In this document: positions 1 to 64,000 of the stretch, piece after piece
How positions within the stretch are numbered: position 1 is the first letter of the stretch
How the letters are laid out: the number at the start of each line of letters is the position of its first letter
From: an uncultured Verrucomicrobiae bacterium
Lineage (GTDB): Bacteria > Verrucomicrobiota > Verrucomicrobiia > Chthoniobacterales > UBA10450
NCBI GenBank assembly: GCA_963772365.1
Contig: CAVYXA010000004.1
Coordinates: 96,001-160,000 of the forward strand
Direction: 5' to 3'
DNA length: 64,000 bases
Translations under genes and position numbers: made by a program
The notes under the pieces: model-generated
What the model was told of the DNA's origin: nothing
Databases searched by the model: none
The model's input: the letters and a program-made list of their open reading frames with translations, nothing else

Positions 1-749
1 TCGTCGGCGGAAAGATATTCTCGATAACCACCGATCTTGCCACGCCGGACTTTGAAGGATTCCGGATCAAGCACATCGCCAGCGCGGAGAATCTTGGAAT
101 CGAACGCGCCCGCCGCCTCCATTTTTTGCATATTTTCGAACCGGGAAAACTCGATAGTCTGCTGCAAGATCGACATATCGGGTGTCGCCTCGCCCAGGAG
201 CCCGAGTAACGTCCGAAAGTGTTCGACTGGTGCGGCGCGCAGTGATTCATATCGCAACAGGCTAAAATCCGGTCGGCCGGAAAATTCGCGCATCCATTCG
301 TTCATCGTTCTCACCATCGCCCGAATACCGAAGCGTCGATCACGTAGAACTTCACTGATTGAGCGGGCTCTTAGTCTTTCCGCTGTCGCGGGGTCACGAC
401 GCGTCATCTGGAGATAGAGTGAGACAAAACAATCGCGGGGATCTCGCGCCAGCAAAATAATGCGCGCCTGGCCAAGCTCTTTGGACGGAATCAAATATTT
501 CCCGCGCAGTTTGTCCCATTGGCGTCCTTTTGTTCTATACTCGAATCGATCGTGCGAATAAATGATCCGCGGAATCTTAAGATCGACATATTGCTCGGGC
601 TCGAGAGTAAATTCACGACCATTCCGTTTGCAAAAATACGCGCACAGGAATGTTCGCACCCAGGTCCGTCCGCTTTTGGGAATCGAAATAATGATTGCGT
701 CGCCACCGGAAAGATGACGCGCACGGCTGCTTAAGTTTCTCCGGATCAT
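1..749 (-). CDS. Sulfotransferase domain protein (3' end runs off the window)
   Basis: Not in the ORF track. Manual translation from ATG 749 gives MIRRNLSSRARHLSGGDAIIISIPKSGRTW (5'-PSB loop), LARDPRDCFVSLY (3'-PB motif) and KVRRGKIGGY. ATGA overlap with the upstream CLC stop. Confidence 0.85.
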   Translation of the reverse strand, partial: MIRRNLSSRARHLSGGDAIIISIPKSGRTWVRTFLCAYFCKRNGREFTLEPEQYVDLKIPRIIYSHDRFEYRTKGRQWDKLRGKYLIPSKELGQARIILLARDPRDCFVSLYLQMTRRDPATAERLRARSISEVLRDRRFGIRAMVRTMNEWMREFSGRPDFSLLRYESLRAAPVEHFRTLLGLLGEATPDMSILQQTIEFSRFENMQKMEAAGAFDSKILRAGDVLDPESFKVRRGKIGGYREYLSAD

Positions 750-2470
750 TGAGGACCGCCCTCGCGCTCGGCAACGGCAAGTTGGGCCCGGAGCAGATCG
801 TGCAAGGTCACAATGCCAATCAATTTGTTCCCCGAATGATCGGTGATGGCGAGTGTGCCAGTGGTGGATTGAATCAGGCGCGTTTGCGATTGGCGAATCG
901 ATTCACCCGGCCGGCAAGTCACAGCCTGTTCCAGTTTTGGTTGTCGATGCTCCGCCAGGGCCGCTGTGATCTCCGTGCGGGTGGCGACACCTTTGACCTG
1001 GCCATTTTCGATGACTGGAAAATGTCGATAGGGATAGTGTTCGATCAATTCCGCCAACGTTTGCTCCGAGAGATCGTTCGCCGCCACCGGCTTGAAATTT
1101 GCCAGCGCGGAGATCGGAAGATTTTGCCACGAGCGCAAGTCGCGCGGTGGAATCAGATGGTCGAGGTCGTGTCCATCCTGGCAAAGAACCTGGTCGTAGA
1201 AGTTCGTGCGATTGATCGCACGGGCAATCACTTGGCTGATTAAGCCGGCCAACATCAGCCCTGGAACCAGCGCGAACTGGTGGGTCATTTCAAAGATGAT
1301 CAGGATCGCCGTGACCGGCGCTTGCACCACGGCGCCGAGGCAAGCGCTCATTCCACCAACCGCGAGCAGAACTGAATCGCTTTCATTCAGCTGGAGAAAA
1401 TGTCCGCCCAATCCCGCAACGACAACGCCGCACATTCCGCCGAGGAAAAGATTGGGTGAAAATATTCCACCGCATCCTCCGAATCCGTAACAGGCAATCG
1501 TGGCGACGAGTTTGCCCGCCAATAAAGCTGCTGCGAGTTGCCAGGTAAAATCTCGATTGAGCGCCGAGGATAAATCTTCATAGCCCAAGGCGAATACGCC
1601 GAGATGCGCCGTCGCGAAAAATACCCCCACGCCCACAGACCAGGTAATCAATCCGCCTCCCAGTGGATGCAACCAGCGTGGAATGGCGCGGACTTTTTTC
1701 ATCCCGGCGCGCAACGCGAGCGAGCCGCGCTGGAAGATTACGCCGAGCAAAGCTGATGCTCCGGCAGCGATCGGCATGAGAACGTAGGAGCGCCAGCTTG
1801 GTTCGCCGATGTGCGGCAAAATAAATGCCGGCTGCGGCCCGATAAACGCGTGAACAACGAACGCGCCGATGACTGCGGCCAACAGAACCGGCCCCAGCGA
1901 ACGACTGTTCAAATCGCCAATGATCTCCTCGAGCACGAACGCTACCGATGCCAGGGGGGCGTTGAACGCCGCCGCCAAACCCGCAGCTGCTCCGGCCGCG
2001 CTCGCTGCGCGCCTGTTTTGTTTCGTCACCCCAAACCAGCCGGCGATTGTCGATGATAAATTGCTCCCGATCTGCACCGTTGGTCCTTCGCGACCCAGTG
2101 CTTGACCGCCACCGATGCAGACAGCACCGGCAATAAATTTTACGAGCGCGATCCGACTCGGCGCGTGCCCGAATTCCTTCCAGAAATTCAACTTTACCTG
2201 CGGAATTCCGCTGCCAGCCGCTTCCGGAGCGAAGGAGTTCAGAAGCCAACCTGTGAGCAGCGACCCAGCGACGATTGCGACCAGGCTAATCCATAGAAAG
2301 CGGGACGTGTTCATCGCCGCGGGAGCTACGAATGCGCGCCCGTAGATCCAGTTGATCGCTAATTGAAATCCAACCGCAGCGATGCTCGCCGCCAAAGCAT
2401 AAATACAAGTCCCGAGAATCGGGCGCGCCTTGTCGTGCACCCGATGAAACTCGGTCGCCAAGGATCTCAC
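746..2470 (-). CDS. CLC chloride channel/H+-Cl- antiporter with C-terminal CBS-like domain
   Basis: GSGIP, GREGP, FVLEEI, GGIFSP motifs; multiple TM helices. Confidence 0.93.
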   Translation of the reverse strand: MRSLATEFHRVHDKARPILGTCIYALAASIAAVGFQLAINWIYGRAFVAPAAMNTSRFLWISLVAIVAGSLLTGWLLNSFAPEAAGSGIPQVKLNFWKEFGHAPSRIALVKFIAGAVCIGGGQALGREGPTVQIGSNLSSTIAGWFGVTKQNRRAASAAGAAAGLAAAFNAPLASVAFVLEEIIGDLNSRSLGPVLLAAVIGAFVVHAFIGPQPAFILPHIGEPSWRSYVLMPIAAGASALLGVIFQRGSLALRAGMKKVRAIPRWLHPLGGGLITWSVGVGVFFATAHLGVFALGYEDLSSALNRDFTWQLAAALLAGKLVATIACYGFGGCGGIFSPNLFLGGMCGVVVAGLGGHFLQLNESDSVLLAVGGMSACLGAVVQAPVTAILIIFEMTHQFALVPGLMLAGLISQVIARAINRTNFYDQVLCQDGHDLDHLIPPRDLRSWQNLPISALANFKPVAANDLSEQTLAELIEHYPYRHFPVIENGQVKGVATRTEITAALAEHRQPKLEQAVTCRPGESIRQSQTRLIQSTTGTLAITDHSGNKLIGIVTLHDLLRAQLAVAEREGGPQ

Positions 2471-2494
2471 GCCCCGATCATAGCGTGTTAATCG

Positions 2495-4297
2495 CTACTC
2501 AGCGAACAAGCCGATTCCTTCCGCCATCGAGTGGGCGATTCGTTCCTTGGAAATCCAGCCGCGGATTTCGCTCCCCGAGTTCACGGCCAAATTGCCGGAA
2601 ACTAAAAAAACGTCGGTCCGGTTCGTATGCATTCGGGTCACGATTTCGAACAGCGTCGTGTTTTCACCGATCACGTCGTAATTCAAGTTCGCGGCGTCGC
2701 CCACAGTTTCCGTTTCCGGGCGGCGTCGCATTGCTCGATACGCCATCTCTTCGGTCAAGACCCCTTTAATTTGGCCATCACGTTCGATCACGAACAAGGG
2801 CGGTGTTGCACCCGGTTCCGGCATTTTCTTTCTTAATTCTTCCAAAGTGACTCCAGCTGGCAACAGCGTCATATTTTCGTTCTTCAAATCGCGCGCCAAC
2901 CGCATGTGTTGAAGATTGGTCTGGAGCGCGTCGGGCATATAATGGCCGCGGCGGGCGAGCTTCAGGGTGTAAATGCTTTCTTTGAGCAGCACCTTTCGCA
3001 CTCCGTAACTGATCGCCACCGTAATCGTCATCGGCACGATCACGCCATAATCCCGCGTCATTTCGAAGATCATGACGATCGATGTAATCGCAGCGCTGGT
3101 TGCGCCACCCACCATTCCGGCCATGCCCGCCACGGCAAACGCCGGCGGACTGATGGGCAAGGCCGGAAACAAAACGCCTAACACGCTTCCGTAGGTCGCA
3201 CCCAGAGTTGCTCCCAAATACAAAGAGGGAGAAAAAATCCCGCCGGATCCACCGGAACCGAGAGTCAACGATGTCGCCATCAGTTTAAGCACAAATAACA
3301 GAGCCAACGGTCCCGCGGTCGCTAACACTCCGGACAAAATATCCTGCACTGTCGAGTAACCGATCCCCTGGATGTAATAATGCCCCCATCCCCGCATCAT
3401 CAGATACATCATCACGCCGACGAGCAACATCCCCAGCGTGTGTCGCACGTAGTAATTACCTCGAATCTTTTTCTCAAACAAATCCTCGAAGACATAGATC
3501 GATCGAATGAACAAGGCGGCCGCGCCACCGGCCAGGACTGCGAGCCCGACATAGGAGAGAAGCACCACCGGATTGGTCGCATGATAAAACGACTCGCGAA
3601 ATTCCGGGATGACGAATGACGGATTCGCGCCGAAGAACAACCGACCGATATACGTGGCGGTCGCCGTTGAAATTGCCACGGGCACAAGTGTCCAGACGCT
3701 CACTTCGTGCAACATGATCTCGGCCGCGAACAAAATGCCCCCGATGGGTGTATTGAAGGTTGCCGCGATCCCGCCGCCGGCGCCGGCTGCGATCAAAGTC
3801 ACGCGTTGCCAGGCTGGAATCCGCAGCCATTGACCAAATGTCGATCCGAACGCGGACGCGATCTGGATGATCGGGCCTTCCCGTCCCACCGAGCCACCGC
3901 TGCCGATGGAAAGAGCTGAGGCCATCGCTTTCACGAAAGCAACGACAGGACGAATCAAGCCCTTATTGTAATAAATTGCGTCCATCACTTCGGGGACGCC
4001 GTGGCCCTTTGCTTCGGGCGCAAATGTCTTGACCAGAAACGCCACGCCCAAACCGCCAATCACCGGAGCGAGAATGATCCAGGGACCCCATGGCCCGGCG
4101 GGAGTGTGCGCATTGGCGTCGTAGAAGATCGACAATCGGCCAAGGAAAAAAAGATTGTGGAAAAACGCGATCAGCCCGCGAAAAGCGGCTGCGCCCAAAC
4201 CTGAAACGATCCCGACTATGACTGATAATCCCCAGAGCGAAAATGGACCGATCGGGCGGCTGCGTTTTATCTGTTTATTACTGTCGGGTTCCGCCAT
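2495..4297 (-). CDS. CLC family chloride channel protein with CBS domains
   Basis: GHGVP, GREGP, GGIFSP, SIYTLKL motifs. Confidence 0.93.
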   Translation of the reverse strand: MAEPDSNKQIKRSRPIGPFSLWGLSVIVGIVSGLGAAAFRGLIAFFHNLFFLGRLSIFYDANAHTPAGPWGPWIILAPVIGGLGVAFLVKTFAPEAKGHGVPEVMDAIYYNKGLIRPVVAFVKAMASALSIGSGGSVGREGPIIQIASAFGSTFGQWLRIPAWQRVTLIAAGAGGGIAATFNTPIGGILFAAEIMLHEVSVWTLVPVAISTATATYIGRLFFGANPSFVIPEFRESFYHATNPVVLLSYVGLAVLAGGAAALFIRSIYVFEDLFEKKIRGNYYVRHTLGMLLVGVMMYLMMRGWGHYYIQGIGYSTVQDILSGVLATAGPLALLFVLKLMATSLTLGSGGSGGIFSPSLYLGATLGATYGSVLGVLFPALPISPPAFAVAGMAGMVGGATSAAITSIVMIFEMTRDYGVIVPMTITVAISYGVRKVLLKESIYTLKLARRGHYMPDALQTNLQHMRLARDLKNENMTLLPAGVTLEELRKKMPEPGATPPLFVIERDGQIKGVLTEEMAYRAMRRRPETETVGDAANLNYDVIGENTTLFEIVTRMHTNRTDVFLVSGNLAVNSGSEIRGWISKERIAHSMAEGIGLFAE

Positions 4298-4418
4298 GGA
4301 CGATACATTTGGATTTTTCGAATCGACTCCTCATGGCGGACGTTCGATTCGCCCGGAGGCATTAAGAATAGGCAGGCAAACCCGACTTAAAGCAAGCCTA
4401 TCAAGGAGACAACGGATT

Positions 4419-6101
4419 CTATCTTTCGGCCAATTTCCCCGGGCCCCACAATGCCCTTCCCGGTTTTGCGCCAGTGTGCTCGCCGTCCTTGATCACCTGG
4501 ACGCCGTTCACGAAAACGTGCTTCACGCCGATTGCGTATTGCTGTGGTTTCTCATAGGTAGCGCGATCGGCGATCGTCGCCGGATCGAACACGACGACGT
4601 CGGCAAACATTCCTTCCTTCAGGAACCCGCGATGATCGAGTCCAAGGTTTGTCGCCGGCAGACCGCTCAACTTATGAATCGCCTCCGGCATCGGGAGCAC
4701 TTTTTCGTCGCGGACATATTTGCCCAGAACACGCACAAAATTTCCGTAAGCACGCGGATGCGGATGAGACTTGAGAAAAACGCCTTCCGGCGCCTGGGAA
4801 GATTCATCGGAACCAAAGGAAATCCATGGCTTGGCAATTTTCTTCTTCACGTTCTCTGCCGACATTACGAAATAGATTGTGTCGATCCGCGATTCATCTT
4901 CGGCGATCAGGTCCATGATCGTTTCGATCGGATCTTTTCCGCGCATTTTTGCCACTTCGGCAAGCGTTTTGCCGGTGAGCGGTTTCAGTTTCTCGGTTTT
5001 GAACCCGACCAGCAGAATCTTATCAGGCGAACCAGCGGCCAGATAAAGGTTTTCCCATTTGTCGCTGTCGATCTTCACCTCGGCGGCAATCTTTTTTCGC
5101 GTCGCCGGATCGCGCAACCGTTTGAACAGCGCGGGATAGCCTCCATCCTGCGTCCACGGCGGAAGACATGCATCTAATCCTGTCGCCGCGGCCGTGTAGG
5201 TGTACATGTCGGCGGTAATTTTTAATCCCTCTTTTTGCGCGGCTTCGATTCGCGCCAGAAAGGGCTCCAACTTGGGCCAATTCTTTTCGCCGGCTGCTTT
5301 AATGTGATAAATCTCGGCTGGAATGTGGGCCTCTCGCGCGATCCGGATCAGTTCGTCCGTCGCTTCGAACAGCTGATTTCCTTCACTGCGCATGTGAGAG
5401 ATGTATTTGCCCTTGTACTTCGCAGCGACTTTGCAAAGCTCGATCAGTTCACCGGTCTTGGCATAAAACGCCGGCGGATAAATCAATGAGCTGCCGATAC
5501 CGAGCGCGCCATCTTCCATGGCCCGGCGCACAATCTCGCGCATCTCATCGAGTTGTTTCGGTGTCGGCTGTTTGTCTTCGAGGCCGATGACATACTCGCG
5601 AACCGTAGTGGCGCCGAGAAATGACGCGACATTGCAGGAAATTCCGTGCTGCTCGAGATAGCGCAGATATTCCGCCAGCGCGTTCCATTTGATGTCGAAC
5701 TTGATGTCCTTCTGCTCGTCGAGCATTCGCTTTTTCATCCGGTCATTGAGCGGACCCATCGACCAGCCTTCGCCCATGATCTCGGTCGTGACACCCTGCC
5801 GGATCTCGCTCTCCGAGCGACCGTCTTGAATCAAAGATTCGTTAGACCAGGAGAGCATGTTGATGAAGCCCGGCGCAACGGCAAGCCCGGCAGCATCGAC
5901 AATCGTTTGCGCTTTCGCGGCCTTGAAATCGCCTAGACCGGCGATGCGGTCGCCGCGAATGGCAACATCGACATGTTGAGCCGGTCCGCCGGTGCCGTCA
6001 TAAACGGTTCCATTTTTAATGATCACATCGAAATCGCCTTGCTCCTCCGCAAGTGCGATGGAGCTCACAAGCAAAACTGCACTGCAAAAAAATGTTCTCA
6101 C
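4419..6101 (-). CDS. N-acyl-D-amino-acid deacylase (D-aminoacylase family amidohydrolase), signal peptide
   Basis: IIKNGTVYDGTG, APGFIN, HPHPRAYGNF, GMFADVVVFDP; likely GTG start at 6101 overlapping the upstream stop (GTGA). Confidence 0.88.
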   Translation of the reverse strand: MRTFFCSAVLLVSSIALAEEQGDFDVIIKNGTVYDGTGGPAQHVDVAIRGDRIAGLGDFKAAKAQTIVDAAGLAVAPGFINMLSWSNESLIQDGRSESEIRQGVTTEIMGEGWSMGPLNDRMKKRMLDEQKDIKFDIKWNALAEYLRYLEQHGISCNVASFLGATTVREYVIGLEDKQPTPKQLDEMREIVRRAMEDGALGIGSSLIYPPAFYAKTGELIELCKVAAKYKGKYISHMRSEGNQLFEATDELIRIAREAHIPAEIYHIKAAGEKNWPKLEPFLARIEAAQKEGLKITADMYTYTAAATGLDACLPPWTQDGGYPALFKRLRDPATRKKIAAEVKIDSDKWENLYLAAGSPDKILLVGFKTEKLKPLTGKTLAEVAKMRGKDPIETIMDLIAEDESRIDTIYFVMSAENVKKKIAKPWISFGSDESSQAPEGVFLKSHPHPRAYGNFVRVLGKYVRDEKVLPMPEAIHKLSGLPATNLGLDHRGFLKEGMFADVVVFDPATIADRATYEKPQQYAIGVKHVFVNGVQVIKDGEHTGAKPGRALWGPGKLAER

Positions 6102-7372
6102 TTTACAAACTCCGGATGGCCGGCTCTCCAAGGATCGTATTTTTTCGCAAATAGAATCCGTTTGTCCAGCGGCGGATGATTGTAAAGCCAAAGTTCAATG
6201 AATCGCGAGGGCCTCGGATCGCTCAGGTTCACTTCGCCCAGGACCTGAAATGCTTGCGCCGCGGCGGCTGTCGAGTGCGGCACGATTCCGTGGATCACTT
6301 CCAGGCCGTAAATGTCGGCCTGATGTTCGTAATGACGCGACATGGCATTGATCAACGGCTCGGCCAGAAAGCTGAGACCAGTCAGGAACAACAAGAAGAC
6401 TGGAAGCGACGCCCAATCATCGATCCCGCGAATGTCCCAACGCGCACCGGATTTTCTCAGAAGCCAGTTTGCGCCGCGAGCGCCGACGTAGAGAAACACG
6501 AGCATCAGCGCGCAGAGAAACAGGATGAGTTTGGGAATGTGCCCGAGGACGTAGTGGCCCATTTCATGGCCAAAGACGAACAGGGTCTGGTCGTTGTTAA
6601 GGCGCTTCATGGTCGTGTCCCACACCACCACGCGTTTCGATGCGCCGACGCCGCTGACGTAAGCGTTGACGGAATTCATTTTCTCGCTGGCGTTCATCTC
6701 GAACATCCGCTGTTCGGGGATCGTTAGGCCGGCGCGGCGGACAATTCTGGAAATCTGCGCCACCAATTCCGGATGCTTCTTCGCCAGCGGCTCGAACTTG
6801 AAAAACAGTGGCTCGATTACGAGCGGCGAAATAAACATGAGGAAGACCACAATCGGGATGCTCACCAGCCAAAAATAAAACCACCACCACCGCGGGCTTC
6901 GTCGAATCATACCATACAGAATCCAGAGAAGCACGGCGCCCAGCGCAGTCGTGAGAAGTTGACCTTTGGTCCAATCCCAACTCCACGAAGCCCAATCCTG
7001 AATGGATTGATCGTATTTGCGCGACAACCATTGGCGATAAATCTCGACCGGTAGAGAGAACAATCCGAGCGTGAAGAGAATTAGCGCACCAAAAATCCAG
7101 GCCTGAACAAAGCGCTTATGGGAAACGCGTTCGGCCCAGTCGCGGTATTTCGGCGCGACCCGCGCGGAGAGCAATCCCATGAGAACAAGTATTCCATAGG
7201 CGACCTCGGCAAAGTGAAGCCGGTATTTCGTGCGCGAAAATGCAACCGCCTTCTCGTATTTTTCAGGCGAAAGATGAAAGCCATTCGGCCGCCGGCTTTC
7301 CTGATTTCCTGTCTGCGCCCCGGCCATTCGCGTCAAAGCGCACAGAAACAGCGTTGCAATTATGATCGGCAT
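6098..7372 (-). CDS. M48 (Ste24-like) membrane zinc metallopeptidase
   Basis: HEMGH zincin motif, NAYVSG, EHQAD, HPPLDKRI. Confidence 0.92.
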   Translation of the reverse strand: MPIIIATLFLCALTRMAGAQTGNQESRRPNGFHLSPEKYEKAVAFSRTKYRLHFAEVAYGILVLMGLLSARVAPKYRDWAERVSHKRFVQAWIFGALILFTLGLFSLPVEIYRQWLSRKYDQSIQDWASWSWDWTKGQLLTTALGAVLLWILYGMIRRSPRWWWFYFWLVSIPIVVFLMFISPLVIEPLFFKFEPLAKKHPELVAQISRIVRRAGLTIPEQRMFEMNASEKMNSVNAYVSGVGASKRVVVWDTTMKRLNNDQTLFVFGHEMGHYVLGHIPKLILFLCALMLVFLYVGARGANWLLRKSGARWDIRGIDDWASLPVFLLFLTGLSFLAEPLINAMSRHYEHQADIYGLEVIHGIVPHSTAAAAQAFQVLGEVNLSDPRPSRFIELWLYNHPPLDKRILFAKKYDPWRAGHPEFVK

Positions 7373-7376
7373 CGAT

Positions 7377-8450
7377 TCAGTGTGCGGTTTCTTTCAGCAG
7401 CTGTGTCAGCCGATCTTTCCACAACGCCGCGATGGTGTGGCTGCCATGACCATGCGTTTTATCGCTGAATGGAATTACAACGGCCCGCCCGTGCGGAACG
7501 CGTTTGATTTCGTGTTCGAGAATTCCAAGCTCTGGCGGATTTATTAAATCATCGGCCGAATTGACCGCCAGCAGGGGCGCCTGGATTTTGTCGAGGTTCG
7601 GGCCCGGATCGTAATCGTGGGAAGCTTCAACTGCGTAAAGCACGTCGGTCGCGTCGTCGATCTTGATAATTTTTTCGACAAACTCGTCGAGCACCGCATC
7701 CGTTTTCGCCAGAGTCGGCGCTTCTTTTTGACGAAGGACCGGGTTGCTGCTCATGAACCAAAGCATCTCGGCAGCGGTGCGCAGGCTTGGCGGTTCCCTT
7801 TTGTAATCGCCGTTATTCCAAGCCGGATCGTTTCGAATGGCGTCAATAACGATCCGGCGCCACGCCCGGTTTCGTCCGGAAATTTGGGTCGGCAGGCTGG
7901 CCAGCGGCAAGAGTGCATCCATGAACTCGGGATGAATTTCTCCCCACAGCCACGTGTGCATTCCGCCCATCGACGTTCCCATGATGAGACGTGCATGGTT
8001 CACTCCTAATCCGTCCGTCAACAATCGATACTGCGCTTCGACCATGTCGATGTAGCCATAGCGCGGGAACTTGGCGTGCAATCCATCGCTCGGTTTGCTC
8101 GATTTGCCGTGGCCGATTCCATCCGGGACCACGATAAAGTACTTGGTCGCATCGAGCGGCTGATCTTTCCCGAAGAGTTCGCCGGCAAACTCGGGTCGAA
8201 TGAATTGCGCACCACTGCCGGTCGTGCCGTGCAGGATCAAGACGGCGTTCGTCGTTTGGCCTGCCGCATTCTTTTCCGGTTTGCCAACAGTTCGGTAATG
8301 AATCCTCAGTTCCGGCAGCGTTTCGCCGGAGGTAAATTTGAAATCGCGAACGATGTAATCCCCTTCGGTCGGGGTCGGGTAATTTGATGCGCGCGATATT
8401 TCGACACCGATAAACAAGAGCAACGCAAGCAGCCGTACCATCGACATCAT
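7377..8450 (-). CDS. Alpha/beta hydrolase, homoserine O-acetyltransferase-like, with apparent signal peptide
   Basis: GTSMGGM nucleophile elbow, HGTTGSG, GHGSH. Confidence 0.85.
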   Translation of the reverse strand: MMSMVRLLALLLFIGVEISRASNYPTPTEGDYIVRDFKFTSGETLPELRIHYRTVGKPEKNAAGQTTNAVLILHGTTGSGAQFIRPEFAGELFGKDQPLDATKYFIVVPDGIGHGKSSKPSDGLHAKFPRYGYIDMVEAQYRLLTDGLGVNHARLIMGTSMGGMHTWLWGEIHPEFMDALLPLASLPTQISGRNRAWRRIVIDAIRNDPAWNNGDYKREPPSLRTAAEMLWFMSSNPVLRQKEAPTLAKTDAVLDEFVEKIIKIDDATDVLYAVEASHDYDPGPNLDKIQAPLLAVNSADDLINPPELGILEHEIKRVPHGRAVVIPFSDKTHGHGSHTIAALWKDRLTQLLKETAH

Positions 8451-9011
8451 TCGGGAATGAGACGATAAGATGCGCCCACTGGCAAGCCGAGTTGCGATCA
8501 AGAGTTATGCCAGGAAAAAAGACAATGCATCGCCGCCGCAGTTTGCGCCCGCAATCGCCGCCCTCGCGCCGGGAAGAAAATATTCAGGTGGGTGGGACCA
8601 AGGTCGGCATGAGAAGCGGAGGCAAGAAATCGGACGAAACCCGGGCGAAACGACGTTCGGCTGGTGTGCGCTGATGATCGGCATAACCGCGGGATGAAAT
8701 AAGACACGAACGCGCAGACGTGAGTGACCAGGGCGACACTTTGCCTAACCGCCCATTGTATGATTTCTCGTGCAAGCAGCGGGCGTGACAGCCGGCCGAG
8801 GGGGGCTTGGGTCTCTAAGCGCGCAGCGTGACGGCAGAGGACTCGTTAGGGAATTAGGGAGCGAGTGTTGCGTTGGCGCGTCGCGTGCCGGGTCTTCTTT
8901 GCCCAAGACGGTGGCCGCGATGCCGTTTCGTTTGATGCAGCGCATCTGCCGCTCGAATCTCTCTTCTCCCAGCGCTCAGGCGTGATCGCCGCCTTGGGCG
9001 ATGACGCCGGC

Positions 9012-9323
9012 TTACGCGTCGATGTGAATAACCTTCTCATCGGCGAGCCGTTTCAGAAAAGGGAGTTCGGAAGAGGCGGCCCAGATGTCCAGCGGGCCAT
9101 CGTGAAAACCGAACAGCTCGTTTCCGCCCTTCTTGAGGCGAAAATCCTGCGTCGCTTTAATCTTGGCGTTTGTGCACCAGGTATCGGTGAGATGCGGAAA
9201 GTCTGCAGAAAGATAATTCCGACCGTCGATTGTTGCGACGGAGTCACCGCCCGTATCCTTGAACAACCGACGAAAAAATTCCGAATAGCGGGTCGTTCTA
9301 ACTGTGAGTAATCGGTTCTTCAT
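9012..9323 (-). CDS. Putative immunity protein for the Rhs toxin (103 aa)
   Basis: ATG overlaps the Rhs stop (TAATG); small ORF directly downstream of the toxin domain; no family recognised. Confidence 0.7.
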   Translation of the reverse strand: MKNRLLTVRTTRYSEFFRRLFKDTGGDSVATIDGRNYLSADFPHLTDTWCTNAKIKATQDFRLKKGGNELFGFHDGPLDIWAASSELPFLKRLADEKVIHIDA

Positions 9324-12300
9324 TAACCCCCGCCACCCCGCCATGTACCGATAACGGCGCGCAAGTTTCTCAAAAAATTGCCGCTCTGTTGGGGCAAATG
9401 GTGGGTTCCGAGACCGTTTCCCCAATCCAAATGGAAGTGCGTTCCCTCTTGCCATTCTCCGGCATTTTTCCAGCGGCCGTATTCAAATCCTCGGAATCTC
9501 GCAAGCTTTAACCCTGCGGCGGTGACCAGAGCCTCCTGCGATACCGTCCCCAAATACTTGCTGATAGCGGTATCTTTGGCACACGGGTCGTAACGATCTG
9601 AAAACGGATCGGCGAACGGAATCAAACCATCTAAACCGGCATAGGCACCTTGTTCAAAATCTGCGGCCCGGTAGTTATCCCATCCCCCGTTGAATCCTTC
9701 GTAATCGCCCACGCCCCACGTCGCTGGATTAGTCAGATACCAAAGACCGAGAGGATCTGTCAGGTTGACGGGATCGTTCCCGACGTAGCCGTACAGATTC
9801 ACGCCTCCATCCTCCCCGATTGGATCGCGGCTTAGCCATCTTGCAGCCACAGCATCGTACTCACGCGTGAGGCTGAAATTCAGACTGCTTCCACTGTGAA
9901 GATAAAATCCTGTAAAGCCGAAATCGGCGTCCTGACCGCCGCTTACCTTGGTTCGGTTACCGTAGGGATCGTAATCGTAACGCGCCTTGATTGCCCCGGT
10001 GCTATTTGTCATCTCCCGGATACTGCCGAGGTGATCACGCAGGTAATAGAAAAGCGTGTTGCCGCTGACAGTCTGCACCCCCTGGGCGTAATAGCGCTTA
10101 ACCACCGCATTGCTATTGTTGCGCTGCTCAGCGACTGTTACCCCCTCCCACACGAATTTCTTTGTGCTGTTGACCGTGTTCCCTGTCTTCTCCACGATCT
10201 TGACACGTCGGCTTAAGCCATCGTAGGTAAATTCGCTTCGATTCGTGGTCCCGGTGTAATTGATTGCCACCAGTCGACTGGCTGCGTCCCATTCGTAGGT
10301 CTTCGTTGCGTCATCAGTCAGATTGCCGTTTAGATCATACGAGAACGTCCGGTTCGAGCCGGAAGAAGCCGTGACCTGATAGTTGTTCGTCTTGACATTC
10401 CCATTCGTATCGGTCGCAACTACGGAGACCGTGTTGTTCCCCGGAACGACATCCACCACTCCGTCGAAATTTCCTGCCCCGTCCACCGTGGCCGCGTTTC
10501 CGCCTACTGTCACGGTCGAGGGTTCATTCACCGTCCCTCTAAAATGCAGCTTGCCTCCTCCGTTCTGGCTCGTCAGTTGATTGAGCTCGTTATAGTTCGA
10601 GGTCGTGATTGTGCTCCGCTCCTGGTTGGTATAGCGGTTGCCAGCCGCGTCGTAATCGTAGTCGTACTGCTTGAGCACTGCCCCGCTTTGCACTTTCTTT
10701 TGCAGCGCACTGCTCAATTGATCAGCCGAATCATATCTGAGAGTGTACGTGCTCGCCGTATTGGCAGCTCCCTGTCTTACCGTCCAACTCGTGATATCGC
10801 CCGCTGCATTGTAGAGATAATCGAACTGCGAAATAATGGCTGCGGAAGGGTTAAGGTTCTTGATCTGTTTCAGGCGCTGATCGCCCAGATTGTCGAAGTA
10901 AGCATACTGAATCTTCTGGCCACCAGGGATATCCTCATGATCAAGTCGGCTGGTCGTGTTCACGTAACTGTAATTAAATGTGCCCAAGACATTGGTCACG
11001 CTCTGCACACGGCCCAATGAGTCATACACCATCGAAGCAGCATTCGCCGCACCATTGATCGAGCGGCCAATCGCCCGGCCCAGCTCATCATACGAGTAGG
11101 TAATGGTGTCGTTGTTGAGCGAGCCATCAACGCTCGCCAGGCGAGCCGAACCGAGCGCGGGCGGCACTGGTACCGGATTGTAACCGTAGCTCGTCAAGCC
11201 GGTACCGTCGTTCATGCTCGCCACCCGGTTGTAAACCGGATCGCAGGTGTACGTGACGCTTGGCGTGGCGATCTGCGCGTTCGTGTAACTGATCTGTTGG
11301 AGGTTGTTGTCGAGGAAATAGCCGTAATTGGTCGTTTGCCCTTTGGCATCAGTCATCGATTTGAGCCGGCTGGTTGTGTCCTCGTATGTGTAATGGGTCG
11401 AGTTTTGGTCGGCATAAATCTTTTCCGTGACTCTGCCCTGAACGTCCCGCACCCAATTGGTCGTGTTGTGGTTTGGATCGGTGATGCCATCCAGGCTGCC
11501 GCAGTTGCACCAATTGTACACCGTGATCCGGTAAAGCGGATCTTGCATCACGATCAGGCGGCGAAGGGCATCATGCCAGTTGTGGCTCCAGCGCCCCAGC
11601 CGGTCCCGGGTCCATTCCGGATCAAGGCGGTCGTAGGTGGTTTCCTCGTAAGTGCCGTCGGGATAGGTGACCTTCGCGATCCGGTCCATTGTCTTCGTGG
11701 GGTCACCGCCAATCGCGTCGTAGTCAATCGTGACCGCGTATCCTTCCGAATCGGTTGCCGTGCGCAGCCGGCCAAAACCGTCGTAAGCAAATGAAGTAAT
11801 CGCACCCGCCACAGGCCCCGTGATGCTCTGGAGATAGCCACTGTTGTCGTAGGCGTAGGTCGTGACTTCGTTTTTTGCGTTTGTAATCGTGTGAATCTGG
11901 CCGTTTGCATAGTAGTCGTAAATCGTGGTCTGGCCCGAAGCGTCCGTCGCGGTGAGGGGCTCGTGTTGTGCGTTGTAGGTATAAGCAGCGACCTTGTCGG
12001 CCGCTTGCCCTTCTGGATCAAGACTGGCTCCGGCCGGGTTCCGTTGATACACGGTGAGCAGGTCGATTCCGTTGGCGTCGTAAGCGTAGCTGGTAACCCG
12101 ACCCAGCGGGTCGGTCACCTTGGTTGTTTTGCCGAAGCCATTGTATTCGTATTGATAAAGCTGGGTAGTGCCGTCATCCATGACACGCGCAACCTTGGAA
12201 GGTTTAAAGATCGTAACGTTCCCCGTCCCGGCGGGCCAGGTCTGCCCGGGATAATTGTTCCAGACCCGATCCTCGAACGGCATTTTGCTGCTTTCGGGGA

Positions 12301-14551
12301 CATCGGAAGCGACATTGATGTCTTCAGTGTGGAGCCAGTGGGTGATGCGCGCCTTGGTGTAGACTCCAGGCGCTTCCGCCATCGCTTTCTTGTCCCAATA
12401 GAAGGTGTCCCGATAATTAATGTATTGGTTGAAGGTGGCGATCTCGGGCGGAACCGTATTGCCTGATTCCGAGAACGGAATGGCTGAGACATTGTTATTA
12501 TATTCGACCCGTTCTTTGGCGCCCTGAGGATCGGTGACTTCAAGCCAGCGATAGCTCGAGCCGGATTCGCCCATGGCGAAGAGCGTATCACCGTATGGCG
12601 TCGTCATTTTGTTGATGAAATCGCCCGTATCGTAGGTGAATTCCGAAACGAGACCAATCGAGTCGGTAATCTTCCACAGTTGCCCGGCTTCGTTGTACTC
12701 CAGTGTGGCGACCCGGCCAAATGGATCGGTCACCTTGGTTACTTTTAGTGGGTCTCCGGTCAGCTCGTAGCTTAGAGTCGTCACCTGACCGATCGCGTCC
12801 GTGATTGCAACCAGGCGAAAGGTCCCATCGTAAGAATAGGCGAGCGCGTTCCCGTGAGGGTCGATTGACTGAGTCATAAACAGCTTGCGCGCCACCGGGG
12901 CGCCATCTGAGACCGCGAAAATCTGCCGAGAACCGTCAGGGAACCGCTTCTCGTATTGATCGGTTCCCAGCTTGACCAGGCTAACCTGGGTCTCGCGTTG
13001 CGGCGCATAGCTTTGAGTGCCGGAGTTAAATCCATTGTAGTGCAGCGTTCCGCCTCCCGGTCCGTAAGCAGTGGCGTCTGCGGCTTCATTGGCCGGATCG
13101 ATGACGATGTAGCTGATCCAATTGAAGCTCCACTTGTTCCCCAGATTGGAATAGGTTGGGGTTTGTACAGGCGCGACCTCGCGCTGCTGATAGGAAACGG
13201 CAAATTTTACTGCGGGTCCGACCGGCGGCGCATAGCTGACCGGTGTGTCGGTGATCGTGAGACTGACCCGGGCGGAGTCGACGTTGTAGTCTGCCATGCC
13301 ATCCGAGCCGCCACATTCTGGCTTAGGACATTTGACCGACGGAGCCACACACGGCGGAGGCGGCTCCGAATTACTGCCAGCGTTGCCCTTCCCCCAGACG
13401 TTCTTTCCTTCCGCTTCGCTGACCGGCTGCCAACCACTGGGCAGATCGCCCGCCGGTACAAGAAAGTAGCCCGACTGCTCCTCGTCGATCGTCTGCTGCG
13501 TGAGGAGCGTGTCGTCGCCAAACGTCGGATCCTGGGCGCGGAACCTTCCATCCTTTTCCTCGATTAAGGCGGCGTAATGGCCTACCCGCCAATTGATCAC
13601 CGAAGGAACGATTATCCTTGCTCCAAGTGAACGCTTTGCCATCTGATATCTCAAACCGAGTTTATCAGCCAGCTTTTTGACCTGAACCAATGACATCCCC
13701 CTATTAGTCGAGGCAGAGGCGAGAATCTCCTTTTGCCGATCGGGGCCGCCCAAATGCGAGGCGGCAAGAATCTGTTTCAACGCCATCGGACCACACCGAA
13801 AAGCGTCTTGCGGACGTGTCCTCATTAACGCTAACCCTTGTCGCGCCGTGGCGACTTTTTCCGTCGCCGCGCCTCGAACGTCGCGGTGATCAATCTCGCC
13901 AAACAGAGCCTCAAGGCGATCTGCTCGGCCCAGCCTGGCATTGAGCTGAGCGAGCTCACCCAAAACATAGTCAGCCAGCGCTCGCTGGCGTGGCTGGGTT
14001 GCCTTTGCGACCAGGGGCCACGCCTCTTCCCAAGCGTCCAGTGCTTTGGACCAGTGACCAGTCGCGCGCCAAATCGCTCCCAAATTGGCGAGCAATGCTG
14101 CTCGCCAAGGGGAAGCAGGGAACTGATTGAGGAAACTAGTAAATCCATCGGCCGCTTCAGGATTGTTCCGGGCAGCGAAATCTTTGATGATCGTTGCCAA
14201 CGCGAAATTTTCCGACGGTGAGGTCCTGCCGCCAACCGGGATCAATGGTTCCCGAAATACGCGTGCCGCTTCAAGCTCACCATCGGTGGGGCTGCTGGAA
14301 AAGTGCATTGCCGATCGCTGACTCATAGGCGGCAGCGTACGATTAGGCCTTGCTCCGCTCGTCGAAGCAAAAAACGTGGCTGCTTGTGCTCGTGGCTTCG
14401 GGGCCGACGAAGTTGTTGTCTCAGTGGTAGCCGCGATCAAAATCTGGACAGGCCAAACAGAGACCGCTTGTGATACTGCCACAAGGTATGAGGTGGCGCG
14501 AAGTCGCCAGTTCAATTGTGACATTCTCTTGGCTGACACCGCGCTTTTCAT
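9323..14551 (-). CDS. RHS/YD-repeat polymorphic toxin with N-terminal helical (TPR-like) and C39 peptidase domains, internal Ig-like insert and C-terminal toxin domain
   Basis: YD repeats; core end RWLSRDPIGEDGGVNLYGYVGNDPVNLTDPLGL; C39 motifs CGPMAL, WRVGHY, QDPTFG. Confidence 0.93.
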   Translation of the reverse strand: MKSAVSAKRMSQLNWRLRATSYLVAVSQAVSVWPVQILIAATTETTTSSAPKPRAQAATFFASTSGARPNRTLPPMSQRSAMHFSSSPTDGELEAARVFREPLIPVGGRTSPSENFALATIIKDFAARNNPEAADGFTSFLNQFPASPWRAALLANLGAIWRATGHWSKALDAWEEAWPLVAKATQPRQRALADYVLGELAQLNARLGRADRLEALFGEIDHRDVRGAATEKVATARQGLALMRTRPQDAFRCGPMALKQILAASHLGGPDRQKEILASASTNRGMSLVQVKKLADKLGLRYQMAKRSLGARIIVPSVINWRVGHYAALIEEKDGRFRAQDPTFGDDTLLTQQTIDEEQSGYFLVPAGDLPSGWQPVSEAEGKNVWGKGNAGSNSEPPPPCVAPSVKCPKPECGGSDGMADYNVDSARVSLTITDTPVSYAPPVGPAVKFAVSYQQREVAPVQTPTYSNLGNKWSFNWISYIVIDPANEAADATAYGPGGGTLHYNGFNSGTQSYAPQRETQVSLVKLGTDQYEKRFPDGSRQIFAVSDGAPVARKLFMTQSIDPHGNALAYSYDGTFRLVAITDAIGQVTTLSYELTGDPLKVTKVTDPFGRVATLEYNEAGQLWKITDSIGLVSEFTYDTGDFINKMTTPYGDTLFAMGESGSSYRWLEVTDPQGAKERVEYNNNVSAIPFSESGNTVPPEIATFNQYINYRDTFYWDKKAMAEAPGVYTKARITHWLHTEDINVASDVPESSKMPFEDRVWNNYPGQTWPAGTGNVTIFKPSKVARVMDDGTTQLYQYEYNGFGKTTKVTDPLGRVTSYAYDANGIDLLTVYQRNPAGASLDPEGQAADKVAAYTYNAQHEPLTATDASGQTTIYDYYANGQIHTITNAKNEVTTYAYDNSGYLQSITGPVAGAITSFAYDGFGRLRTATDSEGYAVTIDYDAIGGDPTKTMDRIAKVTYPDGTYEETTYDRLDPEWTRDRLGRWSHNWHDALRRLIVMQDPLYRITVYNWCNCGSLDGITDPNHNTTNWVRDVQGRVTEKIYADQNSTHYTYEDTTSRLKSMTDAKGQTTNYGYFLDNNLQQISYTNAQIATPSVTYTCDPVYNRVASMNDGTGLTSYGYNPVPVPPALGSARLASVDGSLNNDTITYSYDELGRAIGRSINGAANAASMVYDSLGRVQSVTNVLGTFNYSYVNTTSRLDHEDIPGGQKIQYAYFDNLGDQRLKQIKNLNPSAAIISQFDYLYNAAGDITSWTVRQGAANTASTYTLRYDSADQLSSALQKKVQSGAVLKQYDYDYDAAGNRYTNQERSTITTSNYNELNQLTSQNGGGKLHFRGTVNEPSTVTVGGNAATVDGAGNFDGVVDVVPGNNTVSVVATDTNGNVKTNNYQVTASSGSNRTFSYDLNGNLTDDATKTYEWDAASRLVAINYTGTTNRSEFTYDGLSRRVKIVEKTGNTVNSTKKFVWEGVTVAEQRNNSNAVVKRYYAQGVQTVSGNTLFYYLRDHLGSIREMTNSTGAIKARYDYDPYGNRTKVSGGQDADFGFTGFYLHSGSSLNFSLTREYDAVAARWLSRDPIGEDGGVNLYGYVGNDPVNLTDPLGLWYLTNPATWGVGDYEGFNGGWDNYRAADFEQGAYAGLDGLIPFADPFSDRYDPCAKDTAISKYLGTVSQEALVTAAGLKLARFRGFEYGRWKNAGEWQEGTHFHLDWGNGLGTHHLPQQSGNFLRNLRAVIGTWRGGGG

Positions 14552-14554
14552 TCC

Positions 14555-16555
14555 TTAAGGTGAGAGAACCGCGTCAGCGGGTTCAGTTAGCACAATCGTG
14601 GGAGGGGTATGGTCGTTTGGATCGCCCGAGGGAAGCTGCGAACGCGTAGGATCGAGCGGGTAAGCGTCTTGTCCGTCGGGTACGCCATCGCCATCGGAAT
14701 CTGCAGCGAAGGGATTGGTGCCGATCGAGTACCCATAGGTATTCGTGAGACCATCACCGTCGACATCGTTGCTGAGCGGGTCAAAGCCCGCATAATACTC
14801 AGCGCCGTCTGGAACAAGATCTCCGTTCGTGTCCCAATTATAGGGGTCAGTGCCGATTGCTTGTTCTTGTCCGTTCGGAAGACCATCGTCGTCCTGGTCC
14901 AACGCCGGAAAAAGGTATTTCGAATCGAGCGCCCGTATAGCCCCGGCTCTCTCCGCAAAGTTCAAAACATGGTCGTAGACGATCACTTCGGCTATATCGC
15001 CGGCGAAGTTGTCAATGTAAGCTCGACCCAGGAGAGGATCAGAACGAAACGCCACTGTGTTAGTTGTTTCCCGATGTTCCTCTAATCCATCAAAGCGCGC
15101 CACCCATTCGTTCTCCTTCGCACTCACGTTGTAAATGTGATATTCGTCCCAGCTGTGGGGCGGATTGCCTAAGTTGTATTGCACCGTGCTGCCGAAGTCG
15201 TCATAGATGTTCCCGTCAAACCAACAAGGATAACACGCTCCGTAGGTACTGCCGCCAAACGACATCATGCGGTAGTGGCCGCCATCCTTCGCCCCTCGCA
15301 CCACCAGGAAGATCTCCCCCTCCGTTCCCCCGTTCATCAGATTCGGCAGACTTAGCCATTGGTTTCCTCCAAAATGCACAACCGGACGACCATTCAGCTC
15401 GTTCTCCACCAAGGCTGGCTGGTTTGCCCCTGTGTTCTGCACAGCGTGGTTCTCCAAGCCGGATTGATCCACCCAGTAGTCAATTGGATTGGTCGTCGCA
15501 TCGGCCTTTAACCACAAACGCATGTTATTCAATGGCATTCCAACACCGAACGGAGGAAGCGACGCAGTTGCTTCATTCGAGGGTAGCGATAGGCCCGCAA
15601 AATTACTGGCACTGACGCGATACGTATAAGTTTCACCCGCTTGCAGCGCAGCATCGATGTAGCTACGCCCTGGCACCCTTGCAATTTCGGTGAAAGCTCC
15701 AGCGCCTACTTTGCGCTCCACGATGAACTCAGTCGCATCGTTCACTGTAGGGTAATCCCAAATTACGCTCGTTTCATCAGCAGAGATGGCGTGAGCGCCA
15801 AGATTCGTCGGCGTCGTTGGATCTGCCACCAATGCATATTTGCTTCCCAGATATGTGTCCGTCGTTCGGCGCTCCGCAGAGCTCAAGACGCGGTCGTAGA
15901 CGATCACTTCGGCTATATCTCCGGCGAAGTTGTCAACGTAAGCTCGGCCCAGGAGAGGATCAGAACGAAATGCCACGGTGTTCGTTGCTTCTCTGTGTTC
16001 CTCCAATCCATCAAAGCGTGCCACCCATTCGTTCGCTTTCGCACTTACATTGTAGATGTGGTACTCGGGCCAGCTCTGGGGCGGATTGCCTAAATTGTAT
16101 TGCGCCGTGCTACCGAAGTCGTCATAGATGTTCCCGTCGAACCAACAAGGATAACATGCTCCGTAGGTACTAGTGCCAAAGTGCATCATGCGGTAGTGAC
16201 CGCCATCCTGCGCCCCTCGCACCACCATGAAAATCTCGCCTTCGCTTGCCGTGTTCATGAAGTTCGGCAACGTAAAATATTCGCCGCCGCTGAAATGGAC
16301 GATTGGCAATCCGTTTAGACCATTCTGAGTGAAAAATGGTTGCTGACCGCTGTTCGGTTGCGTCGCGTCTGAGGAGTTTCCAGATTGGTCCTGCCAAATG
16401 CTGATCCTTCCATTTGAATCATAAACAACGCCGAAGTCGGCCCGTAGCCAGAGTCTGAGTCCTTCAGTGACTGGCAAAGTTTGAGAGCCAGCCGTCGCCC
16501 TGAGTATCATTGCGAAGCTTAGAACCCGTATGATTCTTCGGCATTCAGTGCGCAC
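14555..16555 (-). CDS. Secreted protein: LamG/concanavalin-like domain, FN3, second LamG-like domain, DxDxDG Ca-binding repeats (start uncertain)
   Basis: LWLRAD..WQDQSGN and FAGDIAEVIVYDRVL occur twice; YTYRVSASNFAGLS (FN3); DQDDDG/DTNGD/DVDGDG/DSDGDG. Confidence 0.85.
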   Translation of the reverse strand: MRTECRRIIRVLSFAMILRATAGSQTLPVTEGLRLWLRADFGVVYDSNGRISIWQDQSGNSSDATQPNSGQQPFFTQNGLNGLPIVHFSGGEYFTLPNFMNTASEGEIFMVVRGAQDGGHYRMMHFGTSTYGACYPCWFDGNIYDDFGSTAQYNLGNPPQSWPEYHIYNVSAKANEWVARFDGLEEHREATNTVAFRSDPLLGRAYVDNFAGDIAEVIVYDRVLSSAERRTTDTYLGSKYALVADPTTPTNLGAHAISADETSVIWDYPTVNDATEFIVERKVGAGAFTEIARVPGRSYIDAALQAGETYTYRVSASNFAGLSLPSNEATASLPPFGVGMPLNNMRLWLKADATTNPIDYWVDQSGLENHAVQNTGANQPALVENELNGRPVVHFGGNQWLSLPNLMNGGTEGEIFLVVRGAKDGGHYRMMSFGGSTYGACYPCWFDGNIYDDFGSTVQYNLGNPPHSWDEYHIYNVSAKENEWVARFDGLEEHRETTNTVAFRSDPLLGRAYIDNFAGDIAEVIVYDHVLNFAERAGAIRALDSKYLFPALDQDDDGLPNGQEQAIGTDPYNWDTNGDLVPDGAEYYAGFDPLSNDVDGDGLTNTYGYSIGTNPFAADSDGDGVPDGQDAYPLDPTRSQLPSGDPNDHTPPTIVLTEPADAVLSP
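14971..16269. repeat. Intragenic direct repeat, about 380 bp (14971-15348 and 15892-16269), encoding the duplicated LamG-like domain
   Basis: The copies align at a constant 921-bp offset with high identity, e.g. ggtcgtagacgatcacttcggctatatc in both. Confidence 0.9.
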
Positions 16556-16839
16556 AATGTGCGATGAATAGAAAATGAAGTTTTGATAGGCAAGACTTTT
16601 TTGTGTCACAAATTTTGAACCAGCGCGATCGGCCAATGCGAACGCTGCCCGCACGGCTCCGAACAGTTGCCCCGTGCAAACAGGGGTAAAGATCCAACTC
16701 TTTTCCGCCAACGCGAACGCGGTGAGACCGTGCCGGGAGTGTCCGCCTGCGCGCCCACGAGAGGTCGCGGGCTGTTATTCCACCTGATGATGTCGCTGCT
16801 ACGCGGCCAGAGCGGTCCGTAAATTGCCCGCTCAGCTTG

Positions 16840-17084
16840 TTATCCGCTTGCACCGGCGGCATGATCGCGAGTTCTTCATCCGGTGTTGGTTTGTAATTTC
16901 GATCTACAAATTCCACACCGGCGCCGATCAAAATTGTTTTGTCGTGGACACGAAGTGGAGGCGTTTGGGAATAGATCTGTTCGAGTAAATCGCCAACTGT
17001 CGATCCTGGCGGAACATCGATATCCGTTTCCGGAACGCCGACTATATCGCGCAGCTGAACGTAAAACTGGACCAGAATTGTCAT
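16840..17084 (-). pseudogene. moaD: MoaD/ThiS sulfur carrier, frameshifted at the terminal GG (possible sequencing error)
   Basis: Ubiquitin-like sequence ending IMPPVQ; CAA-GCGGATAA would read Q-G-G-stop with one more G. Confidence 0.8.
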
Positions 17085-17208
17085 TTGATCTCGATGAAAG
17101 AATTTTCTGCCGAAATTATCTGGAATTTTGAAACGGGCTCACTAATGTGGGCGGCAGCCGCGAGCACGCGCGAGGTTTGAAAAGCGCCCCTGGGTGAAAA
17201 AGTTTGCC

Positions 17209-17841
17209 ATGCCAGAAAAAGTCCGACCGACCGAACAAATGCTGGAATTGAACGAGGAGGAAGGGCTTTCGCCCGAGCATCTCGATTCGCAGGTTCAGAA
17301 GGCGCAGGAACAACTGCTCCAGCTTAAGCGTCAGCAGGAGCAAATCGAAAAACAAAAACGGGAACTGGAAGAGCTGAGTCGCCGTCAGGAAGAACTCGAG
17401 CGCGGGCGGGCGGAGATGACCGATAAGTTAACGCGGTCGCTCGTTGTATTGGAACGCGAAGGTTACGAAACTCAAAAACGTCTCGAACAGATCCGGGCGA
17501 TGCGGGAAAGTTTCGGTCAGCATTTGGAATTGATCGAGGCAATCGATCCGAAAACATGGAACCCGGCCGACTTGCACAAGGAGTTGAGCAGGGCGTTGAG
17601 CGCAGTTGATGATGCCCGGGCGGAATACAGTCAGCAGCGCAGCCGGCTTCAAGCTTCTGCCGGCGAAAACAGCGGAGATGTGGATTTGCCCGAAGCTGCT
17701 CCGGGCACGGCAGGTTTGTTCAACGGCGGACGTTCCTTCGGGCGATGGATACAGATCGGGTTCGCGTTTAGTCTCCCGTTAATCATTTTCGGATTTATCG
17801 CGCTACTCCTTTTCTTCTGGATGGCATCGAAAGGCCCGTAA
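17209..17841 (+). CDS. Hypothetical coiled-coil protein with C-terminal TM helix
   Basis: E/Q/L/R-rich heptads, hydrophobic C-terminus. Confidence 0.75.
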   Translation: MPEKVRPTEQMLELNEEEGLSPEHLDSQVQKAQEQLLQLKRQQEQIEKQKRELEELSRRQEELERGRAEMTDKLTRSLVVLEREGYETQKRLEQIRAMRESFGQHLELIEAIDPKTWNPADLHKELSRALSAVDDARAEYSQQRSRLQASAGENSGDVDLPEAAPGTAGLFNGGRSFGRWIQIGFAFSLPLIIFGFIALLLFFWMASKGP

Positions 17842-17846
17842 CTCGC

Positions 17847-18209
17847 ATGCTTCGTCGCCTGAGTAGATCGGACACGGCGCTCGATCAAAGTAAAGAAGCG
17901 CTCGCCCGCCGCGAATCGGAATTGCGCGAAAAAATGGCACAGCTCGAGCGGATGATCGAGGAGGCGCCGCGTGTCGCAGAGGAAACATTGCGGAAACAGC
18001 GGGACGAATTGTTGCTGCGCGCTAACGAAGGCGGCAGAAGATTGGACGTATCGATAGCGCTCCAGGATAAACGCCGCAGTTATGCGGATGCGCCTCGACC
18101 TCGCGGATCGCTTCGCAAAGAGCGGCGGGAAGGTCGAATTATCTTCCTTGTGCTCGTGATCGCGCTTGCGGTTGCGGTGACCTGGCTGGTGAGTCATTTG
18201 CATTTCTAG
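17847..18209 (+). CDS. Hypothetical coiled-coil protein with C-terminal TM helix
   Basis: Operon spacing with neighbours; IIFLVLVIALAVAVTWLV. Confidence 0.7.
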   Translation: MLRRLSRSDTALDQSKEALARRESELREKMAQLERMIEEAPRVAEETLRKQRDELLLRANEGGRRLDVSIALQDKRRSYADAPRPRGSLRKERREGRIIFLVLVIALAVAVTWLVSHLHF

Positions 18210-18211
18210 CA

Positions 18212-18502
18212 ATGGCGAACAGTTCCGATCTCGATGTTGCGTACGTAGCCAGATTGGCCCGACTCAATTTGACTCAGGCAGAAACAGAACTCTTCCAAAG
18301 GCAGCTTGGTGAAGTATTGCAATACGCCGATAAGTTACGCCAGGTTGACGTGACGAATGTAGAACCGGCGGCGCACGATGTTGAAATGTTTAATGTTTTC
18401 CACGAGGACGATCCGCGCGATTGGTTCACAGCCGAAGAGGCTTTGAGCAATGCTCCGCGGAAGGCGAACGGCCTTTTTATCGTCACAAAAGTCGTGGAAT
18501 GA
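18212..18502 (+). CDS. gatC: Asp/Glu-tRNA amidotransferase subunit C
   Basis: [25 protein letters not shown]; directly upstream of gatA. Confidence 0.93.
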   Translation: MANSSDLDVAYVARLARLNLTQAETELFQRQLGEVLQYADKLRQVDVTNVEPAAHDVEMFNVFHEDDPRDWFTAEEALSNAPRKANGLFIVTKVVE

Positions 18503-19957
18503 GCCGGCCTGATCTGCCGGCGTTTACCATCGCCGAGCTTCGACATCTTCTTCATCGCCGCGAGATTTCACCGCGCGAAGTGGTCGAAGCTCTGCGAAGC
18601 AGGATTGAAGATGTCGATGGAAAAATCAGCGCCTATCTCTCAATCGATTTTGAAGCCGCACTGGAAGAGGCGGACAAAGTTGATGTCGATCTTCCACTCG
18701 GCGGTGTGCCAATCGCGATCAAGGACATCATCAACGTCGCCGGCCAGCCGTGCACATGTGCCTCGAAGATTCTGCGGAATTATCGAGCGAACTATGATGC
18801 GACCGTAATCCGGAAGCTGCGCACCGCCGGGGCGATTCCGTTGGGAAAAACAAATCTGGATGAATTTGCAATGGGTTCATCCACCGAAAACTCGAGCGTA
18901 CAGCCAAGTCGTAATCCGTGGGATCTCTCGCGCGTGCCCGGTGGATCCAGTGGTGGATCGGCTGCCGCGGTTGCGGCCGATGCCGCTTTTGCCGCGCTTG
19001 GAACGGATACCGGCGGTTCCATTCGACAACCCGCGTCGCTCACAGGTGTGGTCGGTGTGAAACCGACTTATGGACGAGTTTCGCGGTTCGGCGTTGTCGC
19101 GTTTGCCTCTTCGCTCGATCAGGTTGGACCGTTAACGAAAACGGTGCGGGATGCAGCCCTCATCTTGCAGTCGATTGCAGGAAAAGATCCGCAGGACACA
19201 ACCTGCTTGAATCAACCAGTGCCGGACTACTCGGCCAAATTCGAGGACAGTCTCCGAGGGATTCGGCTGGGCTTGCCGCGGGAGTACATGAGTCACGCAA
19301 TTGATCAGCAGGCGAAAACTGCAATCGACGCAGCGACCGCGCAGTTGCAATCGCTCGGCGCGGAGATTGTCGAAGTTTCTCTGCCTCACACCGATTATGC
19401 GGTGGCGGTTTATTACATACTCGCCACGGCCGAAGCATCGGCTAATCTGGCCCGTTTCGATGGTGTGCGTTACGGATATCGCGCCGAAAATCCTGTCGAT
19501 CTTCTCGATCATTATGGACGCACCCGCGGGGAAGCTTTCGGGCCAGAAGTGAAACGGAGGATTATTCTGGGAACGTACAGTTCTCAGCTCCGGATATTAC
19601 GACGCCTATTATCTACACGCGCAGAAAGTGAGACAACTGATCCGACAGGATTTCGCAAACGCGTTCGAAAAAGTCGATGCGCTCATTACTCCAACTTCGC
19701 CGGGGCCGGCATTTAAGATTGGGGAACGCCGTGAGGACCCATTGCAAATGTATCTCGCCGATATTTTCACAATTGCGGCGAACCTGGCGGGAATTTGCGC
19801 GATTAGTGTGCCGTGCGGTTTTGCCAGGATCGACAATTCTGAGTTACCGATCGGACTGCAATTGTTAGGCAAAGCGTTCGATGAAGCATGCCTGCTTAAA
19901 ATTGCGCACGCTTACGAGCAAAGCACCGATTGGCACAAGGCGAAGCCGCGACTGTGA
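18499..19957 (+). CDS. gatA: Asp/Glu-tRNA amidotransferase subunit A, interrupted by a 1-nt insertion near 19579
   Basis: [49 protein letters not shown](a)[11 protein letters not shown] is restored by removing one A. Confidence 0.93.
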
Positions 19958-19964
19958 AGTCTTT

Positions 19965-20660
19965 TCAATGCCGCAATAGACGACTCGCGAGGGCAATCAA
20001 CCAGCGGCAGAAAAACCTCAGGGCGATCCCAAATGACATTTTCGATCGACCGTGCGCGCGATCCCGAAAAGAGATTGGAATTTCTTTGACCCGGAGATTG
20101 CTTCCGCCGTGAACGATGGTCTCGAAAAGAATTTTGAATCCGCTCGTTGGAGGAGCTATTTTTAAAAGCTGCGATCGAGAGATGGCAAAAAACCCGCACA
20201 TGGAATCGCGGACACCGGTTAGCGGATAAGCCAGAATGGACGCAGTTCGCGACATGATTCTCCGCCACAGCGGCCAACCTGGTGTCGATCCGCCGGGCAC
20301 ATAGCGGCTTCCAATCACCAGGTCCGCCGTTCCGGCGAGGATGGGATCGAGCAAATCTTTGATGCGCTCTGGCGGATGGCTGAGGTCGGAATCCATCACC
20401 ACTACGACGTCACCTTGCGCTGCACTGACGCCAGTCATGATAGCCGCTGCCAGTCCAGGCGCATCGGCGGCCTGGACTATCAATCGGGTTGGGCGATGGC
20501 TGGATAGAGATTGGATTACGGCGGCGGTCGAATCCGTGGAATTACCATCGACAAATAAGATTTCATGTAAAGGGATTGCGGTTTCCAAGATTTTCGCAAC
20601 GAGCGGACCAACGTTTTCGGATTCGTTCAGCGTTGGGACAATGATGGAAACTTTCGTCAT
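19965..20660 (-). CDS. GT2 polyprenol-monophosphomannose synthase-like glycosyltransferase
   Basis: SIIVPTLNE, MDSDLSHPPE, VIGSRYVPGG. Confidence 0.9.
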   Translation of the reverse strand: MTKVSIIVPTLNESENVGPLVAKILETAIPLHEILFVDGNSTDSTAAVIQSLSSHRPTRLIVQAADAPGLAAAIMTGVSAAQGDVVVVMDSDLSHPPERIKDLLDPILAGTADLVIGSRYVPGGSTPGWPLWRRIMSRTASILAYPLTGVRDSMCGFFAISRSQLLKIAPPTSGFKILFETIVHGGSNLRVKEIPISFRDRAHGRSKMSFGIALRFFCRWLIALASRLLRH

Positions 20661-20708
20661 GGCTGACGCTAAACCGGCACGCAGCACAATCTGGAGGACT
20701 CTTGAGAT

Positions 20709-22322
20709 TCAGGCTTCGCCGGAATGGATGATTTGCTTCAATTGCTGAACTACCTGTTTCCGAGCATCGCTATCATCAGCGCAGCCCCACACCGCAATCT
20801 CGAGCATTTGCGCGCCCACTTCGCGCCTTCCATGCAATGCCGCTCGAATACGTCCCCAGGCTGTCCAGTCTTCTTGCTCAGCTGCGGCCACATTTCTGTA
20901 GGACGACCGCGCGTCCCAGTAACAATAGAAGACGTGTAGTGGCACACCATGATCGTCGAACAAATAGGAGCGCAGCGGCAAGTCAGCGCCATTGATGTTG
21001 GCTAACCAGAATCCGCTGTCGCGTATCATGGTGAGGCCACTGGCAGGAAGGCATTTTTCCGGTCGATGGATTTTTACAAAGAGAGCAGCCGTGCGACCCG
21101 GCAGCCAATGAAAGAAGTACATCAGCCAATGGTGGCCATCCGGCGAGGTCCAACCCGCGCCTCCGCCATCGTCGTAGCGAAGCATCCTTGCCGCCTCGGG
21201 TGAGATTGGAACCGACTTGAAGTCCGCCTCGGATTTTGGCCAGGAAACAGCCCAGCGCGAATGGGGCGGTACGCGATGCAACCCGTACCAAAATTGAGCG
21301 CCGATCTCAGACAAAACCAACCAGAGAGTCAGCGCGGCGAGCAAGGGCAACTGCCGGCGGAAACGTTGCGTAATTTGAAAGATGTCGTTTGAGGAGTCGA
21401 GCCGCCGCGCCATTATTTTGCGATTCTCATGCCGGCGCATGAACAGACTCAGAAACCAAAGACCAAAAAGGCAAATCAGCAGAATGGTTAAACCAGCCGG
21501 ATCATGCCAGTTTTCTAAAGCATCGGTCCCGCGGTTCGCTCCGATCCACACCAGAATTGCTGTGCGCACAACATTGCTGATGAATGCGAGGATCCCGCCG
21601 GCCAACAGCAGAAACAGGCGGCGATACATCGTAAATGAGTAGAGTTCGCCCAGAAACAGCGAGATCATCAGTGTGGCTTGGAGTGACCGGACACCGCTGC
21701 AGGCTTCTTCAATTCCAATGAGGCCCGAGGTAACTTCAATCACGTTTCCATGTTGGAGTGCGGGAATGCCGGCGGCATTCAGGCCGGCAACATTGATCGC
21801 AGTCACCGCCCGCATTAGGCCTTGAATTACGAATTGCTCAAACCGAACAGGCCACGGAACAGCCACCAGAACAAAGCAAAAAGGGAAAGCAAAATGCCGC
21901 AGCCACGGCGCGCCGCCGATCAAATAAATTAAGCAAAGAGAAATCGTAAGCGCGATAAAAGCGAGTCCCCAACTGAGCAAGCGCCAATCTGGATTTGCTT
22001 CCGACAGAAATCGAATCGGAAGAAGAAGAAAGCTGAAAACAACAGTGGTAGCGATGGGAAAAGCTCGAGATTTCGGTGCGCTCCGCGATGATGGACGTTC
22101 CGGCCAGCGTTGCCAAAGAAGAAGAAAAATCGCGAGAAATGGAACCGCCCAACCGTAGCTGTACTGAGGGTTAAACGTCCACTCATTGCTCAAATGCTTG
22201 AAAACCTCAGCCCAGAGGAAAACCAAAAAGCCCAGGAACAATGAAGTCGGCCAGAGCGCGGGCGTAGTAGATGTCGATCGGAAAGAAATTGTGCGCGCCA
22301 TTACGGTTTTCATCGCCGGCAT
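20709..22322 (-). CDS. Exosortase family protein with C-terminal extracytoplasmic (EpsI-like) domain (start uncertain)
   Basis: EEACSGVRSL (Cys), SNVVR (Arg), WHD (His); C-terminal HRPEKCLPASG. Confidence 0.9.
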   Translation of the reverse strand: MPAMKTVMARTISFRSTSTTPALWPTSLFLGFLVFLWAEVFKHLSNEWTFNPQYSYGWAVPFLAIFLLLWQRWPERPSSRSAPKSRAFPIATTVVFSFLLLPIRFLSEANPDWRLLSWGLAFIALTISLCLIYLIGGAPWLRHFAFPFCFVLVAVPWPVRFEQFVIQGLMRAVTAINVAGLNAAGIPALQHGNVIEVTSGLIGIEEACSGVRSLQATLMISLFLGELYSFTMYRRLFLLLAGGILAFISNVVRTAILVWIGANRGTDALENWHDPAGLTILLICLFGLWFLSLFMRRHENRKIMARRLDSSNDIFQITQRFRRQLPLLAALTLWLVLSEIGAQFWYGLHRVPPHSRWAVSWPKSEADFKSVPISPEAARMLRYDDGGGAGWTSPDGHHWLMYFFHWLPGRTAALFVKIHRPEKCLPASGLTMIRDSGFWLANINGADLPLRSYLFDDHGVPLHVFYCYWDARSSYRNVAAAEQEDWTAWGRIRAALHGRREVGAQMLEIAVWGCADDSDARKQVVQQLKQIIHSGEA

Positions 22323-22640
22323 AGCGTAGCGAAGTCCGAGCAGGTTGCGAGCCGCTTTGCTCCGCCGTTCATGTGTCCGACTGACTGTGGGTAGGATTGT
22401 TCGCCGAAATTCAATTCGCGGAAATATCCACTCGCCGCGCAAACTGGTCGAAGAGGATTCTATTGTTCTCGATGGTGTGATCGCCGGAGTATTTTTTTTG
22501 ACGGAATTTTCCTTGACCTCAGCGAGCGGGGCTGTCTAAAAGAGAACTCGAAACTACCGTTTTCGTGGGATGCGATTGTTATTGACGAGCGCAGCGCGAA
22601 TATGATAATTATGGAAATCATCAGATAAACATCGAATCTT

Positions 22641-23291
22641 ATGAAGCTATCTAACAAGTTAATCGTCGCTCTTTTCGCCCTTTTTTTCCTCGCCAGCACT
22701 TCGGCGAATGCGGTTGTCGTCACTTGGGACCTCAATCCAACTAATGCAAATGGCGCCGTTGGATCGACAAGTCATACTTTCAATCAGAGCGGCTATCCCA
22801 TCACCGCGTATGGATTCGACAGGGTGTTCGGCCCGGATACCCCCCATGAACTCTATTACAAAAACGTTAATATTGACCATGGCCTCGGGCTCGTAAACAC
22901 GCTAGATAATGAGCTTCAGACCAACAACTACATTCAGTTCGACTTCAATTCTATTTTGACGCAAGGCTTCTCAGACGGTCAGATCAAAGTCAGCAGTGTC
23001 GATCCGGGTGAGTCATTCAACCTCTATGGCTCGAACACTCTGGGCAGCATTGGAACACTGCTAAACGGGTCACCCTACGGCAGCAATACCAACAATAGTT
23101 GGATCGATATCCCGAACTTCGGCAATTATAGATACGTTTCAGTGATCGCGGCGGTCGACGATGTGCTTCCATGGGCTATCCGAGCGACGGTCACCCCCAT
23201 TCCGGAAGCATCAACCGTGATTCCGGTTATCCTCCTGGTGATCGGTGCAACCGCGTTCGAGGTCCGTCGGCGCCATCGGGCCACTGCGTAG
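22641..23291 (+). CDS. Secreted PEP-CTERM-like sorted surface protein
   Basis: Signal peptide (..STSANA); tail TPIPEAS + TM helix + RRRHR; divergent from the exosortase. Confidence 0.88.
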   Translation: MKLSNKLIVALFALFFLASTSANAVVVTWDLNPTNANGAVGSTSHTFNQSGYPITAYGFDRVFGPDTPHELYYKNVNIDHGLGLVNTLDNELQTNNYIQFDFNSILTQGFSDGQIKVSSVDPGESFNLYGSNTLGSIGTLLNGSPYGSNTNNSWIDIPNFGNYRYVSVIAAVDDVLPWAIRATVTPIPEASTVIPVILLVIGATAFEVRRRHRATA

Positions 23292-23314
23292 GATTTGCTT
23301 TTGTCGATTGGCGT

Positions 23315-23349
23315 GGCCGCTCTGGAAACGGGGCGGCCGCTCTTTTTTT
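23315..23349 (+). terminator. Rho-independent terminator candidate
   Basis: ggccgctct-ggaaac-ggggcggcc hairpin followed by a T run, just after the PEP-CTERM-like gene. Confidence 0.65.
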
Positions 23350-23372
23350 CTGGTTGCCAACCAGCCCTGTGT

Positions 23373-25076
23373 CTACTGGATTTTGCTTTCAGCCGCGGTG
23401 AGCAACGCTCTTTCTTCGGGAAGCAGTTTCGCGCTCGCGCCGTACTTGAGATATTCACGCGCCTTCGTACTATCACCCGCGGCGGCTAGAAGGATGCCAT
23501 AATATGCCGCCAGGGAAGGCTCTTTTAATTCTTCTTCAGTTAGGCCGTTCATCACCTTCACCGCAGCGGCCGCGTCGCCTTTGCGGAAAAGCGAAAAAGC
23601 GTAGGTCGATGCATACGCTGGATTGGTCGTATCGGATTCGTAAAGCTCGGCGGCCACTCTGCAAGCGCGCTCCACATCTGTGTTCAGCAATAGGCTAACC
23701 TGCGCAAGATTGTTTTGGGCAATTTTGTCCTGGGGTCGCATTTCCACTACGCGGAGGAGCACGCGATGGAGACCAGGGGTGTCCCCGTCATCTACGTATT
23801 TTTGGTGAAGGCTTTGGAATGCTTCTAATTGCGTTTCCGGATATTTAGTAAGTGCCCAAAGCAACCCGAGCCACTCCTTCTCCCAGTGCCACTCTGCTGT
23901 GGCACGGGCCAGTGTGGAGAGAAATCCCGGTTGGGTCGATGCGTTCTTCTCCGCAGCGGACCACTCGCCGTCTGCCGCAACTGTCCTGCCCTGATTCCGC
24001 AGCGCCAAGGCCAAATACGCATGTCGCATGAAGTCAAACTGGCCCCAATCCTCCCTCTTCATCCGCGCTTCCAGATCTGGCCAATCCTGCAACTTTGCGT
24101 GGATCTCCGCTACCGCCATGGGAACGGGCCACTTATTTACAGTCTCTTTCGGCAATGTGCGGATGAAATCGACGGCGAGCAAGCTCATGCCGCTGGTCTT
24201 CATCCACGTTATCAACAAAGCCAAATTTGTCGGTTCCGAAATAGCGGCTTTCTCCAGCACGGACAAATATTCCGTAAAACTCGGCGCCCTCAATTGTCGC
24301 AAAATGTCCAAGTAAAGAAGGCGATCACTAAACGTGGCTTCCGGGTAGCCCTGAAGTTCCTTCGCGCGTGCCAGTAGTATGTCGCTGCTGATATGGCGCG
24401 CTGCTCCATCCCTGATCAAGGCGCGAGTTGCTGCCGCTCGCTGCTGCTCATCGTTGCGCAGCGAGTCGAGAATCTTACGACCCCGCTCACGTTTCATTTG
24501 ATCCTCTGATCGCAACAAGACGGACCCGAAGTCAAGTTGGTAAGACTTTTCGTTTGGGGCCAACTCTACGGCTCGAACCCAGTGTTGCTCCGCCTCCTTC
24601 GGTTGCCCCTTTTTCTCTGCCAGACGCGCCGCCGCGGCATGAAATGCCGCGGTATCCCGGCTATTCTGATCTACTCCTCCCAGTATTTTTTCCGCTGTGC
24701 CAACGTCATTGAATTGCAGCGCGCACAAGGCCAGGGCGAGCTGATTTGCTGTAGAGTGCGGTTCCAATTCCAGAGCTCTTCGGCGCCAACCGATCGCGGA
24801 ACGATCGCCGGTAACTTCTGCGATCTTAGCCATTACGTTAATGCCGGCTATGTTGTTCCCGTCCAGTTCCAACGCACGTCGGGCACTCAGTGCTGCTTGG
24901 CGGAGCTCGCCGCTGCTCAGGTAAGCCGCAGCCCGACGCGCCGAGTGCCGGGATTCAAATCCGCCATATAGTCGCCAGCCGCCCCAGCATACAAAAATAA
25001 AAAGAACAAATCCGAGCAAACTACCGACAATTAGTTTGATGTAAGTTCGCTGCGCTTTCTCAAGGGATTGTTCCAC
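23373..25076 (-). CDS. Membrane-anchored TPR-repeat protein
   Basis: N-terminal TM; helical repeats ARRALELD, WRRRALELEP, WVRAVELAP, AQNNLAQ. Confidence 0.85.
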   Translation of the reverse strand: MEQSLEKAQRTYIKLIVGSLLGFVLFIFVCWGGWRLYGGFESRHSARRAAAYLSSGELRQAALSARRALELDGNNIAGINVMAKIAEVTGDRSAIGWRRRALELEPHSTANQLALALCALQFNDVGTAEKILGGVDQNSRDTAAFHAAAARLAEKKGQPKEAEQHWVRAVELAPNEKSYQLDFGSVLLRSEDQMKRERGRKILDSLRNDEQQRAAATRALIRDGAARHISSDILLARAKELQGYPEATFSDRLLYLDILRQLRAPSFTEYLSVLEKAAISEPTNLALLITWMKTSGMSLLAVDFIRTLPKETVNKWPVPMAVAEIHAKLQDWPDLEARMKREDWGQFDFMRHAYLALALRNQGRTVAADGEWSAAEKNASTQPGFLSTLARATAEWHWEKEWLGLLWALTKYPETQLEAFQSLHQKYVDDGDTPGLHRVLLRVVEMRPQDKIAQNNLAQVSLLLNTDVERACRVAAELYESDTTNPAYASTYAFSLFRKGDAAAAVKVMNGLTEEELKEPSLAAYYGILLAAAGDSTKAREYLKYGASAKLLPEERALLTAAESKIQ

Positions 25077-25279
25077 GAGTTATTTTAACGCTAGAATTGA
25101 ACGTTCGCCAAAAGTGAACCGAATGCGCGGGCAAAAAACCCGCTCCAGCGCGATGTATTCCAACTGAGTGATGCCCCATATCACTCGCCGATGAGCACTC
25201 AACGTGCACGAAAATTGAGGTCGTAGTGTGGTTAGAGCAGCGCGGTTTCTTCAAGCCGCGGTACAGGCAAAGGCCGGTA

Positions 25280-25660
25280 TTAAGAATTTGAGCGCCGGCG
25301 GCGACGCGATTCAAACAGGGTGGCAACGACCACCAGTGTCCCGGCTGCCAAGAGACTGGCCATTTCCCGGAGCGTTGTGAGGGTCCTCTCAAAAACAATC
25401 GCGTGGTCAAAGAAATGGCGCTCCTGATCAAAACGAGAGGGAAGGCCGCGACCGCTGTCGGTGTAAGAATCCCGAGCTTCGGCCTGGCTGTTCATGAAAC
25501 TGCAGTTGTAAGTAGTGGCCGTTGCCAGAGCCAAATTTGAATTCTGGTAACTGGGGTTACCGGTACTCGCAGAGGTTCGGGAAATTCCGCTTGCCAAAAT
25601 AAGGGCCGAGAGAAAACATAGCAGGAGGCGATAGAAGCGAGAGCTCATTCTGGGGATCAT
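25280..25660 (-). CDS. Small exported protein with a PEP-CTERM-like tail variant
   Basis: Signal peptide; tail LREMASLLAAGTLVVVATLFESRRRRR. Confidence 0.6.
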   Translation of the reverse strand: MIPRMSSRFYRLLLCFLSALILASGISRTSASTGNPSYQNSNLALATATTYNCSFMNSQAEARDSYTDSGRGLPSRFDQERHFFDHAIVFERTLTTLREMASLLAAGTLVVVATLFESRRRRRSNS

Positions 25661-25906
25661 CAAATTATCACTACTTCCATAATTCTCATAATAGACTGCC
25701 AAGCGTCAATAGAAATTTAAGGTGCTGAAATCTCGCGACGCGGGTTTTGGAAATTCGCACGACCGAGCACCGGAACTGAGACTATAAGGGCAAGATTTCT
25801 CCGGAAGGAGTGCAGCCTCCTGACAATACGAGGACAGGCGGTTTTCGCCGTAACGCCAGATTCAGCGCCAGCGGCTGGGCTGAGATCCCGTCAACCCCGC
25901 AAAAAT

Positions 25907-26602
25907 TTACGAGCGTGAGCGGGTCGTGACCGAGAGCGGCTCCGCCGTTTCCAAATTCTTGATGACTGTGCTGAGATAAACGGATTGAGGATAAAACGCT
26001 TTGTATTTCGTTATCTCCGCCCGATTCAGAACCTTGAAACCGTAGCGTTCAAACATCCTTTCTCCCCGACGACTCTCAAAGGTCACGATCTGCCCATAAA
26101 CTCGCTTTTCTCCGGAGCGGTAGAGATAGCTTAAATATGCGCTCATCAACGCGCGCGTCGTCGACATCTTCCGCGCATCCGGCAAGAGGTTGATGTGAAA
26201 ATGCGGTGTCCGACGCGGCGGGGCCGGCACCTCTCTCCAGCCGTGCACCAGTGTCCAGCGAATGAATCGTCGCGACCGCTCTCGGTATCGGAAGTATCGC
26301 GTTAGCGCCTTGCCAAACAAGGAGACATTTTGCCAAAACGAGTAAAGCTGATTGCGAAGCGGTCTTCGGCAGCCGAGCAAATAACCACGAATCTCGCCAC
26401 TGATTTCCACGACAAACGATGATTCCGGTTCCCAATCGGTGTAGTAGGTCGTGAGAAAATCGGCGAATAATTGTCGATCTTCGTAAACTGGATCGATCGG
26501 TGTGCCCAAAAAACCCGTGTCGCAACACAACTTACGCACCGCGGCGCGATCCGACGTGCGATAACTGCGGATTACAAATGGCTTGGAATCGTCGATTTCC
26601 AT
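25907..26602 (-). CDS. GNAT family N-acetyltransferase
   Basis: IRSYRTSDRAAV, GEIRGYLLG, HFHINLLPDAR, FERYGF; TGATG-coupled to the upstream GT4. Confidence 0.8.
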   Translation of the reverse strand: MEIDDSKPFVIRSYRTSDRAAVRKLCCDTGFLGTPIDPVYEDRQLFADFLTTYYTDWEPESSFVVEISGEIRGYLLGCRRPLRNQLYSFWQNVSLFGKALTRYFRYRERSRRFIRWTLVHGWREVPAPPRRTPHFHINLLPDARKMSTTRALMSAYLSYLYRSGEKRVYGQIVTFESRRGERMFERYGFKVLNRAEITKYKAFYPQSVYLSTVIKNLETAEPLSVTTRSRS

Positions 26603-27780
26603 CAGGATTCGCGGTAGTTTGTGCAGACTTGGCGGTAAATGCAAAAGAGTTCGTCAAACACGCGTGGCCAACTGTAAAGATCCTTTGCCGCTTGCGCCAC
26701 ATTCGTCACGACCATAGATCGCTTGTTTGTGCTTGATTCTTCGATTGCATTCGCCAGCGCTTCCGGCGTGTTTTCAGTGGCCCAAGATTCCTGCCCATGA
26801 AGAATGATGCGGTCCATGTAACTGCCGCGAATTCCGACCACCGGCGTGCCGCAGGCCTGACTCTCCAATGCCACTAAACCGAACGTTTCCTGAACCCCGG
26901 GATGAACAAACAAATCCGCCGCCCGATAATGCCGCGCCAGGTCAGCTGAGTCCGTGCAATAACGAATCCATGTGACCGCACCGTCTGTTTCGTATTGTAG
27001 CTTTTCCAGTCCGTCGCGTTGCGGACCATCGCCGATCACAACAAGATGGAAATCGCCGGGGCGACGACGTTCCAGAAGTTGAAACGCTTCGAAGAGGAGT
27101 TGGATATTTTTTTCTTTTGCCAGTCGTCCTACATACAGGAGCATCTTTTGATCGCTGGCCACGCCGAGAGAGATGCGGGCGGCCTCTTCCCGGCCCCCGT
27201 CCGAGTTAAAGATGTCGATGTTGACTCCCAAGTGCACGACCTGAACGTTCTTGACGCCCCAATCACGCAGAACCTTGGCCAAATTTTCTGAGGGAACCAG
27301 TGTCACTTCAAATTTGTTATAGAGCTTGTCCACATATTGCGCGGCAAAATCCATCACCGCTTCGGTTGCAGTTTGTCCCAGGAACTTCGCGGTGCTCCGC
27401 ACATAGGCTTCCGGAAAATGCGAGTGATAAAACCCGACCACCGGAATCCTGAGGGCGCGGCCGGAAGCGATCGCTTTCCACGCCACTTGGTACGGATCGC
27501 TCGATTCGATCAAGTCCGGTTTCTCGCGTTCCAAAATTTCCCCGACCGCGCGCAGATTCAGCAGCGCTCGATAGCGTGAGGTCCGGGAAAGAAGAGGCGA
27601 ATGAATTGAATAAACCCGCACCCGCGCCTGTGTGGTCAGCTCGGTCTTCTCTCCTGGAATCACGAGCACGTGCTCATCGTCCGGTGAGTACTTGTCGATG
27701 TACGCGATTTTTTCATGCACATAACGTTTCACGCCGCCGCTGAGTGGAGAATAAAATTGGGTGAGATCGCAGATTTTCAA
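26602..27780 (-). CDS. GT4 (GT-B) glycosyltransferase
   Basis: GGVKRY, YVGRLAKEKN, ETFGLVALESQACGTPVV. Confidence 0.92.
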   Translation of the reverse strand: MKICDLTQFYSPLSGGVKRYVHEKIAYIDKYSPDDEHVLVIPGEKTELTTQARVRVYSIHSPLLSRTSRYRALLNLRAVGEILEREKPDLIESSDPYQVAWKAIASGRALRIPVVGFYHSHFPEAYVRSTAKFLGQTATEAVMDFAAQYVDKLYNKFEVTLVPSENLAKVLRDWGVKNVQVVHLGVNIDIFNSDGGREEAARISLGVASDQKMLLYVGRLAKEKNIQLLFEAFQLLERRRPGDFHLVVIGDGPQRDGLEKLQYETDGAVTWIRYCTDSADLARHYRAADLFVHPGVQETFGLVALESQACGTPVVGIRGSYMDRIILHGQESWATENTPEALANAIEESSTNKRSMVVTNVAQAAKDLYSWPRVFDELFCIYRQVCTNYRES

Positions 27781-27804
27781 ATGTGAACGTGTCGCGATCT
27801 TTTC

Positions 27805-27875
27805 TGTAGCGGCGGTCTATGACCGTCGCAAACTCGTGTGTTTCAAGATGGCGACGGTCACAGACCGCCGCTACA
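27805..27875. repeat. GTAG-type REP doublet (25-bp inverted repeat); single related copy at 34669-34693
   Basis: tgtagcggcggtctatgaccgtcgc ... gcgacggtcacagaccgccgctaca. Confidence 0.85.
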
Positions 27876-27899
27876 AGGGGAGATCGGATTTGCTGTTAA

Positions 27900-28826
27900 T
27901 TACCGGGACTCCAATTCACTCAAATACTTCTCCGCTTCCATCGCTGCAGCGCAGCCTGAGCCCGCTGCCGTAACCGCTTGTTTGTAAACGCGATCGGCCA
28001 CATCCCCCGCGATAAATACACCCGGATGTTTGCTCTCGGCGAGGTGTCTCGCGATCAGGTAACCATCCGGATCGGTCTCAAGCTTGCCTCGATACGCTTG
28101 GGTGTTCGGGTCGTGACCGATCGCCACAAATACACAGGCCACTTCTAATTCACGTTCCTCGTTCGTCTTAATGTTGCGGAGACGCACCGCGCGCATTTCT
28201 CCTTTTTGATCCGGAATGTAGTCCGTCACGATCGTATCCCAGATCGGCTCGATCTTTTGATTCGCAAACACGCGTTCCTGCATGATTTTCGATGCCCGCA
28301 TTTGGTCGCGGCGATGGATCAAATAAACCTTTGAAGCGAACCGGGTGAGGAAAAGCGATTCTTCCGCTGCGGAATCGCCGCCGCCGATTACGCAGACTGG
28401 CACATTTTTGTAAAAGGCGCCGTCACACGTTGCGCAGCTCGTTAGTCCATGGCCAATTAGTTTCTCTTCGTTGTCGAGTCCAAGCCATCGGGCTGAGGCG
28501 CCACTGGCAATGATGAGCGCCGGCGTCTCGAGCCATTCGTCATCCACCTTGATCCGAATGTGTTTTTTGCTCGAATCGAAATCCGTGACTTCAGCATACG
28601 AAAAGCGGGCACCGAAATTCTCCGCCTGCTTATGCATGTTCATGATCAACTGCGGTCCATCGATGCCTTCGGGAAATCCGGGAAAATTCTCCACCAGCGT
28701 AGTCGTCGAAAGCTGTCCGCCCGGTTGCCGTCCTTCCAGCACGAGTGGATTCAGGTTGGCGCGCGCCGCATAGATCGCGGCGGTCAATCCGGCGCAACCG
28801 CTCCCCACGATAATCACTTTCTCCAT
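27900..28826 (-). CDS. trxB: Thioredoxin-disulfide reductase
   Basis: IVGSGCAGLTAAIY, CATCDG, GGGDSA, YKQAVTAAGSG. Confidence 0.96.
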   Translation of the reverse strand: MEKVIIVGSGCAGLTAAIYAARANLNPLVLEGRQPGGQLSTTTLVENFPGFPEGIDGPQLIMNMHKQAENFGARFSYAEVTDFDSSKKHIRIKVDDEWLETPALIIASGASARWLGLDNEEKLIGHGLTSCATCDGAFYKNVPVCVIGGGDSAAEESLFLTRFASKVYLIHRRDQMRASKIMQERVFANQKIEPIWDTIVTDYIPDQKGEMRAVRLRNIKTNEERELEVACVFVAIGHDPNTQAYRGKLETDPDGYLIARHLAESKHPGVFIAGDVADRVYKQAVTAAGSGCAAAMEAEKYLSELESR

Positions 28827-28876
28827 GAATAAATCTAGCATGCCGCGCAAGCGGGCCAATATCGATAGAAGACTCA

Positions 28877-28936
28877 CCCTCACCTCAATCCTCTCCCTTC
28901 CAGGGAGAGGCGGACGCCACCAGCCGCCGGTGAGGG
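28877..28936. repeat. CCCTCACC/CCTCTCCC-GGGAGAGG palindromic repeat
   Basis: Nested hairpin ccctcacc..cctctccc ttcca gggagagg..ggtgaggg; related element at 55046-55126. Confidence 0.75.
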
Positions 28937-28978
28937 TGATTCGATTGCGTGTCCAAATTGGCACAAGTACTCTGCGAA

Positions 28979-29773
28979 ATGCCTGAGCTGGCCGAAGTCG
29001 AGTGGTTTCGCAAACAATGGGATCCCGGCCGTGGCGCTGCCATTGTCGATGTTAGTGTACACACCGGCAAATATGTTTTCCGTGGCACCAATACGCGCGC
29101 GATTCAGAAAAATCTGATCGATCAAACACTCCTAAGATCGACAAGGCGCGGGAAACAGATGCTGTTCGAATTTACCGGCAACAACTGGCTCGGCGTCCAT
29201 CTGGGGATGACGGGAAAAACGCATGTCGAGCAGCGAGACTTTTGTCCGGCCAAACACGATCATCTTGTGTTGTATCAACAACAACGCGCGATCGTCTTCA
29301 CCGATCCACGGCAGCTCGGGCATGTTCGGTTTCATCATGGAACCGCTCAGCCCGATTGGTGGAAACGCAGTGCTCCGGAGATCGACTCGCGCGAGTTCGA
29401 TCAAGAATTCCTCGATCAATTTTTAGATCGACATCGCCAGGCGCCGATCAAGGCCGTGCTTCTGATGCAAAACGGCTTTCCGGGTATTGGCAACTGGATG
29501 GCAGACGAAATTCTCTGGCGAGCAAAGATTCTGCCATCAAAGCGAGGTGCGAAACTGACTGCGCGGGAACGGACCGCGATTTTTCGCGCGGCAAAATTCG
29601 TGGTTCGCCGCTCGTTGAAAACGCTCGGCAAAGATTTCTCTGATCCGCCAAGCGGCTGGCTCATTCACGAAAAATGGAAACGCAAGGGAATCTGCCCAAA
29701 ACATCGCACCCTATTACACCACGCCACATTCGGTGGGCGCACAACGGCTTGGTGCCCGAAGTGTCAGAAGTAG
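28979..29773 (+). CDS. Fpg/Nei family DNA glycosylase/AP lyase
   Basis: N-terminal MPELAEVE, HLGMTG, H2TH GIGNWMADEILW, C-terminal zinc finger. Confidence 0.93.
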   Translation: MPELAEVEWFRKQWDPGRGAAIVDVSVHTGKYVFRGTNTRAIQKNLIDQTLLRSTRRGKQMLFEFTGNNWLGVHLGMTGKTHVEQRDFCPAKHDHLVLYQQQRAIVFTDPRQLGHVRFHHGTAQPDWWKRSAPEIDSREFDQEFLDQFLDRHRQAPIKAVLLMQNGFPGIGNWMADEILWRAKILPSKRGAKLTARERTAIFRAAKFVVRRSLKTLGKDFSDPPSGWLIHEKWKRKGICPKHRTLLHHATFGGRTTAWCPKCQK

Positions 29774-29800
29774 ACCGGAAGGCACGTTCGACGGTTGGAT

Positions 29801-31357
29801 CTAGGCCATTATGTGAACGACGATCTTGTGAAATCCGGTCACACCTGAGAATGGGCTTCGATCGGGATCCCACTTCTGGACTGTGCCGTTACCGTCAGTG
29901 GCACGCAGAACCAATGTGTAATCGCTCGGTTGTTCCGGCGTCCAATTCACTCTCCAAAGCGACCACGCAAGATTGCCGCCGTTGTAATAAATTTCCGCGT
30001 CACGCCAGGTTTTGCCGTCATCGAAGCTTAGCTCGACGCGCGAGACGCCGCGGTCGCCGCCGTAGGCCATGCCTCTGACTTCGATCTGACTCTGTTTCGC
30101 GAGCGAGAACCATGATTCGTGATACGGGACGTCGATTCTCGATCGTATCGGCACGATGAAATCGGGACCCCAACCTTGTTTCTCGTAAAAGCCTTTTGCG
30201 TCCGAGGTCGTCAGCTCGATCCGCGTAAGCCATTTCACATGTTTTTCTCCAAAGTAGCCGGGAACAATTACTCGCAGCGGATACCCATGTCGGTCCGGCA
30301 AAGGCGCACCGTTCATTTCGAAAGCCAGCAAAGTGGTCGGCAACATCGCTTTTTCGAGAGGAATTGTATCGGTGTAATTATCGACGGCGTGAAAACGCAC
30401 GCGGGCGGCATCCGGCGAAGGCTTGGCCGATTCCAAAAAATCCCGCAACCGGAAACCTTTCCAATGCGCGTTGCTGATCAATCCGGCATCGATGCCATTG
30501 CTGATGCACATGAGAGTGGTTTCCTGTTCGACAGCAGGAATATCTTTTAGGTGATCGAATCGATACGCCATCCGGTTTTGCACCAGGCCGGTAATTTCCA
30601 ACGTCCACAGATCAATTTTCACCCGGGGATCGACCACGTTCTTGGTCACGCAATAAAACTGATCGTTAGGCGTGATCGGCTGAACAGTCGGTCCTTTGTA
30701 TTGCGTGCCGTCGTAACTAAAAGTGGCTGCGCGCCAAAGTTTCCGGCCCAGGGCGATGCTGCCGCCTGCCAGCGCGAGGCCAACCCCGCTTAACACAAAC
30801 GCACGGCGTCCGATGGCAGGACTAAATTCGCTTCTCCGTGTAACCGCGGGCGCCGACCGTGGCTGAACCAAAAATTGAAACCCGAAAACCAGCGCACGCT
30901 CGAACACTAGAACACACAACGCAAAGCCCACGAGTGTGATCCATCGCGCGGCCTCGATCGGCAATCCACGATAATTGGTCCCGAGCACCGGCCAGAGTAC
31001 AATCCCCATGGCGATGATCGGCAGCGCGATGAAGATCGACATTGTCCAGAGCGTCGCCCGCCGCTCGGGTTGGCGTCGCATCAATAATCCAAAAAGCCCG
31101 CCGCCGATGGCGCCGACAATCAGCTGGCCAGCGATTGTCGATCCTACTCCGATCTGTTTGAGGTGATTGTATCCGCCCACTTTTCCCATGAGCGACAGAA
31201 ACGGCCCCGGAGAAATGAAAACCGAAAGCCGATCGCCAATTATGAAGAGCGGCGTCGCAACTCCGAACACTGCCAGCAATAGCATCATCAGCGTCATCGC
31301 GATCGCAGCCACCAGACCAGCGAGCAACCCCGCGAAGCAAGCTTTCGACGCGCTCAT
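29801..31357 (-). CDS. Sulfite oxidase family molybdopterin oxidoreductase with N-terminal membrane domain
   Basis: TLMCISN, HGYPLRVIVPGYFGEKHVKWL, Mo-co dimerisation domain VELSFDDGKTW. Confidence 0.9.
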   Translation of the reverse strand: MSASKACFAGLLAGLVAAIAMTLMMLLLAVFGVATPLFIIGDRLSVFISPGPFLSLMGKVGGYNHLKQIGVGSTIAGQLIVGAIGGGLFGLLMRRQPERRATLWTMSIFIALPIIAMGIVLWPVLGTNYRGLPIEAARWITLVGFALCVLVFERALVFGFQFLVQPRSAPAVTRRSEFSPAIGRRAFVLSGVGLALAGGSIALGRKLWRAATFSYDGTQYKGPTVQPITPNDQFYCVTKNVVDPRVKIDLWTLEITGLVQNRMAYRFDHLKDIPAVEQETTLMCISNGIDAGLISNAHWKGFRLRDFLESAKPSPDAARVRFHAVDNYTDTIPLEKAMLPTTLLAFEMNGAPLPDRHGYPLRVIVPGYFGEKHVKWLTRIELTTSDAKGFYEKQGWGPDFIVPIRSRIDVPYHESWFSLAKQSQIEVRGMAYGGDRGVSRVELSFDDGKTWRDAEIYYNGGNLAWSLWRVNWTPEQPSDYTLVLRATDGNGTVQKWDPDRSPFSGVTGFHKIVVHIMA

Positions 31358-31492
31358 TGATTGTCGATATTACAAGTGCGCGCGCGGAATGGAATAGAGA
31401 GTTTCTCGCCACGAAATAATGAAGGACGAGATCCGAAACTCGAATCAACGACAAATCAGAATGACGGCACCGTGTTGCTTTTTCGCGTCAGC

Positions 31493-31578
31493 TTTGGAGT
31501 GCGCACGCGTCCTCGCGTCGCTTTGAACGCGCCAATCACCTCCAGAAAAGCGATGCGAAGACGCCTCGCACTCCGAAA
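31493..31578. repeat. TTGGAGTGCG-type palindromic repeat
   Basis: tttggagtgcg..gtcctcgcgtcgcttt ... aaagcgatgcgaagac..cgcactccgaaa. Confidence 0.7.
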
Positions 31579-31651
31579 GGACTTCGTCCGAAATGGTCGA
31601 AGCCGTCCGCGCGGGAAGACCACCAGATAGAAGAGGCATGCCGATCTTGAG

Positions 31652-31743
31652 CACAGATTAACACGGATCGAAAGCAGAGTCTCGGCTCACTTTGATTTCG
31701 AAAATCCGTGTTCATCGGTGTTCATCCGTGTCCATCCGTGGCT
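31652..31743. repeat. ACACGGAT-unit palindromic repeat; second copy at 57862-57930
   Basis: cacagattaacacggat ... atccgtgttcatcggtgttcatccgtgtccatccgtgg; 10-bp subunits. Confidence 0.75.
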
Positions 31744-32431
31744 TCGTTTTCAAGGCAAGTCGAATCAGCGTCGCTATGATGCGCGTGCCGGCGACGAGCG
31801 TGCCGCGCAATGTGCCGGAAACCTTCGATTGCCCTCCAGTCCGCCGCCGGTGATTGACCGGAATTTCCAAAATGCGCAAACCAGCACGCGCAGCCTTCAT
31901 CTGCATCTCCAAATTCCAACCGTAGGTTTGCTCGCGCATCCCAAGTTTCTCCAGCGCATCCCGTCGAATCGCTCGAAAAGGACACATGTCAGTGTAACGG
32001 ACGTTGTACAAGATCGACATCAACCATCCGGCAAGTCGTCCGGAAAAGAGTTGCTGAAAATTCATGCTGCCGGTTTCACGTTGGCCGCGCGTTCGCGAAC
32101 CGATCACGAAATCATGTGTGCCGGCGATGACAGGATCGACAAGCTTCTTCAGGAATTCCGGGCAATCACTTCCATCTCCATCGAGGAAAACGATGATGTC
32201 GCACTCCGGATGCACGGCAGCCACTCCCGCGGCGCAGGCGCGACCATATCCGCGCGGCGCGGTCACGACGCGGGCGCCAGCTTCGTGCGCTCGCTCGGTT
32301 GTCCGATCCGTGCTGCCATTATCAATGACGATGATCTCGTTCGGAATTCCGGTTCTTGCGACATTGCGCACGACGTTCGCGATCGGTTCTTCTTCGTTTA
32401 ATGCCGGAATGACAACTGAGACGTTATTCAT
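31712..32431 (-). CDS. GT2 glycosyltransferase
   Basis: VVIPALNEE, RGYGRAC, FLDGDGSD, TYGWNLEMQ. Confidence 0.92.
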   Translation of the reverse strand: MNNVSVVIPALNEEEPIANVVRNVARTGIPNEIIVIDNGSTDRTTERAHEAGARVVTAPRGYGRACAAGVAAVHPECDIIVFLDGDGSDCPEFLKKLVDPVIAGTHDFVIGSRTRGQRETGSMNFQQLFSGRLAGWLMSILYNVRYTDMCPFRAIRRDALEKLGMREQTYGWNLEMQMKAARAGLRILEIPVNHRRRTGGQSKVSGTLRGTLVAGTRIIATLIRLALKTKPRMDTDEHR

Positions 32432-33441
32432 CGTAGCACCAGCCACGCCGTCGTGAAATAAACGATGAGCGCTAAAATATCGGCCAGGGCGAGCGTCACC
32501 GGACCGGCGGCGATCTTGGGATCAAGCTTAAGCCGATGCAGCAACGAGGGTACGCTCAGTCCGATCAATGAGGAATTGATTAGCGACAAAGCGATGCTGC
32601 CGCCAATGACAAACGCGCCTCGCGCTTCGCCACGCCAGAACCAAACGATTGCGCCAGCCAGTGTCCCGCACCCGCAGCCGAGCAGCGCTGCGGCGGGAAA
32701 CTCCCGGCGCAATGCATTCACGAACCACGGCCATGTCACCGGAATAGAACGCAATGCCTGAATTGTCAGACTCATCGATTGTGTGCTAACGCTTTCGTTA
32801 AGCCCGAGCACGAGGGTGAGGAAAAATGCCAACACCAGACTGCGAGCGAGGGTTAGTTCAAATGCGCCGGCTAGCAGCGCGCAGATTGTGCCGGCAGTGA
32901 CGGTGACGAGCAGCCAGCGAAATCGATATCGAAATGCTCGGACTGGAGAAGCGGTCCGGACCTGCTCGATGTGAAACCCGAGCGCCTCAAAAATATCATC
33001 GCGTGCGCCGCTGATAGGAATCGATTGTTCCTTCTCATCGGTCTGAAGGATTTCTTCAGCAAACAGGTTCACATCAATGACACCCACTACACGCTTGTTG
33101 TCGTCCACTACCGGAAAGGCAAAGAATTTGTAGAGCACGAAAAACTCGCAGGCATCTAGCACGGTGGCCCGTGCGGGAATGGCGACGACGCGTGGCACCA
33201 TTATTTCGCGGAGAGGGGCATCGACAGGCGCTGTCAGAAGCCGCCGCGTCGGCAACACTCCCACGAGGCGCTGATCGTCATTCACTGCATAAAAATAAAT
33301 GACGCGTTCGCCAACGCCTTCACGACGGATCTGCTCGAGCGCTTGAGCCACGCTCATGCCGACGTTCAGCAGAGGAAAATCTTTCCGCGCGTGCTCAATC
33401 ACCGGCGAGTTCAAGTCGGGAATGCCGGTCGCTTCAGGCAT
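32428..33441 (-). CDS. mgtE: MgtE-family magnesium transporter (CBS pair plus membrane domain, no N-domain)
   Basis: CBS motifs; DPKIAAGPVTLALAD. Confidence 0.85.
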   Translation of the reverse strand: MPEATGIPDLNSPVIEHARKDFPLLNVGMSVAQALEQIRREGVGERVIYFYAVNDDQRLVGVLPTRRLLTAPVDAPLREIMVPRVVAIPARATVLDACEFFVLYKFFAFPVVDDNKRVVGVIDVNLFAEEILQTDEKEQSIPISGARDDIFEALGFHIEQVRTASPVRAFRYRFRWLLVTVTAGTICALLAGAFELTLARSLVLAFFLTLVLGLNESVSTQSMSLTIQALRSIPVTWPWFVNALRREFPAAALLGCGCGTLAGAIVWFWRGEARGAFVIGGSIALSLINSSLIGLSVPSLLHRLKLDPKIAAGPVTLALADILALIVYFTTAWLVLR

Positions 33442-33529
33442 GCCTACCTCTAACCGATTCGCCTCGCCTTTTCGCTGCAAAAATTCGGCTCAATCAACAG
33501 CGAACCCCTCTGGAACAAAGCAGATACGA

Positions 33530-34660
33530 TTATCCGCGCCGAATTTCAGCTCGGTTCACAATTTTCTTATTCCTCAAAATGTCCGCGGCTTCGCTGAAGT
33601 AGTCGCGAATGTCGGATTGACTGTGGATCCAGCCAATGTAGCGCTCGATTCCTTCGGCAAGATCGACAGTCGATTTGTAACCGGCTGCGCGCGCGAGAGT
33701 CGTGTCGCTGGTGAGATGGCGCATTTCGCCGGGACGGAATTCGCCATTGATTTGCGGTGCGATGTCAATCTTGAGCGCGCTCGAAATTTGCTCGGCGATT
33801 TCACGAATGGCAATACCGCGGCCACTGCCGATGTTCACGGCCAATCCGTCGAAGTTGTTGCTCTCGGCTGCGAACAGATTGGCCCGAGCAATATCTTCTA
33901 CAAATGAGAAATCGCGGGTCTGTTCGCCGTCCTCGTAAAGCACGGGTGGCAGATTGTTCAGCAGACGGGTGCAGAAAATCGCAATCACGCCGGTATAGGG
34001 ATTAAAGATCGATTGGCGCGGTCCATAAGTGCAGGAATACCGCAAGGCGACCGTTGGAATGCCGATCTGTTTTCCCCAAAGAAGAACCAGCCGTTCCTGA
34101 TCCACCTTCGTCAAACCATAAACAGTCTCACCGCCGACTGGAGCATTCTCCGGAGTGGGCACACTTTTTGTCACCGCGTCGCAGAGCGGACAATGGACCT
34201 GCCAGTCGCCTCTCTGAAGCTGCTCAATAGGCCGAACGTTTGGAAACACGACTCCATGCTTCGGACATTCACCGGCGCCTTCGCTGTAAACGGCTTGCGA
34301 GCTGGCAACTACGATTTTCTGAATCGGTAAATTTTTCTCGCGAATCACCTCCAGCATCTGCGCCGTGCCGAAGCTATTGACATGAACAAACTTGGCGATC
34401 TCGGGCATGTAACCGCCGTAGGCGGCCTCGTGGAATACGACATCGATCTTATCAAGCGCTGCCGAGATCGTATCGCGGTCACGCACATCACCTTGGAAGA
34501 ACTCCGCTTCGTTGTTAATCCACGCTGGTTTCCCGCGGCGATGCGTTTGAGGCTCGAGATTATCCAGCACGCGGACCTTCCAACCTTCACGAACGAGAAG
34601 ATCGACAATATGTGAACCGATCAGGCCCGCTCCGCCGGTGACGAGCGCTCGTCTTGCCAT
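33530..34660 (-). CDS. NAD-dependent epimerase/dehydratase
   Basis: TGGAGLIG, YGLTK, NPYTGVIAIF. Confidence 0.92.
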   Translation of the reverse strand: MARRALVTGGAGLIGSHIVDLLVREGWKVRVLDNLEPQTHRRGKPAWINNEAEFFQGDVRDRDTISAALDKIDVVFHEAAYGGYMPEIAKFVHVNSFGTAQMLEVIREKNLPIQKIVVASSQAVYSEGAGECPKHGVVFPNVRPIEQLQRGDWQVHCPLCDAVTKSVPTPENAPVGGETVYGLTKVDQERLVLLWGKQIGIPTVALRYSCTYGPRQSIFNPYTGVIAIFCTRLLNNLPPVLYEDGEQTRDFSFVEDIARANLFAAESNNFDGLAVNIGSGRGIAIREIAEQISSALKIDIAPQINGEFRPGEMRHLTSDTTLARAAGYKSTVDLAEGIERYIGWIHSQSDIRDYFSEAADILRNKKIVNRAEIRRG

Positions 34661-34698
34661 GATTCCCCTGTAGCGGCGTTCTGCGACCGCCGCAAACC

Positions 34699-35421
34699 TC
34701 ACAGCGAGCCTAAAAACTCACGCGTGTGCGGCGCAACATCCATGCCTGCGTGCGGGCCAAAAAGGTCGTGTCTCAATCGCTGCAGCCCAATGCGATCATC
34801 GACGTCGTACCCAGGCGGCAGAGTGTGAATCTTAAGCCCGATCTCCTTGGCGCGTTGCGTCGTCTGTTTAAACACCCGCTCGGTGCTCCAGTCGATCTCA
34901 TCAAAAAGACGCCGTCGTAGCTGCTTCATCCCAATCAAATAGTATCCGCCATCGTCTGCCGGCCCAACCACGATCCGGTCGTCGCGCTTGTTGAGCGAAG
35001 TCACGGCCTCTTCAAAACTGGACGGCGGCACCGTCGGGCTATCGGAATTAATCAGGCAAACGGAGATAAAACCGGCCGCAAAAAGATCTTCGGCCGCAAA
35101 CAGGAGCCGATCCCGGAAGTTTTCGCCGCGTTGTGGGATCAAAAGAAAATCCCTCGGTAGAAGGTTTCGATACAGCGCCTCAGAACCGGGAGGAGTGTAA
35201 ATTCCAACTCCCCGAGCAGAGCCATTTTGCGAGGAACGCAGCTTGTGGCAACAGACGGCAATGGATGCGCCGATGTCACGCAAGAAGCATGCGTTTAACT
35301 TTGCTGCCTGCTCAGGTGTCAGTGGCGGCACCAAGCGCGTTTTTACAGCTCCCGGATACGGAGCTTTGGTCATGATGCCCAGGGCACAAGACTTTCGCAG
35401 AGAATCTGGCGTTGCTATCAC
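34699..35421 (-). CDS. DUF2064 / glycosyltransferase-like protein (CofC-related fold)
   Basis: KAPYPGAVKTRL, QRGENF, NSDSPT, GPADDGGYYLIG, YDVDD. Confidence 0.88.
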   Translation of the reverse strand: MIATPDSLRKSCALGIMTKAPYPGAVKTRLVPPLTPEQAAKLNACFLRDIGASIAVCCHKLRSSQNGSARGVGIYTPPGSEALYRNLLPRDFLLIPQRGENFRDRLLFAAEDLFAAGFISVCLINSDSPTVPPSSFEEAVTSLNKRDDRIVVGPADDGGYYLIGMKQLRRRLFDEIDWSTERVFKQTTQRAKEIGLKIHTLPPGYDVDDRIGLQRLRHDLFGPHAGMDVAPHTREFLGSL

Positions 35422-36182
35422 GAGTTGTTGGTTGGGCAGATATACTAAAGTATTTTGGGCAGCAAAAAGTTCTTCATCTTCAGCCAGCGAATAAGTTCAA
35501 AGGCTATCGAATGTGTGATGCGAGACCGGCTGTAAAAGGTGTGTTAAAAACCGTGCCAAAAAGTTGGTGGAATAATCCCTTATTAGTCCGGGACCAAAGT
35601 TATTCGGATTTATGGAAAGTTGTTCGCGTATTACTCTGCAATTGATTAACACGGGAGCATGAAAAAGTGCCTACTGCTTGACGTGATCAAAATTCCTTCC
35701 GGCGCATTCGTCGCCATGCGTACGGATTGGTCGAAGCGCTGGCCGGATGCGGCAAAAATGGAGAACATGGACGCCTTGGGTGTCGCCCATTATCCCGGCT
35801 GGAGTCTTGCCGGTCCTGAAGTTCCTTTACGAGCAGCGCAGAATAACAGCATCCGGGCACGAAACGACGGATACGGGATCCAGGCGTGGCCCCACAACAA
35901 AGGAGGATTATTCTCTGGAGAGATACATTTTGAATACGGACCGTTATCAAATTGAGCTGTTGGCCAAATCTGGACCAGGTGCCGGAAGCGGGAGCGATTG
36001 CGATCATCAGTTTTCCAAAACTGAAGGGCGGCTCCGGCTTTCCAGCTCGGATTTTTGCGATCTTGCCTTAGCTCCTTGTCAGTTGTAGCTAAGTTTTTAG
36101 CACGTTGGGCAGCGCGTTTCGAGGCCGGAAATGCTGGTTAGTTGACCGAAAGTCCCGGTTGGCGCGAAGATAAGTTCGAATC

Positions 36183-37142
36183 ATGCACATTACCGAGATC
36201 ATGCGGCGAGATTCGCCTACGTTTTCATTCGAGTTTTTCCCACCTAAAACTCGCGAGGCGGCCGAGAAGCTCTACCAAACGATCCGCGATCTCGAATCGT
36301 ACATGCCGGATTTTGTGAGCGTGACTTATGGGGCGGGAGGATCGACAAGGGATTTGACGCACGATTTGGTCGAGCGGATCCAAAATACGACCAAGCTCGA
36401 CCCCATCCCGCATCTTACGTGTATTTGCCACAACGAAGGAGAGATTCGATCGATTTTGGAGCGCTACGCGAAGTCGGGAATTGGAAACATTCTAGCGTTG
36501 GGAGGCGATCGGCCGCGGGACCTGGCTTATGATACGTCACGCGACGCATTTCGGCATGCGATCGACTTGGTACAATTCATCCGCCGCTTCAATGAGTCAG
36601 GTTTACACGCTGACCGACGCGGCTTCGGCATCGGCGTGGCCGGGTTTCCGGAAGGTCATCCCGCAACGCCAAATCGGCTCGTGGAAATGGACTATTTCAA
36701 AGCAAAGATAGAGGCTGGGGCCGACTATGTGGTGACGCAATTGTTCTTCGACAATCGGGATTTCGACGATTTCCGAGAGCGTTGCGCACTGGCCGGGATT
36801 CACGTTCCAATCATCGCCGGGATCATGCCGATTACGTCAATGAGCGGGTTAAAACGAATCGCCGAACTCGCTGCGGGGTCGCGTTTTCCAGCCAAGTTGC
36901 TACGAGCATTGCAACGCTGCGAGAACGATCCAGATATGGTCAAGCGGGTGGGTGTTCACTTTGCGCTGGAGCAATGTCATGATCTGCTTGATAACCAAGT
37001 GGCCGGAATTCATTTTTATACGTTGAATCGATCCGACGCTACGCGCGTAATCTTCGATAGCCTGGGCATCCCGCGCCGACAGAGAAGCCAATTCGACCCT
37101 AGTGATCCTAATACCAGGGTCGTGGGGGGAGCCTCTCGTTAG
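36183..37142 (+). CDS. metF: Methylenetetrahydrofolate reductase
   Basis: FSFEFFPPK, VSVTYGAGGS, TQLFFDN, GIHFYTLN. Confidence 0.96.
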   Translation: MHITEIMRRDSPTFSFEFFPPKTREAAEKLYQTIRDLESYMPDFVSVTYGAGGSTRDLTHDLVERIQNTTKLDPIPHLTCICHNEGEIRSILERYAKSGIGNILALGGDRPRDLAYDTSRDAFRHAIDLVQFIRRFNESGLHADRRGFGIGVAGFPEGHPATPNRLVEMDYFKAKIEAGADYVVTQLFFDNRDFDDFRERCALAGIHVPIIAGIMPITSMSGLKRIAELAAGSRFPAKLLRALQRCENDPDMVKRVGVHFALEQCHDLLDNQVAGIHFYTLNRSDATRVIFDSLGIPRRQRSQFDPSDPNTRVVGGASR

Positions 37143-37207
37143 GCTGCTTGTTCACTACGCGGCTCACATTTGCGCAAAGCCGCTGACGCGCGCACACTCT
37201 CGTAATT

Positions 37208-37963
37208 TTGAAAGTCAGGCGCGCAATTTACTCGCAGATCGCGTTGCTGATCGGCGCAATCGTCCTCTTTTCGATCATAGCACGTTTTTTTCCGGTAATT
37301 GATTTCCTTCCAAATATCCAAACGCGTGTAATCAGCTGGGGAATCTGGGGCGCCGTCTGTTATCCGTTAATGTTTGCGGCATGCAACGTCCTGTTGCTGC
37401 CGGGAGGGATCCTTGCAGCCGGTGGCGGTTTCTTTTTTGGATTATGGTGGGGATTTCTACTCGTGTTCTCCGGTAACGTCATCGCTACGACAATTTCATT
37501 TGCGCTGAGCCGAGGAGTAGCGAATCGCTGGGTTTGGCACAAAATTTCGAGCCACAAAATATTGCGCGCGCTACAGCCCGCTGTGGAACGCGAAGGTTGG
37601 AAACTAATCTTGTTGAGCCAATTGCATCCGCTGTTTCCGACAAGTCTGTTAAATTATCTCTATGGTCTAACGACAATTCGCTTCGTCAGCTATCTGCTGT
37701 GGGCATCAATCGGACGCGTGCCTGGTTTGTTTCTTTACGTTTATGTCGGCACGCTTGGTCAGTACGGACTCAGGATTGTGCGGGGCGTCCATCACCCAAA
37801 GGTGATTGATTATTGGACTTGGGGCGGAGCGTTTGTTATTACTCTAGTTCTCCTCATACTTCTAGCCCGAGTGATTGAACCGGCCGTAAGAAAAGCTGAG
37901 GCAGCCAACGGATCAGAAACCCAGAATCGGCAAGATATTCCGTATACATCTCAACTTAAATAG
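37208..37963 (+). CDS. TVP38/TMEM64 (VTT/DedA) membrane protein
   Basis: GGFFFGLWWG, PLFPTSLLNYLYG. Confidence 0.85.
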   Translation: MKVRRAIYSQIALLIGAIVLFSIIARFFPVIDFLPNIQTRVISWGIWGAVCYPLMFAACNVLLLPGGILAAGGGFFFGLWWGFLLVFSGNVIATTISFALSRGVANRWVWHKISSHKILRALQPAVEREGWKLILLSQLHPLFPTSLLNYLYGLTTIRFVSYLLWASIGRVPGLFLYVYVGTLGQYGLRIVRGVHHPKVIDYWTWGGAFVITLVLLILLARVIEPAVRKAEAANGSETQNRQDIPYTSQLK

Positions 37964-37974
37964 CTCAGCTATAT

Positions 37975-38370
37975 ATGGTTATCGATTACGCATCCCTTCT
38001 GGAATCCCCCCGGCAAGCGCGGGAACACGCTTACGCGCCGTATTCACATTTTAGGGTCGGAGCTGCGCTATTGACCCGCTGGGGGAAGGTATTTACGGGC
38101 TGCAACATTGAAAATATATCGCTTGGCCTGACGATTTGTGCCGAACGATCAGCTGTTTCGGCAGCTATTGGTGGCGGAGCACGCGAATTTTCGGCGATCG
38201 GACTCGTAACTAATTTCTCACGACCTGTCTTTCCTTGCGGAGCCTGCCGACAAGTGTTAGCGGAATTTACTCCTGGAATGGCAGTGATTTCAGCGACGGT
38301 CGGAGGGCGGATCGAGAACCGACCGCTCTCAGAGTTGCTTCTATGTGCGATCAAAAACCTGAATGTATAA
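37975..38370 (+). CDS. cdd: Cytidine deaminase (tetrameric, three-Cys type)
   Basis: [26 protein letters not shown]. Confidence 0.95.
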
Positions 38371-40240
38371 GTTACCGACCGAATATGAGGTAATTGTGGT
38401 GGGCAGCGGCCACGCCGGGATTGAATCCGCATTAGCCTCGGCTCGGGTTGGCTGTCGCACGCTTCTACTGACCCAAAACTTGGATACGATTGGGCAAATG
38501 TCGTGCAATCCTGCGATCGGCGGTCTGGCCAAAGGGCATATCGTCCGTGAGATCGACGCGATGGGCGGCGCAATGGGGATGAATGCGGACGCCACAGGTA
38601 TTCAATTTCGGATGCTCAATCGAGCGAAAGGACCCTCAGTCCGTGCTCCGCGAGTCCAGTGCGATAAGAAGGCATATCAATTCCGCTTAAAAGCCAGTTT
38701 GGAGCTGTCGGAAAATGTCGATCTTAAACAAGCTACGGTGTCGAGGATTTTGGTTGAGAACGAGCGGGTCGTCGGGGTTCAGACAGATCTAGGGTTGGAA
38801 ATCCGGACACGCGCAGTCGTCATTACATCGGGCACGTTCTTGCGCGGTCTGTTGCATATTGGCGAGAACAGAAAACCGGGCGGTCGAATGGCAGATGCGA
38901 GTTCGGAATTGAGCGAAAATCTGCGGAACATTGGGTTTGAGGTCGGCCGATTTAAGACGGGAACCCCATGCCGGCTTAATGCGAGATCGATTGATTTCTC
39001 GAAATGTGGAGTGCAGATGGGGGATGAACCGCCACCTCGATTTGCATTTGACGACAAGGAGGTCAGCATCTCGGGAGACGATGTTTTCAGCCTAAACTTC
39101 GATGATCGCGGTGAGTTCCATGTGGAACAATTGCCTTGCTGGATCACATCGACAGTGCCGAAGACCCATGAGGTCATTCGTGCGAACCTTCATCGCTCCC
39201 CGCTCTACACTGGGCGAATCAAAGGGACCGGACCACGGTACTGTCCCTCTATCGAGGACAAAGTGGTGAGATTTGCTGATAAACCGTCGCATCAGCTCTT
39301 TCTGGAGCCAGAGGGGCGCCAAACCCGCGAATATTACGTGAATGGAATTTCGACTAGCCTGCCTTACGACGTCCAGCTGCAATTTCTCCAGACGATCCCG
39401 GGGCTGGAACGCGCTGAGATCATGCGCCCAGGATACGCCGTGGAATACGACTATTTCCCGCCGACCCAGCTCTTGTCGACGTTGGAAACCAAACTTATAA
39501 GCGGTCTCTATCTTGCCGGTCAGGTGAACGGGACGTCGGGTTATGAAGAAGCCGCGGCTCAAGGATTGATCGCTGGTGCTAACGCCGCTTTAAAGGTGCG
39601 AGGTACTTTGCCACTGATCTTGGAACGACATGAGGCTTATATCGGTGTCTTAATCGACGATCTCGTAACGAAGGGTACAGAAGAACCGTATCGGATGTTC
39701 ACAAGCCGGGCGGAAGAGCGACTATTTCTTCGGCAAGATAATGCAGATCAACGGTTGACTGGGCGGGCATTCAAAGCAGGGTTAGTTAGACATGGCCGAT
39801 GGACTCGATTTCAGCAGAAAATGCAAGCGCTGGATGGAGCGCGTCGACTGGCTAATGAAATAAGGATTGGCGGGGCGGCACTATCGCACCTCTTTAAGCG
39901 GCCGGACTTCCGAGTCGACAATATACCGCCTGAGGTGAGGGCGCGCTATCCGCTTGAGACTTGGAAGTTAATCGAAACCGATTTCAAGTATGAAGGCTAC
40001 GCGCACCGCCAGGCGAATCAGAACCGACAATTGGAGCGTCGGCAAGAGCTGCCACTGCCTACGACCTTAGATTACAGCAGAATCGGGGGTCTGCGATCGG
40101 AGACTCGCCAGAAACTGGCGGTATTGCGACCGTCCTCACTGGGCCAAATAGCGCGCATTAGCGGAATTACGCCTGCGGATGTTACGATAATATCTATATG
40201 GTTGAATAAAAGCGGCTTACATTTAATGAATTCCACTTAG
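38363..40240 (+). CDS. mnmG: tRNA uridine 5-carboxymethylaminomethyl modification enzyme
   Basis: [39 protein letters not shown]. Confidence 0.97.
39114..39129. promoter_or_regulatory. parS-like centromere site inside mnmG
   Basis: AGTTCCATGTGGAACA, 14/16 match to the palindrome TGTTCCACGTGGAACA; encodes FHVEQ. Confidence 0.7.
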
Positions 40241-40252
40241 CATCGACGCTAG

Positions 40253-40879
40253 ATGGTCATGGTTTCTGCAATTATCATCGGGAGTTACCTGCTTGGTTCA
40301 ATTCCGGCCGCATATTTCGCCGGCCGCATCGCTAGGACGGACATTCGCGATGTCGGCAGCGGCAACATTGGCGCCACCAATGTCGTCCGTACGTTAGGCA
40401 AGCGCTACGGGTATCCGGTCTTCGCCTTCGATTTCCTGAAGGGCTGGGGCGCAGTGCGATTGTCGATGTTCCTTGTAGGGCGTTTCCAGCCCGCACCGAT
40501 CTCGCCGGAAGTTGCCGGAATCATCGCCGCTGTCTCTTGCATCTTCGGGCATTCATTTCCGATCTGGCTTGGGTTCAAAGGCGGAAAAGGCGTCGCTCCT
40601 TCTGCAGGCTCATTGTTCGGGCTAATGCCGGTAGGGCTTTTGATCGGTGCAGTCATTTGGTTGCTCACGTTTCGCTTAACCCGCTACGTCTCAGTGGCAT
40701 CTATGATCGCCGCTCTGGTTTTGCCAATAGTGATTGCGATACTGAGTTCGTTAGGCTTGAATGGCGATCGAGGGCTGGTTTACTTCTCCATTTGCATGGC
40801 AGCGTTCATTATTCTGCGTCATCGCTCGAATCTCTCTCGTTTAATTCGCGGAACGGAGCCACGTTTTACTCGAAAGTGA
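40253..40879 (+). CDS. plsY: Glycerol-3-phosphate acyltransferase
   Basis: [33 protein letters not shown]. Confidence 0.95.
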
Positions 40880-41877
40880 AGATCAACAAGATCGCAATCC
40901 TAGGAGCTGGGAGTTGGGGCACCGCATTGGCCGCGCTTTGGTCAAAGAAGGGCTGTCCAGTTACGCTCTGGAGTCGCGATGCTGAACGCGCCGGGCGGAT
41001 GCGCCAGAGCCGCCAAAACTCCGATTACCTTCCAGGTTTGCAACTCGCGGGCAACGTCAATGTTACATCGGACCTTCGGGCTTGCGCCGATGTCGATCTT
41101 ATCATTTTCGTTATGCCATCAACCGCCTTACGCGACATCGCCGATAGGCTGGGCGAGGTGACGATTCGTGATCGAGCTATCTTGTTAAGTTGCACGAAGG
41201 GAATCGAGCGCGGCACCGGCTTGCGAATGACGCAGATTTTGGCAGAACGTTTCCCGCGAAATAGGGTTGCCGTGCTTTCTGGGCCAAATCTCGCCGTCGA
41301 AGTCGCCCAAGATCTGCCCACGGCGACGGTAATCGGGTGTGAGGATGCCGAGTGCGCAGCGCTCCTGCAAGATAACCTTGGCGGCGCACGTTTCCGGATT
41401 TACACGAGTCCGGAGGTGGTATCGATCGAATTGGGCGGCGCACTCAAGAACGTGTTTGCTCTGGCCGCAGGAATCAGTGATGGGCTCCGGCTCGGTGATA
41501 ATGCAAAGGCAGCTTTGGTCACGCGTTCTCTTGCCGAAATGGTCAGGCTCGGTGAAGCGATGGGTGGGAGGCCAGGCGCGTTTCACGGATTAAGCGGCGT
41601 CGGCGATCTAATCGTCACCTGCTACAGTGAGCGCAGCCGGAACCACACCGTTGGAAAATGGTTAGGTCAAGGCGAAACGTTAGCGAAAATCACCGCTTCC
41701 ATGAAAATGGTGGCCGAAGGAATTCCGACTGCCCAGAGTGCTCGCGAACGCGGCAAGATGCTTAACATCGACATTCCGATCATTGATCAGGTTTACGCGA
41801 TGGTGTACGAGCAGAAGGCACCGTTGGTCGCGCTGGAAGAATTACTGAATCGGGAACAAAAATCAGAACAAGCCTAA
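40876..41877 (+). CDS. gpsA: NAD(P)H-dependent glycerol-3-phosphate dehydrogenase
   Basis: GAGSWGTALA, LSGPNLA, GALKNV, GDLIVTC..SRN; GTG start overlapping the plsY stop. Confidence 0.95.
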   Translation: MKINKIAILGAGSWGTALAALWSKKGCPVTLWSRDAERAGRMRQSRQNSDYLPGLQLAGNVNVTSDLRACADVDLIIFVMPSTALRDIADRLGEVTIRDRAILLSCTKGIERGTGLRMTQILAERFPRNRVAVLSGPNLAVEVAQDLPTATVIGCEDAECAALLQDNLGGARFRIYTSPEVVSIELGGALKNVFALAAGISDGLRLGDNAKAALVTRSLAEMVRLGEAMGGRPGAFHGLSGVGDLIVTCYSERSRNHTVGKWLGQGETLAKITASMKMVAEGIPTAQSARERGKMLNIDIPIIDQVYAMVYEQKAPLVALEELLNREQKSEQA

Positions 41878-42464
41878 GCGCGGGAGACTCTCCCGCAAAA
41901 ATCCGCAATTACCGCCGGATAAAGCTCCCGTTCCGCAGTTTGGATTCGGGCATGCAGAGTTTCTGGGGTGTCATCGGACCGGATTGGCACTTCGCGCTGG
42001 CCGAGGATTTCCCCGTGATCGATCTCAGCATCGACGTAATGGACAGTGCATCCAGTTGTTTTTTCACCCGCTGTTAGTGCCTGCTTCCAAGCTGCAAGGC
42101 CGGGAAATTTCGGGAGCAGGGATGGATGAATGTTGATGATCCTTCTCGGGAACGCCTCCAGCATTGGCGATTTCAAAACTCGCATAAATCCCGCGAGAAC
42201 TACGAGTTCAACTCCCGCTTCGCGCAAAATCTTCACCAACTCCGATTCCACTTGCGGCTCCAACCGGGTGCGAAATGCGCCGGACGGCAGGTAGGCGTTC
42301 GGCACGGCGAATTCCCGGGCAATGTCGAGAACCGGCGCGTCGAGCACATCGGAAATGATAACTCGGACCTCGGCAGCCAGCTCGCCAGCGCGAATCTTCT
42401 CCAGAATCGCGCGGCAATTGGTACCCTTACCGGATCCAAGTATGCCGATTGGTAGTCGTTTCAC
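41874..42464 (-). CDS. purN: Phosphoribosylglycinamide formyltransferase
   Basis: GSGKGTN, LAGFMRVL, INIHPSLLPKFPG. Confidence 0.95.
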   Translation of the reverse strand: MKRLPIGILGSGKGTNCRAILEKIRAGELAAEVRVIISDVLDAPVLDIAREFAVPNAYLPSGAFRTRLEPQVESELVKILREAGVELVVLAGFMRVLKSPMLEAFPRRIINIHPSLLPKFPGLAAWKQALTAGEKTTGCTVHYVDAEIDHGEILGQREVPIRSDDTPETLHARIQTAERELYPAVIADFCGRVSRA

Positions 42465-42952
42465 CTATCGATCTTACGCAATTGTTCCAACAGCCGTGAC
42501 GTCGAATACCCGGCCTCGAACGGGACGATATGAATCTCGGCGTCAAGCTTCTCCAGCACTGCTCGCTCCTCTTGGTTCAATGTTTCAGAAGTGTAGTCGC
42601 CGCCCTTTGTGTAAACTGCCGGATTCGCTGCGGCAAGAAACCTGATTGCTCTCGCGTCTTCAAAAATCGTGACGAAATCAACACATGCCAGGGCGGCGAG
42701 CACTTCGGCCCGATCTTTCTCATTGTTCAATGGCCGGCCCGTTCCTTTCAGTTGCCGCACTGATTCATCGCCGTTTACACCAACTACCAGCGCATCCCCG
42801 AGCAAACGGGCAGTTTGCAAATAGCGCACATGCCCGACGTGCAACAAATCAAAGCAGCCATTGGTGGCCACAATCCGCTTGCCAGTCGCACGCAATTCCC
42901 TGGAGCGCGCCGCAAGCTGATCCAGACCAATGATCTTGGAGTCCGCTTTCAC
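42461..42952 (-). CDS. D-glycero-beta-D-manno-heptose 1-phosphate adenylyltransferase (RfaE domain II / HldC-like)
   Basis: TNGCFDLLHVGHVRYL, KGGDY, GYSTS. Confidence 0.9.
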   Translation of the reverse strand: MKADSKIIGLDQLAARSRELRATGKRIVATNGCFDLLHVGHVRYLQTARLLGDALVVGVNGDESVRQLKGTGRPLNNEKDRAEVLAALACVDFVTIFEDARAIRFLAAANPAVYTKGGDYTSETLNQEERAVLEKLDAEIHIVPFEAGYSTSRLLEQLRKIDR

Positions 42953-43842
42953 TTGATCACAAAATTTAGCGCCTTCGGCATTACTTGAAAAACAATTGGT
43001 GTGCTGCCCACTGGTTCGCCATCCACATTGAAATGCATCTTCGGCCGCGATCTCACTTTAATCTTCGCTCCACGTCGGAATACAATTGCTTTATTGCGTA
43101 TATGCTGACCCAAAAGAATTTGGCCTGCCAGCAACGCCAGCTCGGCGATGGGGCAAGCTGGGATCAAGATGACGTCCGCTAATCCATCCTGTGGATCGGC
43201 CTTTGGCGCTATCGGCAATCCACCGGCAACGAAACGGCCATTGGCCACGATGATGTTATAAACGTCCCGCGATAGTTTCGCGTGATTATCGAAGACAATC
43301 TCGCACCGATATGCCAGTAGATCGGGGAGAGCAGCCACTGCGCTTCGCACATAGGAAAGCGGTCCCCAAGCGCGCTTGATTTGTGACGTCAGGCGTTCGT
43401 CTACAGCTCCACTAAAACCCCCGGCGGAGATATTGGCAAAATAGCGAACCCGCTCGCCTTTTACCCGGATCAGGTCAAGCAAAGTGGTTCTGCAGCTGCG
43501 CAAGATGTCGATGTTGTCCTCAATGGCTGACGGCATTCCGAACGATCGGGCAAAATCGTTTCCAGTGCCGAGCGGAATTAATCCCAGGCAAATCTCCTCC
43601 GAGCGTCTGGATTGAGCGATTGCATTAATGACCTCATTCAGTGTGCCGTCGCCGCCGGCGACGATTATGAAGTCGCACCGCCCGCGGATCGCATTCTGCG
43701 CCACAGTTTTCGCCTCTCCCTTTCGACGCGTAACGTGAAGCTTTGCGGGATTAAGGATGCGGAGTCGCTCCAAAAGCCCCTCCAGATCTTCGATTGATCC
43801 AGCGGCCGGATTAATAATTACGAGCGGTTTCGCCCTGTTCAT
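42949..43842 (-). CDS. Diacylglycerol/lipid kinase (YegS/DagK family)
   Basis: INPAAG, GGDGTLNEV, PLGTGNDFAR, NVDGE. Confidence 0.92.
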   Translation of the reverse strand: MNRAKPLVIINPAAGSIEDLEGLLERLRILNPAKLHVTRRKGEAKTVAQNAIRGRCDFIIVAGGDGTLNEVINAIAQSRRSEEICLGLIPLGTGNDFARSFGMPSAIEDNIDILRSCRTTLLDLIRVKGERVRYFANISAGGFSGAVDERLTSQIKRAWGPLSYVRSAVAALPDLLAYRCEIVFDNHAKLSRDVYNIIVANGRFVAGGLPIAPKADPQDGLADVILIPACPIAELALLAGQILLGQHIRNKAIVFRRGAKIKVRSRPKMHFNVDGEPVGSTPIVFQVMPKALNFVIK

Positions 43843-43917
43843 TCTTCGCACAAATCTCGGATGGCTTTCTGGTTTTTCCAGTTGGCCTTTGCTCGAATTT
43901 CGCGAGGGTATCGTGAA

Positions 43918-44697
43918 ATGGCGGAAAAAAATTCAAGGCGCGAGATGGTCAGAGAAAAATCGGGCAATGGCTTCCGCATCTCCAATGGTCCTATCGTTCG
44001 CCTAACGGAGGAGGAACGGCTCAAGGATAGCTTCCGCATTGTAGAGCTTCCGCGCGTTCACGGTGCTCCGAAGTTATTTGCCATCGCTCGCGATCCAAAA
44101 ACGATATTTCTTTATTGGGAGATTGATTGGCCCGCTGCTTTTGCTGGTTCTCCACCGGTAGATCGACAAGTGCATCTCCGATTGCTTCGTGAAAATGGTT
44201 CCCAAGAAACAACTACCGCTGTTGAGCCGATGGCCGGGAGTTGTTTTTTGACGGTTTCCGATCCGAGGGCAGCGTACCGCATCGAAATCGGGTACTATTA
44301 TCCGGAAAACAATTGGAATTCTGTCGCGCTATCCGAAGGAGTGAAGATGCCGCCCGAAGCGGTTTCAGATGAACGCGATGTCGATCTCGCCACGATCCCG
44401 TTTCATCTCAGTTTCCAACGGCTTATCGACTTGCATCGTGCATCCGATGCGAATGCTTTGACTGAAATTATTTCTCGCCTCCAGAAGCAAGCCACCACGA
44501 ATGATGAACAGGCGCTTCTTAGTGACGAAGAACGGGAAATCCTGCGAGCCATGAAGGTGTCGGTCGATGAAATCCGCGACTCGCGAGGGGAACTTCTCGG
44601 CCAAAGCAAAGAAACTGCCTTACGCAAGCGCGCGGAAGCCCTTCTCGGTTTCGGCGCGACTAGCCCTGCAGGCGGATTTGGTCCGAGTAGTTGGTAG
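43918..44697 (+). CDS. DUF4912-like domain protein
   Basis: LFAIARDPKTIFLYWE, YRIEIGY. Confidence 0.75.
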   Translation: MAEKNSRREMVREKSGNGFRISNGPIVRLTEEERLKDSFRIVELPRVHGAPKLFAIARDPKTIFLYWEIDWPAAFAGSPPVDRQVHLRLLRENGSQETTTAVEPMAGSCFLTVSDPRAAYRIEIGYYYPENNWNSVALSEGVKMPPEAVSDERDVDLATIPFHLSFQRLIDLHRASDANALTEIISRLQKQATTNDEQALLSDEEREILRAMKVSVDEIRDSRGELLGQSKETALRKRAEALLGFGATSPAGGFGPSSW

Positions 44698-44727
44698 GGT
44701 TAGATTGCGAAGCCGCTCCCTTCGAAA

Positions 44728-45204
44728 CTACCACTTCCAGCGTTTTCGGATCGGCTCGATATAATCACCGATGTCGATCTTCTTGAGCCGCCCAACCCGA
44801 TCGCGAACTGCGTCGGTCGAGTCTTCATATTTTTCTTTCACCGACTTTAGAAAAGGCCGCACAGAGGGCAGTGAAGCCAGGCTCGAATTGATCCAGCCTA
44901 AAGCGGTTTTCGCGTCCGCTTGCCTTCGCTCTTCGTTATAGGCATAGCGGATGGCAAAACCTACTGCGAGCCCCACAATCAGCGCCCCCAGAATCGTTGG
45001 CACTGGATTTTCGCGCAGGAAAAACTCGGTCCTACCGCCAGCCACGCCCGCCTTAATTTTCCTTTGCTTCCACCGATCTCCCGCCGGCGGCGAAACTTTC
45101 CGGGTCGCTCCGCGAAGGCGGCTTCGGCGGGTCTGTCGAGGGCGAGGTCGGTTCATCGGCAAAGGTTCATCTTGGACAAAATCGTCGTTGTCTGGAGTGG
45201 TCAT
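44728..45204 (-). CDS. Hypothetical membrane-anchored protein
   Basis: RENPVPTILGALIVGLAVGFAIR (ElaB/YqjD-like TM motif). Confidence 0.6.
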   Translation of the reverse strand: MTTPDNDDFVQDEPLPMNRPRPRQTRRSRLRGATRKVSPPAGDRWKQRKIKAGVAGGRTEFFLRENPVPTILGALIVGLAVGFAIRYAYNEERRQADAKTALGWINSSLASLPSVRPFLKSVKEKYEDSTDAVRDRVGRLKKIDIGDYIEPIRKRWKW

Positions 45205-45287
45205 ACTATTGATTCGTAAACCGGAGTGCAATTGCGTTTCTCTAAGCTCGCTGCAACTTTATCTTCGAAAAGAACGAAAGGAACAAA

Positions 45288-45596
45288 ATGGCTGATCTGA
45301 GCAAGGAAGAAGCTTACTGGCGCGAACAGCATCCCCAACAACCGTACGCGGATAAGAAATTGTCCTACGAAGAGTATGCACCGGCGTACCGGATAGGCTA
45401 CGAAGGTTTCCACAAATATCGTGGGAAGAAGTACGACGAAATTGAAGACGATCTCGCTTTGGATTACCAACGCAATCGAGCCGGAGCAGCTCTGCCGTGG
45501 GACCATGCCCGGCATGCAGTTCGAGCTGCGTGGGCCAAAGTGAGCAATGATATTACGCCGCGGGATCCCGATCGCGGAATCCGAAGTGGGTTCTGA
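45288..45596 (+). CDS. Hypothetical protein
   Basis: ATG after a purine-rich RBS (aaggaa); EEAYWRE..YAPAYRIG. Confidence 0.7.
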   Translation: MADLSKEEAYWREQHPQQPYADKKLSYEEYAPAYRIGYEGFHKYRGKKYDEIEDDLALDYQRNRAGAALPWDHARHAVRAAWAKVSNDITPRDPDRGIRSGF

Positions 45597-45648
45597 CCGC
45601 TAAGGTTGGTCGGTCCCAGGCTGACTGGTGTCGGCTCCGACATTTCCA

Positions 45649-46314
45649 TTAGGGAGCAAGCCGATCGATACGCCAGGAATTGTCCGGCTGCTTTGTATAT
45701 CGGAACCGGTCGTGCAATCGATTTGGTCGACCCTGCCAAAATTCCACGGCATCGGGCCTGACTCGATATCCGCCCCAGTGCGGCGGCAGCGGGATCGGTT
45801 TGTCGCGAAAGCGCTCCATCATCTCCGCCATGCGGGCGTCGAGGACTCGGCGAGCATCGATCACTTCGCTTTGACGCGAGACCCACGCGCCGAGCTGACT
45901 ACCGGCCGGACGTGAATGAAAGTAGCGCTCCGATTCTTCACGCGAAGTCCGTTCCGCCGGGCCGCTGATCCGAATTTGTCGATCCAGTTCGATCCAGTAA
46001 AAACAAAGCGCTGTCTGCGCGTTCTGCTCGAGCTGTCGCCCTTTTTCACTGTCGTAGTTAGTGAAGAAGACAAAACCATCCTGATCGAAACTTTTAAGCA
46101 GGACAATCCGCACAGACGGTTTGCCGTGCTGGTCGGCGGTAGCTAATGCCATCGCATTCACATCACGAATTCCCGCTTCGATCGCAGCCGTAAACCAGTT
46201 TCCAAATTGCTTAATCGGGTCCGGATCCAGATCGCGACGCCGAAGGCCATGCGCGGCGTGTTCGTAACGCGCACCGGCCGGATCGAGTGGTGTGTCGAAC
46301 ATTTGTTGAATCAC
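45649..46314 (-). CDS. pdxH: Pyridoxamine 5'-phosphate oxidase
   Basis: RIVLLK, FFTNYDSEKG, EFWQGRPNRLHDR. Confidence 0.96.
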   Translation of the reverse strand: MIQQMFDTPLDPAGARYEHAAHGLRRRDLDPDPIKQFGNWFTAAIEAGIRDVNAMALATADQHGKPSVRIVLLKSFDQDGFVFFTNYDSEKGRQLEQNAQTALCFYWIELDRQIRISGPAERTSREESERYFHSRPAGSQLGAWVSRQSEVIDARRVLDARMAEMMERFRDKPIPLPPHWGGYRVRPDAVEFWQGRPNRLHDRFRYTKQPDNSWRIDRLAP

Positions 46315-47183
46315 TATAAAAATCGCTCCAGAATTGGTTTCAACTTTTTAATAGTCGTTTCCGGCCAAAGTTTCCGATCTGTAACCAGCGCCATATCCAG
46401 AGCGGAATGTTCCGGCCAGGTCGACTCCGTCGGCAGACGGGGAATTGCATCGACGAGAACTTTCTTCGCCGCAGCTGCGTTAGCGGTGAGATGGCCAAAA
46501 ACGGTCTGGGCCGAAACCGGTTCCTCATCAACTTTCCAGCAATCGTAATCTGTGATCATCGCCATCGTGCCGAGAGCAATTTCTGCTTCCCGCGCCAGTT
46601 TCGCTTCCGGAAGATTAGTCATCCCGATTACGTCAAAGCCGTTGCGACGGTGGAACTCCGATTCCGCCCGTGTCGAAAATGCTGGGCCGTCCATGTTCAC
46701 GTAAGTCCCGCCCTCATGAACAGTGACACCAACTCGCTGCGCCGAGTCCGCCAGCAACTTTCTCAACGCGGCGCTCGTCGGTTCGGCGAAGGAAATGTGC
46801 GCCACGATGCCTTCACCGAAAAAAGTGTGAACGGCCCGCAAGCTGGTCCGATCATAGAATTGCGATGGCAACAGAATATCGCGTGGCCGGTACTTCTCCT
46901 GCAAACTGCCCACCGCGGTCACGGCAATGATCCAGCGCACATTGAGCGAACGCAGCGCATAAATGTTGGCCCGATGATTCAGCTCGTGTGGCAAAATCCG
47001 GTGACCACGCCCGTGCCGCGGCAAAAAATAAACCTGCCGTCCACCCAGGTTGCCGCCGATCAAAACATCCGAAGGTGGCCCAAACGGAGTGTCGATCCTG
47101 TGCTCGGTCGGATCGCGCAGTTCCTCCATTTGGTACAACCCGCTGCCGCTGATGACTCCGATTGCCGGAATAATTCTCTCCAT
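46314..47183 (-). CDS. mtnP: S-methyl-5'-thioadenosine phosphorylase
   Basis: SGSGLY, RHGRGH, GPAFSTRAES, TDYDCW. Confidence 0.94.
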   Translation of the reverse strand: MERIIPAIGVISGSGLYQMEELRDPTEHRIDTPFGPPSDVLIGGNLGGRQVYFLPRHGRGHRILPHELNHRANIYALRSLNVRWIIAVTAVGSLQEKYRPRDILLPSQFYDRTSLRAVHTFFGEGIVAHISFAEPTSAALRKLLADSAQRVGVTVHEGGTYVNMDGPAFSTRAESEFHRRNGFDVIGMTNLPEAKLAREAEIALGTMAMITDYDCWKVDEEPVSAQTVFGHLTANAAAAKKVLVDAIPRLPTESTWPEHSALDMALVTDRKLWPETTIKKLKPILERFL

Positions 47184-47268
47184 CGCGCCGAATTAAGCCG
47201 AAGGACGATGGAAATGAAAAGTGGATAATGGCGAATGACCCCGGCTGGTGTATTATTTTCGCCCGTCC

Positions 47269-48660
47269 ATGCCGAAGTTTTACATCAAGACCTACGGCTG
47301 CCAGATGAACGAGCGCGATTCGGAACAGGTCGCCCACTCGCTCATTTCGCGCGGTTATGAGCGCGTCGCGCATGAAGTCGAGGCGGATGTTGTTCTTCTG
47401 AACACCTGCAGCGTCCGGGACATGGCGGACCAAAAGGCGCTCGGGAAAATGGGAATGCTCGGGCGGATCGCTAAAGAGCGGCCGCAAGTTGTGTTCGGAT
47501 TTCTAGGTTGCATGGCCCAAGCCCGTGGCGAATCGCTTCTGAAGAACTTGCCGCATGTCGATCTTGTCGTGGGCACGCAAAAGTTCCATCGCGTGGCCGA
47601 TTATGTGGAGGAAATAATCGCGCGCAAAAATGCTACGGCGCAACCGCCGGGCGCGCCGCCGCAACGTCCAATCGATGATCTGCGTTTCTCGATTGTCGAT
47701 GTTGCAGAGGAAAGTGGCTCGCAGGAGTCGATCCACGAACAAGAATTAGCGCCGAAGCAGGCGACGGCATTCGTCTCGATCATGCAAGGTTGCAATATGC
47801 ATTGCACTTTTTGCATCGTGCCGCAGACGCGCGGCGCGGAGCGAAGCCGCTCGATTCCCGCGATCGTGCGGGAAGTGCGCTATCTCGTTTCGCGCGGGGT
47901 GAAGGAAGTGACGTTGCTCGGGCAGATCGTGAACCTGTATGGGCGCCACGAATTTCCGAAGATCGACAACAAAAGTCCGTTCGTGCAGTTACTCGAAGCT
48001 GTTCATCAAATCGACGATCTCGAGCGCCTGCGCTTCACTTCGCCGCATCCGATCGGATTCCGTTCCGATTTGATCGAAGCATTTGCGACTCTACCCAAGC
48101 TGGCCGAGCACGTTCATCTTCCACTGCAATCCGGTTCCAACAAGATTCTGAAAGCTATGCATCGCGCCTACACGGCGGAAAAATATGTCGATCTAATCCG
48201 GCTGCTGCGTCAGGCCCGCAACGGCATCGCGATTACCACAGACATTATCGTTGGGTTTCCCGGTGAAACCGAAGATGATTACCGGCAAACGCGCGAGCTC
48301 GTCCAGGAGCTCGAGTTTGATAATGCTTTCATCTTTCGTTATTCACCGCGACAAGAAACGCCGGCTGCGGAGATGTCCGATCAGATCGACGAGCGCACGA
48401 AGGAACAACGCAATCAGGAATTACTCGCAATTGTAAACGCATCGAATCAGCGCGCGCTGAATCAGGTCGTCGGAGGCGAAGTGGAAGTTCTTTGCGAAGG
48501 TCCGAGTAAAACGAATCCTGCGCGATTGATGGGCAGAACGCGCACGAATAAGATCGTTGTTTTTCAAGGAAGCAATGACCTGATCGGGAGGCGTGTCGAT
48601 GTTCAGATCGAGCGGGCGAACGGTTTCAGCTTGTATGGCTCGCCTGTGCCGCGAATGTGA
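47269..48660 (+). CDS. miaB: tRNA-2-methylthio-N6-dimethylallyladenosine synthase
   Basis: TYGCQMNERDSE, CNMHCTFC, TDIIVGFPGET, TRAM domain. Confidence 0.96.
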   Translation: MPKFYIKTYGCQMNERDSEQVAHSLISRGYERVAHEVEADVVLLNTCSVRDMADQKALGKMGMLGRIAKERPQVVFGFLGCMAQARGESLLKNLPHVDLVVGTQKFHRVADYVEEIIARKNATAQPPGAPPQRPIDDLRFSIVDVAEESGSQESIHEQELAPKQATAFVSIMQGCNMHCTFCIVPQTRGAERSRSIPAIVREVRYLVSRGVKEVTLLGQIVNLYGRHEFPKIDNKSPFVQLLEAVHQIDDLERLRFTSPHPIGFRSDLIEAFATLPKLAEHVHLPLQSGSNKILKAMHRAYTAEKYVDLIRLLRQARNGIAITTDIIVGFPGETEDDYRQTRELVQELEFDNAFIFRYSPRQETPAAEMSDQIDERTKEQRNQELLAIVNASNQRALNQVVGGEVEVLCEGPSKTNPARLMGRTRTNKIVVFQGSNDLIGRRVDVQIERANGFSLYGSPVPRM

Positions 48661-48679
48661 CCGGTCAAAAACACTTCAA

Positions 48680-49228
48680 ATGATTTATCATCTCTCTTTG
48701 CGAACCATGGGCATCCTCTGTGGCCTGTGCCTGGTCATTATAAGTTTGCCTGGTCTGGTGAAACCGGATCTCGCCGGGCTTGCCCAACGATTTCCGCGTT
48801 CGCGTTTTGCCGGATTTCTTTTGCTGACTGTCGATCTCGTCTGGAGCCTTTGGCTGGTAGCTACCATCGAGATGGGCGAATTTGCCAGTTTTCGCGGACC
48901 ACTGCTCATCGCGTTGCCCATCGGTTATTTTCTCGTTCTGCGCTTTGTTGATGAATTCCTCGCTGTTCGCGCTCTGGGCGTTCTATGCTTGTTAGCCGCC
49001 GAGCCACTGCTGGATGCTGCGTTTCTTCGTCACGAAGCGAGCCGTCTTCTCGTGACGGTGTTCGCCTACGTGCTCATCATTGCCGGGTTGTTCTGGACGG
49101 CCATTCCATACATTTTGCGCGACGAAATCAACTGGGGCGCACGGACGCCGGCTCGGTGGCGATTACTCCACGGAATTATCTTTTGCTACGGCGCGGCGAT
49201 TCTCGCCTTCGCCTTTGTCCAATATTGA
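48680..49228 (+). CDS. Hypothetical integral membrane protein
   Basis: Several TM helices; DEFLAVRALG. Confidence 0.7.
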   Translation: MIYHLSLRTMGILCGLCLVIISLPGLVKPDLAGLAQRFPRSRFAGFLLLTVDLVWSLWLVATIEMGEFASFRGPLLIALPIGYFLVLRFVDEFLAVRALGVLCLLAAEPLLDAAFLRHEASRLLVTVFAYVLIIAGLFWTAIPYILRDEINWGARTPARWRLLHGIIFCYGAAILAFAFVQY

Positions 49229-49301
49229 GACCTGTATTTTGTAGGGCGTTTCTGTGAAACGCCTGGATCGGGTCGACGCGGACGCCCTGGAAGCATACTA
49301 G

Positions 49302-50261
49302 ATGAAGCGTATTCTCATCATTCGCGGCGGCGCCTTGGGAGATTTCATTCTGACGTTGCCCGCGCTAGAGGCGCTTCGAAATGCACACGCCCAGGCGCAT
49401 ATCGAGATACTTGGCTACAACCACATCATCTCACTCGCCGAAAATCGGAGGTACACACAAGCAATCCGTTCTATCGAATACGCTCCGATGTCGGCTTTTT
49501 TCGCTGCCAATTCCGAGCTGCCGGGAGAATTGACGAATTACTTTGCCAGCTTTGATCTGACGATCAGCTATCCTTACGACCCAGACCGAATCTTTGAGAA
49601 CAACCTGCGCCGATGCGGTGTAGCAAATTTCATCCGCGGCCCGGGCAAGATCGATCCACCAAAGGACGGATTCGCCGCGGCGAACAACTCCACACACGCT
49701 GCTCGGCAATTGGCCCGACCGATGGAAGAACTGGGAATTCCCGTCAACGATTTCGCGGCGCATATTTATCCGGCGGAAGAAGATCGGCAATTCGCCCGCG
49801 AGTTCTTGCGAGACTTGCCACGACCGATCCTTGCAATCCATCCCGGAAGCGGAAGTGAGAAGAAAAATTGGCCGATTGAAAATTGGATGGAGCTCGGCTC
49901 CGAGACGCCTTCTCTGGTCGTGATCTCGGGCGAAGCCGATGAACCTCAGCGGAGGCGACTGCAAAAGGAATGGCGCGATCGTCCCGTTCGGTTCGCGACC
50001 AACCTGCCTTTAACGCAGCTCGCCGGGATTCTCGAGCAATCGATTTTCATTGGGCATGACAGCGGCATTTCGCATCTGGCAGCCGCAACCGGAGCGCAGT
50101 GCCTTTTACTGTTCGGTCCAACTGATCCACTGATTTGGGCGCCTTTGAATGAAGGCGTCCAGCTCCTCTGCGCACCCAATGGCGATTTGCGCCTGCTGGA
50201 AGCCCAGGTTGTGCGCAGTGCCCTCGATCAGGCGCTGATGCGCATCGGCATTAGCACGTAA
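49302..50261 (+). CDS. GT9 (heptosyltransferase-like) glycosyltransferase
   Basis: GALGDFILTLP, HPGSGSEKKNWP, GHDSGISHLAAA, LFGPT. Confidence 0.92.
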   Translation: MKRILIIRGGALGDFILTLPALEALRNAHAQAHIEILGYNHIISLAENRRYTQAIRSIEYAPMSAFFAANSELPGELTNYFASFDLTISYPYDPDRIFENNLRRCGVANFIRGPGKIDPPKDGFAAANNSTHAARQLARPMEELGIPVNDFAAHIYPAEEDRQFAREFLRDLPRPILAIHPGSGSEKKNWPIENWMELGSETPSLVVISGEADEPQRRRLQKEWRDRPVRFATNLPLTQLAGILEQSIFIGHDSGISHLAAATGAQCLLLFGPTDPLIWAPLNEGVQLLCAPNGDLRLLEAQVVRSALDQALMRIGIST

Positions 50262-51325
50262 AGAAACGGCGTTTGGATTTTCAAAACGCCGGGACTCATT
50301 TCATCGATGAGATCGAGGAATACTTCGTCCTCGGTCAGCGCGCGCAGTGGCGCCATCAGGAATTCCGGATTGAAGGCAATGGAAAAATCGCGCCCTTTGT
50401 ATTGAACCGCGAGCGACTCCTTCGCTTCGCCGACCTCCGGTGTATTGGCCGTGATGTCGATGTTATTCTTGCTGAAGTTGAGCTTGATCGAATTTGATTT
50501 GTCGCTGGCCAGCAGCGAGACGCGTCGCAGAGAATTCAAAAATGTTTCACGTTCGAGAGTGATTCGCTCTTTGGCTTCGCTTGGAATCACCTGTTTGTAA
50601 TTCGGATAATTACCCTCGATTAATTTTGAGACCAGCAATGTCTTATTCAGATCGAACGCCACCTGGCCGCTGCTCACGCTCATCTTCACATCGGCATCGT
50701 CGGTCAAAAGGCGTTGCAGCTCGGTGACGGCTTTGGTTGGGACAATGATGTCGGTCTCATGACTGCGAGGGAATTCGAGCTCGATGTCGACCATCGCCAG
50801 CCGTCGGCCATCCGTCGCCACCAACGTAAGCTTGTTATCCTTGAAGCTGAACAGCACACCGTTCAGTACGTAGCGAGTCTCATCAGTCGAAATCGCATAG
50901 GAAGTCTTCCGTAAACCGTCGCGTAAATCCTTCTGCCGAATCGTGACTACCTTCGCATCATCAAATTTCGGCAGTGGTGGAAATTCCTCTTCGGGCAGGC
51001 CCAGAATTTTGAAGAAGCTCTGGCCGCTTCGAATGGAAGCGGTGTTTTTCCCATCGACATCGATCTGGATTTCGCTTGAGGGCAATTCGCGAATGATGTT
51101 GAAAAGGCGCCGGGCTGGGAGCGTGGTTGCGCCCGCCTTCTCAACTTGCGCTTCGCAGCTGCCCCGCACGCCCACGTCCAGATCCGTGGTGGTGAGATGG
51201 ACTTCGTCGCCGTTGGCTTGTAGCAGAACGTTCGAGAGAATCGGCAGAGTGGTTCGAGTGCTGACGACGTTTTGGACCTGTTGCAGACCTTCCAGGAGTT
51301 TTTCTTTTGTTACGCTTACTTTCAT
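50228..51325 (-). CDS. dnaN: DNA polymerase III beta clamp
   Basis: TLPILSNVLL, DETRYVLNG, ATDGRRL, YVLMPMR. Confidence 0.97.
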   Translation of the reverse strand: MKVSVTKEKLLEGLQQVQNVVSTRTTLPILSNVLLQANGDEVHLTTTDLDVGVRGSCEAQVEKAGATTLPARRLFNIIRELPSSEIQIDVDGKNTASIRSGQSFFKILGLPEEEFPPLPKFDDAKVVTIRQKDLRDGLRKTSYAISTDETRYVLNGVLFSFKDNKLTLVATDGRRLAMVDIELEFPRSHETDIIVPTKAVTELQRLLTDDADVKMSVSSGQVAFDLNKTLLVSKLIEGNYPNYKQVIPSEAKERITLERETFLNSLRRVSLLASDKSNSIKLNFSKNNIDITANTPEVGEAKESLAVQYKGRDFSIAFNPEFLMAPLRALTEDEVFLDLIDEMSPGVLKIQTPFLYVLMPMRISA

Positions 51326-51415
51326 GAGCTCTATAGGGCGCTTAAGATGTAAAGCTTCCGATTTTATTCGGCAACCGTAATCTCTGCCTCCGAACCGGCG
51401 GGCGATCCCCGGGCA

Positions 51416-52774
51416 TTAGCGGTGAAGCGCGCTGTCGATGAACGAAATTGTCTGGCGAATTTTGTCCTGCTCGCTCATCCGTTTCTTCACCAGCTTGCAG
51501 GCATGGAGGACGGTTCCATGGTCGCGTCCGCCGAAGGCCTCTCCGATTTCGTTCAAGGATGACTTGGTCAGTTCGCGTGCGAGATACATCGCCACTTGCC
51601 GAGGAAAGGCAATGTTGGCCGGGCGACGCTTGCTGGTCATGTCGGCCAGGCGCACATCGAAATGTTCTGCCACTCGCTTCTGAATCTGTTCGATCGTGAT
51701 CGATTGTTTCCCTTCTTCCTGCAGAATATCTTTCAATAGGTGCTCGATCACTTCCTGCGTGAGAGCTTTGCCGCTCAATGATGCGAAGGACGCGACCCGC
51801 ATCAGCGCGCCTTCGAGCCTGCGCACGTTGGTGCGAATTCGATTGGCCAGAAATTCGAAGACTGCGTCATCGAGCTTGATCCCGAGAATGATCGCTTTCT
51901 TGCGCAAAATGGCCATCCGAGTCTCGATTTCGGGCGGCTGAAGTTCAGCCGTCAGGCCCCATTCGAATCGTGAAACCAGCCGGTGCTCCAGATTTGCGAT
52001 CTCGGAAGCCGGCCGATCACTGGATAGCACGATCTGTTTGTGGCCGTCAAAAAGCGTGTTGAAAGTGTGAAAGAATTCTTCCTGTGACCGTTCCTTGCCG
52101 GCGAGGAACTGAATATCGTCGATCAACAGGAGATCGGCCTGTCGATAGCGCTTCCGGAATTTAACCAAGGTGCTGTGCTGGATCGCATCGATGAATTCGT
52201 TGATGAACAGTTCGCTCGAGAGATAGATGACTTTTGTGTTTTTCTTTTTTGCCCAAACATGCTGGCCGATCGCCTGCATCAAATGCGTTTTGCCCAAACC
52301 AACTCCGCCATAAATGAAAAGCGGATTGTAGGTCCTGGCCGGCGACTGGGCGACCGCCAGCGCCGCCGAATGAGCGTACTCATTGTTCGGACCGACGACG
52401 AATGATTCGAACGTGTTGCGCGGGTTCAGTGCCAGCCCGCTGCTACTGCTTTTGTTCTCGCGCGACAAATTCGGCATCTCTTTCAACACCGCTACGTCCT
52501 CCGGCGCGATCTGTGCCGCCGTGCCCGCCGGCAATGAAAACTTTACGTCGCGCGGGCCGCCGAATGCCTCAATAATCGCCGTTTGTAATGCTGTCATGTG
52601 GTTGCTTTCGATCCAGAACTGATAAATATTGTTAGGCACGCGAAATGTGAGCGCGCGATCGCTCACCTCAATCAGTTCCACGGCGGAAAACCAGCGCTTG
52701 AAAGTATCCGGGCTCACGTGTGGTCGAAGCGCGTCTGCCAATTTCTGCCAGATCTCGGTACAGGTCTCTTTCAT
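51416..52774 (-). CDS. dnaA: Chromosomal replication initiator
   Basis: YNPLFIYGGVGLGKTHL, LLIDDIQF, RFEWGL, GGRDHGTVLHA. Confidence 0.98.
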   Translation of the reverse strand: MKETCTEIWQKLADALRPHVSPDTFKRWFSAVELIEVSDRALTFRVPNNIYQFWIESNHMTALQTAIIEAFGGPRDVKFSLPAGTAAQIAPEDVAVLKEMPNLSRENKSSSSGLALNPRNTFESFVVGPNNEYAHSAALAVAQSPARTYNPLFIYGGVGLGKTHLMQAIGQHVWAKKKNTKVIYLSSELFINEFIDAIQHSTLVKFRKRYRQADLLLIDDIQFLAGKERSQEEFFHTFNTLFDGHKQIVLSSDRPASEIANLEHRLVSRFEWGLTAELQPPEIETRMAILRKKAIILGIKLDDAVFEFLANRIRTNVRRLEGALMRVASFASLSGKALTQEVIEHLLKDILQEEGKQSITIEQIQKRVAEHFDVRLADMTSKRRPANIAFPRQVAMYLARELTKSSLNEIGEAFGGRDHGTVLHACKLVKKRMSEQDKIRQTISFIDSALHR

Positions 52775-53200
52775 CAAAACTTGTTAACAGCGTTACACAA
52801 TTGCCACATTGGCGATTCGCCTGGAAATTCGCCGGGCAAATCCTCGGTTTTGCCGGAGAATTTTGCCATCGCTCGTCGAGAAAGCGGAGAGAAAACTCGC
52901 CGCAAATGTCAAAATACGAGGGAAAAACGCGTTTTCCACGGACAAAGCACGCATCGAAGATGCGGCGAGGGAGAGGTCCATCAATGTTCCGGGTTGGTTA
53001 GGCGAGGGTTGATTCATTCTCTGGCGCGAAATTTATCAAAATCTGTTCACATGTTATTCACATCGGCTTTCCTCCCGCCCTGCCAGCGGGCTTGAGATTA
53101 GAAATCCGAGTTCACTTCGACAAGAAAAAAATCGGAATTTATTTTTTTCTGTCGTCAAAAAAATTCTTGACTGAAAAATCAATTCGGCAATCGCCCAAGG
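52775..53200. other. Candidate oriC / dnaA promoter region
   Basis: TTATTCACA at 53054, TTTTCCACG at 52932 and several degenerate boxes; AT-rich tract 53123-53182. Confidence 0.6.
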
Positions 53201-53419
53201 CGAGAAAATTTTCGCCGCGCAGCGACCTGGGAAATCTCGCAGCAGTTATTAATGAGAAACGCTCAATCCTTGACCGATTCGGGCGAGGAGCGCACTTTTT
53301 GAGCCTTTGCGACATGCATCCTGCTCTGTCTGCAAACGGAAAATGAACTGCCAGCGCCAACAATTGTCAGAATCGCGGAATGAGCGTGCAGCTATTTTGG
53401 CTTGGAGCGCTTACTGATC

Positions 53420-53938
53420 ATGCGTTGTCTTGCTCTTTTCGGATTCGCCTTTCTTCTGTCGGCGCTGTCGGTCTCGGCGGCGGATGAACTGCTGCCACCG
53501 TTCGGTTTTCGATGGAACGATTCCATGTCGCGCGTGGAAGCTGTCCTGAAGGGCGCAAGAGCAAAGATTGTGGCGCGCGAGAAAAAAGAAGGACGCGACG
53601 TCTGGACGGTAGAAGGTCTGGTCCACCCGGGATTGAAGCGGACTAAGTTCACGTTCAAGGACCGCGGTCTCTACGGTGTGGAACTCCTCTACGAATATGA
53701 TCGTCCCATCGAATGGTACAACCAACGTATGGCAGAAATCCGGAAATATTTCGAAGAAAAATACGGCACCGGAAAACTGGTTTCGCGTTCGCGGGACACC
53801 GATACCGATGTCATTCAAACCCTGGTCGGTTATCAATGGATGGTCGGGGCGACGATGCTCGAACTTTTCTATTTTTCCGCCGAGCAAGGTACCGACCACG
53901 TCTATCGCGCGATCTCCGTCGATTACAAGGCGCTCTGA
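53420..53938 (+). CDS. Hypothetical exported protein
   Basis: Signal peptide MRCLALFGFAFLLSALSVSA; PPFGFRW. Confidence 0.75.
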   Translation: MRCLALFGFAFLLSALSVSAADELLPPFGFRWNDSMSRVEAVLKGARAKIVAREKKEGRDVWTVEGLVHPGLKRTKFTFKDRGLYGVELLYEYDRPIEWYNQRMAEIRKYFEEKYGTGKLVSRSRDTDTDVIQTLVGYQWMVGATMLELFYFSAEQGTDHVYRAISVDYKAL

Positions 53939-53997
53939 CCTAAATCAGCCTGCGTCGATCCTCGGCTGACCGGAAGTCTACCGGCCACAGCCGATGC

Positions 53998-54606
53998 TTA
54001 GAGTGTCCTTTCGGTGACTGCCGGCTCGAGGTCACGAGGCCGGAGTTTGTGTCCACGCTGCGTTTGCTTTTGCAGTCGTTTGAGCCGGCTGGATAACGCC
54101 GCTTTTGCGGCGGAGCTCATCCGATCGATGAACAAAATCCCGTTGAGATGATCGACTTCGTGTTGGATCGCGCGCGCCAATAAACCGCTCGCTTCGATCT
54201 GCACTTTTTCTCCATCTGCGGTTTCGGCTCGCACCACGACCGAATGCGCCCGCTCGATCTCGCCAGTAATCTCCGGAAAACTTAGACAACCTTCCACACC
54301 GATTTCCGTCTCAGCGCCGAGCGCGATTTCCGGATTGATCAAAACGATCGGCATCGCGGTCCTCGGATCGATATGCGCGCCATTCAGTTTCATTGTGCTT
54401 GGCCGATCTTCGACTTGCGAGATATCCAGGACGGTGAGTTGAAGAGGCTGGCCGATTTGTTGTGCAGCCAAGCCGACCCCGTTCGCAGCCTGCATGGTCT
54501 CGATCATGTTTCGGGCCAGCTCGCGAATGTGATTGTCGATCTCCTCCACGCGCTTTCCTTTTGCCCGCAGGACCGGATCCCCATATTGGACGATCGACAA
54601 TTTCAT
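53998..54606 (-). CDS. def: Peptide deformylase
   Basis: GVGLAAQQIG, EGCLS, QHEVDHLNG. Confidence 0.96.
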   Translation of the reverse strand: MKLSIVQYGDPVLRAKGKRVEEIDNHIRELARNMIETMQAANGVGLAAQQIGQPLQLTVLDISQVEDRPSTMKLNGAHIDPRTAMPIVLINPEIALGAETEIGVEGCLSFPEITGEIERAHSVVVRAETADGEKVQIEASGLLARAIQHEVDHLNGILFIDRMSSAAKAALSSRLKRLQKQTQRGHKLRPRDLEPAVTERTL

Positions 54607-55013
54607 TTCTCGATCGTGTTCGTGAAAGCCGGCAGGTTTTTCACCCCGGCGAGTTTCAAAGCATCCATCACTTTAATAATCGTTCCGAACGACGCCTTTT
54701 TGTCGGCTTGCAAAGCCAGGGCCGATTTGCGTTCTGCCGGTAGATCGCGCACAGCCGCTTCCAGTTCGTCCGCTGCGAGGCTGCGACCATCCAGTTTAAT
54801 GTTGTCATTTTCGTCCACGCTCACGATGGCATGTTCGAGCTCGGCTGGCACTTTGCTCGCGGTTTTCGATTCCGGCAGATTAATTTTCACCTCCGGTTGA
54901 TCTTTTTTAAAAGTCGTCGTGACCACAAAAAAGATCAGCAGAATCGTCAGGATATCCACCAGCGAAACGATGATGATCGCTGGCGCCCGCCGCTTTCTAA
55001 CAGCGAATTTCAT
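54603..55013 (-). CDS. exbD: ExbD/TolR biopolymer transport protein
   Basis: SLVDILTILLIFFVVT, LQADK. Confidence 0.88.
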   Translation of the reverse strand: MKFAVRKRRAPAIIIVSLVDILTILLIFFVVTTTFKKDQPEVKINLPESKTASKVPAELEHAIVSVDENDNIKLDGRSLAADELEAAVRDLPAERKSALALQADKKASFGTIIKVMDALKLAGVKNLPAFTNTIEK

Positions 55014-55045
55014 AGTGCGATTTCATTACTGCAGAAATGCCATCG

Positions 55046-55126
55046 CCCTCACTGGCGCTACGCGCCCGTCTCTCCCAACGGGAGAGAATTCCTTCTCCCC
55101 GTTGGGGAGAAGGCGAGGATGAGGGG
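55046..55126. repeat. CCCTCA/CTCTCCC-GGGAGAG palindromic repeat between exbB and exbD
   Basis: Tandem hairpins tctctccc aac gggagaga and ccttctcccc gtt ggggagaagg. Confidence 0.75.
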
Positions 55127-55155
55127 AGATGAAACACATCGCGCGGTAGTTTCTG

Positions 55156-55860
55156 TCACGCGACCTGCGCCGGCTCCGATACCGTTGGCTTGGCCGCCGG
55201 CGGTAACGGCTGCCCGGCGACTCGTCCGTAATAACACTTGGCGATCAAATCGGCCACCAACGATTCCATTTCCACCGACATCGCTTCGACCTTTTTTGAG
55301 AAATAACTGAACGCGATCAAGCTCGGCACAGCGATCGATAATCCGAAGATCGTCGTGTTCAGCGCCTCAGAAATTCCGAGAGCAATTCCCTGCGTCTCGG
55401 ACGCACCAGCGCTCAATCCGAGGTGAGAAAAGACGTGCACCAGACCGGAAACGGTTCCAATCAGACCCAAAAGCGGCGCAATCCCCGTGATCACTTCCAG
55501 CATGACCAGGCCGCGTTCCAAGCGCACCATTTCCTGTCGGGCTCGTGTTTGCACCGCTTCAATATTCTCCGAGCGCGGCCAGCGCAGATGTCGCAATGCT
55601 ACCCGAGCAATCCGTCCCAGGGCGGAGGGATCGTGATGCACGATACGACCCAATCGCTCCGGGCTTCCGCCGGGAACGAGCCGCTCGATCTCGCTCACGA
55701 TCGTGGGCGGCAGCACGATCTTTTCGCGCAGCGCGATCACTCGCAGGATGATTGTCGTCACCGAAGCAATAGAACAGATCAGCAACGGCCACATAAAGAG
55801 GCCGCCTTTGGCAAAAAAACCGGTCATGGTCTGCATTGTTTCCGACATCTCCGCGATCAT
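55156..55860 (-). CDS. exbB: MotA/TolQ/ExbB proton channel protein
   Basis: APLLGLIGTVSG, GISEALNTT. Confidence 0.9.
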   Translation of the reverse strand: MIAEMSETMQTMTGFFAKGGLFMWPLLICSIASVTTIILRVIALREKIVLPPTIVSEIERLVPGGSPERLGRIVHHDPSALGRIARVALRHLRWPRSENIEAVQTRARQEMVRLERGLVMLEVITGIAPLLGLIGTVSGLVHVFSHLGLSAGASETQGIALGISEALNTTIFGLSIAVPSLIAFSYFSKKVEAMSVEMESLVADLIAKCYYGRVAGQPLPPAAKPTVSEPAQVA

Positions 55861-55875
55861 TGAGGGCAAAATCGT

Positions 55876-56844
55876 TTAGTTAGCAAATATGGTGAAGGGA
55901 ATTTCCTGTTCCAGCCCTTCCGGTGGCAGGGTTGCAGCCAAATCGTCCGACATCGGCGGCAACTGAGCTTCTTGGACAGATTGAATGCAAAAGTTGGCGA
56001 ACAATTCGTTAGAAGTATTTTCAACTACCTTCAGGTTCTTTACGCGACCATTTCGGTCAATCCAAAAAACCAGACGAACATTACCGATGCCGAAGAGGTC
56101 AAGCTGCTTCTCGATGGATGCATACCAACGCGACCCGATCGCTTCTAAAACATATTTTTGGTAACGCCCCAATGGCGTTCCCAAAGCACGGACGGAAGAG
56201 ATGCCGCGATTCGTAATCGAGCCGGCCAAGCGCGTCCGTTGTTCCTGAGCGCGGTATGACGACTTGGGTGGTTGTTCCTTTGCAGGCGTTGGCTTTGTCA
56301 CGGGTGGCGGAGTCGGCGTTCTGGTCAGAAAAGCCAGTTCATCCGGCGCAGGGGTTGCAGTGGGTGCTTGTGAAGGCTGTGACGTTTCCTGGGTCGCAGC
56401 GCTCGGCTGCGGCTGAGCGCCCTGAACTGCCAACGAATATTGGTGCGTCTCAAGATCGACATATGGCCGATCCTTCCCTTCTTGGGTGGGAATCGGTGCG
56501 GTGCCAGCCGCCGGAAGCTCGCTCGCCCCGGTGGAATTCGCATTCGATTCAAAAGCGGCGTCTGTCGGCGGAGGTTCCTTCTTGGATTCGTCCGTCTCCA
56601 TGAACATCGAATTTTTCGGGACCGTCGGCGCGGGCGTGGCAAGATCGACAAAAGTCAGCTCGATTGGCTTTTGCTCGGTTACGAATGCGGGCGATATCAA
56701 GCCGCTCCAGGCTGCCAGCGAATAGGCAACCGCCAAATGCAGAAAAAGCGCGGCCAGAAAGGCCAGAAGAACCTTGCGCTTCTCCGTTTTCCCTTCCGCC
56801 GCTTCCTCTGCGGAATAATCGAGGATGAATTCCGCCGTGGTCAT
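55876..56844 (-). CDS. TonB/TolA-like energy transducer
   Basis: N-terminal TM with His (ALFLHL), Pro-rich linker, C-terminal FWIDRNGRV; upstream of exbBD. Confidence 0.8.
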   Translation of the reverse strand: MTTAEFILDYSAEEAAEGKTEKRKVLLAFLAALFLHLAVAYSLAAWSGLISPAFVTEQKPIELTFVDLATPAPTVPKNSMFMETDESKKEPPPTDAAFESNANSTGASELPAAGTAPIPTQEGKDRPYVDLETHQYSLAVQGAQPQPSAATQETSQPSQAPTATPAPDELAFLTRTPTPPPVTKPTPAKEQPPKSSYRAQEQRTRLAGSITNRGISSVRALGTPLGRYQKYVLEAIGSRWYASIEKQLDLFGIGNVRLVFWIDRNGRVKNLKVVENTSNELFANFCIQSVQEAQLPPMSDDLAATLPPEGLEQEIPFTIFAN

Positions 56845-56910
56845 TGAAATCAGAGGCTCAACCTTATCTCACGCCTTCTCCCCTGACAAATGAGCCACAT
56901 GAACAAGTTT

Positions 56911-56992
56911 GTCATGTCGAGCGAAGTCGAGACATCCCGTGGAGGTGCCGATGGGTAATGCTACGGGGTTCCTCGACTTCGCTCGGAATGAC
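56911..56992. repeat. GTCAT..CGAGCGAAGTCGA palindromic repeat; second copy at 63808-63890
   Basis: gtcatgtcgagcgaagtcgag ... ctcgacttcgctcggaatgac. Confidence 0.85.
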
Positions 56993-57856
56993 GTGCCTTT
57001 TCCTCATGCGAGCGTGATGAAACAAATACTGCTGCGCGTAACCGCCATGTTCGCCGAAATATTCTTCTGTGAACGTCCGTAGTCTCGCTGCGTTCAATTT
57101 CCGGACGCGCGGAAAGTAATTTTCCCGCAGGACCCGCTCGATCCAAACATCGACTGGGAACGCGCGAAGGCGTTCGTAGGCAAAGAGCATCACACAATTA
57201 GCAACCTTCGGGCCCACTCCGGGGAGCTGGCAAAGCGCAGCGCGAAGATCGATATCAGAAAGGTCCGACATTTGTTCAAGATCCACGTCGCCCCTGGCGA
57301 TCAGCCGGGCTGTGGCCAAAAGGTTTTTCGCCCGGTAACCGAGCCGGCATCTGAGCAGCTCCTTTTCTGATGCGTCTGCGATTCTCGCAATGGTCGGAAA
57401 GATATGGATAAGATGACTGTCGATCCTAAGCCTCTTACCGAAACGCGTCCGCAACGCCTTTGAGATCTGCCGGATATGCGCGACCTGTTTCATCGAGGAA
57501 CAGATGAACGTTGCCAGACATTCCCATTTCGGCTGACGAATGATGCGAAGCCCGCGGCAATACTCGCGCGCCTCATCCATTGCCGGATCACGCGGAAACG
57601 AAGCGCAAATTTCCGCCAACGGATGATCGAGCGCGAAGTAATGCATGATCGTGGCATGCGCATCTTTGTCTAAACAGCGGCTGGAAACCGACGCCACTCT
57701 CACTCGCAAAATTTCTCCGGTTTGTTCTATGTAAACAGCTTGATCGCCGATCGTTCCCACGAATCCATTCTCAAATTTCTCCCAGTGAAAGACCTGCCCG
57801 GAATCGAGCGTCTTAGCGAGACCGAACTCGGGCGCGTGGATTTCCGTGAGCTTCAT
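56912..57856 (-). CDS. 8-oxoguanine DNA glycosylase (Ogg1-like, HhH-GPD)
   Basis: TLDSGQVFHW, LGYRAK, LPGVGPKVANC, FPVDVW, GYAQQYLF. Confidence 0.92.
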   Translation of the reverse strand: MKLTEIHAPEFGLAKTLDSGQVFHWEKFENGFVGTIGDQAVYIEQTGEILRVRVASVSSRCLDKDAHATIMHYFALDHPLAEICASFPRDPAMDEAREYCRGLRIIRQPKWECLATFICSSMKQVAHIRQISKALRTRFGKRLRIDSHLIHIFPTIARIADASEKELLRCRLGYRAKNLLATARLIARGDVDLEQMSDLSDIDLRAALCQLPGVGPKVANCVMLFAYERLRAFPVDVWIERVLRENYFPRVRKLNAARLRTFTEEYFGEHGGYAQQYLFHHARMRKRHVIPSEVEEPRSITHRHLHGMSRLRST

Positions 57857-57861
57857 TTTTC

Positions 57862-57930
57862 GCCACAGATTAACACGGATGAAACACAGATGATTTCATT
57901 TATCCGTGTAAATCCGTGTTTATCTGTGGC
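57862..57930. repeat. ACACGGAT-unit palindromic repeat
   Basis: gccacagattaacacggat ... atccgtgtttatctgtggc. Confidence 0.8.
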
Positions 57931-57945
57931 TAAGTAGCCGCCGAC

Positions 57946-59607
57946 ATGGACGCACGCCTGGCAATCGACACCGTTGTTTTGCTCGCGTACTTCATCGGGA
58001 TTGTCGTGCTTGGACTCTGGGCGGGGCGGCGCAATCGCAACCTGGAAGACTTCTCGTTAGGCTCGCGCTCGATTCCATGGTGGGCGGTGCTCGCATCCAT
58101 CATCGCCGCTGAGACAAGCGCGGCCACCTTTCTCGGCACCCCCGCTGAGGGATTTAAGACGCGCGGCTATTTTTATGGACAGCTCGCCATAGGTACCGTC
58201 CTCGCGCGGGTCATCATCGCGTACACGTTTATCAAACCGTACTACGATTATCGCGTGCAAAGCGTTTACGAATTTTTGACTGTCCGTTTTGGCACAAAAA
58301 CAAAAAATATGGCCAGCGGGGTTTTTCTATTTACGCGGGTGCTCGGGATTGGCGTGCGCCTTTATCTCGGCGGCGCCATCATGGTGGTAATCTGGCGTTA
58401 TCTCTTTCCGTCGCTGCCGGTAAATCTTAACACCTACATCTGGGGAATTCTTTTTGTCACCATCATCACGGTCGTCTACACGGCCGTCGGTGGAATCAAA
58501 GCCGTGGTCTGGACCGATCTCATCCAAGCGGTGCTGATGTTCAGCTCAGTGATCTTCGCGATTTTCTTGCTGCTGCGGCACATCCCCGGCGGGTTCGAGA
58601 CGGTGAAGACAAATCTCGGCGGCTGGTCAAACGTGAAACTTTTCCAAACTGGCTGGGATTCGCAATTGCCTTTTGGCCCGGCATTGAAAGCGATGTTGGA
58701 AGAGCCCTACACAGTCTTCGCTGCGTTCATTGGATCGACGCTGTTGACGATGGCGACGCATGGCACCGATCAGGACATGGTTCAGCGAATGTTGACCGCG
58801 CCCGATCATCACAAATCGCGATTGTCGCTCATTCTCAGCGGCATCATGGACCTCCCGATCGCGGGCGCTTTTCTGACCGTCGGCATTTTGCTTTCGGTTT
58901 ATTATGCGGTAGTTCCCGGAACGACATTGCCCGCGGCCGACAACGAGATTTTTGGCCATTACATTATTCACGAAATGCCCGTGGTGTTTCGTGGCCTTAT
59001 CATTGCCGGCGTTTTCGCGACGATGATGGGCTCCACCTCGGCCGCGCTCAACGCGCTCGCGACCAGTTTCACCAAAGATTTCTATCTGCCCTATATTCGT
59101 CCCGGCGCGACTGATCGTCAGGCCATTCGCGCTGCACGCATCGCGACCGCGATCTTCGGTGTTCTCATGATCATTGTTGCAACAATGGCGGCGAACGCTG
59201 TGCTGCAGGATGCAAAACTCACGATTATTCCGATCGCGATTGGAATTCTCGGCTACACTTACGGTGCTCTAGTCGGCGTCTTCCTTTTGGGGATGCTAAC
59301 GCGCAATCGCGGACGCGACGGTGCGAACGTCGTCGCAATGATCGTTGGCATCATGTCAGTGCTTGTGCTGTGCAAAGTCTCGATTCCAGCATTCGATTTC
59401 GTTGCATTACTGCACGGCAAACCCGTCGCGGCGTCGTGGAATTTCGGTTGGTTCATGCCCGAGTGGTGGCCGAAAATTTCTTGGCCATGGTTCGTATTTG
59501 TCGGTTGCACGGTCACGCTCGGGATAGCGGTGCTTTTCCGCACGCCCGCGTCCCAGATCGCGACCGCCAAAGCGCACGTCACCGCGGCTACTTCTTCACC
59601 CCGCTAA
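57946..59607 (+). CDS. Sodium:solute symporter family protein
   Basis: AAETSAATFLG, GGIKAVVWTD, GTDQDMVQR. Confidence 0.93.
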   Translation: MDARLAIDTVVLLAYFIGIVVLGLWAGRRNRNLEDFSLGSRSIPWWAVLASIIAAETSAATFLGTPAEGFKTRGYFYGQLAIGTVLARVIIAYTFIKPYYDYRVQSVYEFLTVRFGTKTKNMASGVFLFTRVLGIGVRLYLGGAIMVVIWRYLFPSLPVNLNTYIWGILFVTIITVVYTAVGGIKAVVWTDLIQAVLMFSSVIFAIFLLLRHIPGGFETVKTNLGGWSNVKLFQTGWDSQLPFGPALKAMLEEPYTVFAAFIGSTLLTMATHGTDQDMVQRMLTAPDHHKSRLSLILSGIMDLPIAGAFLTVGILLSVYYAVVPGTTLPAADNEIFGHYIIHEMPVVFRGLIIAGVFATMMGSTSAALNALATSFTKDFYLPYIRPGATDRQAIRAARIATAIFGVLMIIVATMAANAVLQDAKLTIIPIAIGILGYTYGALVGVFLLGMLTRNRGRDGANVVAMIVGIMSVLVLCKVSIPAFDFVALLHGKPVAASWNFGWFMPEWWPKISWPWFVFVGCTVTLGIAVLFRTPASQIATAKAHVTAATSSPR

Positions 59608-59836
59608 TTTGATTTCCAACTCGCACAACTACCGGTCATGGAATTCCCTGGTGGATTTGCGTCGGCACGATCGTCACTTTTTTGGTGGCGATCCTTTTCC
59701 GGACCGGCCCGCGAACACCATCCGCCGCGAGCTCAATAGCGATATTTTTGAGACATGGATTGACCGGACGGTTATCGCTGATTTAATCGAGGTCAGCAGC
59801 GATCATCTCACGTAATCCTCAAACTCCTGAAATCCT

Positions 59837-60157
59837 ATGGCTCACGTCGTCACCGAGAAATGTAACGGATGCAAATTCACCGATTGTGTAGAAGTCTGCC
59901 CCGTCGCCTGTTTCTACGAAATGGAAAACCAGCTGGTCATTCATCCGGAGGAATGCATCGATTGTATGGCCTGCGTCGAGGTCTGCCCGGTCCACGCCAT
60001 CTACGCGGATGGCGATGTTCCTCCCGAATTCGCGAAGGATACCGAGTTCAATGCGACCGAGTCTCACAAGATTAAGGACGCGGGCGGAGAGGCGATCACC
60101 GCAAAGAAGGACGCGCTGCCCGGCGCCTTAGACCGCAAGAAAGCGCTCGGTTATTGA
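59837..60157 (+). CDS. fdxA: FdxA-type ferredoxin
   Basis: [32 protein letters not shown]. Confidence 0.93.
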
Positions 60158-60285
60158 GTCAGGGGGCTGGCTTTCGGTGCCGGAAGGCGCCAGATCGACG
60201 GGATCGATGAGCAGATCGACCAGCTTGTTTACCAGCTTTACAAGCTCACATCCGACGAAATAAAAATTGTCGAAGAGGCCGCGAA

Positions 60286-60618
60286 ATGAAAATTCCAAAC
60301 GCGGAGCGCGCATTTATCAACGTGGCGAAACTTCGTGATTATTCGCTTGATCCGCGGCATCGGGAGGGCAAGAACAAAGCACGCGTCTTTGCCGCGGCGC
60401 TCGGATTGACCAGAGAAGACGCCGAATGGCTTCGCAAAATTCTTCTCGATGGCGTTCGTGATCACGATTGCCAACCGGGGAAGCGCACGGTGTTTGGACA
60501 GAGATACATCGTGGATTTTTCCGTGACCAAAGATAAAAGGACTGCGCCGTTGCGGAGCGTTTGGAACATCCGCCCGAACGAAGACTTTCCTCGTCTCATC
60601 ACCTGCTATGTGATATGA
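60286..60618 (+). CDS. DUF6883-like putative toxin
   Basis: PNAERAFI..KLRDYSL..H..GKNKARVF..LG..W..PRLIT; coupled to a DUF4926 gene. Confidence 0.75.
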   Translation: MKIPNAERAFINVAKLRDYSLDPRHREGKNKARVFAAALGLTREDAEWLRKILLDGVRDHDCQPGKRTVFGQRYIVDFSVTKDKRTAPLRSVWNIRPNEDFPRLITCYVI

Positions 60619-60839
60619 ATATTCCGATGTCGCCGGTGAAGCTTTTGGATGTGGTGGCGCTCCTGGTGGATAAGCCCGCCGAAGGTTTGACCACTGGTCA
60701 TGTTGGTACGGTCGTGGAACTGTTGTCGCCCGACGTTTTCGAAGTGGAATTTCTAGATCCAACCGGGCGCACTTTTGCTCTTACCGAACTTAAGCGAGAT
60801 GAAATTCTGGTTCTGAAACACGAGCCGGTCGCCGCGTGA
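60615..60839 (+). CDS. DUF4926 protein, putative antitoxin
   Basis: LLDVVALLVD..GLTTGHVGTVVE..FEVEF. Confidence 0.85.
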   Translation: MNIPMSPVKLLDVVALLVDKPAEGLTTGHVGTVVELLSPDVFEVEFLDPTGRTFALTELKRDEILVLKHEPVAA

Positions 60840-61045
60840 GTGAGGGAAGCGATACCCGAGTCGAACAACTCGCCGCCGCCAAGACCGGTCACGAGCAAAC
60901 CGCGCTCCAGCGCCAGATCGACGCGACCGACGCGCAGATCGACCAGCTTGTTTACCAGCTCTACGAGCTCACGCCGGAGGAAATCAAAATCATCGAAGCG
61001 GCCTCGGCGCCAGCTCCGGCCCGACAAGGGGAATCTGCGAAGTGA
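60836..61045 (+). CDS. Mini-ORF consisting of the R-M C-terminal tail (repeat 2)
   Basis: Open frame coupled by GTGA overlaps to both neighbours; translation unproven. Confidence 0.5.
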   Translation: MSEGSDTRVEQLAAAKTGHEQTALQRQIDATDAQIDQLVYQLYELTPEEIKIIEAASAPAPARQGESAK

Positions 61046-61298
61046 AATACAAGCTGTCCAGCCACGCGGAGGAAGAATTGATCTTACGCAAGATTCCGTG
61101 GCATCTCGTGGACTCCCTCATGCAGAAGCCGCAGCAGGCTGTTCCTGAACGGGGGAGCAGAAAAGCATATCAGTCGCAATTCGACTTTGGCGATGGTAGA
61201 ATCTTTCTGTTGCGAGCGATTGTCGATGATACGGTCGATCCGGCCATAGGGTGACGATTTATCGGACAAAGAGAATTAAGAAATATTGGAAGCCATGA
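61042..61298 (+). pseudogene. DUF4258-like putative toxin with a 1-nt deletion near 61249
   Basis: LSSHAEEE..R; adding one base restores DPAI-x-VTIYRTKRIKKYWKP ending in an ATGA overlap with the next gene. Confidence 0.75.
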
Positions 61299-61492
61299 AA
61301 GTAACCTACGACCAGGAAGTCGATATTCTGCGGATTCTATTCAGCAATACACCTATCGAAGAGAGTGACGAGGATAAGCCAGGCGTGATTCTCGATTACG
61401 ACAAAGAGGGGAACATTGTCGGAATGGAAATCCTCGATGCTTCGAAACGAGTGGAGAATCCTCGCGCATTCGAATACGCCGTGGCCGGCTAA
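61295..61492 (+). CDS. DUF2283 protein, putative antitoxin
   Basis: MKVTYDQEVDILRI..ESDEDKPGVILDYDKEGNIVGMEILDAS. Confidence 0.9.
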   Translation: MKVTYDQEVDILRILFSNTPIEESDEDKPGVILDYDKEGNIVGMEILDASKRVENPRAFEYAVAG

Positions 61493-61663
61493 AGCTGGCG
61501 CGTGCTGGAGTTAAACTAACAACTCGCCGCCGCCAAAATCACGCACGAGCAAACCGCGCTCAAGCGTCCGATCGACAGCCGACGCGCAGATCGATCAGCT
61601 CATTTACCAGCTCTACGAGCTCACGCCGGAGGAAGTCAAAATCATCGAAGCGGCCTCTGCGCC

Positions 61664-61797
61664 CGATTATGTCGATATCATGAGTCAAGCGCATCTCGCC
61701 GTAGAGGGTTTGATGCAATCGAACCTGTCGCTGCCCAGGGCACGCCGAGCGCGTTGAACCGCGGCGCAAAGACGGCGGTTGGATCAAGATCGGCCAT
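61664..61797 (-). pseudogene. Truncated, frameshifted nucleotidyltransferase (MNT-like) N-terminus
   Basis: MADLDPTAVFAPRFNALGVPWAATGSIAS / LYGEMRLTHDIDII, cut off at repeat 3. Confidence 0.7.
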
Positions 61798-61987
61798 GCA
61801 AAGTCAGCCGCCGTAATTCAGCAGCGACCCGTTTGTCGCTCCAGTCCGGATGTTGCTCACGCAGCACTGCCGCCTTCAACCTGCGCATCGAGCGAATAAA
61901 ACCAAGCGCGAGCTCGGCCCGGCGTTCCAGCGACATCGTTCGCAATGCCTTGATCTGCTCCGGATGTAAGCCGCCATCGGTAAACAT
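61784..61987 (-). CDS. Small helical protein of the type found upstream of nucleotidyltransferase genes
   Basis: LRTMSLERRAEL..LREQHPDWS; overlaps the start of the MNT remnant. Confidence 0.7.
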   Translation of the reverse strand: MFTDGGLHPEQIKALRTMSLERRAELALGFIRSMRRLKAAVLREQHPDWSDKRVAAELRRLTLHGRS

Positions 61988-61996
61988 GCGGGTAAT

Positions 61997-63802
61997 TTAC
62001 TGTTGTTTCTTTTCGCTCGCCAGTTTGATTCCCAAGTCGCGTAACTGGCGTGGATCGCCTTCGGCCGGCGATTGAGACATCAAGTCCATGCCGCGATTGT
62101 TTTTCGGGAACGCCATCACGTCGCGGATGGATTGTTCGCCACACACGAGCATGACCAGACGATCGAGACCGAGAGCGATGCCGCCATGCGGCGGCGCGCC
62201 CATCCGGAGTGCGCGGAGCAAATGGCCGAACAGCGTTTGCTGATCCTGCGGATTAACGCCGAGGATCTCGAACATCTTCTTCTGCAATTCCGGTTCGTGA
62301 ATTCGAATGCTCCCGCCGCCGATCTCGACCCCGTTCAAGACGACGTCGTAGGCTTCGGCGCGAATGTCGGGAAATTTCTTTTCTTCCAATAAAGGAATAT
62401 CTTCCACCTTCGGGCGGGTGAATGGATGATGCATTGCGTTCCATTTGTTTTCCTCCGCGCTCCATTGCAGGAGCGGGAAATCTGTGACCCAGAGGAAATC
62501 CAATTGCATGGAATCGACGACCAGCTTCTGCATTTCGGCGATGCGCAATCGCAAACGCCCCAGGACCTCGCACGCGATTTCCCATTTGTCAGCCGCGAAC
62601 AAAATCAAATCGCCTTCTTCGATTTTCAGTTTCGATTGAAGCGCAGTTTTCTCGGTTCCGCTGAAAAATTTCACAATCGGCGATTTCCATTCCCCACCTT
62701 CGACTTTGATGAAGGCGAGACCTTTCGCTCCGAATGTCTTGGCAGTTTCAGTTAGCTCATCGGACTGGCCAATCGTCAACGACGCAAAATTCTTGGCATT
62801 AATCGCTTTCACCACGCCGCCGGAATCGAGCGTGCTGCGAAAAAGTTTGAAGCTGCTCGCGCGAAAATCATCGCCAATATCGACAAGTTCCATCCCAAAT
62901 CGGCGATCCGGTTTGTCGCTGCCGAATCGGCCGACGGCTTCGCGATAGGTCAGGCGGTCGAATGGAAGTTTGATATCGATGTTGTCCGCCACGGCGGATT
63001 CGTCCCATGGCGAACGCACGGCCTTGAAGATTGCCGCCAGCATTCCTTCGGTCAGCGCGAAAATATCCGCCGGCTCGACAAACGACGCTTCGATGTCGAT
63101 CTGGGTAAACTCCGGTTGACGATCGGCACGAAGATCTTCGTCACGAAAGCATTTCGCGATCTGGAAATATTTCTCCACGCCCGCGACCATGAGCAGTTGT
63201 TTGTATTGCTGCGGTGCCTGCGGAAGGGCATAGAATTTTCCGGGCGCCAAGCGACTCGGCACGAGGAAATCACGCGCGCCTTCCGGAGTGCTTTTGGAAA
63301 GAATCGGTGTCTCAACCTCGACATATCCCTGGCCATCGAGATAATCGCGTGTCGCTTTCGCGACTTTGTGCCGTATCCGCAGATTGCGGGCGAGATGCGG
63401 CCGGCGCAGATCGAAATAGCGATAGGTGAGCCGCAAATCTTCGTTGTGCGTCTCAGTGTCGAGTTGGAACGGCAAATCGTCCGCCCGATTCAAAATCTTG
63501 AGCTCGCTCGGAACAACTTCTATGTCGCCGGTTTCGAGATTCGAATTTTCCGTGCCCGGAACGCGCGGAGCGACGCGACCGATTACTTGGATCACGTCTT
63601 CGCTTCGAAGCGTATGCGCCTGTTTCGCAACTTCGGCGTTTTCCTCCGGGCGGAAGACAACCTGGGTTAGCCCTTCGCGATCACGCAGATCGATAAAGAT
63701 CACGCCGCCATGGTCGCGGGTGACGTTCACCCATCCGGCGAGTGTGACTTGTTTGCCGATGTCGATCTTACGAAGTGAATTGCAATTGTGCGTGCGAAAC
63801 AT
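61997..63802 (-). CDS. aspS: Aspartate--tRNA ligase (probably non-discriminating)
   Basis: MFRTHNC, RDHGGVIFIDLRD, FRDEDLRADRQPEF, APPHGGIALGLDR. Confidence 0.97.
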   Translation of the reverse strand: MFRTHNCNSLRKIDIGKQVTLAGWVNVTRDHGGVIFIDLRDREGLTQVVFRPEENAEVAKQAHTLRSEDVIQVIGRVAPRVPGTENSNLETGDIEVVPSELKILNRADDLPFQLDTETHNEDLRLTYRYFDLRRPHLARNLRIRHKVAKATRDYLDGQGYVEVETPILSKSTPEGARDFLVPSRLAPGKFYALPQAPQQYKQLLMVAGVEKYFQIAKCFRDEDLRADRQPEFTQIDIEASFVEPADIFALTEGMLAAIFKAVRSPWDESAVADNIDIKLPFDRLTYREAVGRFGSDKPDRRFGMELVDIGDDFRASSFKLFRSTLDSGGVVKAINAKNFASLTIGQSDELTETAKTFGAKGLAFIKVEGGEWKSPIVKFFSGTEKTALQSKLKIEEGDLILFAADKWEIACEVLGRLRLRIAEMQKLVVDSMQLDFLWVTDFPLLQWSAEENKWNAMHHPFTRPKVEDIPLLEEKKFPDIRAEAYDVVLNGVEIGGGSIRIHEPELQKKMFEILGVNPQDQQTLFGHLLRALRMGAPPHGGIALGLDRLVMLVCGEQSIRDVMAFPKNNRGMDLMSQSPAEGDPRQLRDLGIKLASEKKQQ

Positions 63803-63807
63803 GGGTT

Positions 63808-63890
63808 TGTCATTCCGAGCGAAGTCGAGGAAGCCCGTGGAATGTCGTGGGGTGCTGCCGCGGGATCCTTCGACTTCGCTCAGAATGACA
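63808..63890. repeat. GTCATTCCGAGCGAAGTCGA palindromic repeat
   Basis: tgtcattccgagcgaagtcga ... tcgacttcgctcagaatgaca. Confidence 0.85.
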
Positions 63891-64000
63891 AGCTGGATTG
63901 CCCTTGCAAGTGCGCAAGTAACTGATCGTGCGACACGAGCTTCTCTTCCCGCGTGGCCAGTTTCTTCACCTTTACCTGTGGCCATTCATCGCCGTAAAGC
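63880..64000 (-). CDS. hisS: Probable 3' end of histidine--tRNA ligase (partial)
   Basis: Manual translation LYGDEWPQVKVKKLATREEKLV resembles the end of an anticodon-binding domain; hisS-aspS is a common gene order. Confidence 0.6.
   Translation of the reverse strand, partial: LYGDEWPQVKVKKLATREEKLVSHDQLLAHLQGQSSLSF

Follow-up and report, generated by a model that had tools for sequence, protein, structure and literature searches.

A locus within a 64,000-nucleotide window of the genome of an uncultured Verrucomicrobiae bacterium bears on how a toxin of the Rhs family could be delivered in diderm bacteria without a type VI secretion system (T6SS) or a Tc machine. It consists of three linked genes, for a partner protein, a TPR-C39-Rhs protein and a small protein, in this order:

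16555-14555, minus strand: partner (adhesin-like) gene, 666 aa, with a GTG start; the start codon is uncertain.
14551-9323, minus strand: TPR-C39-Rhs gene, an open reading frame of 1742 aa.
9323-9012, minus strand: likely immunity gene, 103 aa, translationally coupled to the Rhs gene.

Three bases lie between the stop codon of the partner gene and the ATG of the Rhs gene, and the junction of the latter with the small gene is a TAATG overlap (9325-9321), which confirms the tight coupling reported in the initial annotation. That annotation had also found no PAAR, VgrG, WXG or TcB-type module in the window. The same is true of the whole genome at its completeness of 90.3%, which applies to all genome-wide marker searches; with positive search controls VipB, PAAR and VgrG (TIGR01646) gave zero matches, as did SpvB (PF03534) and WXG100. 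A weak Phage_GPD match falls within a different Rhs gene of the genome. Promoter and terminator scans returned chance-level signals only, a tRNA scan found none, and the viral contigs searched contain no relative. The C39-Rhs family comprises more than 1,000 clusters, of which the named ones belong mostly to the Verrucomicrobiota, an abundant lineage in which hardly any weapons have been characterised; Chthoniobacter flavus Ellin428 (L074) is a cultured carrier.

The reading preferred here, with a probability of roughly 0.65, is that the locus encodes an Rhs cage containing a toxin, an adhesin that docks onto the cage by a single strand and a small neutralising protein, with both large proteins exported by Sec. 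For the family as a whole, slightly better than even odds are given to a widespread group of Rhs proteins that are independent of injection machines and have a docking port in the cage wall, two strand-complementation solutions to fill it and a cap opened by C39. Such a family would offer a delivery route in the form of a secreted cage with a clip-on adhesin.

The Rhs protein contains the following features:

14426..14551, minus strand: signal-peptide-like N-terminus, aa 1-~42 (heuristic).
13817..14302, minus strand: TPR-like helical block, aa 84-245 (profile, fold model).
13448..13813, minus strand: C39 peptidase domain with C253, H325 and D341 (profile and fold).
13385..13432, minus strand: double-glycine-leader-like motif, aa 374-389, with a predicted cis cut after G387-K388 (conservation, model, consensus).
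9743..13297, minus strand: YD-repeat cage and Rhs core, aa 419-1603 (PF05593, TIGR03696).
10367..10555, minus strand: Ig insert lacking strand A, aa ~1333-1395, the predicted docking site (Glucodextran_B, 1ULV).
10304..10351, minus strand: YD hairpin after the insert, missing in type II relatives.
9743..9826, minus strand: bipartite DPxG-x19-DPxG aspartyl autoprotease motif, D1576 and D1599, with a predicted cut after L1603 (sequence).
9326..9742, minus strand: C-terminal cargo, 139 aa, a shared pre-toxin part followed by a His-rich tip (aa 1686-1729), with 82 relatives.

The signal-like N-termini noted earlier for the first two genes pass a simple signal-peptide heuristic, which the small protein fails. 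Of 120 Rhs homologues, 18 were set aside because their called start is not sufficiently far upstream; 82 of the remaining 102 also pass, as do 24 of 26 partners in a lenient test that allows any start within the first 100 codons. The background is 53 of 176 for long open reading frames in this genome and 2 of 600 for internal windows. Sec export of both large proteins is therefore likely, and as the genome also contains secretin and T2SSF genes the proteins would then probably leave the cell by a type II/secretin route.

The cage itself is readily recognised from its YD repeats (PF05593, E 4.5e-45) and Rhs core (TIGR03696, E 3e-20, 72 bits against a cut-off of 32.5). It matches the teneurin-like structure 9IFO at E 2e-18 and TcC chains only at E 1e-7 to 1e-4, and Pfam finds no NHL domain in the protein. 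The Ig insert in the cage wall spans positions 22-81 of the 83 positions of Pfam Glucodextran_B and superimposes onto 1ULV with a Z of 7.5 and an rmsd of 4.1 over 72 residues; its match to intact Big_7 is weak (E 0.005). None of the 33 insert matches has a strand-A motif ahead of it, and a search of the local sequence data yielded no intact Ig domain homologous to the insert.

The candidate for the missing strand is found at the very end of the partner, which is composed as follows:

15824..16474, minus strand: LamG/ConA-like unit 1, aa ~28-244 (Pfam Laminin_G_3 E 1.2e-5, below cut-off).
15566..15814, minus strand: FN3-like domain, aa 248-330 (Pfam fn3 E 5.8e-4, below cut-off).
14912..15529, minus strand: LamG/ConA-like unit 2, aa ~343-548, 69% identical to unit 1 over 212 aa.
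14636..14899, minus strand: TSP3-like DxDxDG repeats (Pfam TSP3_bac E 4e-5 to 1e-4).
14558..14608, minus strand: conserved C-terminal tail PPxIxLxxP..P-stop, the predicted donor strand A (matches Big_7 positions 3-17).

The TSP3 repeats and the partner tail, like the TPR block and the Ig insert of the Rhs protein, are features beyond those of the initial annotation. The tail aligns with positions 3-17 of intact Big_7 domains, which correspond to strand A (E 2.9e-4), and the strand assignment rests on this alignment together with the Glucodextran_B coverage of the insert. A profile of the tail gave 30 matches of at least 9 bits, every one of them C-terminal, and nothing useful in the PDB. The terminal strand of about 17 residues is the only constant part of partners that range from 278 to 3052 aa, and their binding domains (LamG, RCC1, Ig, CBM96, FG-GAP) differ strongly even among close relatives; FN3 content varies too. 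Comparative evidence supports the earlier proposal that the Rhs toxin is exported by Sec, needs no T6SS and has a separate adhesin and C39 self-processing, except that the conserved element of the partner is not its LamG-FN3-LamG part.

Insert and tail occur together. In the first set, where 68 of 92 loci were scorable and on which the HMMs were trained, 27 loci have both (type I) and 41 have neither after a re-scoring in which five loci were re-classed after the first pass (four tail-only, one insert-only) and one more by eye. In a fresh set scored with fixed HMMs and thresholds the two are concordant in 41 of 47 loci, or 45 of 47 after inspection; one locus pair (L149/L150) has the insert and no adjacent partner. 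On a quick tree of the C39 domains, from which L123 was left out as short and in which L132 is labelled as having neither, the insert/tail label changes six times, at least three of these being forced, and the two traits never separate. The expectation that C39-Rhs genes have a consistent upstream partner is only partly borne out, as the partner is tail-bearing in 27 of 68 loci, of a different type in 34 and not found in seven. These 34 type II loci lack one YD hairpin at the docking site, and 33 of them have a partner that begins with a YD hairpin. In the fresh set hairpin loss and a hairpin-first partner coincide in 19 of 19 type II loci and in none of the 27 loci that bear the insert. Two docking solutions are accordingly proposed, in which either a C-terminal strand would enter the split Ig insert or an N-terminal YD hairpin would enter the gap in the barrel.

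Structure prediction of the insert-tail complex gave a score of 0.51 against 0.00 for the best control, with at least 97% of contacts shared between runs and a partner pLDDT of at least 56. The mark is reached by 116 of 157 solved pairs and 2 of 215 mismatched pairs; scores of 0.60 or lower include only 18 of the solved pairs and both mismatches, which places 0.51 in the weak band, and halves of split Ig domains tend to pass by likeness. It is predicted that the separate adhesin docks onto the cage by completing the Ig insert with its tail strand. The co-occurrence could also reflect joint inheritance of the operon, given that the traits change only three to six times. In its strongest form this would mean that the partner is merely co-regulated, that insert and tail are co-inherited and never bind, and that the insert is a stand-alone small β-sandwich. 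The weak complex score, the few independent changes on the tree and the ability of the insert to fold alone (mean pLDDT 85) are compatible with that account, but it is improbable since the sole constant part of the partners is the very strand that the insert lacks, all 30 tail matches are C-terminal and the second partner type brings a different missing element to the same site. In the docking model, the terminal ~17 residues of the partner would occupy the empty strand-A slot and a TSP3 stalk would hold the LamG-like units out from the cage wall; missing strand, matching tail and co-occurrence are observed and binding is what they suggest. If this is true, it would be, among the papers searched, the first description of a site in the wall of an Rhs cage at which another protein docks.

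The LamG-like units are candidate sugar binders, although their domain matches lie below the Pfam cut-offs and a PDB sequence search with unit 1 gave no match, and the TSP3-like repeats are likely to form a Ca-binding stalk. The partner may instead tether the cage to the surface or matrix of the producer, in a contact-dependent display like that of WapA. N-terminal LamG domains of T2SS-exported toxins have been suggested to be producer anchors (Zhang 2012, PMC3482391, in the part available), bacterial teneurin-like proteins and WapA carry fused adhesion or wall-binding domains according to the available sections of their descriptions, and partners of up to ~3050 aa could serve as stalks. Tethering is nonetheless unlikely, as the binding domains diverge even between close relatives and neither a Cys lipobox, a sorting tail nor a C-terminal or membrane anchor was seen in this partner. 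For the same reasons selection of the target surface is mildly favoured as the role of the docked partner. The model offers no explanation of how a free cage would carry its cargo across the target envelope.

The N-terminal cap is defined by the TPR block and the C39 domain, which are fused to the Rhs body with no ABC transporter. Pfam makes no C39 call for this protein, and the identification comes from the profile (E 9e-8) and fold (Z 13.1, rmsd 2.8 over 118 residues) matches to LahT (6MPZ). The Cys-His-Asp triad is present in 120 of 120 homologues. At the position six residues ahead of the catalytic Cys, where the oxyanion Gln is usually found, 119 of 120 have Pro; the Gln of LahT lies at a distance of 4.3 Å, and the His may serve instead (PMC6363468). 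C-terminal of the peptidase follows the leader-like motif, which is conserved in the same 120 homologues (W374 in 120, V377 in 111, E381 in 105, V/I385 in 120 and G387 in 120) and is modelled as an ordered short helix followed by an extended strand. The motif agrees with the double-glycine leader consensus L(-12)xxxE(-8)L(-7)xxxxG(-2)G(-1) (PMC6959990) at -12, -8, -4 and -2 and departs from it at -7 (G/A) and -1 (K); the NCBIfam leader models do not match it. Its position suggests that the C39 domain cuts its own protein, for which StbD provides a precedent of cis-autocleavage (bioRxiv 2026.05.07.723447). Building on the observed fold, triad and motif, C39 would bind its own leader-like motif and, upon a presumed trigger, cut after G387-K388 to free the TPR-C39 cap from the cage. 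Cap removal is the role of other N-terminal cleavages in T6SS Rhs proteins; for RhsA the available part of the report gives the mechanism as unknown (PMC8765631), and a dedicated enzyme and site would here be named for such a cleavage if the model is true.

At the other end of the cage the DPxG motif is intact, R1563 is also present, and the form of the motif is that described in the available text of PMC13018210. As is established for Rhs proteins, this core motif would release the 139-aa cargo inside the cage. The cargo belongs to no Pfam or PDB family. The atlas points weakly to MafB (0.90, 119/256 features), which is no more than a lead, with recognition below threshold. The His-rich tip can be aligned across 38 sequences, two His residues being invariant among them, and is also found on other Rhs bodies, and close homologues of the Rhs protein have unrelated C-termini and differing next genes. 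The cargo is likely to be an antibacterial toxin, and in the weakest step of the model the tip would act as a small nuclease-like toxin.

The 103-aa protein is, from its position and coupling, likely to be the immunity protein. It has 26 homologues including itself and no family, no atlas match and a 48% paralogue elsewhere in the genome; homologues occur in 0 of the 400 other genomes of the phylum searched, and no second locus was found that pairs the His-rich tip with this gene. One homologue and an Rhs gene lie on contigs of the same length, but the tip is not shared there. Tip and small protein are candidates for new toxin and immunity families. A small open reading frame follows the Rhs gene in 27 of 27 type I loci (lenient test), and no small gene does so in 30 of 34 type II loci, which is a poor fit with a self-toxic cargo there. 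This absence, the missing oxyanion Gln and the C39 domains that are toxins in StbD and Tox-PL-C39 would suit a C39 domain that is itself the weapon, a maturase of other proteins (target envelope, partner) or a non-catalytic chaperone, with a cargo that is secondary or non-toxic (adhesion, signalling). There is little probability in this, however, because a constant N-terminal C39 domain combined with a variable C-terminus is what a processing domain would look like, the same chain carries a conserved leader-like motif after the peptidase and the type I loci have their small downstream frame. Self-processing of a toxin-filled cage is the reading retained.

The initial annotation did not recognise the architecture as characterised. 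Rhs polymorphic toxins are well known, and the locus is predicted to be a variant of these with a split-domain docking site, a feature not found in the papers searched. It has in common with T6SS Rhs proteins (RhsA, Tse5, Tse15; 7Q97, 8CP6, 8UY4) the YD cage, bipartite DPxG core, variable C-terminus and small downstream gene, but has a TPR-C39 cap and signal-like N-terminus in place of PAAR/prePAAR, no T6SS marker in the genome, an Ig insert in the wall and a separate adhesin. WapA of Bacillota is a Sec-exported Rhs toxin with immunity and no injection machine, as is likely for the present locus (its export is judged from the signal heuristic only). In the available account a single chain of WapA includes the wall-binding region, and the protein is cleaved ahead of a DUF6531 domain (PMC12704120); the present locus encodes its adhesin separately, has an N-terminal C39 peptidase and belongs to a diderm lineage. 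Bacterial teneurin-like proteins combine, as is predicted here, a Sec-exported YD shell, variable adhesion modules and a toxic C-terminus, but their adhesion domains are fused N-terminally, they have an FN-plug/NHL superfold and the part of the description available mentions no C39 (PMC13018210). The C39 domains of PCAT transporters (LahT 6MPZ, ComA, PCAT1) and of the CDI toxin StbD, where C39 itself is the self-cleaving toxin, share the fold, triad and in-register leader-like motif. Unlike in the PCAT proteins there is no ABC transporter here, the motif is C-terminal of the peptidase and ends in G-K, and the oxyanion Gln is a Pro. Compared with the B-C shell of Tc toxins the SpvB-domain TcB partner is missing. 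In chaperone-usher pili an Ig fold is short of one edge strand, and a second chain supplies it from its terminus; what is donated there is the last strand (G), carried by an N-terminal extension. The docking model for the present locus has the first strand (A) provided by a C-terminus, with a toxin cage as the recipient. The Streptomyces umbrella toxins (UmbA-B-C-D) have separately secreted, variable lectin subunits that dock on a polymorphic toxin scaffold with immunity downstream, and are described in the available text as having an ALF-repeat ring, an UmbB adaptor and an inactive trypsin domain (PMC11062931). The present locus has instead a YD cage, no adaptor that was seen, one predicted docking site and an apparently active peptidase, and if the docking model is true it would be a Gram-negative parallel to the umbrella toxins.

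The TPR-C39-Rhs system is a real and conserved unit of three genes on the minus strand, with a 3-base gap between the partner and Rhs genes and a TAATG overlap between the Rhs and small genes:

16555-14555, minus strand, partner gene (666 aa product)
14551-9323, minus strand, TPR-C39-Rhs gene (1742 aa product)
9323-9012, minus strand, small gene (103 aa product)

The GC content of the locus is flat and equals that of its flanks (746-8501 and 19965-25076 of the window), where no signs of mobile elements were seen. The first flank encodes two CLC channels, an amidohydrolase, an M48 protease and a hydrolase, and the second an amidase, a GT2, the exosortase EpsH and a TPR protein, all of them housekeeping or envelope genes. 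Directly upstream of the partner (16545-17084, minus strand) lies a ThiS/MoaD-like ORF that lacks the GG in which ThiS/MoaD proteins usually end and whose reading frame continues for about 100 codons into the partner start; this points to a frameshift at about 16,845, which may be a sequencing error. The source genome (3.35 Mb in six contigs, 90.3% complete) gave no match to VipB, PAAR, VgrG (TIGR01646), SpvB or WXG100 in searches whose controls matched, and carries secretin matches at four places and T2SSF in three genes.

The Rhs protein comprises a TPR-like region (residues 84-245), a C39 peptidase (247-368) and a long stretch of YD repeats and Rhs core (419-1603) with an intact bipartite DPxG motif. 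The peptidase matches LahT (6MPZ) by profile (E 9e-8) and by fold (Z 13.1, rmsd 2.8 over 118 residues; model mean pLDDT 92), and C253, H325 and D341 are present in 120/120 homologues, the best 120 of the 1,025 clusters that reached E 1e-10 or better when 7,993 were scored. The family occurs 286 times in GTDB genomes and 519 times in metagenomes, with 80 kept from each, and in 9/401 genomes of a phylum sample, the window's genome counted; viral contigs gave no match. The named close relatives belong to Spartobacteria and Chthoniobacterales, which points to a verrucomicrobium as the probable host. Rhs C-termini vary among close relatives.

Directly after the C39 domain lies a leader-like motif in which W374, V/I385 and G387 are each found in 120/120 homologues, V377 in 111 and E381 in 105. 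With K388 taken as -1, these residues fall at -15 (W374), -12 (V377), -8 (E381), -4 (V/I385) and -2 (G387); the ComC leader has an aromatic residue at -15. The structure model is helical over 379-382 and extended over 386-387, both with high confidence. The PCAT substrate consensus is L(-12)xxxE(-8)L(-7)xxxxG(-2)G(-1), in which -10 to -4 form a short helix (PMC6959990, PMC6363468); the motif departs from this consensus by K at -1 and G/A at -7. The oxyanion Gln position is occupied by Pro in 119/120 homologues, and none of the leader HMMs matched the post-C39 motif. For StbD, cis cleavage by a C39 domain of the chain that carries it has been described (bioRxiv 10.64898/2026.05.07.723447). On balance, cleavage of the Rhs protein by its own C39 domain at the leader-like motif is slightly favoured.

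The upstream partners are between 278 and 3052 aa long and, in the 19 scanned from type I loci, are built of LamG, RCC1, Ig, FN3, CBM96 or FG-GAP domains. Their sole constant is the C-terminus, usually TSP3-like repeats followed by PPxIxLxxP and a stop a few residues on. The Rhs cage in turn carries an Ig insert (about 1333-1395) that spans positions 22-81 of the 83 in Pfam Glucodextran_B, a family matched by 21 of 22 aligned inserts; its best structural match is glucodextranase 1ULV, with a middling score (Z 7.5, rmsd 4.1 over 72). A strand-A motif ahead of the insert was found in 0/33 insert matches. The partner tail profile aligns with positions 3-17 of four intact Big_7 domains of one partner (E 2.9e-4), and its 30 matches at 9 bits or more are every one C-terminal. 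Since the insert lacks the first strand of the fold and the tail aligns with an Ig start, the tail would be the piece missing from the insert. Complex prediction for the insert and the partner's last 45 aa, run on author-built alignments, gave a weak score of 0.51 against 0.00 for the best control, with at least 97% of contacts agreeing between runs and partner pLDDT of at least 56. The benchmark mark was reached by 116/157 solved and 2/215 mismatched pairs, only 18 of the 157 and both mismatches lying at 0.60 or under, and the likeness between the halves of an Ig domain can let such a pair pass.

Insert and tail occur together. In the first set, 68/92 loci were scorable (at least 600 bp upstream and the core reached), and a first pass gave 21 with both, 42 with neither, 4 with the tail only and 1 with the insert only, a regular-expression match at L076 having been dropped by hand where the tail HMM was negative. 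HMMs then located the insert in the four tail-only loci and the tail of the insert-only locus in a separate short frame, and L132 was judged by spacing and by eye to hold divergent forms of both, so that the final count was 27 both and 41 neither, with HMMs trained on these same loci. Mapped onto a quick tree built from 67 C39 regions, the label switches 6 times, with at least 3 of the switches forced, compared with some 21 in shuffles; because kin share labels, there are few independent events. A fresh set of 47/80 scorable metagenome loci, with HMMs and thresholds fixed beforehand, gave 19 both, 22 neither, 5 insert only and 1 tail only, counts that retain six near-duplicate groups and four loci already seen. 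On inspection L153 has the insert, and L173/L174 and L186 have divergent tails. L149/L150 are one locus in two assemblies, where the insert lies in a second Rhs that follows another Rhs with its small gene; the contigs begin inside the first Rhs, and the insert without a tail there stands as an exception to the pattern. Downstream partial or tandem Rhs copies retaining the insert are also seen at L052:15300-17243, L131:1030-3448 and L132:4042-4536, which together with L149/L150 suggests orphan cargo modules whose recombination points lie upstream of the docking site.

At the same site, type II loci may use a second solution. In the first set, 34 of the 41 loci with neither feature skip both the insert and the following YD hairpin (spacer 18-21 residues), and 33 of these 34 have a large signal-bearing partner that in its mature form begins with one YD hairpin and continues into Ig domains (10 scanned), encoded by the next gene in 32 and the upstream gene in 1; the last has a candidate by eye only. 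The remaining 7 loci retain the hairpin in their own chain and gave no partner. In the fresh set a YD-hairpin partner accompanies 19/19 short-spacer, 0/27 insert-bearing and 2/5 unclassed loci. An alternative reading of the skipped segment is that the type II cage is a shorter barrel without a gap. Of the 34 type II loci, 30 (L053, L057, L075 and 31 others; fresh-set members lie within L158-L217) lack a small gene after the Rhs, the next gene being the adhesin of 830 to over 2100 aa, and type II cargo has a higher Cys content (0.038 vs 0.016). Type II targets may not be kin bacteria, or type II cargo may not be toxic. Three related Rhs cages from the same organism family (L027:6497-10960, L030:4633-9129, L032:5690-10432) lack TPR-C39 and have variable N-terminal domains; two keep the hairpin whole and lack an insert, the third carries a different wall insert, and no partner genes were found for them.

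A search with the 139-aa Rhs C-terminus gave 82 relatives with an E value of 0.001 or better, and the first 80 aa of this C-terminus are common to other Rhs proteins. In the tip (1686-1729; 38 sequences aligned) H1707 and H1718 are present in 38/38 and H1705 and H1717 in 37/38; no Pfam or PDB family matched, and the His cluster prompts the guess, at a little under even odds, that the tip is a metal-dependent nuclease. The 103-aa protein has 26 homologues, itself counted, and no family match. By a lenient test a small ORF (330 aa or less) adjoins the Rhs in 27/27 type I loci, and no second locus pairing the tip with the 103-aa gene was found.

Related modules lie elsewhere in the same genome. 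A 48% paralogue of the 103-aa gene (L023:6998-7321; contig C1 1,247,000-1,247,320) stands alone within a string of short, unrelated ORFs bounded by an IS110 transposase and an integron-like integrase, and looks like an orphan immunity cassette. At L020:8296-12837 (C1 about 1,080,300-1,084,840, minus strand) three ORFs of 204-240 aa have a signal-like N-terminus that runs straight into the last 40 or so Rhs core residues and then into a variable C-terminus, as putative cage-less units of signal, autoprotease and cargo. Each is trailed by small genes, one has the pre-toxin region of the window's Rhs (47% over 143 aa), and they adjoin a phage integrase, an AbiEii gene and a transglutaminase-like gene. 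L021:7029-12596 (C1 about 777-782.6 kb) encodes another long Rhs, of 1855 aa and with a DUF6531 domain, that near its end has a weak Phage_GPD/VgrG-like match (31.3 bits, no single stretch passing) in a genome with no VgrG gene match, and L022:6200-13302 (contig C3 about 399-406 kb) is a series of Rhs fragments accompanied by C-termini and small genes and broken by repeated transposase-like pieces.

Overall, the best explanation is an adhesin-like protein predicted to dock on the Rhs cage, with a likely toxin cargo and antidote, to which we assign a probability of roughly 0.65. The initial annotation had proposed a two-subunit toxin with the partner as targeting or anchoring subunit; this idea holds at the window locus and gains a specific putative docking mechanism, backed by the out-of-sample co-occurrence pattern. 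Neither the TPR-C39-Rhs family nor the docking site was found described in the literature searched, which left most subscription journals outside its coverage; PMC3482391 counts C39 among toxin domains and takes LamG to be a fused anchor, and its additional file may list such architectures. By its sequence features the window's Rhs belongs with the Rhs polymorphic toxins. With PMC8765631, PMC12704120, PMC11062931 and PMC13018210 as further sources, the system lies outside the T6SS Rhs, Tc, WapA and umbrella toxins alike, of which the umbrella toxins and WapA are closest to it in its predicted way of working.

Follow-up and report, generated by a model that had tools for sequence, protein, structure and literature searches.

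The window, a 64,000-nucleotide stretch of an uncultured Verrucomicrobiae genome (contig CAVYXA010000004.1), carries a Rhs/YD-repeat gene with a large partner gene directly upstream and a small ORF at its 3′ end (Table 1). The YD repeat array of the Rhs protein scored 151.6 bits with PF05593 and 110 bits with TIGR01643, and its Rhs-associated core scored 72.4 bits with TIGR03696 (cut-off 32.5). The score with the RHS element core protein model NF041261 was 76 bits, below the cut-off of 2000. The nearest solved relatives of the shell were Rhs shells, the best being 7Q97 (E 6.9e-31). The DPxG motifs, at which cleavage may occur, were located at aa 1574-1604. In the C39-like domain, Cys253, His325, and Asp341 were all in place. 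Homologue alignments ended at about aa 1600-1660 and the C-termini beyond differed, indicating a hypervariable C-terminal domain. Neither this domain nor the 103-aa ORF had a match in the Pfam scan; a weak Atlas lead pointed from the domain to MafB-type clusters (0.90, 118/256 features in common). We infer a toxin role for the domain, with the small ORF as candidate immunity gene. No PAAR match was found in the window's own genome (90.3% complete), the Rhs protein or the scanned flanking genes, and no Phage_GPD (VgrG) match above cut-off was found in the same genome, so that by the PAAR/VgrG criterion the protein would not class as a T6SS-delivered Rhs effector. Export of the shell is probably through Sec, with signal peptides judged by eye. 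The genome also encodes secretins.

Table 1. Coordinates of the features at the Rhs locus, numbered within the window
Feature	Position	Strand	Evidence
103-aa ORF, candidate immunity gene	9012-9323	minus	start overlaps Rhs stop (TAATG)
Rhs/YD-repeat protein, 1742 aa	9323-14551	minus	ORF and profile matches
Candidate toxin: variable domain of 138 aa at the Rhs C-terminus	9326-9739	minus	weak Atlas lead
YD shell and Rhs-associated core, DPxG motifs at end	9740-13297	minus	TIGR03696
Ig-like insert K1334-T1394, 61 residues, without first strand, predicted acceptor	10370-10552	minus	PF09136, insertion versus homologues, AlphaFold2 model
TPR-like and C39-like peptidase domain, Rhs N-terminus	13352-14320	minus	PF03412, E 4.7e-5
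Partner ORF	14555-16711	minus	directly upstream of Rhs; stop 3 nt ahead of Rhs ATG
Partner domains: LamG-like, Fn3, LamG-like, TSP3 repeats, donor tail	14555-16711	minus	Laminin_G_3, fn3, TSP3_bac, each below its cut-off
Tail D700-P718, predicted to be strand A (absent from the insert), probably with A′	14558-14614	minus	complete-repeat profile 11-26
TSP3-type acidic repeats and proline-rich linker ahead of tail	14620-14899	minus	sequence, Pfam scan

The original prediction placed an Ig-like segment at about 10371-10560, interrupting the Rhs repeats and devoid of its first strand. The segment was found at 10370-10552, late in the YD shell and within a hairpin turn. PF09136 (Glucodextran_B), a profile of 83 positions with a cut-off of 27 bits, matched it at 34.2 bits but only from position 22 to 81, leaving positions 1-21, and thus the first strand, unmatched in the same chain. 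It is a clean insertion: a pair of anchor motifs is spaced by 98 residues in the window Rhs and by 33 in close insert-less homologues. When the insert was modeled alone by AlphaFold2, no first strand was present, as predicted; the remaining strands nevertheless folded confidently (pLDDT 86), so the fold may not need the strand. The best structural match was 1UG9 (Z 8.5, rmsd 5.1, 73 aligned), while the PDB sequence search with the insert profile gave nothing lower than E 0.17 and Foldseek alone gave no match at E 0.001. By sequence, the insert is a Glucodextran_B-type Ig domain with strands B-G only. Some insert-less Rhs proteins have a different domain of about 150 aa inserted within the shell itself.

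The partner, a putative adhesin, was said to end in a lone strand with no domain after it, and this was confirmed: its C-terminal end is DHTPPTIVLTEPADAVLSP, directly followed by the stop codon. The TTG start called for this gene is probably too far upstream, and a GTG at 16555 would give an N-terminus that looks signal-peptide-like by eye. To locate the tail within the Ig fold, complete repeats of the same Ig family were compared. On the complete-repeat profile, the window tail occupied positions 11-26 and the insert 32-94, with no overlap. The ends of 15 tails fell at 24-28 and the starts of 32 inserts at 26-33, individual tail matches to this profile being weak (2.4-11.9 bits). A P-x-h-x-h-x-x-P motif was present upstream in cis in 410/536 complete repeats, and in 359 of these it stood 9 residues before strand B. 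The 15 tails ended 6-9 residues past that proline (11/15 at 7), where the tail pattern permitted 5-10. As a chance level, this pattern ended 3/3258 six-frame ORFs of at least 200 aa in the window's own genome, one being the partner. This comparison identifies the partner tail, as far as sequence can, as the strand that opens the Ig domain in complete repeats.

The proposed co-occurrence of tails with Ig-inserted Rhs genes was then borne out for this type of insert (type 1). The tail was encoded upstream in 15/15 distinct Rhs genes with a type-1 insert and an intact 5′ end, the partners varying in size and domains, and in 0/27 rows without such an insert (26 distinct). The scripted count gave 15/15 insert rows, equal to 14 distinct genes, and L170 was added by eye to reach 15. 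In a blind set with patterns fixed beforehand, the tail accompanied 6/6 type-1 inserts. Shell identity to the window ranged from 29 to 82% within the insert group. The count excludes truncated or orphan Rhs modules and the non-Rhs Ig proteins L168 and L171, and its filter dropped the full-length rows L170 (with tail), L041, L043, L049, L056, L064, L065, and L118; by eye, L041, L043, L049, L056, L064, and L065 showed no tail. The orphan modules L032 and L073 kept the insert with no adjacent partner. Outside these counts, inserts with no recognizable tail were L192, L248, L274, and L240 (a 5743-aa fusion), and L259/L260 had a partial tail only, two genes up. In G396 (L235/L236), an insert-like stretch seen by eye scored <5 bits with all three profiles. 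Viral contigs gave 10 pattern matches, with no relative among these.

A second, distant Rhs lineage was found to carry a related strand-less insert (type 2). Most of these inserts come with a tail of a shorter kind, L-x-V-[FY]-T-P, and several are tail-less. The strand order was identical to that of type 1 and the 1UG9 alignment started at the same residue, 706. By the strict pattern, which was composed after the sequences had been viewed, the type-2 tail was present in 17/30. In five genomes the type-2 tail profile was swamped by TSP3 repeats (174 matches, judged on the 150 listed) and gave no clean converse test. Across both lineages, tail type goes with insert type.

Among the alternatives, the one that survives best, though we consider it unlikely, is that the tail serves as a C-terminal sorting or export signal for a third protein, with a self-sufficient insert and joint travel through operon inheritance. 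The confident fold of the insert alone would suit such a signal, and the secretins of the genome could support an export route. Moreover, the insert-less controls represent 1-2 evolutionary events on a quick tree, with 29/30 in one clade and the label needing two changes, one also being possible. A sorting signal would, however, be expected on many exported proteins. When a profile built from the final 70 residues of the partner was run against 201 family genomes, full-length matches came from four, three of which were, besides the window, already in the profile's own alignment; the match always lay directly upstream of an insert-bearing Rhs, once per genome. The tail was missing from six large genes, rich in TSP3 repeats, that precede insert-less Rhs genes, and two partners lacked TSP3 repeats before the tail but still kept it. 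Nor would a sorting signal have cause to match the insert type or to tile the Ig profile.

Somewhat less likely still is completion of the insert in cis by another Rhs strand, or by a second Rhs copy, with the tail left as a vestige of a lost partner Ig domain. The inserts that have no tail gene nearby fit this explanation. On the other hand, the first-strand motif was absent ahead of strand B in 15/15 insert-bearing Rhs rows, and no donor motif was found anywhere in 13/15 of these proteins, window Rhs included; in the other two it lay in the N-terminal TPR region. A vestige would also not be expected to hold its pattern and length across shells as divergent as those of the insert group. We give as little credence to strand complementation that is real but acts in folding or co-secretion, where the partners would meet briefly, as with a chaperone-like escort, and form no lasting adhesin-toxin complex. 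By eye, no membrane anchor was seen in the partner or the Rhs protein, which would agree with an escort. The partners of insert-bearing Rhs are nevertheless arrays of LamG, RCC1, and Fn3 modules from 691 to >3000 aa, unlike a small chaperone, and the domain of about 150 aa within some insert-less shells also argues against it. Gene fission or frameshift was rejected because about 1330 Rhs codons separate tail and insert, stop read-through because only 6/15 type-1 pairs are in frame as in the window, about as expected by chance, and the TPR/C39-like N-terminus as the partner's correlate because it also occurs in L064 and L072, Rhs proteins with neither insert nor tail.

Docking of the tail into the insert was also examined by complex prediction. 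The pair scored 0.49 and the best control 0.02, but 0.49 lies in a weak band, and no interface or contacts are given for it. Runs shared at least 94% of contacts, with partner pLDDT of at least 57. The score mark was reached by 116/157 solved complexes and 2/215 mismatches; of the solved complexes that passed, just 18 scored 0.60 or less, as did both passing mismatches. The score may stem from resemblance to complete Ig domains of known structure, and the prediction weakly supports docking. The claim that the tail completes the Ig fold in trans is supported by the tiling and co-occurrence, and weakly by the predicted complex.

Because the insert lacks its first strand and the neighboring protein ends in that strand, the two probably snap together. 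We put at about 0.78 the probability that such trans strand complementation tethers a variable surface protein to the Rhs toxin shell, itself probably Sec-exported. Two adjacent genes would thus yield two separately exported proteins with one Ig domain in common, and a heterodimer is predicted because each has only one half. After export, probably via Sec, the tail would occupy the open edge of the insert, complete the β-sandwich, and tether the partner outside the shell. The partner, with lectin-like LamG, Fn3, RCC1, and TSP3 modules that vary among relatives, would act as an adhesion or display arm for a putative encapsulated antibacterial toxin and stand in for the PAAR/VgrG delivery tip. 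The adhesin had been called exchangeable; this holds on the evolutionary scale only, because the window's genome has a single insert, located in the Rhs, and a single tail gene.

With less confidence, but still on the favorable side, these results suggest that a T6SS-independent two-gene Rhs system is widespread, operating in Verrucomicrobia and in at least one metagenomic lineage further removed. The shell would hold a strand-less Ig socket for the last 10-20 residues of a surface protein that is encoded separately and re-assorts freely. Tails and sockets would follow two codes or more, among them D-x-x-P-P-x-I-x-L-x-x-P and L-x-V-[FY]-T-P, each specific to its own socket. For Rhs toxins that lack a type VI tip, the means of getting to a target, or of staying there, is an open question, and the answer proposed here is small and concrete: a 19-residue peptide and a 61-residue domain, in a large phylum that lives in soil and water. 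Two C-terminal motifs that recur on otherwise unrelated giant surface proteins would thereby gain a function, and a natural tag-and-socket pair with two apparent specificities would be added.

Strand complementation as a mechanism has precedents in pili and in a phage baseplate; for Rhs proteins, no case was found in the literature searched. Pilins of the chaperone-usher type (FimA, PapA) have an incomplete Ig fold, and a neighboring chain supplies the strand that completes it. These pilins lack the last strand (G), receive an N-terminal donor, require chaperone and usher, and polymerize. The window pair has the opposite polarity, missing the first strand and using a C-terminal tail as donor; pilin subunits carry both donor and acceptor and can polymerize, whereas the window's genome has one insert, in the Rhs, and that Rhs has no donor motif. 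Type V pili of Bacteroidia (FimA, Mfa1) use a C-terminal strand in place of the N-terminal strand of the next chain; proteolytic processing of a lipoprotein precursor opens the groove, and the chains assemble into filaments. In the window pair, the strand is missing from the gene itself, and fold and context differ. In the crystal structure from Lactococcus phage Tuc2009, a C-terminal extension of about 25 residues completes the β-sheet of the other protein's titin-like domain in the BppU-BppA pair, and the joint tethers a carbohydrate-binding module (PMC4742702). There, the donor is a hairpin on the baseplate protein and the acceptor is the adhesin's C-terminal domain (PMC4742702), whereas in the window it is the adhesin-like protein that would supply the donor, and the predicted acceptor interrupts the YD shell partway along. 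T6SS Rhs effectors such as Photorhabdus Rhs1 have an Ig-like domain as N-terminal plug and are loaded via PAAR/VgrG/EagR (PMC8636562). The window Rhs shares with them the YD shell, the aspartyl-protease-type core, and a variable C-terminal domain; it differs in its TPR and C39-like N-terminus, an Ig part late in the shell, and no PAAR/VgrG found. Bacterial teneurin-like proteins are described as toxins with a YD shell that are exported through Sec, have immunity genes, and differ in their adhesion modules (bioRxiv 10.1101/2025.11.11.687626). In the comparison with these proteins, the structure 9IFO was matched by the core of the window Rhs only, and no TIP, FN-plug, or NHL superfold before the shell was found in its Pfam scan. 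In those proteins, the adhesion modules are fused at the N-terminus (bioRxiv 10.1101/2025.11.11.687626), whereas in the window the corresponding arm is a separate gene product that would be joined to the shell by a strand.

Comparison of the sequences established that one Ig domain is split over two genes, that of the 1742-aa YD-repeat Rhs protein and that of the partner directly upstream, and that this architecture is conserved. The features are listed below. The flanking genes that were domain-scanned were housekeeping genes, and among titled records those closest to the Rhs protein were Spartobacteria and Chthoniobacterales MAGs. The partner ends in DHTPPTIVLTEPADAVLSP, here called the tail. 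The TPR/C39-like N-terminus was also found in two insert-less Rhs proteins (L064 and L072). The Rhs C-terminal domain was assigned to no family in a Pfam scan and gave a weak lead to MafB-like proteins. Elsewhere in the window, a gene for an exosortase (EpsH) that includes a DUF3485-like domain (20709-22442, minus strand) adjoins a family-2 glycosyltransferase gene.

Features of the Rhs locus (window positions)
Feature	Position	Strand	Description
Partner gene	14555-16711	minus	two LamG-like domains, Fn3, TSP3 repeats, C-terminal tail
Rhs gene, 1742 aa	9323-14551	minus	YD repeats and Rhs core
TPR-like and C39-like peptidase domain, Rhs N-terminus	13352-14320	minus	Cys, His, Asp in place; aligned to double-glycine protease 6MPZ
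Ig-like insert, Rhs residues 1334-1394	10370-10552	minus	partial PF09136 match
103-aa ORF	9012-9323	minus	overlaps Rhs stop

Between two anchor motifs, the window Rhs has 98 residues and close homologues (44-50% identity) have 33, indicating that the Ig-like segment was inserted at a glycine turn. It aligned only with positions 22-81 of the 83 in PF09136. The original observation that the usual first strand is missing was confirmed: positions 1-21 were unmatched, and the upstream motif P-x-h-x-h-x-x-P was not found before strand B in any of 15 insert-bearing Rhs rows. AlphaFold2 modelled the insert alone with five main strands; the best structural match was glucodextranase 1UG9, aligned from its residue 706 (Z 8.5, rmsd 5.1, 73 aligned). 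In this model (pLDDT 86) the ten residues preceding strand B were unstructured and the remainder was folded confidently; such confidence proves neither stability without the first strand nor a requirement for it.

An insert-profile search of 1.84 billion representatives yielded proteins with tandem complete repeats. Among the matches listed, 133 of 150 supplied 536 complete repeats, 410 of which are closely preceded within their own chain by P-x-h-x-h-x-x-P; in 359 of these the motif lies 9 residues before strand B. When aligned to a profile built from 250 complete repeats, the window tail occupied positions 11-26 and the insert 32-94, in agreement with the claim that the partner ends in a lone first strand. 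The ends of all 15 tails fell at 24-28 (2.4-11.9 bits, each a weak score) and the starts of all 32 inserts at 26-33. The tails stop 6-9 residues past the last proline (n=15).

Inserts of the window's kind (type 1, tail D-x-x-P-P-x-I-x-L-x-x-P) were collected from 201 family genomes, metagenomes (best 80 of 128 matches) and 401 phylum genomes, counting only full-length Rhs with upstream DNA. The tail was upstream in 15/15 insert-bearing rows (14 distinct; L081 repeats L034) and in 0/27 rows without a type-1 insert (26 distinct). One locus dropped by the filter (L170) also carries both. Partners were 691 to 2479 aa where complete, with mixed RCC1, LamG, Fn3 and TSP3 modules; two (L090 and L091) have no TSP3 repeats ahead of the tail and still bear it. 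Conversely, full-length matches to a 70-residue tail profile occurred in 4/201 genomes, always before an insert-bearing Rhs; two phylum-genome matches were non-Rhs proteins with complete domains. In a quick tree built from 45 shells, a single clade took in 29 of the 30 rows without the insert, and the insert label needed 2 changes, 1 being also possible. Because insert-less rows are mostly one clade, the argument draws its weight from a tail kept among shells whose identity spans 29-82%, rather than from the negatives.

A blind set of 40 further Rhs loci was chosen by ORF length among the 150 matches listed, with patterns fixed beforehand. The expected co-occurrence held again for type 1, with the tail in 6/6. 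For type-2 inserts (tail L-x-V-[FY]-T-P), three had the type-2 tail, one fitted the type-1 pattern (type 2 by eye) and two showed no tail within 2.5 kb; for both of the latter, inspection by eye shows a tail-like end one gene further upstream. Where no insert was scored, 23 loci lacked a tail and five had one, all five with a divergent insert by eye. Five of the 23 (L240, L248, L259, L260, L274) have an insert-like stretch and no clear tail; L240 (G298:C5) is a natural fusion, 5743 aa long, in which a TSP3-rich region resembling the partner is joined to an Rhs shell, with no tail motif. Six insert-less Rhs in this set follow a large TSP3-rich gene, and all six of those genes lack the tail. These genes (before L263, L265, L268, L269, L272, L273) have in common another conserved C-terminal domain, whose end lies near an S-x-C-H motif and which may be a third means of coupling partner and shell.

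Type 2 was first met in two metagenomic loci (L118 and L119), where the insert is longer and the gene upstream ends in L-x-V-Y-[TS]-P; it was present in 33/401 phylum genomes. Its shells are only about 22-28% identical to the window shell. The two inserts are related in the first half (hhalign probability 81%), and the type-2 model (pLDDT 92) has the type-1 strand order and also aligned with 1UG9 from residue 706, with a middling score (Z 6.7, rmsd 3.2, 72 aligned). The strict tail, a pattern drawn up after sequences had been seen, lay in the adjoining gene in 17/30 full-length cases; by eye, nine others had a looser strand-like end, three a tail one gene further up and one (L192) none. No type-1 tail was found in these 30, and the type-2 pattern fits none of the 15 type-1 tails. 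In one of two prospective cases (G176), a type-2 tail found via TSP3 repeats led to an Rhs with a type-2 insert (97.7 bits); in the other (G396), a stretch resembling an insert by eye stayed below 5 bits with each of three profiles. At seven loci (L177, L191, L196, L201, L241, L251, L259), one unrelated gene separates the tail-bearing gene from Rhs.

Complex prediction used alignments of 32 insert and 15 tail rows. The predicted docking of tail on insert scored 0.49, weak support, versus 0.02 for the best control, and came without a contact list; runs agreed in at least 94% of contacts, with partner pLDDT at least 57. The mark was passed by 116/157 solved complexes and 2/215 mismatches; at 0.60 or under were only 18 of the solved complexes and both mismatches. 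Split-domain halves can pass through likeness to solved folds.

Other Rhs-like genes were seen outside the window. At G000:C1:1080295-1084881, three short ORFs read as a signal peptide followed by no more than the end of the Rhs core motif and then a variable C-terminal domain. A YD shell is absent, and the beginning of the window Rhs C-terminal domain recurs in one of them. A second, different Rhs-like protein (G000:C1:777028-782610, 1860-aa frame) has cysteine-rich interruptions, no partner gene and no Ig insert of the window's type. Some insert-less Rhs carry another beta-rich domain of ~150 aa later in the shell (L059:1855-2379, L066:11675-12169, L069:2262-2726), with no Pfam match over the cut-off.

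We consider it probable, at roughly four chances in five, that strand complementation tethers the partner to the Rhs shell. The tail would bind the insert in trans, the partner may serve adhesion, and the C-terminal domain is a candidate toxin. Export would probably proceed through Sec: N-termini looked hydrophobic by eye, a profile search of the genome (3.35 Mb, 90.3% complete) found no PAAR or VgrG, and secretins are present. Interchain strand completion is established in pili. It is also established in the Tuc2009 BppU-BppA structure (PMC4742702). Among the titles and abstract openings searched, none described a partner tail that completes an insert in Rhs, and the available passages of a polymorphic-toxin survey (PMC3482391) contain no such pairing. 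The Ig-like domain of Rhs1 is an N-terminal plug, a different element from the insert here (PMC8636562). In bacterial teneurin-like proteins, adhesion modules are instead fused in chain (bioRxiv 10.1101/2025.11.11.687626).

Follow-up and report, generated by a model that had tools for sequence, protein, structure and literature searches.

Orphan copies of a Type IIG restriction-modification gene end bracket toxin-antitoxin-type gene pairs in a verrucomicrobial genome and may serve as joints for homologous recombination

Integron arrays and integrase-less attC clusters consist of compact, co-oriented cassettes, often with toxin-antitoxin or defence genes, in which a repeat lies just past the stop codon. 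Rhs orphans, in the available part of their description, form polar arrays downstream of a large gene, with repeats of the conserved part of that gene, and homologous recombination was proposed for them with no integrase involved (Jackson et al., 2009, PMC2935791). At restriction-modification (R-M) loci, long direct repeats of variable length have been found without mobile-element genes, and the accessible sections of the same work treat how diverse the alleles of the target-recognition domain are in Type IIG enzymes (Furuta, Abe and Kobayashi, 2010, PMC2853133). In the pneumococcal tvr locus (SpnIV), the shuffling of Type I hsdS genes is driven by an encoded recombinase, TvrR; the portion of the report at hand also places a toxin-antitoxin pair inside the excisable circle and notes that the longer repeats also allow excision independently of the recombinase, at a low level (Kwun et al., 2018, PMC6265443).

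The window analysed here is the whole stretch of 64,000 nucleotides, from the 3.35-Mb genome of an uncultured Verrucomicrobiae bacterium. Three direct repeats, R1 (60187-60283), R2 (60864-61008) and R3 (61518-61662), all on the plus strand, stand between a ferredoxin gene (fdxA-like, 59837..60157, plus strand, matching the Fer4 families) and an ORF on the minus strand (61997..63985) for an aminoacyl-tRNA synthetase, which we take to be aspS on the basis of its motifs and a preliminary description. The order given there, R1 - DUF6883/DUF4926 - R2 - DUF4258-type/DUF2283 - R3, agrees with the Pfam matches, the DUF4258-type gene being frameshifted. Identity is 88% between R2 and R3 (147 bp, including a gap of 2 bp in R3) and 85% between R2 and R1 (97 bp). 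Searches of the whole genome by tblastn, blastn and nhmmer gave no further strong copy; nhmmer added a single weak match (E 0.004), which falls on the upstream part of the model. R2, which lies in an open frame at 60836-61045 and is translated as QRQIDATDAQIDQLVYQLYELTPEEIKIIE, aligns with the tail found in a relative (G368). R1 is shorter than R2 and R3 at its 5' end and lies 30 bp past the fdx stop codon. The cargo stop codons precede the next repeat by 24 bp (R2) and 25 bp (R3), and the frames of R1 (60187..60289) and R2 end in a stop codon that overlaps the start of the following gene (ATGA at R1). Both the 2-bp deletion in R3 and the 1-bp frameshift in the DUF4258-type gene could be assembly errors. 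The heptamer GTTAAAC just 5' of R3 resembles an integron core motif; it is absent before R1 and R2 and was taken as chance. No sigma-70-like promoter was found in 59600-62100.

The first bracketed pair consists of DUF6883 (60286..60618, PF21814, E 6.6e-28), a predicted RNase toxin of the BECR-Tox3 type, and DUF4926 (60615..60839, PF16277, E 3.2e-20), its predicted antitoxin or immunity partner. The second has a DUF4258-type predicted toxin (61042..61298, frameshifted near 61248) followed by DUF2283 (61295..61492, PF10049, E 1.2e-21), a predicted antitoxin 92% identical to its G368 counterpart; all four genes lie on the plus strand. On its own, the DUF4258-type gene matched no Pfam family, and its counterpart in G368 is intact (84 aa) with PF14076 over the cut-off. 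In the available part of a preprint, DUF6883 counts as a predicted BECR RNase partnered by DUF4926, and DUF4258 is assigned to a colicin-like group (bioRxiv 10.64898/2026.08.28.747851). Each pair is thus made of two small overlapping genes, a toxin-fold family and a partner, and both are predicted from sequence to be toxin-antitoxin-type pairs, the toxicity and its neutralisation being predictions as well; the cargo genes scanned with PADLOC and NCBIfam gave no match. Between R3 and aspS, the opposite strand bears a third pair, which is truncated. It comprises a nucleotidyltransferase fragment (AbiEii-like toxin, 61666..61787) that ends at R3, with weak AbiEii matches all below the cut-off, and an Rv0078B-like small gene (61784..61987, PF18993, E 0.025, below the cut-off), a possible antitoxin directly after aspS. 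The segment 61666-62032 is 75% identical to locus L124 of G368, in which the nucleotidyltransferase gene has 182 aa. Rv0078B-like homologues follow aspS in several relatives, and the order tail - Rv0078B-like - aspS is also found in L125, L134, L145 and L259. We infer R3 to be the oldest resident end of the array.

Other elements of the window lie outside the array. REP-like inverted-repeat pairs at 56907-56992 and 63805-63894 belong to a family present in ~45 bins of 150 bp genome-wide, and a 22-bp inverted repeat at 57859-57933, between the OGG glycosylase and SSF genes, has related copies in ~12 bins. A 1742-aa YD-repeat (Rhs-like) protein is encoded on the minus strand at 9326-14551. The genes dnaA and dnaN are found at 50231-52777, ~8 kb from the array, which may place this hot spot close to the origin of replication.

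The preliminary description had assigned the repeat to the C-terminus of Type IIG R-M enzymes, and this assignment holds. R1-R3 correspond to the final 33-48 codons of a Type IIG R-M gene of ~1000 aa, and the repeat peptide mostly closes ORFs of ~950-1100 codons (80 loci). Four tail-bearing long proteins carried N6_Mtase, Eco57I and TaqI_C, and three of the four HSDR_N; with PADLOC, two tail-bearing proteins scored E 3e-202 and 3e-196 for REase_MTase_IIG. The tail profile gave only generic coiled coils among solved structures (best E 0.015), and the 47-aa tail had no match in plasmid and phage collections, a weak test with so short a query. The full-length Type IIG gene is absent from this genome (90% complete): no Eco57I match passed the cut-off, and a search with the family enzyme gave strong matches nowhere but at the tail. 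The absence of a full R-M gene, claimed earlier for the window, extends to the genome as regards Type IIG genes over the cut-off, and the absence of integrases and transposases from the window also stood, as none of their families was found among 38 of its 41 ORFs of at least 200 aa (NCBIfam, at a strict E of 1e-30). The Type IIG gene was likely deleted here, to judge from sequence, and the array would then have outlived it, with R1 as the last ~33 codons of the deleted gene.

Comparison of the fdx-aspS interval among relatives revealed the full gene, remnants, empty sites and other inserts. The tail was matched in 37 of 355 genomes of the family, and aspS in 239 of 261. A full R-M gene sits between fdx and aspS in relatives, beginning where R1 lies here. 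The R-M gene adjoining aspS is intact in L125, L130, L131 and L134, frameshifted in L127 and L136, internally deleted in L124 and L128, and reduced to the tail in L137, L145, L156 and L158; the deletion remnants in L137 and L145 resemble R1 but their junctions differ. A further 100 loci were picked via aspS, among the 150 matches listed of 243. The site is empty in 26 of these, fdx and aspS being no more than 150 bp apart, and R-M pieces survive in four, either C-terminal (L259), N-terminal (L258 and L266, by eye) or from the middle of the gene (L271). Since relatives hold the intact gene, empty sites or R-M pieces at this place, R1 is probably what remains of a deleted gene. That deletion preferentially spares the tail was also considered, and it is unsupported because N-terminal and middle remnants occur as well. 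The site accepts other inserts, given that an ~800-aa gene fills it in four genomes without a tail (L299, L308, L309 and L315). In the same-genus genome G001 no tail was matched, and neither fdx nor SSF was found within 7 kb of aspS. Homologues of DUF6883 stand behind the full gene in L123 and L127, and as they share only 37-39% identity with the window copy they appear to be separate captures. In L132 the order is tail - DUF6883/DUF4926 - gene of no known kind - tail - aspS. R2 with the second cargo pair is 72% identical over 633 bp to L124, in which the same cargo accompanies a longer R-M remnant. Named records with this layout bear the names Verrucomicrobia or Chthoniobacterales.

The stacking of tails is not peculiar to this genome. 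Among 159 loci, the tail lies in a long frame (at least 300 codons or running off the contig) in 139, and extra copies occur in 27, all 34 of them downstream and on the same strand. After removal of 11 duplicate or same-record loci, extra tails remained in 26 of 130 loci with the tail in a long frame, again all downstream on the same strand (33/33), with ~200 kb of sequence in view upstream and ~540 kb downstream. When 79 long R-M proteins were searched against their own loci, 20 duplications of the tail, two of the N-terminal part and none of the middle were detected. In the G379 family, the tail was matched in 66 of 116 genomes; 39 loci were taken from it, chosen for full genes or multiple matches so that rates are not unbiased, and extras were present in 10 of the 25 loci with a long R-M frame (18 extras, all 18 downstream). 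A search that started from the cargo found an array in G640 ordered gene - tail - DUF6883/DUF4926 - tail - two genes - tail - DUF2283-type pair. The comparison bears out the preliminary description on three points: the repeat is homologous to R-M gene ends, relatives differ in their cargo, and the arrangement occurs more than once, indeed in different phyla.

The cargo is ordinary mobile material, because only two of 20 DUF6883 homologues sit behind a tail, the other 18, including the closest, being located elsewhere. Recognisable cargo includes ParE/RelE, PIN, YoeB, Fic, HEPN, TIR, Schlafen and Dsr2, together with many genes without a family. The idea that toxin-antitoxin cassettes are captured thus fits both pairs at this locus but is too narrow elsewhere, where cargo goes beyond such pairs. 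Seven extra tails extend over ~16 kb in L385 (G380:C2:190500-210400), with HEPN, PIN, Schlafen, flavodoxin and aminotransferase genes among the cargo. A full Dsr2 anti-phage gene (1245 aa) lies between R-M tail copies in L375:4341-8075 (G461). In L381, L382 and L383 a Schlafen-group-3 helicase gene is followed by tails, and in L381 and L382 it stands behind an N-terminal R-M remnant. Near-empty units also exist: two tails ~70-80 bp apart that include a REP-like element in L230 and L086, and closely stacked tails in L369.

Units recur at different positions and sites. A 120-aa cargo gene with the same stop-to-tail junction is the fourth unit in L373, the first in L377 and part of another neighbourhood in L383. 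A 450-aa cargo gene is first in L353 and L235 and second in L173, with a junction common to L353 and L173, and an RHH/ParE pair stands behind the tail in four loci. Empty and filled sites can be set against each other in L374/L185, L358-L363-L364/L235 and L352/L348-L353-L368. In L167 and L168 the R-M gene is 94% identical up to the stop codon, and the sequences are unrelated beyond it. The genomes compared are different species, so a 'different site' may partly reflect rearrangement.

The conservation of the gene itself bears on the tail as a possible place of exchange. In 23 full alleles, ~1% of the pairs align at 400-1100 bp before the stop codon, as against ~65% in the last 200 bp and at 1400-1700 bp upstream. 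Downstream of the hypervariable specificity region of ~1 kb, conservation is confined to the last ~200 bp, and as the region at 400-1100 bp barely aligns, a swap of specificity has no downstream anchor other than the tail. The orphans were compared with the resident tail after four weaker ones had been dropped; the 29 kept gave pS 0.35, pN 0.08 and pN/pS 0.23, and the core pN/pS was 0.25 for orphans (n=18) vs 0.34 for 119 full-full pairs. An orphan is closest to its own locus in 18 of 29 cases, six of the 29 contain indels, and some are altered at near-invariant residues. The pN/pS values, the closeness to the own locus and the indels fit orphans that are displaced ends of related, diverged functional alleles, now decaying. 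The distance from cargo stop to orphan has a median of 25 bp (n=25; 21 of 25 within 69 bp), and longer R-M remnants ahead of the tail were seen only in L171 and L124. A half-tail mosaic test for crossovers within the tails gave -0.009 for shared-upstream (n=9) and +0.046 for shared-downstream pairs (n=24, not independent), with a background of +0.004.

The most likely reading, to which we give a probability of about 0.6, is that recombination at the R-M tail during allele exchange stacks cassettes, the tail being reused as a homologous-recombination joint. A unit would be born when incoming DNA, which brings a different allele and the gene behind it, recombines within the conserved part, and the far end of the incoming DNA is joined illegitimately to the resident tail, so that the old tail and its cargo are displaced downstream. 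A process of this kind, homology-facilitated illegitimate recombination, was reportedly described by de Vries and Wackernagel. A gene bracketed by two tails could afterwards be gained, swapped or lost via ordinary RecA crossovers in the tails, and the change of cassette would often come together with a swap of specificity. RecA and ComEC families were found in this genome, in which two additions would have come first and the enzyme gene would then have been deleted except for R1; cargo of the toxin-antitoxin kind would resist looping out. The array of this genome is probably a remnant in decay, which makes the window an informative end state. The recombination handle of the preliminary description is retained insofar as units with shared cargo-tail junctions occur at different sites and empty sites are found, but the handle is the gene's own end and not a dedicated site.

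The main rival is that the orphans are passive scars, each left by a one-off 3'-end replacement or by an insertion with long target duplication and not reused, the orphan surviving because it supplies a ribosome-binding site and a stop-start overlap to the next gene. The overlaps at R1 and R2 agree with this, and so do the ends of the orphans, fixed at 3' and spread over ~150 bp at 5' (model positions 3 to 156), as erosion predicts. In addition, aspS displays the same kind of duplication: among 115 loci examined, its 3' end is duplicated clearly in L293 (G220; 168 bp, 87%) and weakly in L284 (G099) and L124 (G368). The displacement of 3' ends is therefore not unique to the R-M gene, and to this extent the handle is less special than claimed. 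Genes lie between the aspS 3'-end copies, which in L124 bracket the R-M remnant and its cargo. The rate is lower there, ~1-3 of 115 as against 26 of 130 at R-M tails, in two sets sampled differently. Scars used once do not account well for a cargo that recurs, with an identical junction to its tail, at different positions and sites, for arrays of up to 5-7 tails (L373, L385), or for tails that persist without a co-oriented gene behind them (R3, L137, L145). We consider this explanation unlikely, though clearly the strongest of the competitors.

Far less probable is a site-specific recombinase or a REP-associated tyrosine transposase acting in trans on a site within or beside the tail, comparable to integrons or the pneumococcal tvr. 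The strict polarity and tight junctions are integron-like, Y1_Tnp genes stand behind the tail in L019, L076, L177 and L366, and PF00589 integrases have eight matches in this genome, all of them outside the array's contig. The variable 5' ends of the orphans beside their fixed 3' ends argue against a site-specific crossover, however, and the repeats fold into hairpins or attC-like structures no better than shuffled sequences (z -1.16 to +0.71, six strands). Moreover, Y1_Tnp is absent from the window's array, and no integrase family was found among 120 scanned proteins (selected cargo, flanking and R-M proteins). That the orphans work as small proteins in their own right, modulating the enzyme as free copies of its C-terminal helices, is the least credible alternative, for although their pN/pS is low and an in-frame start overlaps the upstream stop in R2, L028, L055, L091 and L406, the indels, the changes at near-invariant residues, the variable 5' truncation and the loss of the enzyme itself from this genome all speak against it, and a low pN/pS is equally expected for ends of once-functional alleles.

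If reuse of the tail as a joint is taken further, Type IIG R-M genes would run a cross-phylum, integrase-free cassette platform with their last 150 bp as the attachment site, in active exchange between loci and species, and each specificity swap could import a new defence gene. We propose this wider version tentatively and hold it somewhat short of an even chance. Were it true, the arrays would be a harvestable source of defence systems still to be recognised, outliving the enzyme gene as in the window, and there would be a concrete route for the build-up of defence genes beside R-M systems, as the recombination that diversifies the enzyme gene imports its neighbours. The tail profile offers a simple way to locate cargo, the cargo genes without a family are candidates for new defence genes, and the model can be tested experimentally.

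In the literature searched, a set that left most subscription papers outside its scope, the architecture is undescribed. Like integron arrays, it has compact, co-oriented cassettes closed by a repeat just past the stop codon; unlike them, it has no attC-like fold, no fixed 5' boundary and no linked integrase, and the repeat is coding sequence, so the array is not an integron. With tvr, as far as the available text describes it, it shares an R-M locus, direct repeats and a toxin-antitoxin pair between them, whereas tvr changes specificity, collects no foreign genes and uses a dedicated recombinase (Kwun et al., 2018). The insertions with long target duplication, in the sections available, have a repeat of more than 30 bp and variable length, a one-copy empty site and no mobile-element gene, as do our loci, whose empty and filled sites come from different species, but there the R-M genes are the inserted unit, and here the R-M end is the repeat and is used repeatedly (Furuta, Abe and Kobayashi, 2010). 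The units between tails are non-R-M genes; L124 may be an R-M-containing inserted unit at aspS. The displacement of Rhs C-termini, in the part of the account at hand, resembles our arrays in that orphans follow the parent gene with one polarity, repeat sequence conserved in the parent and involve no integrase, but an Rhs orphan bears a variable tip belonging to the same protein, whereas in our arrays only the extreme end of the gene is repeated, in most cases without the specificity region, and whole genes unrelated to it make up the cargo (Jackson et al., 2009). The cross-phylum architecture is thus a variant of homology-driven orphan arrays that departs from Rhs displacement and from insertion with long target duplication in one defining feature of each.
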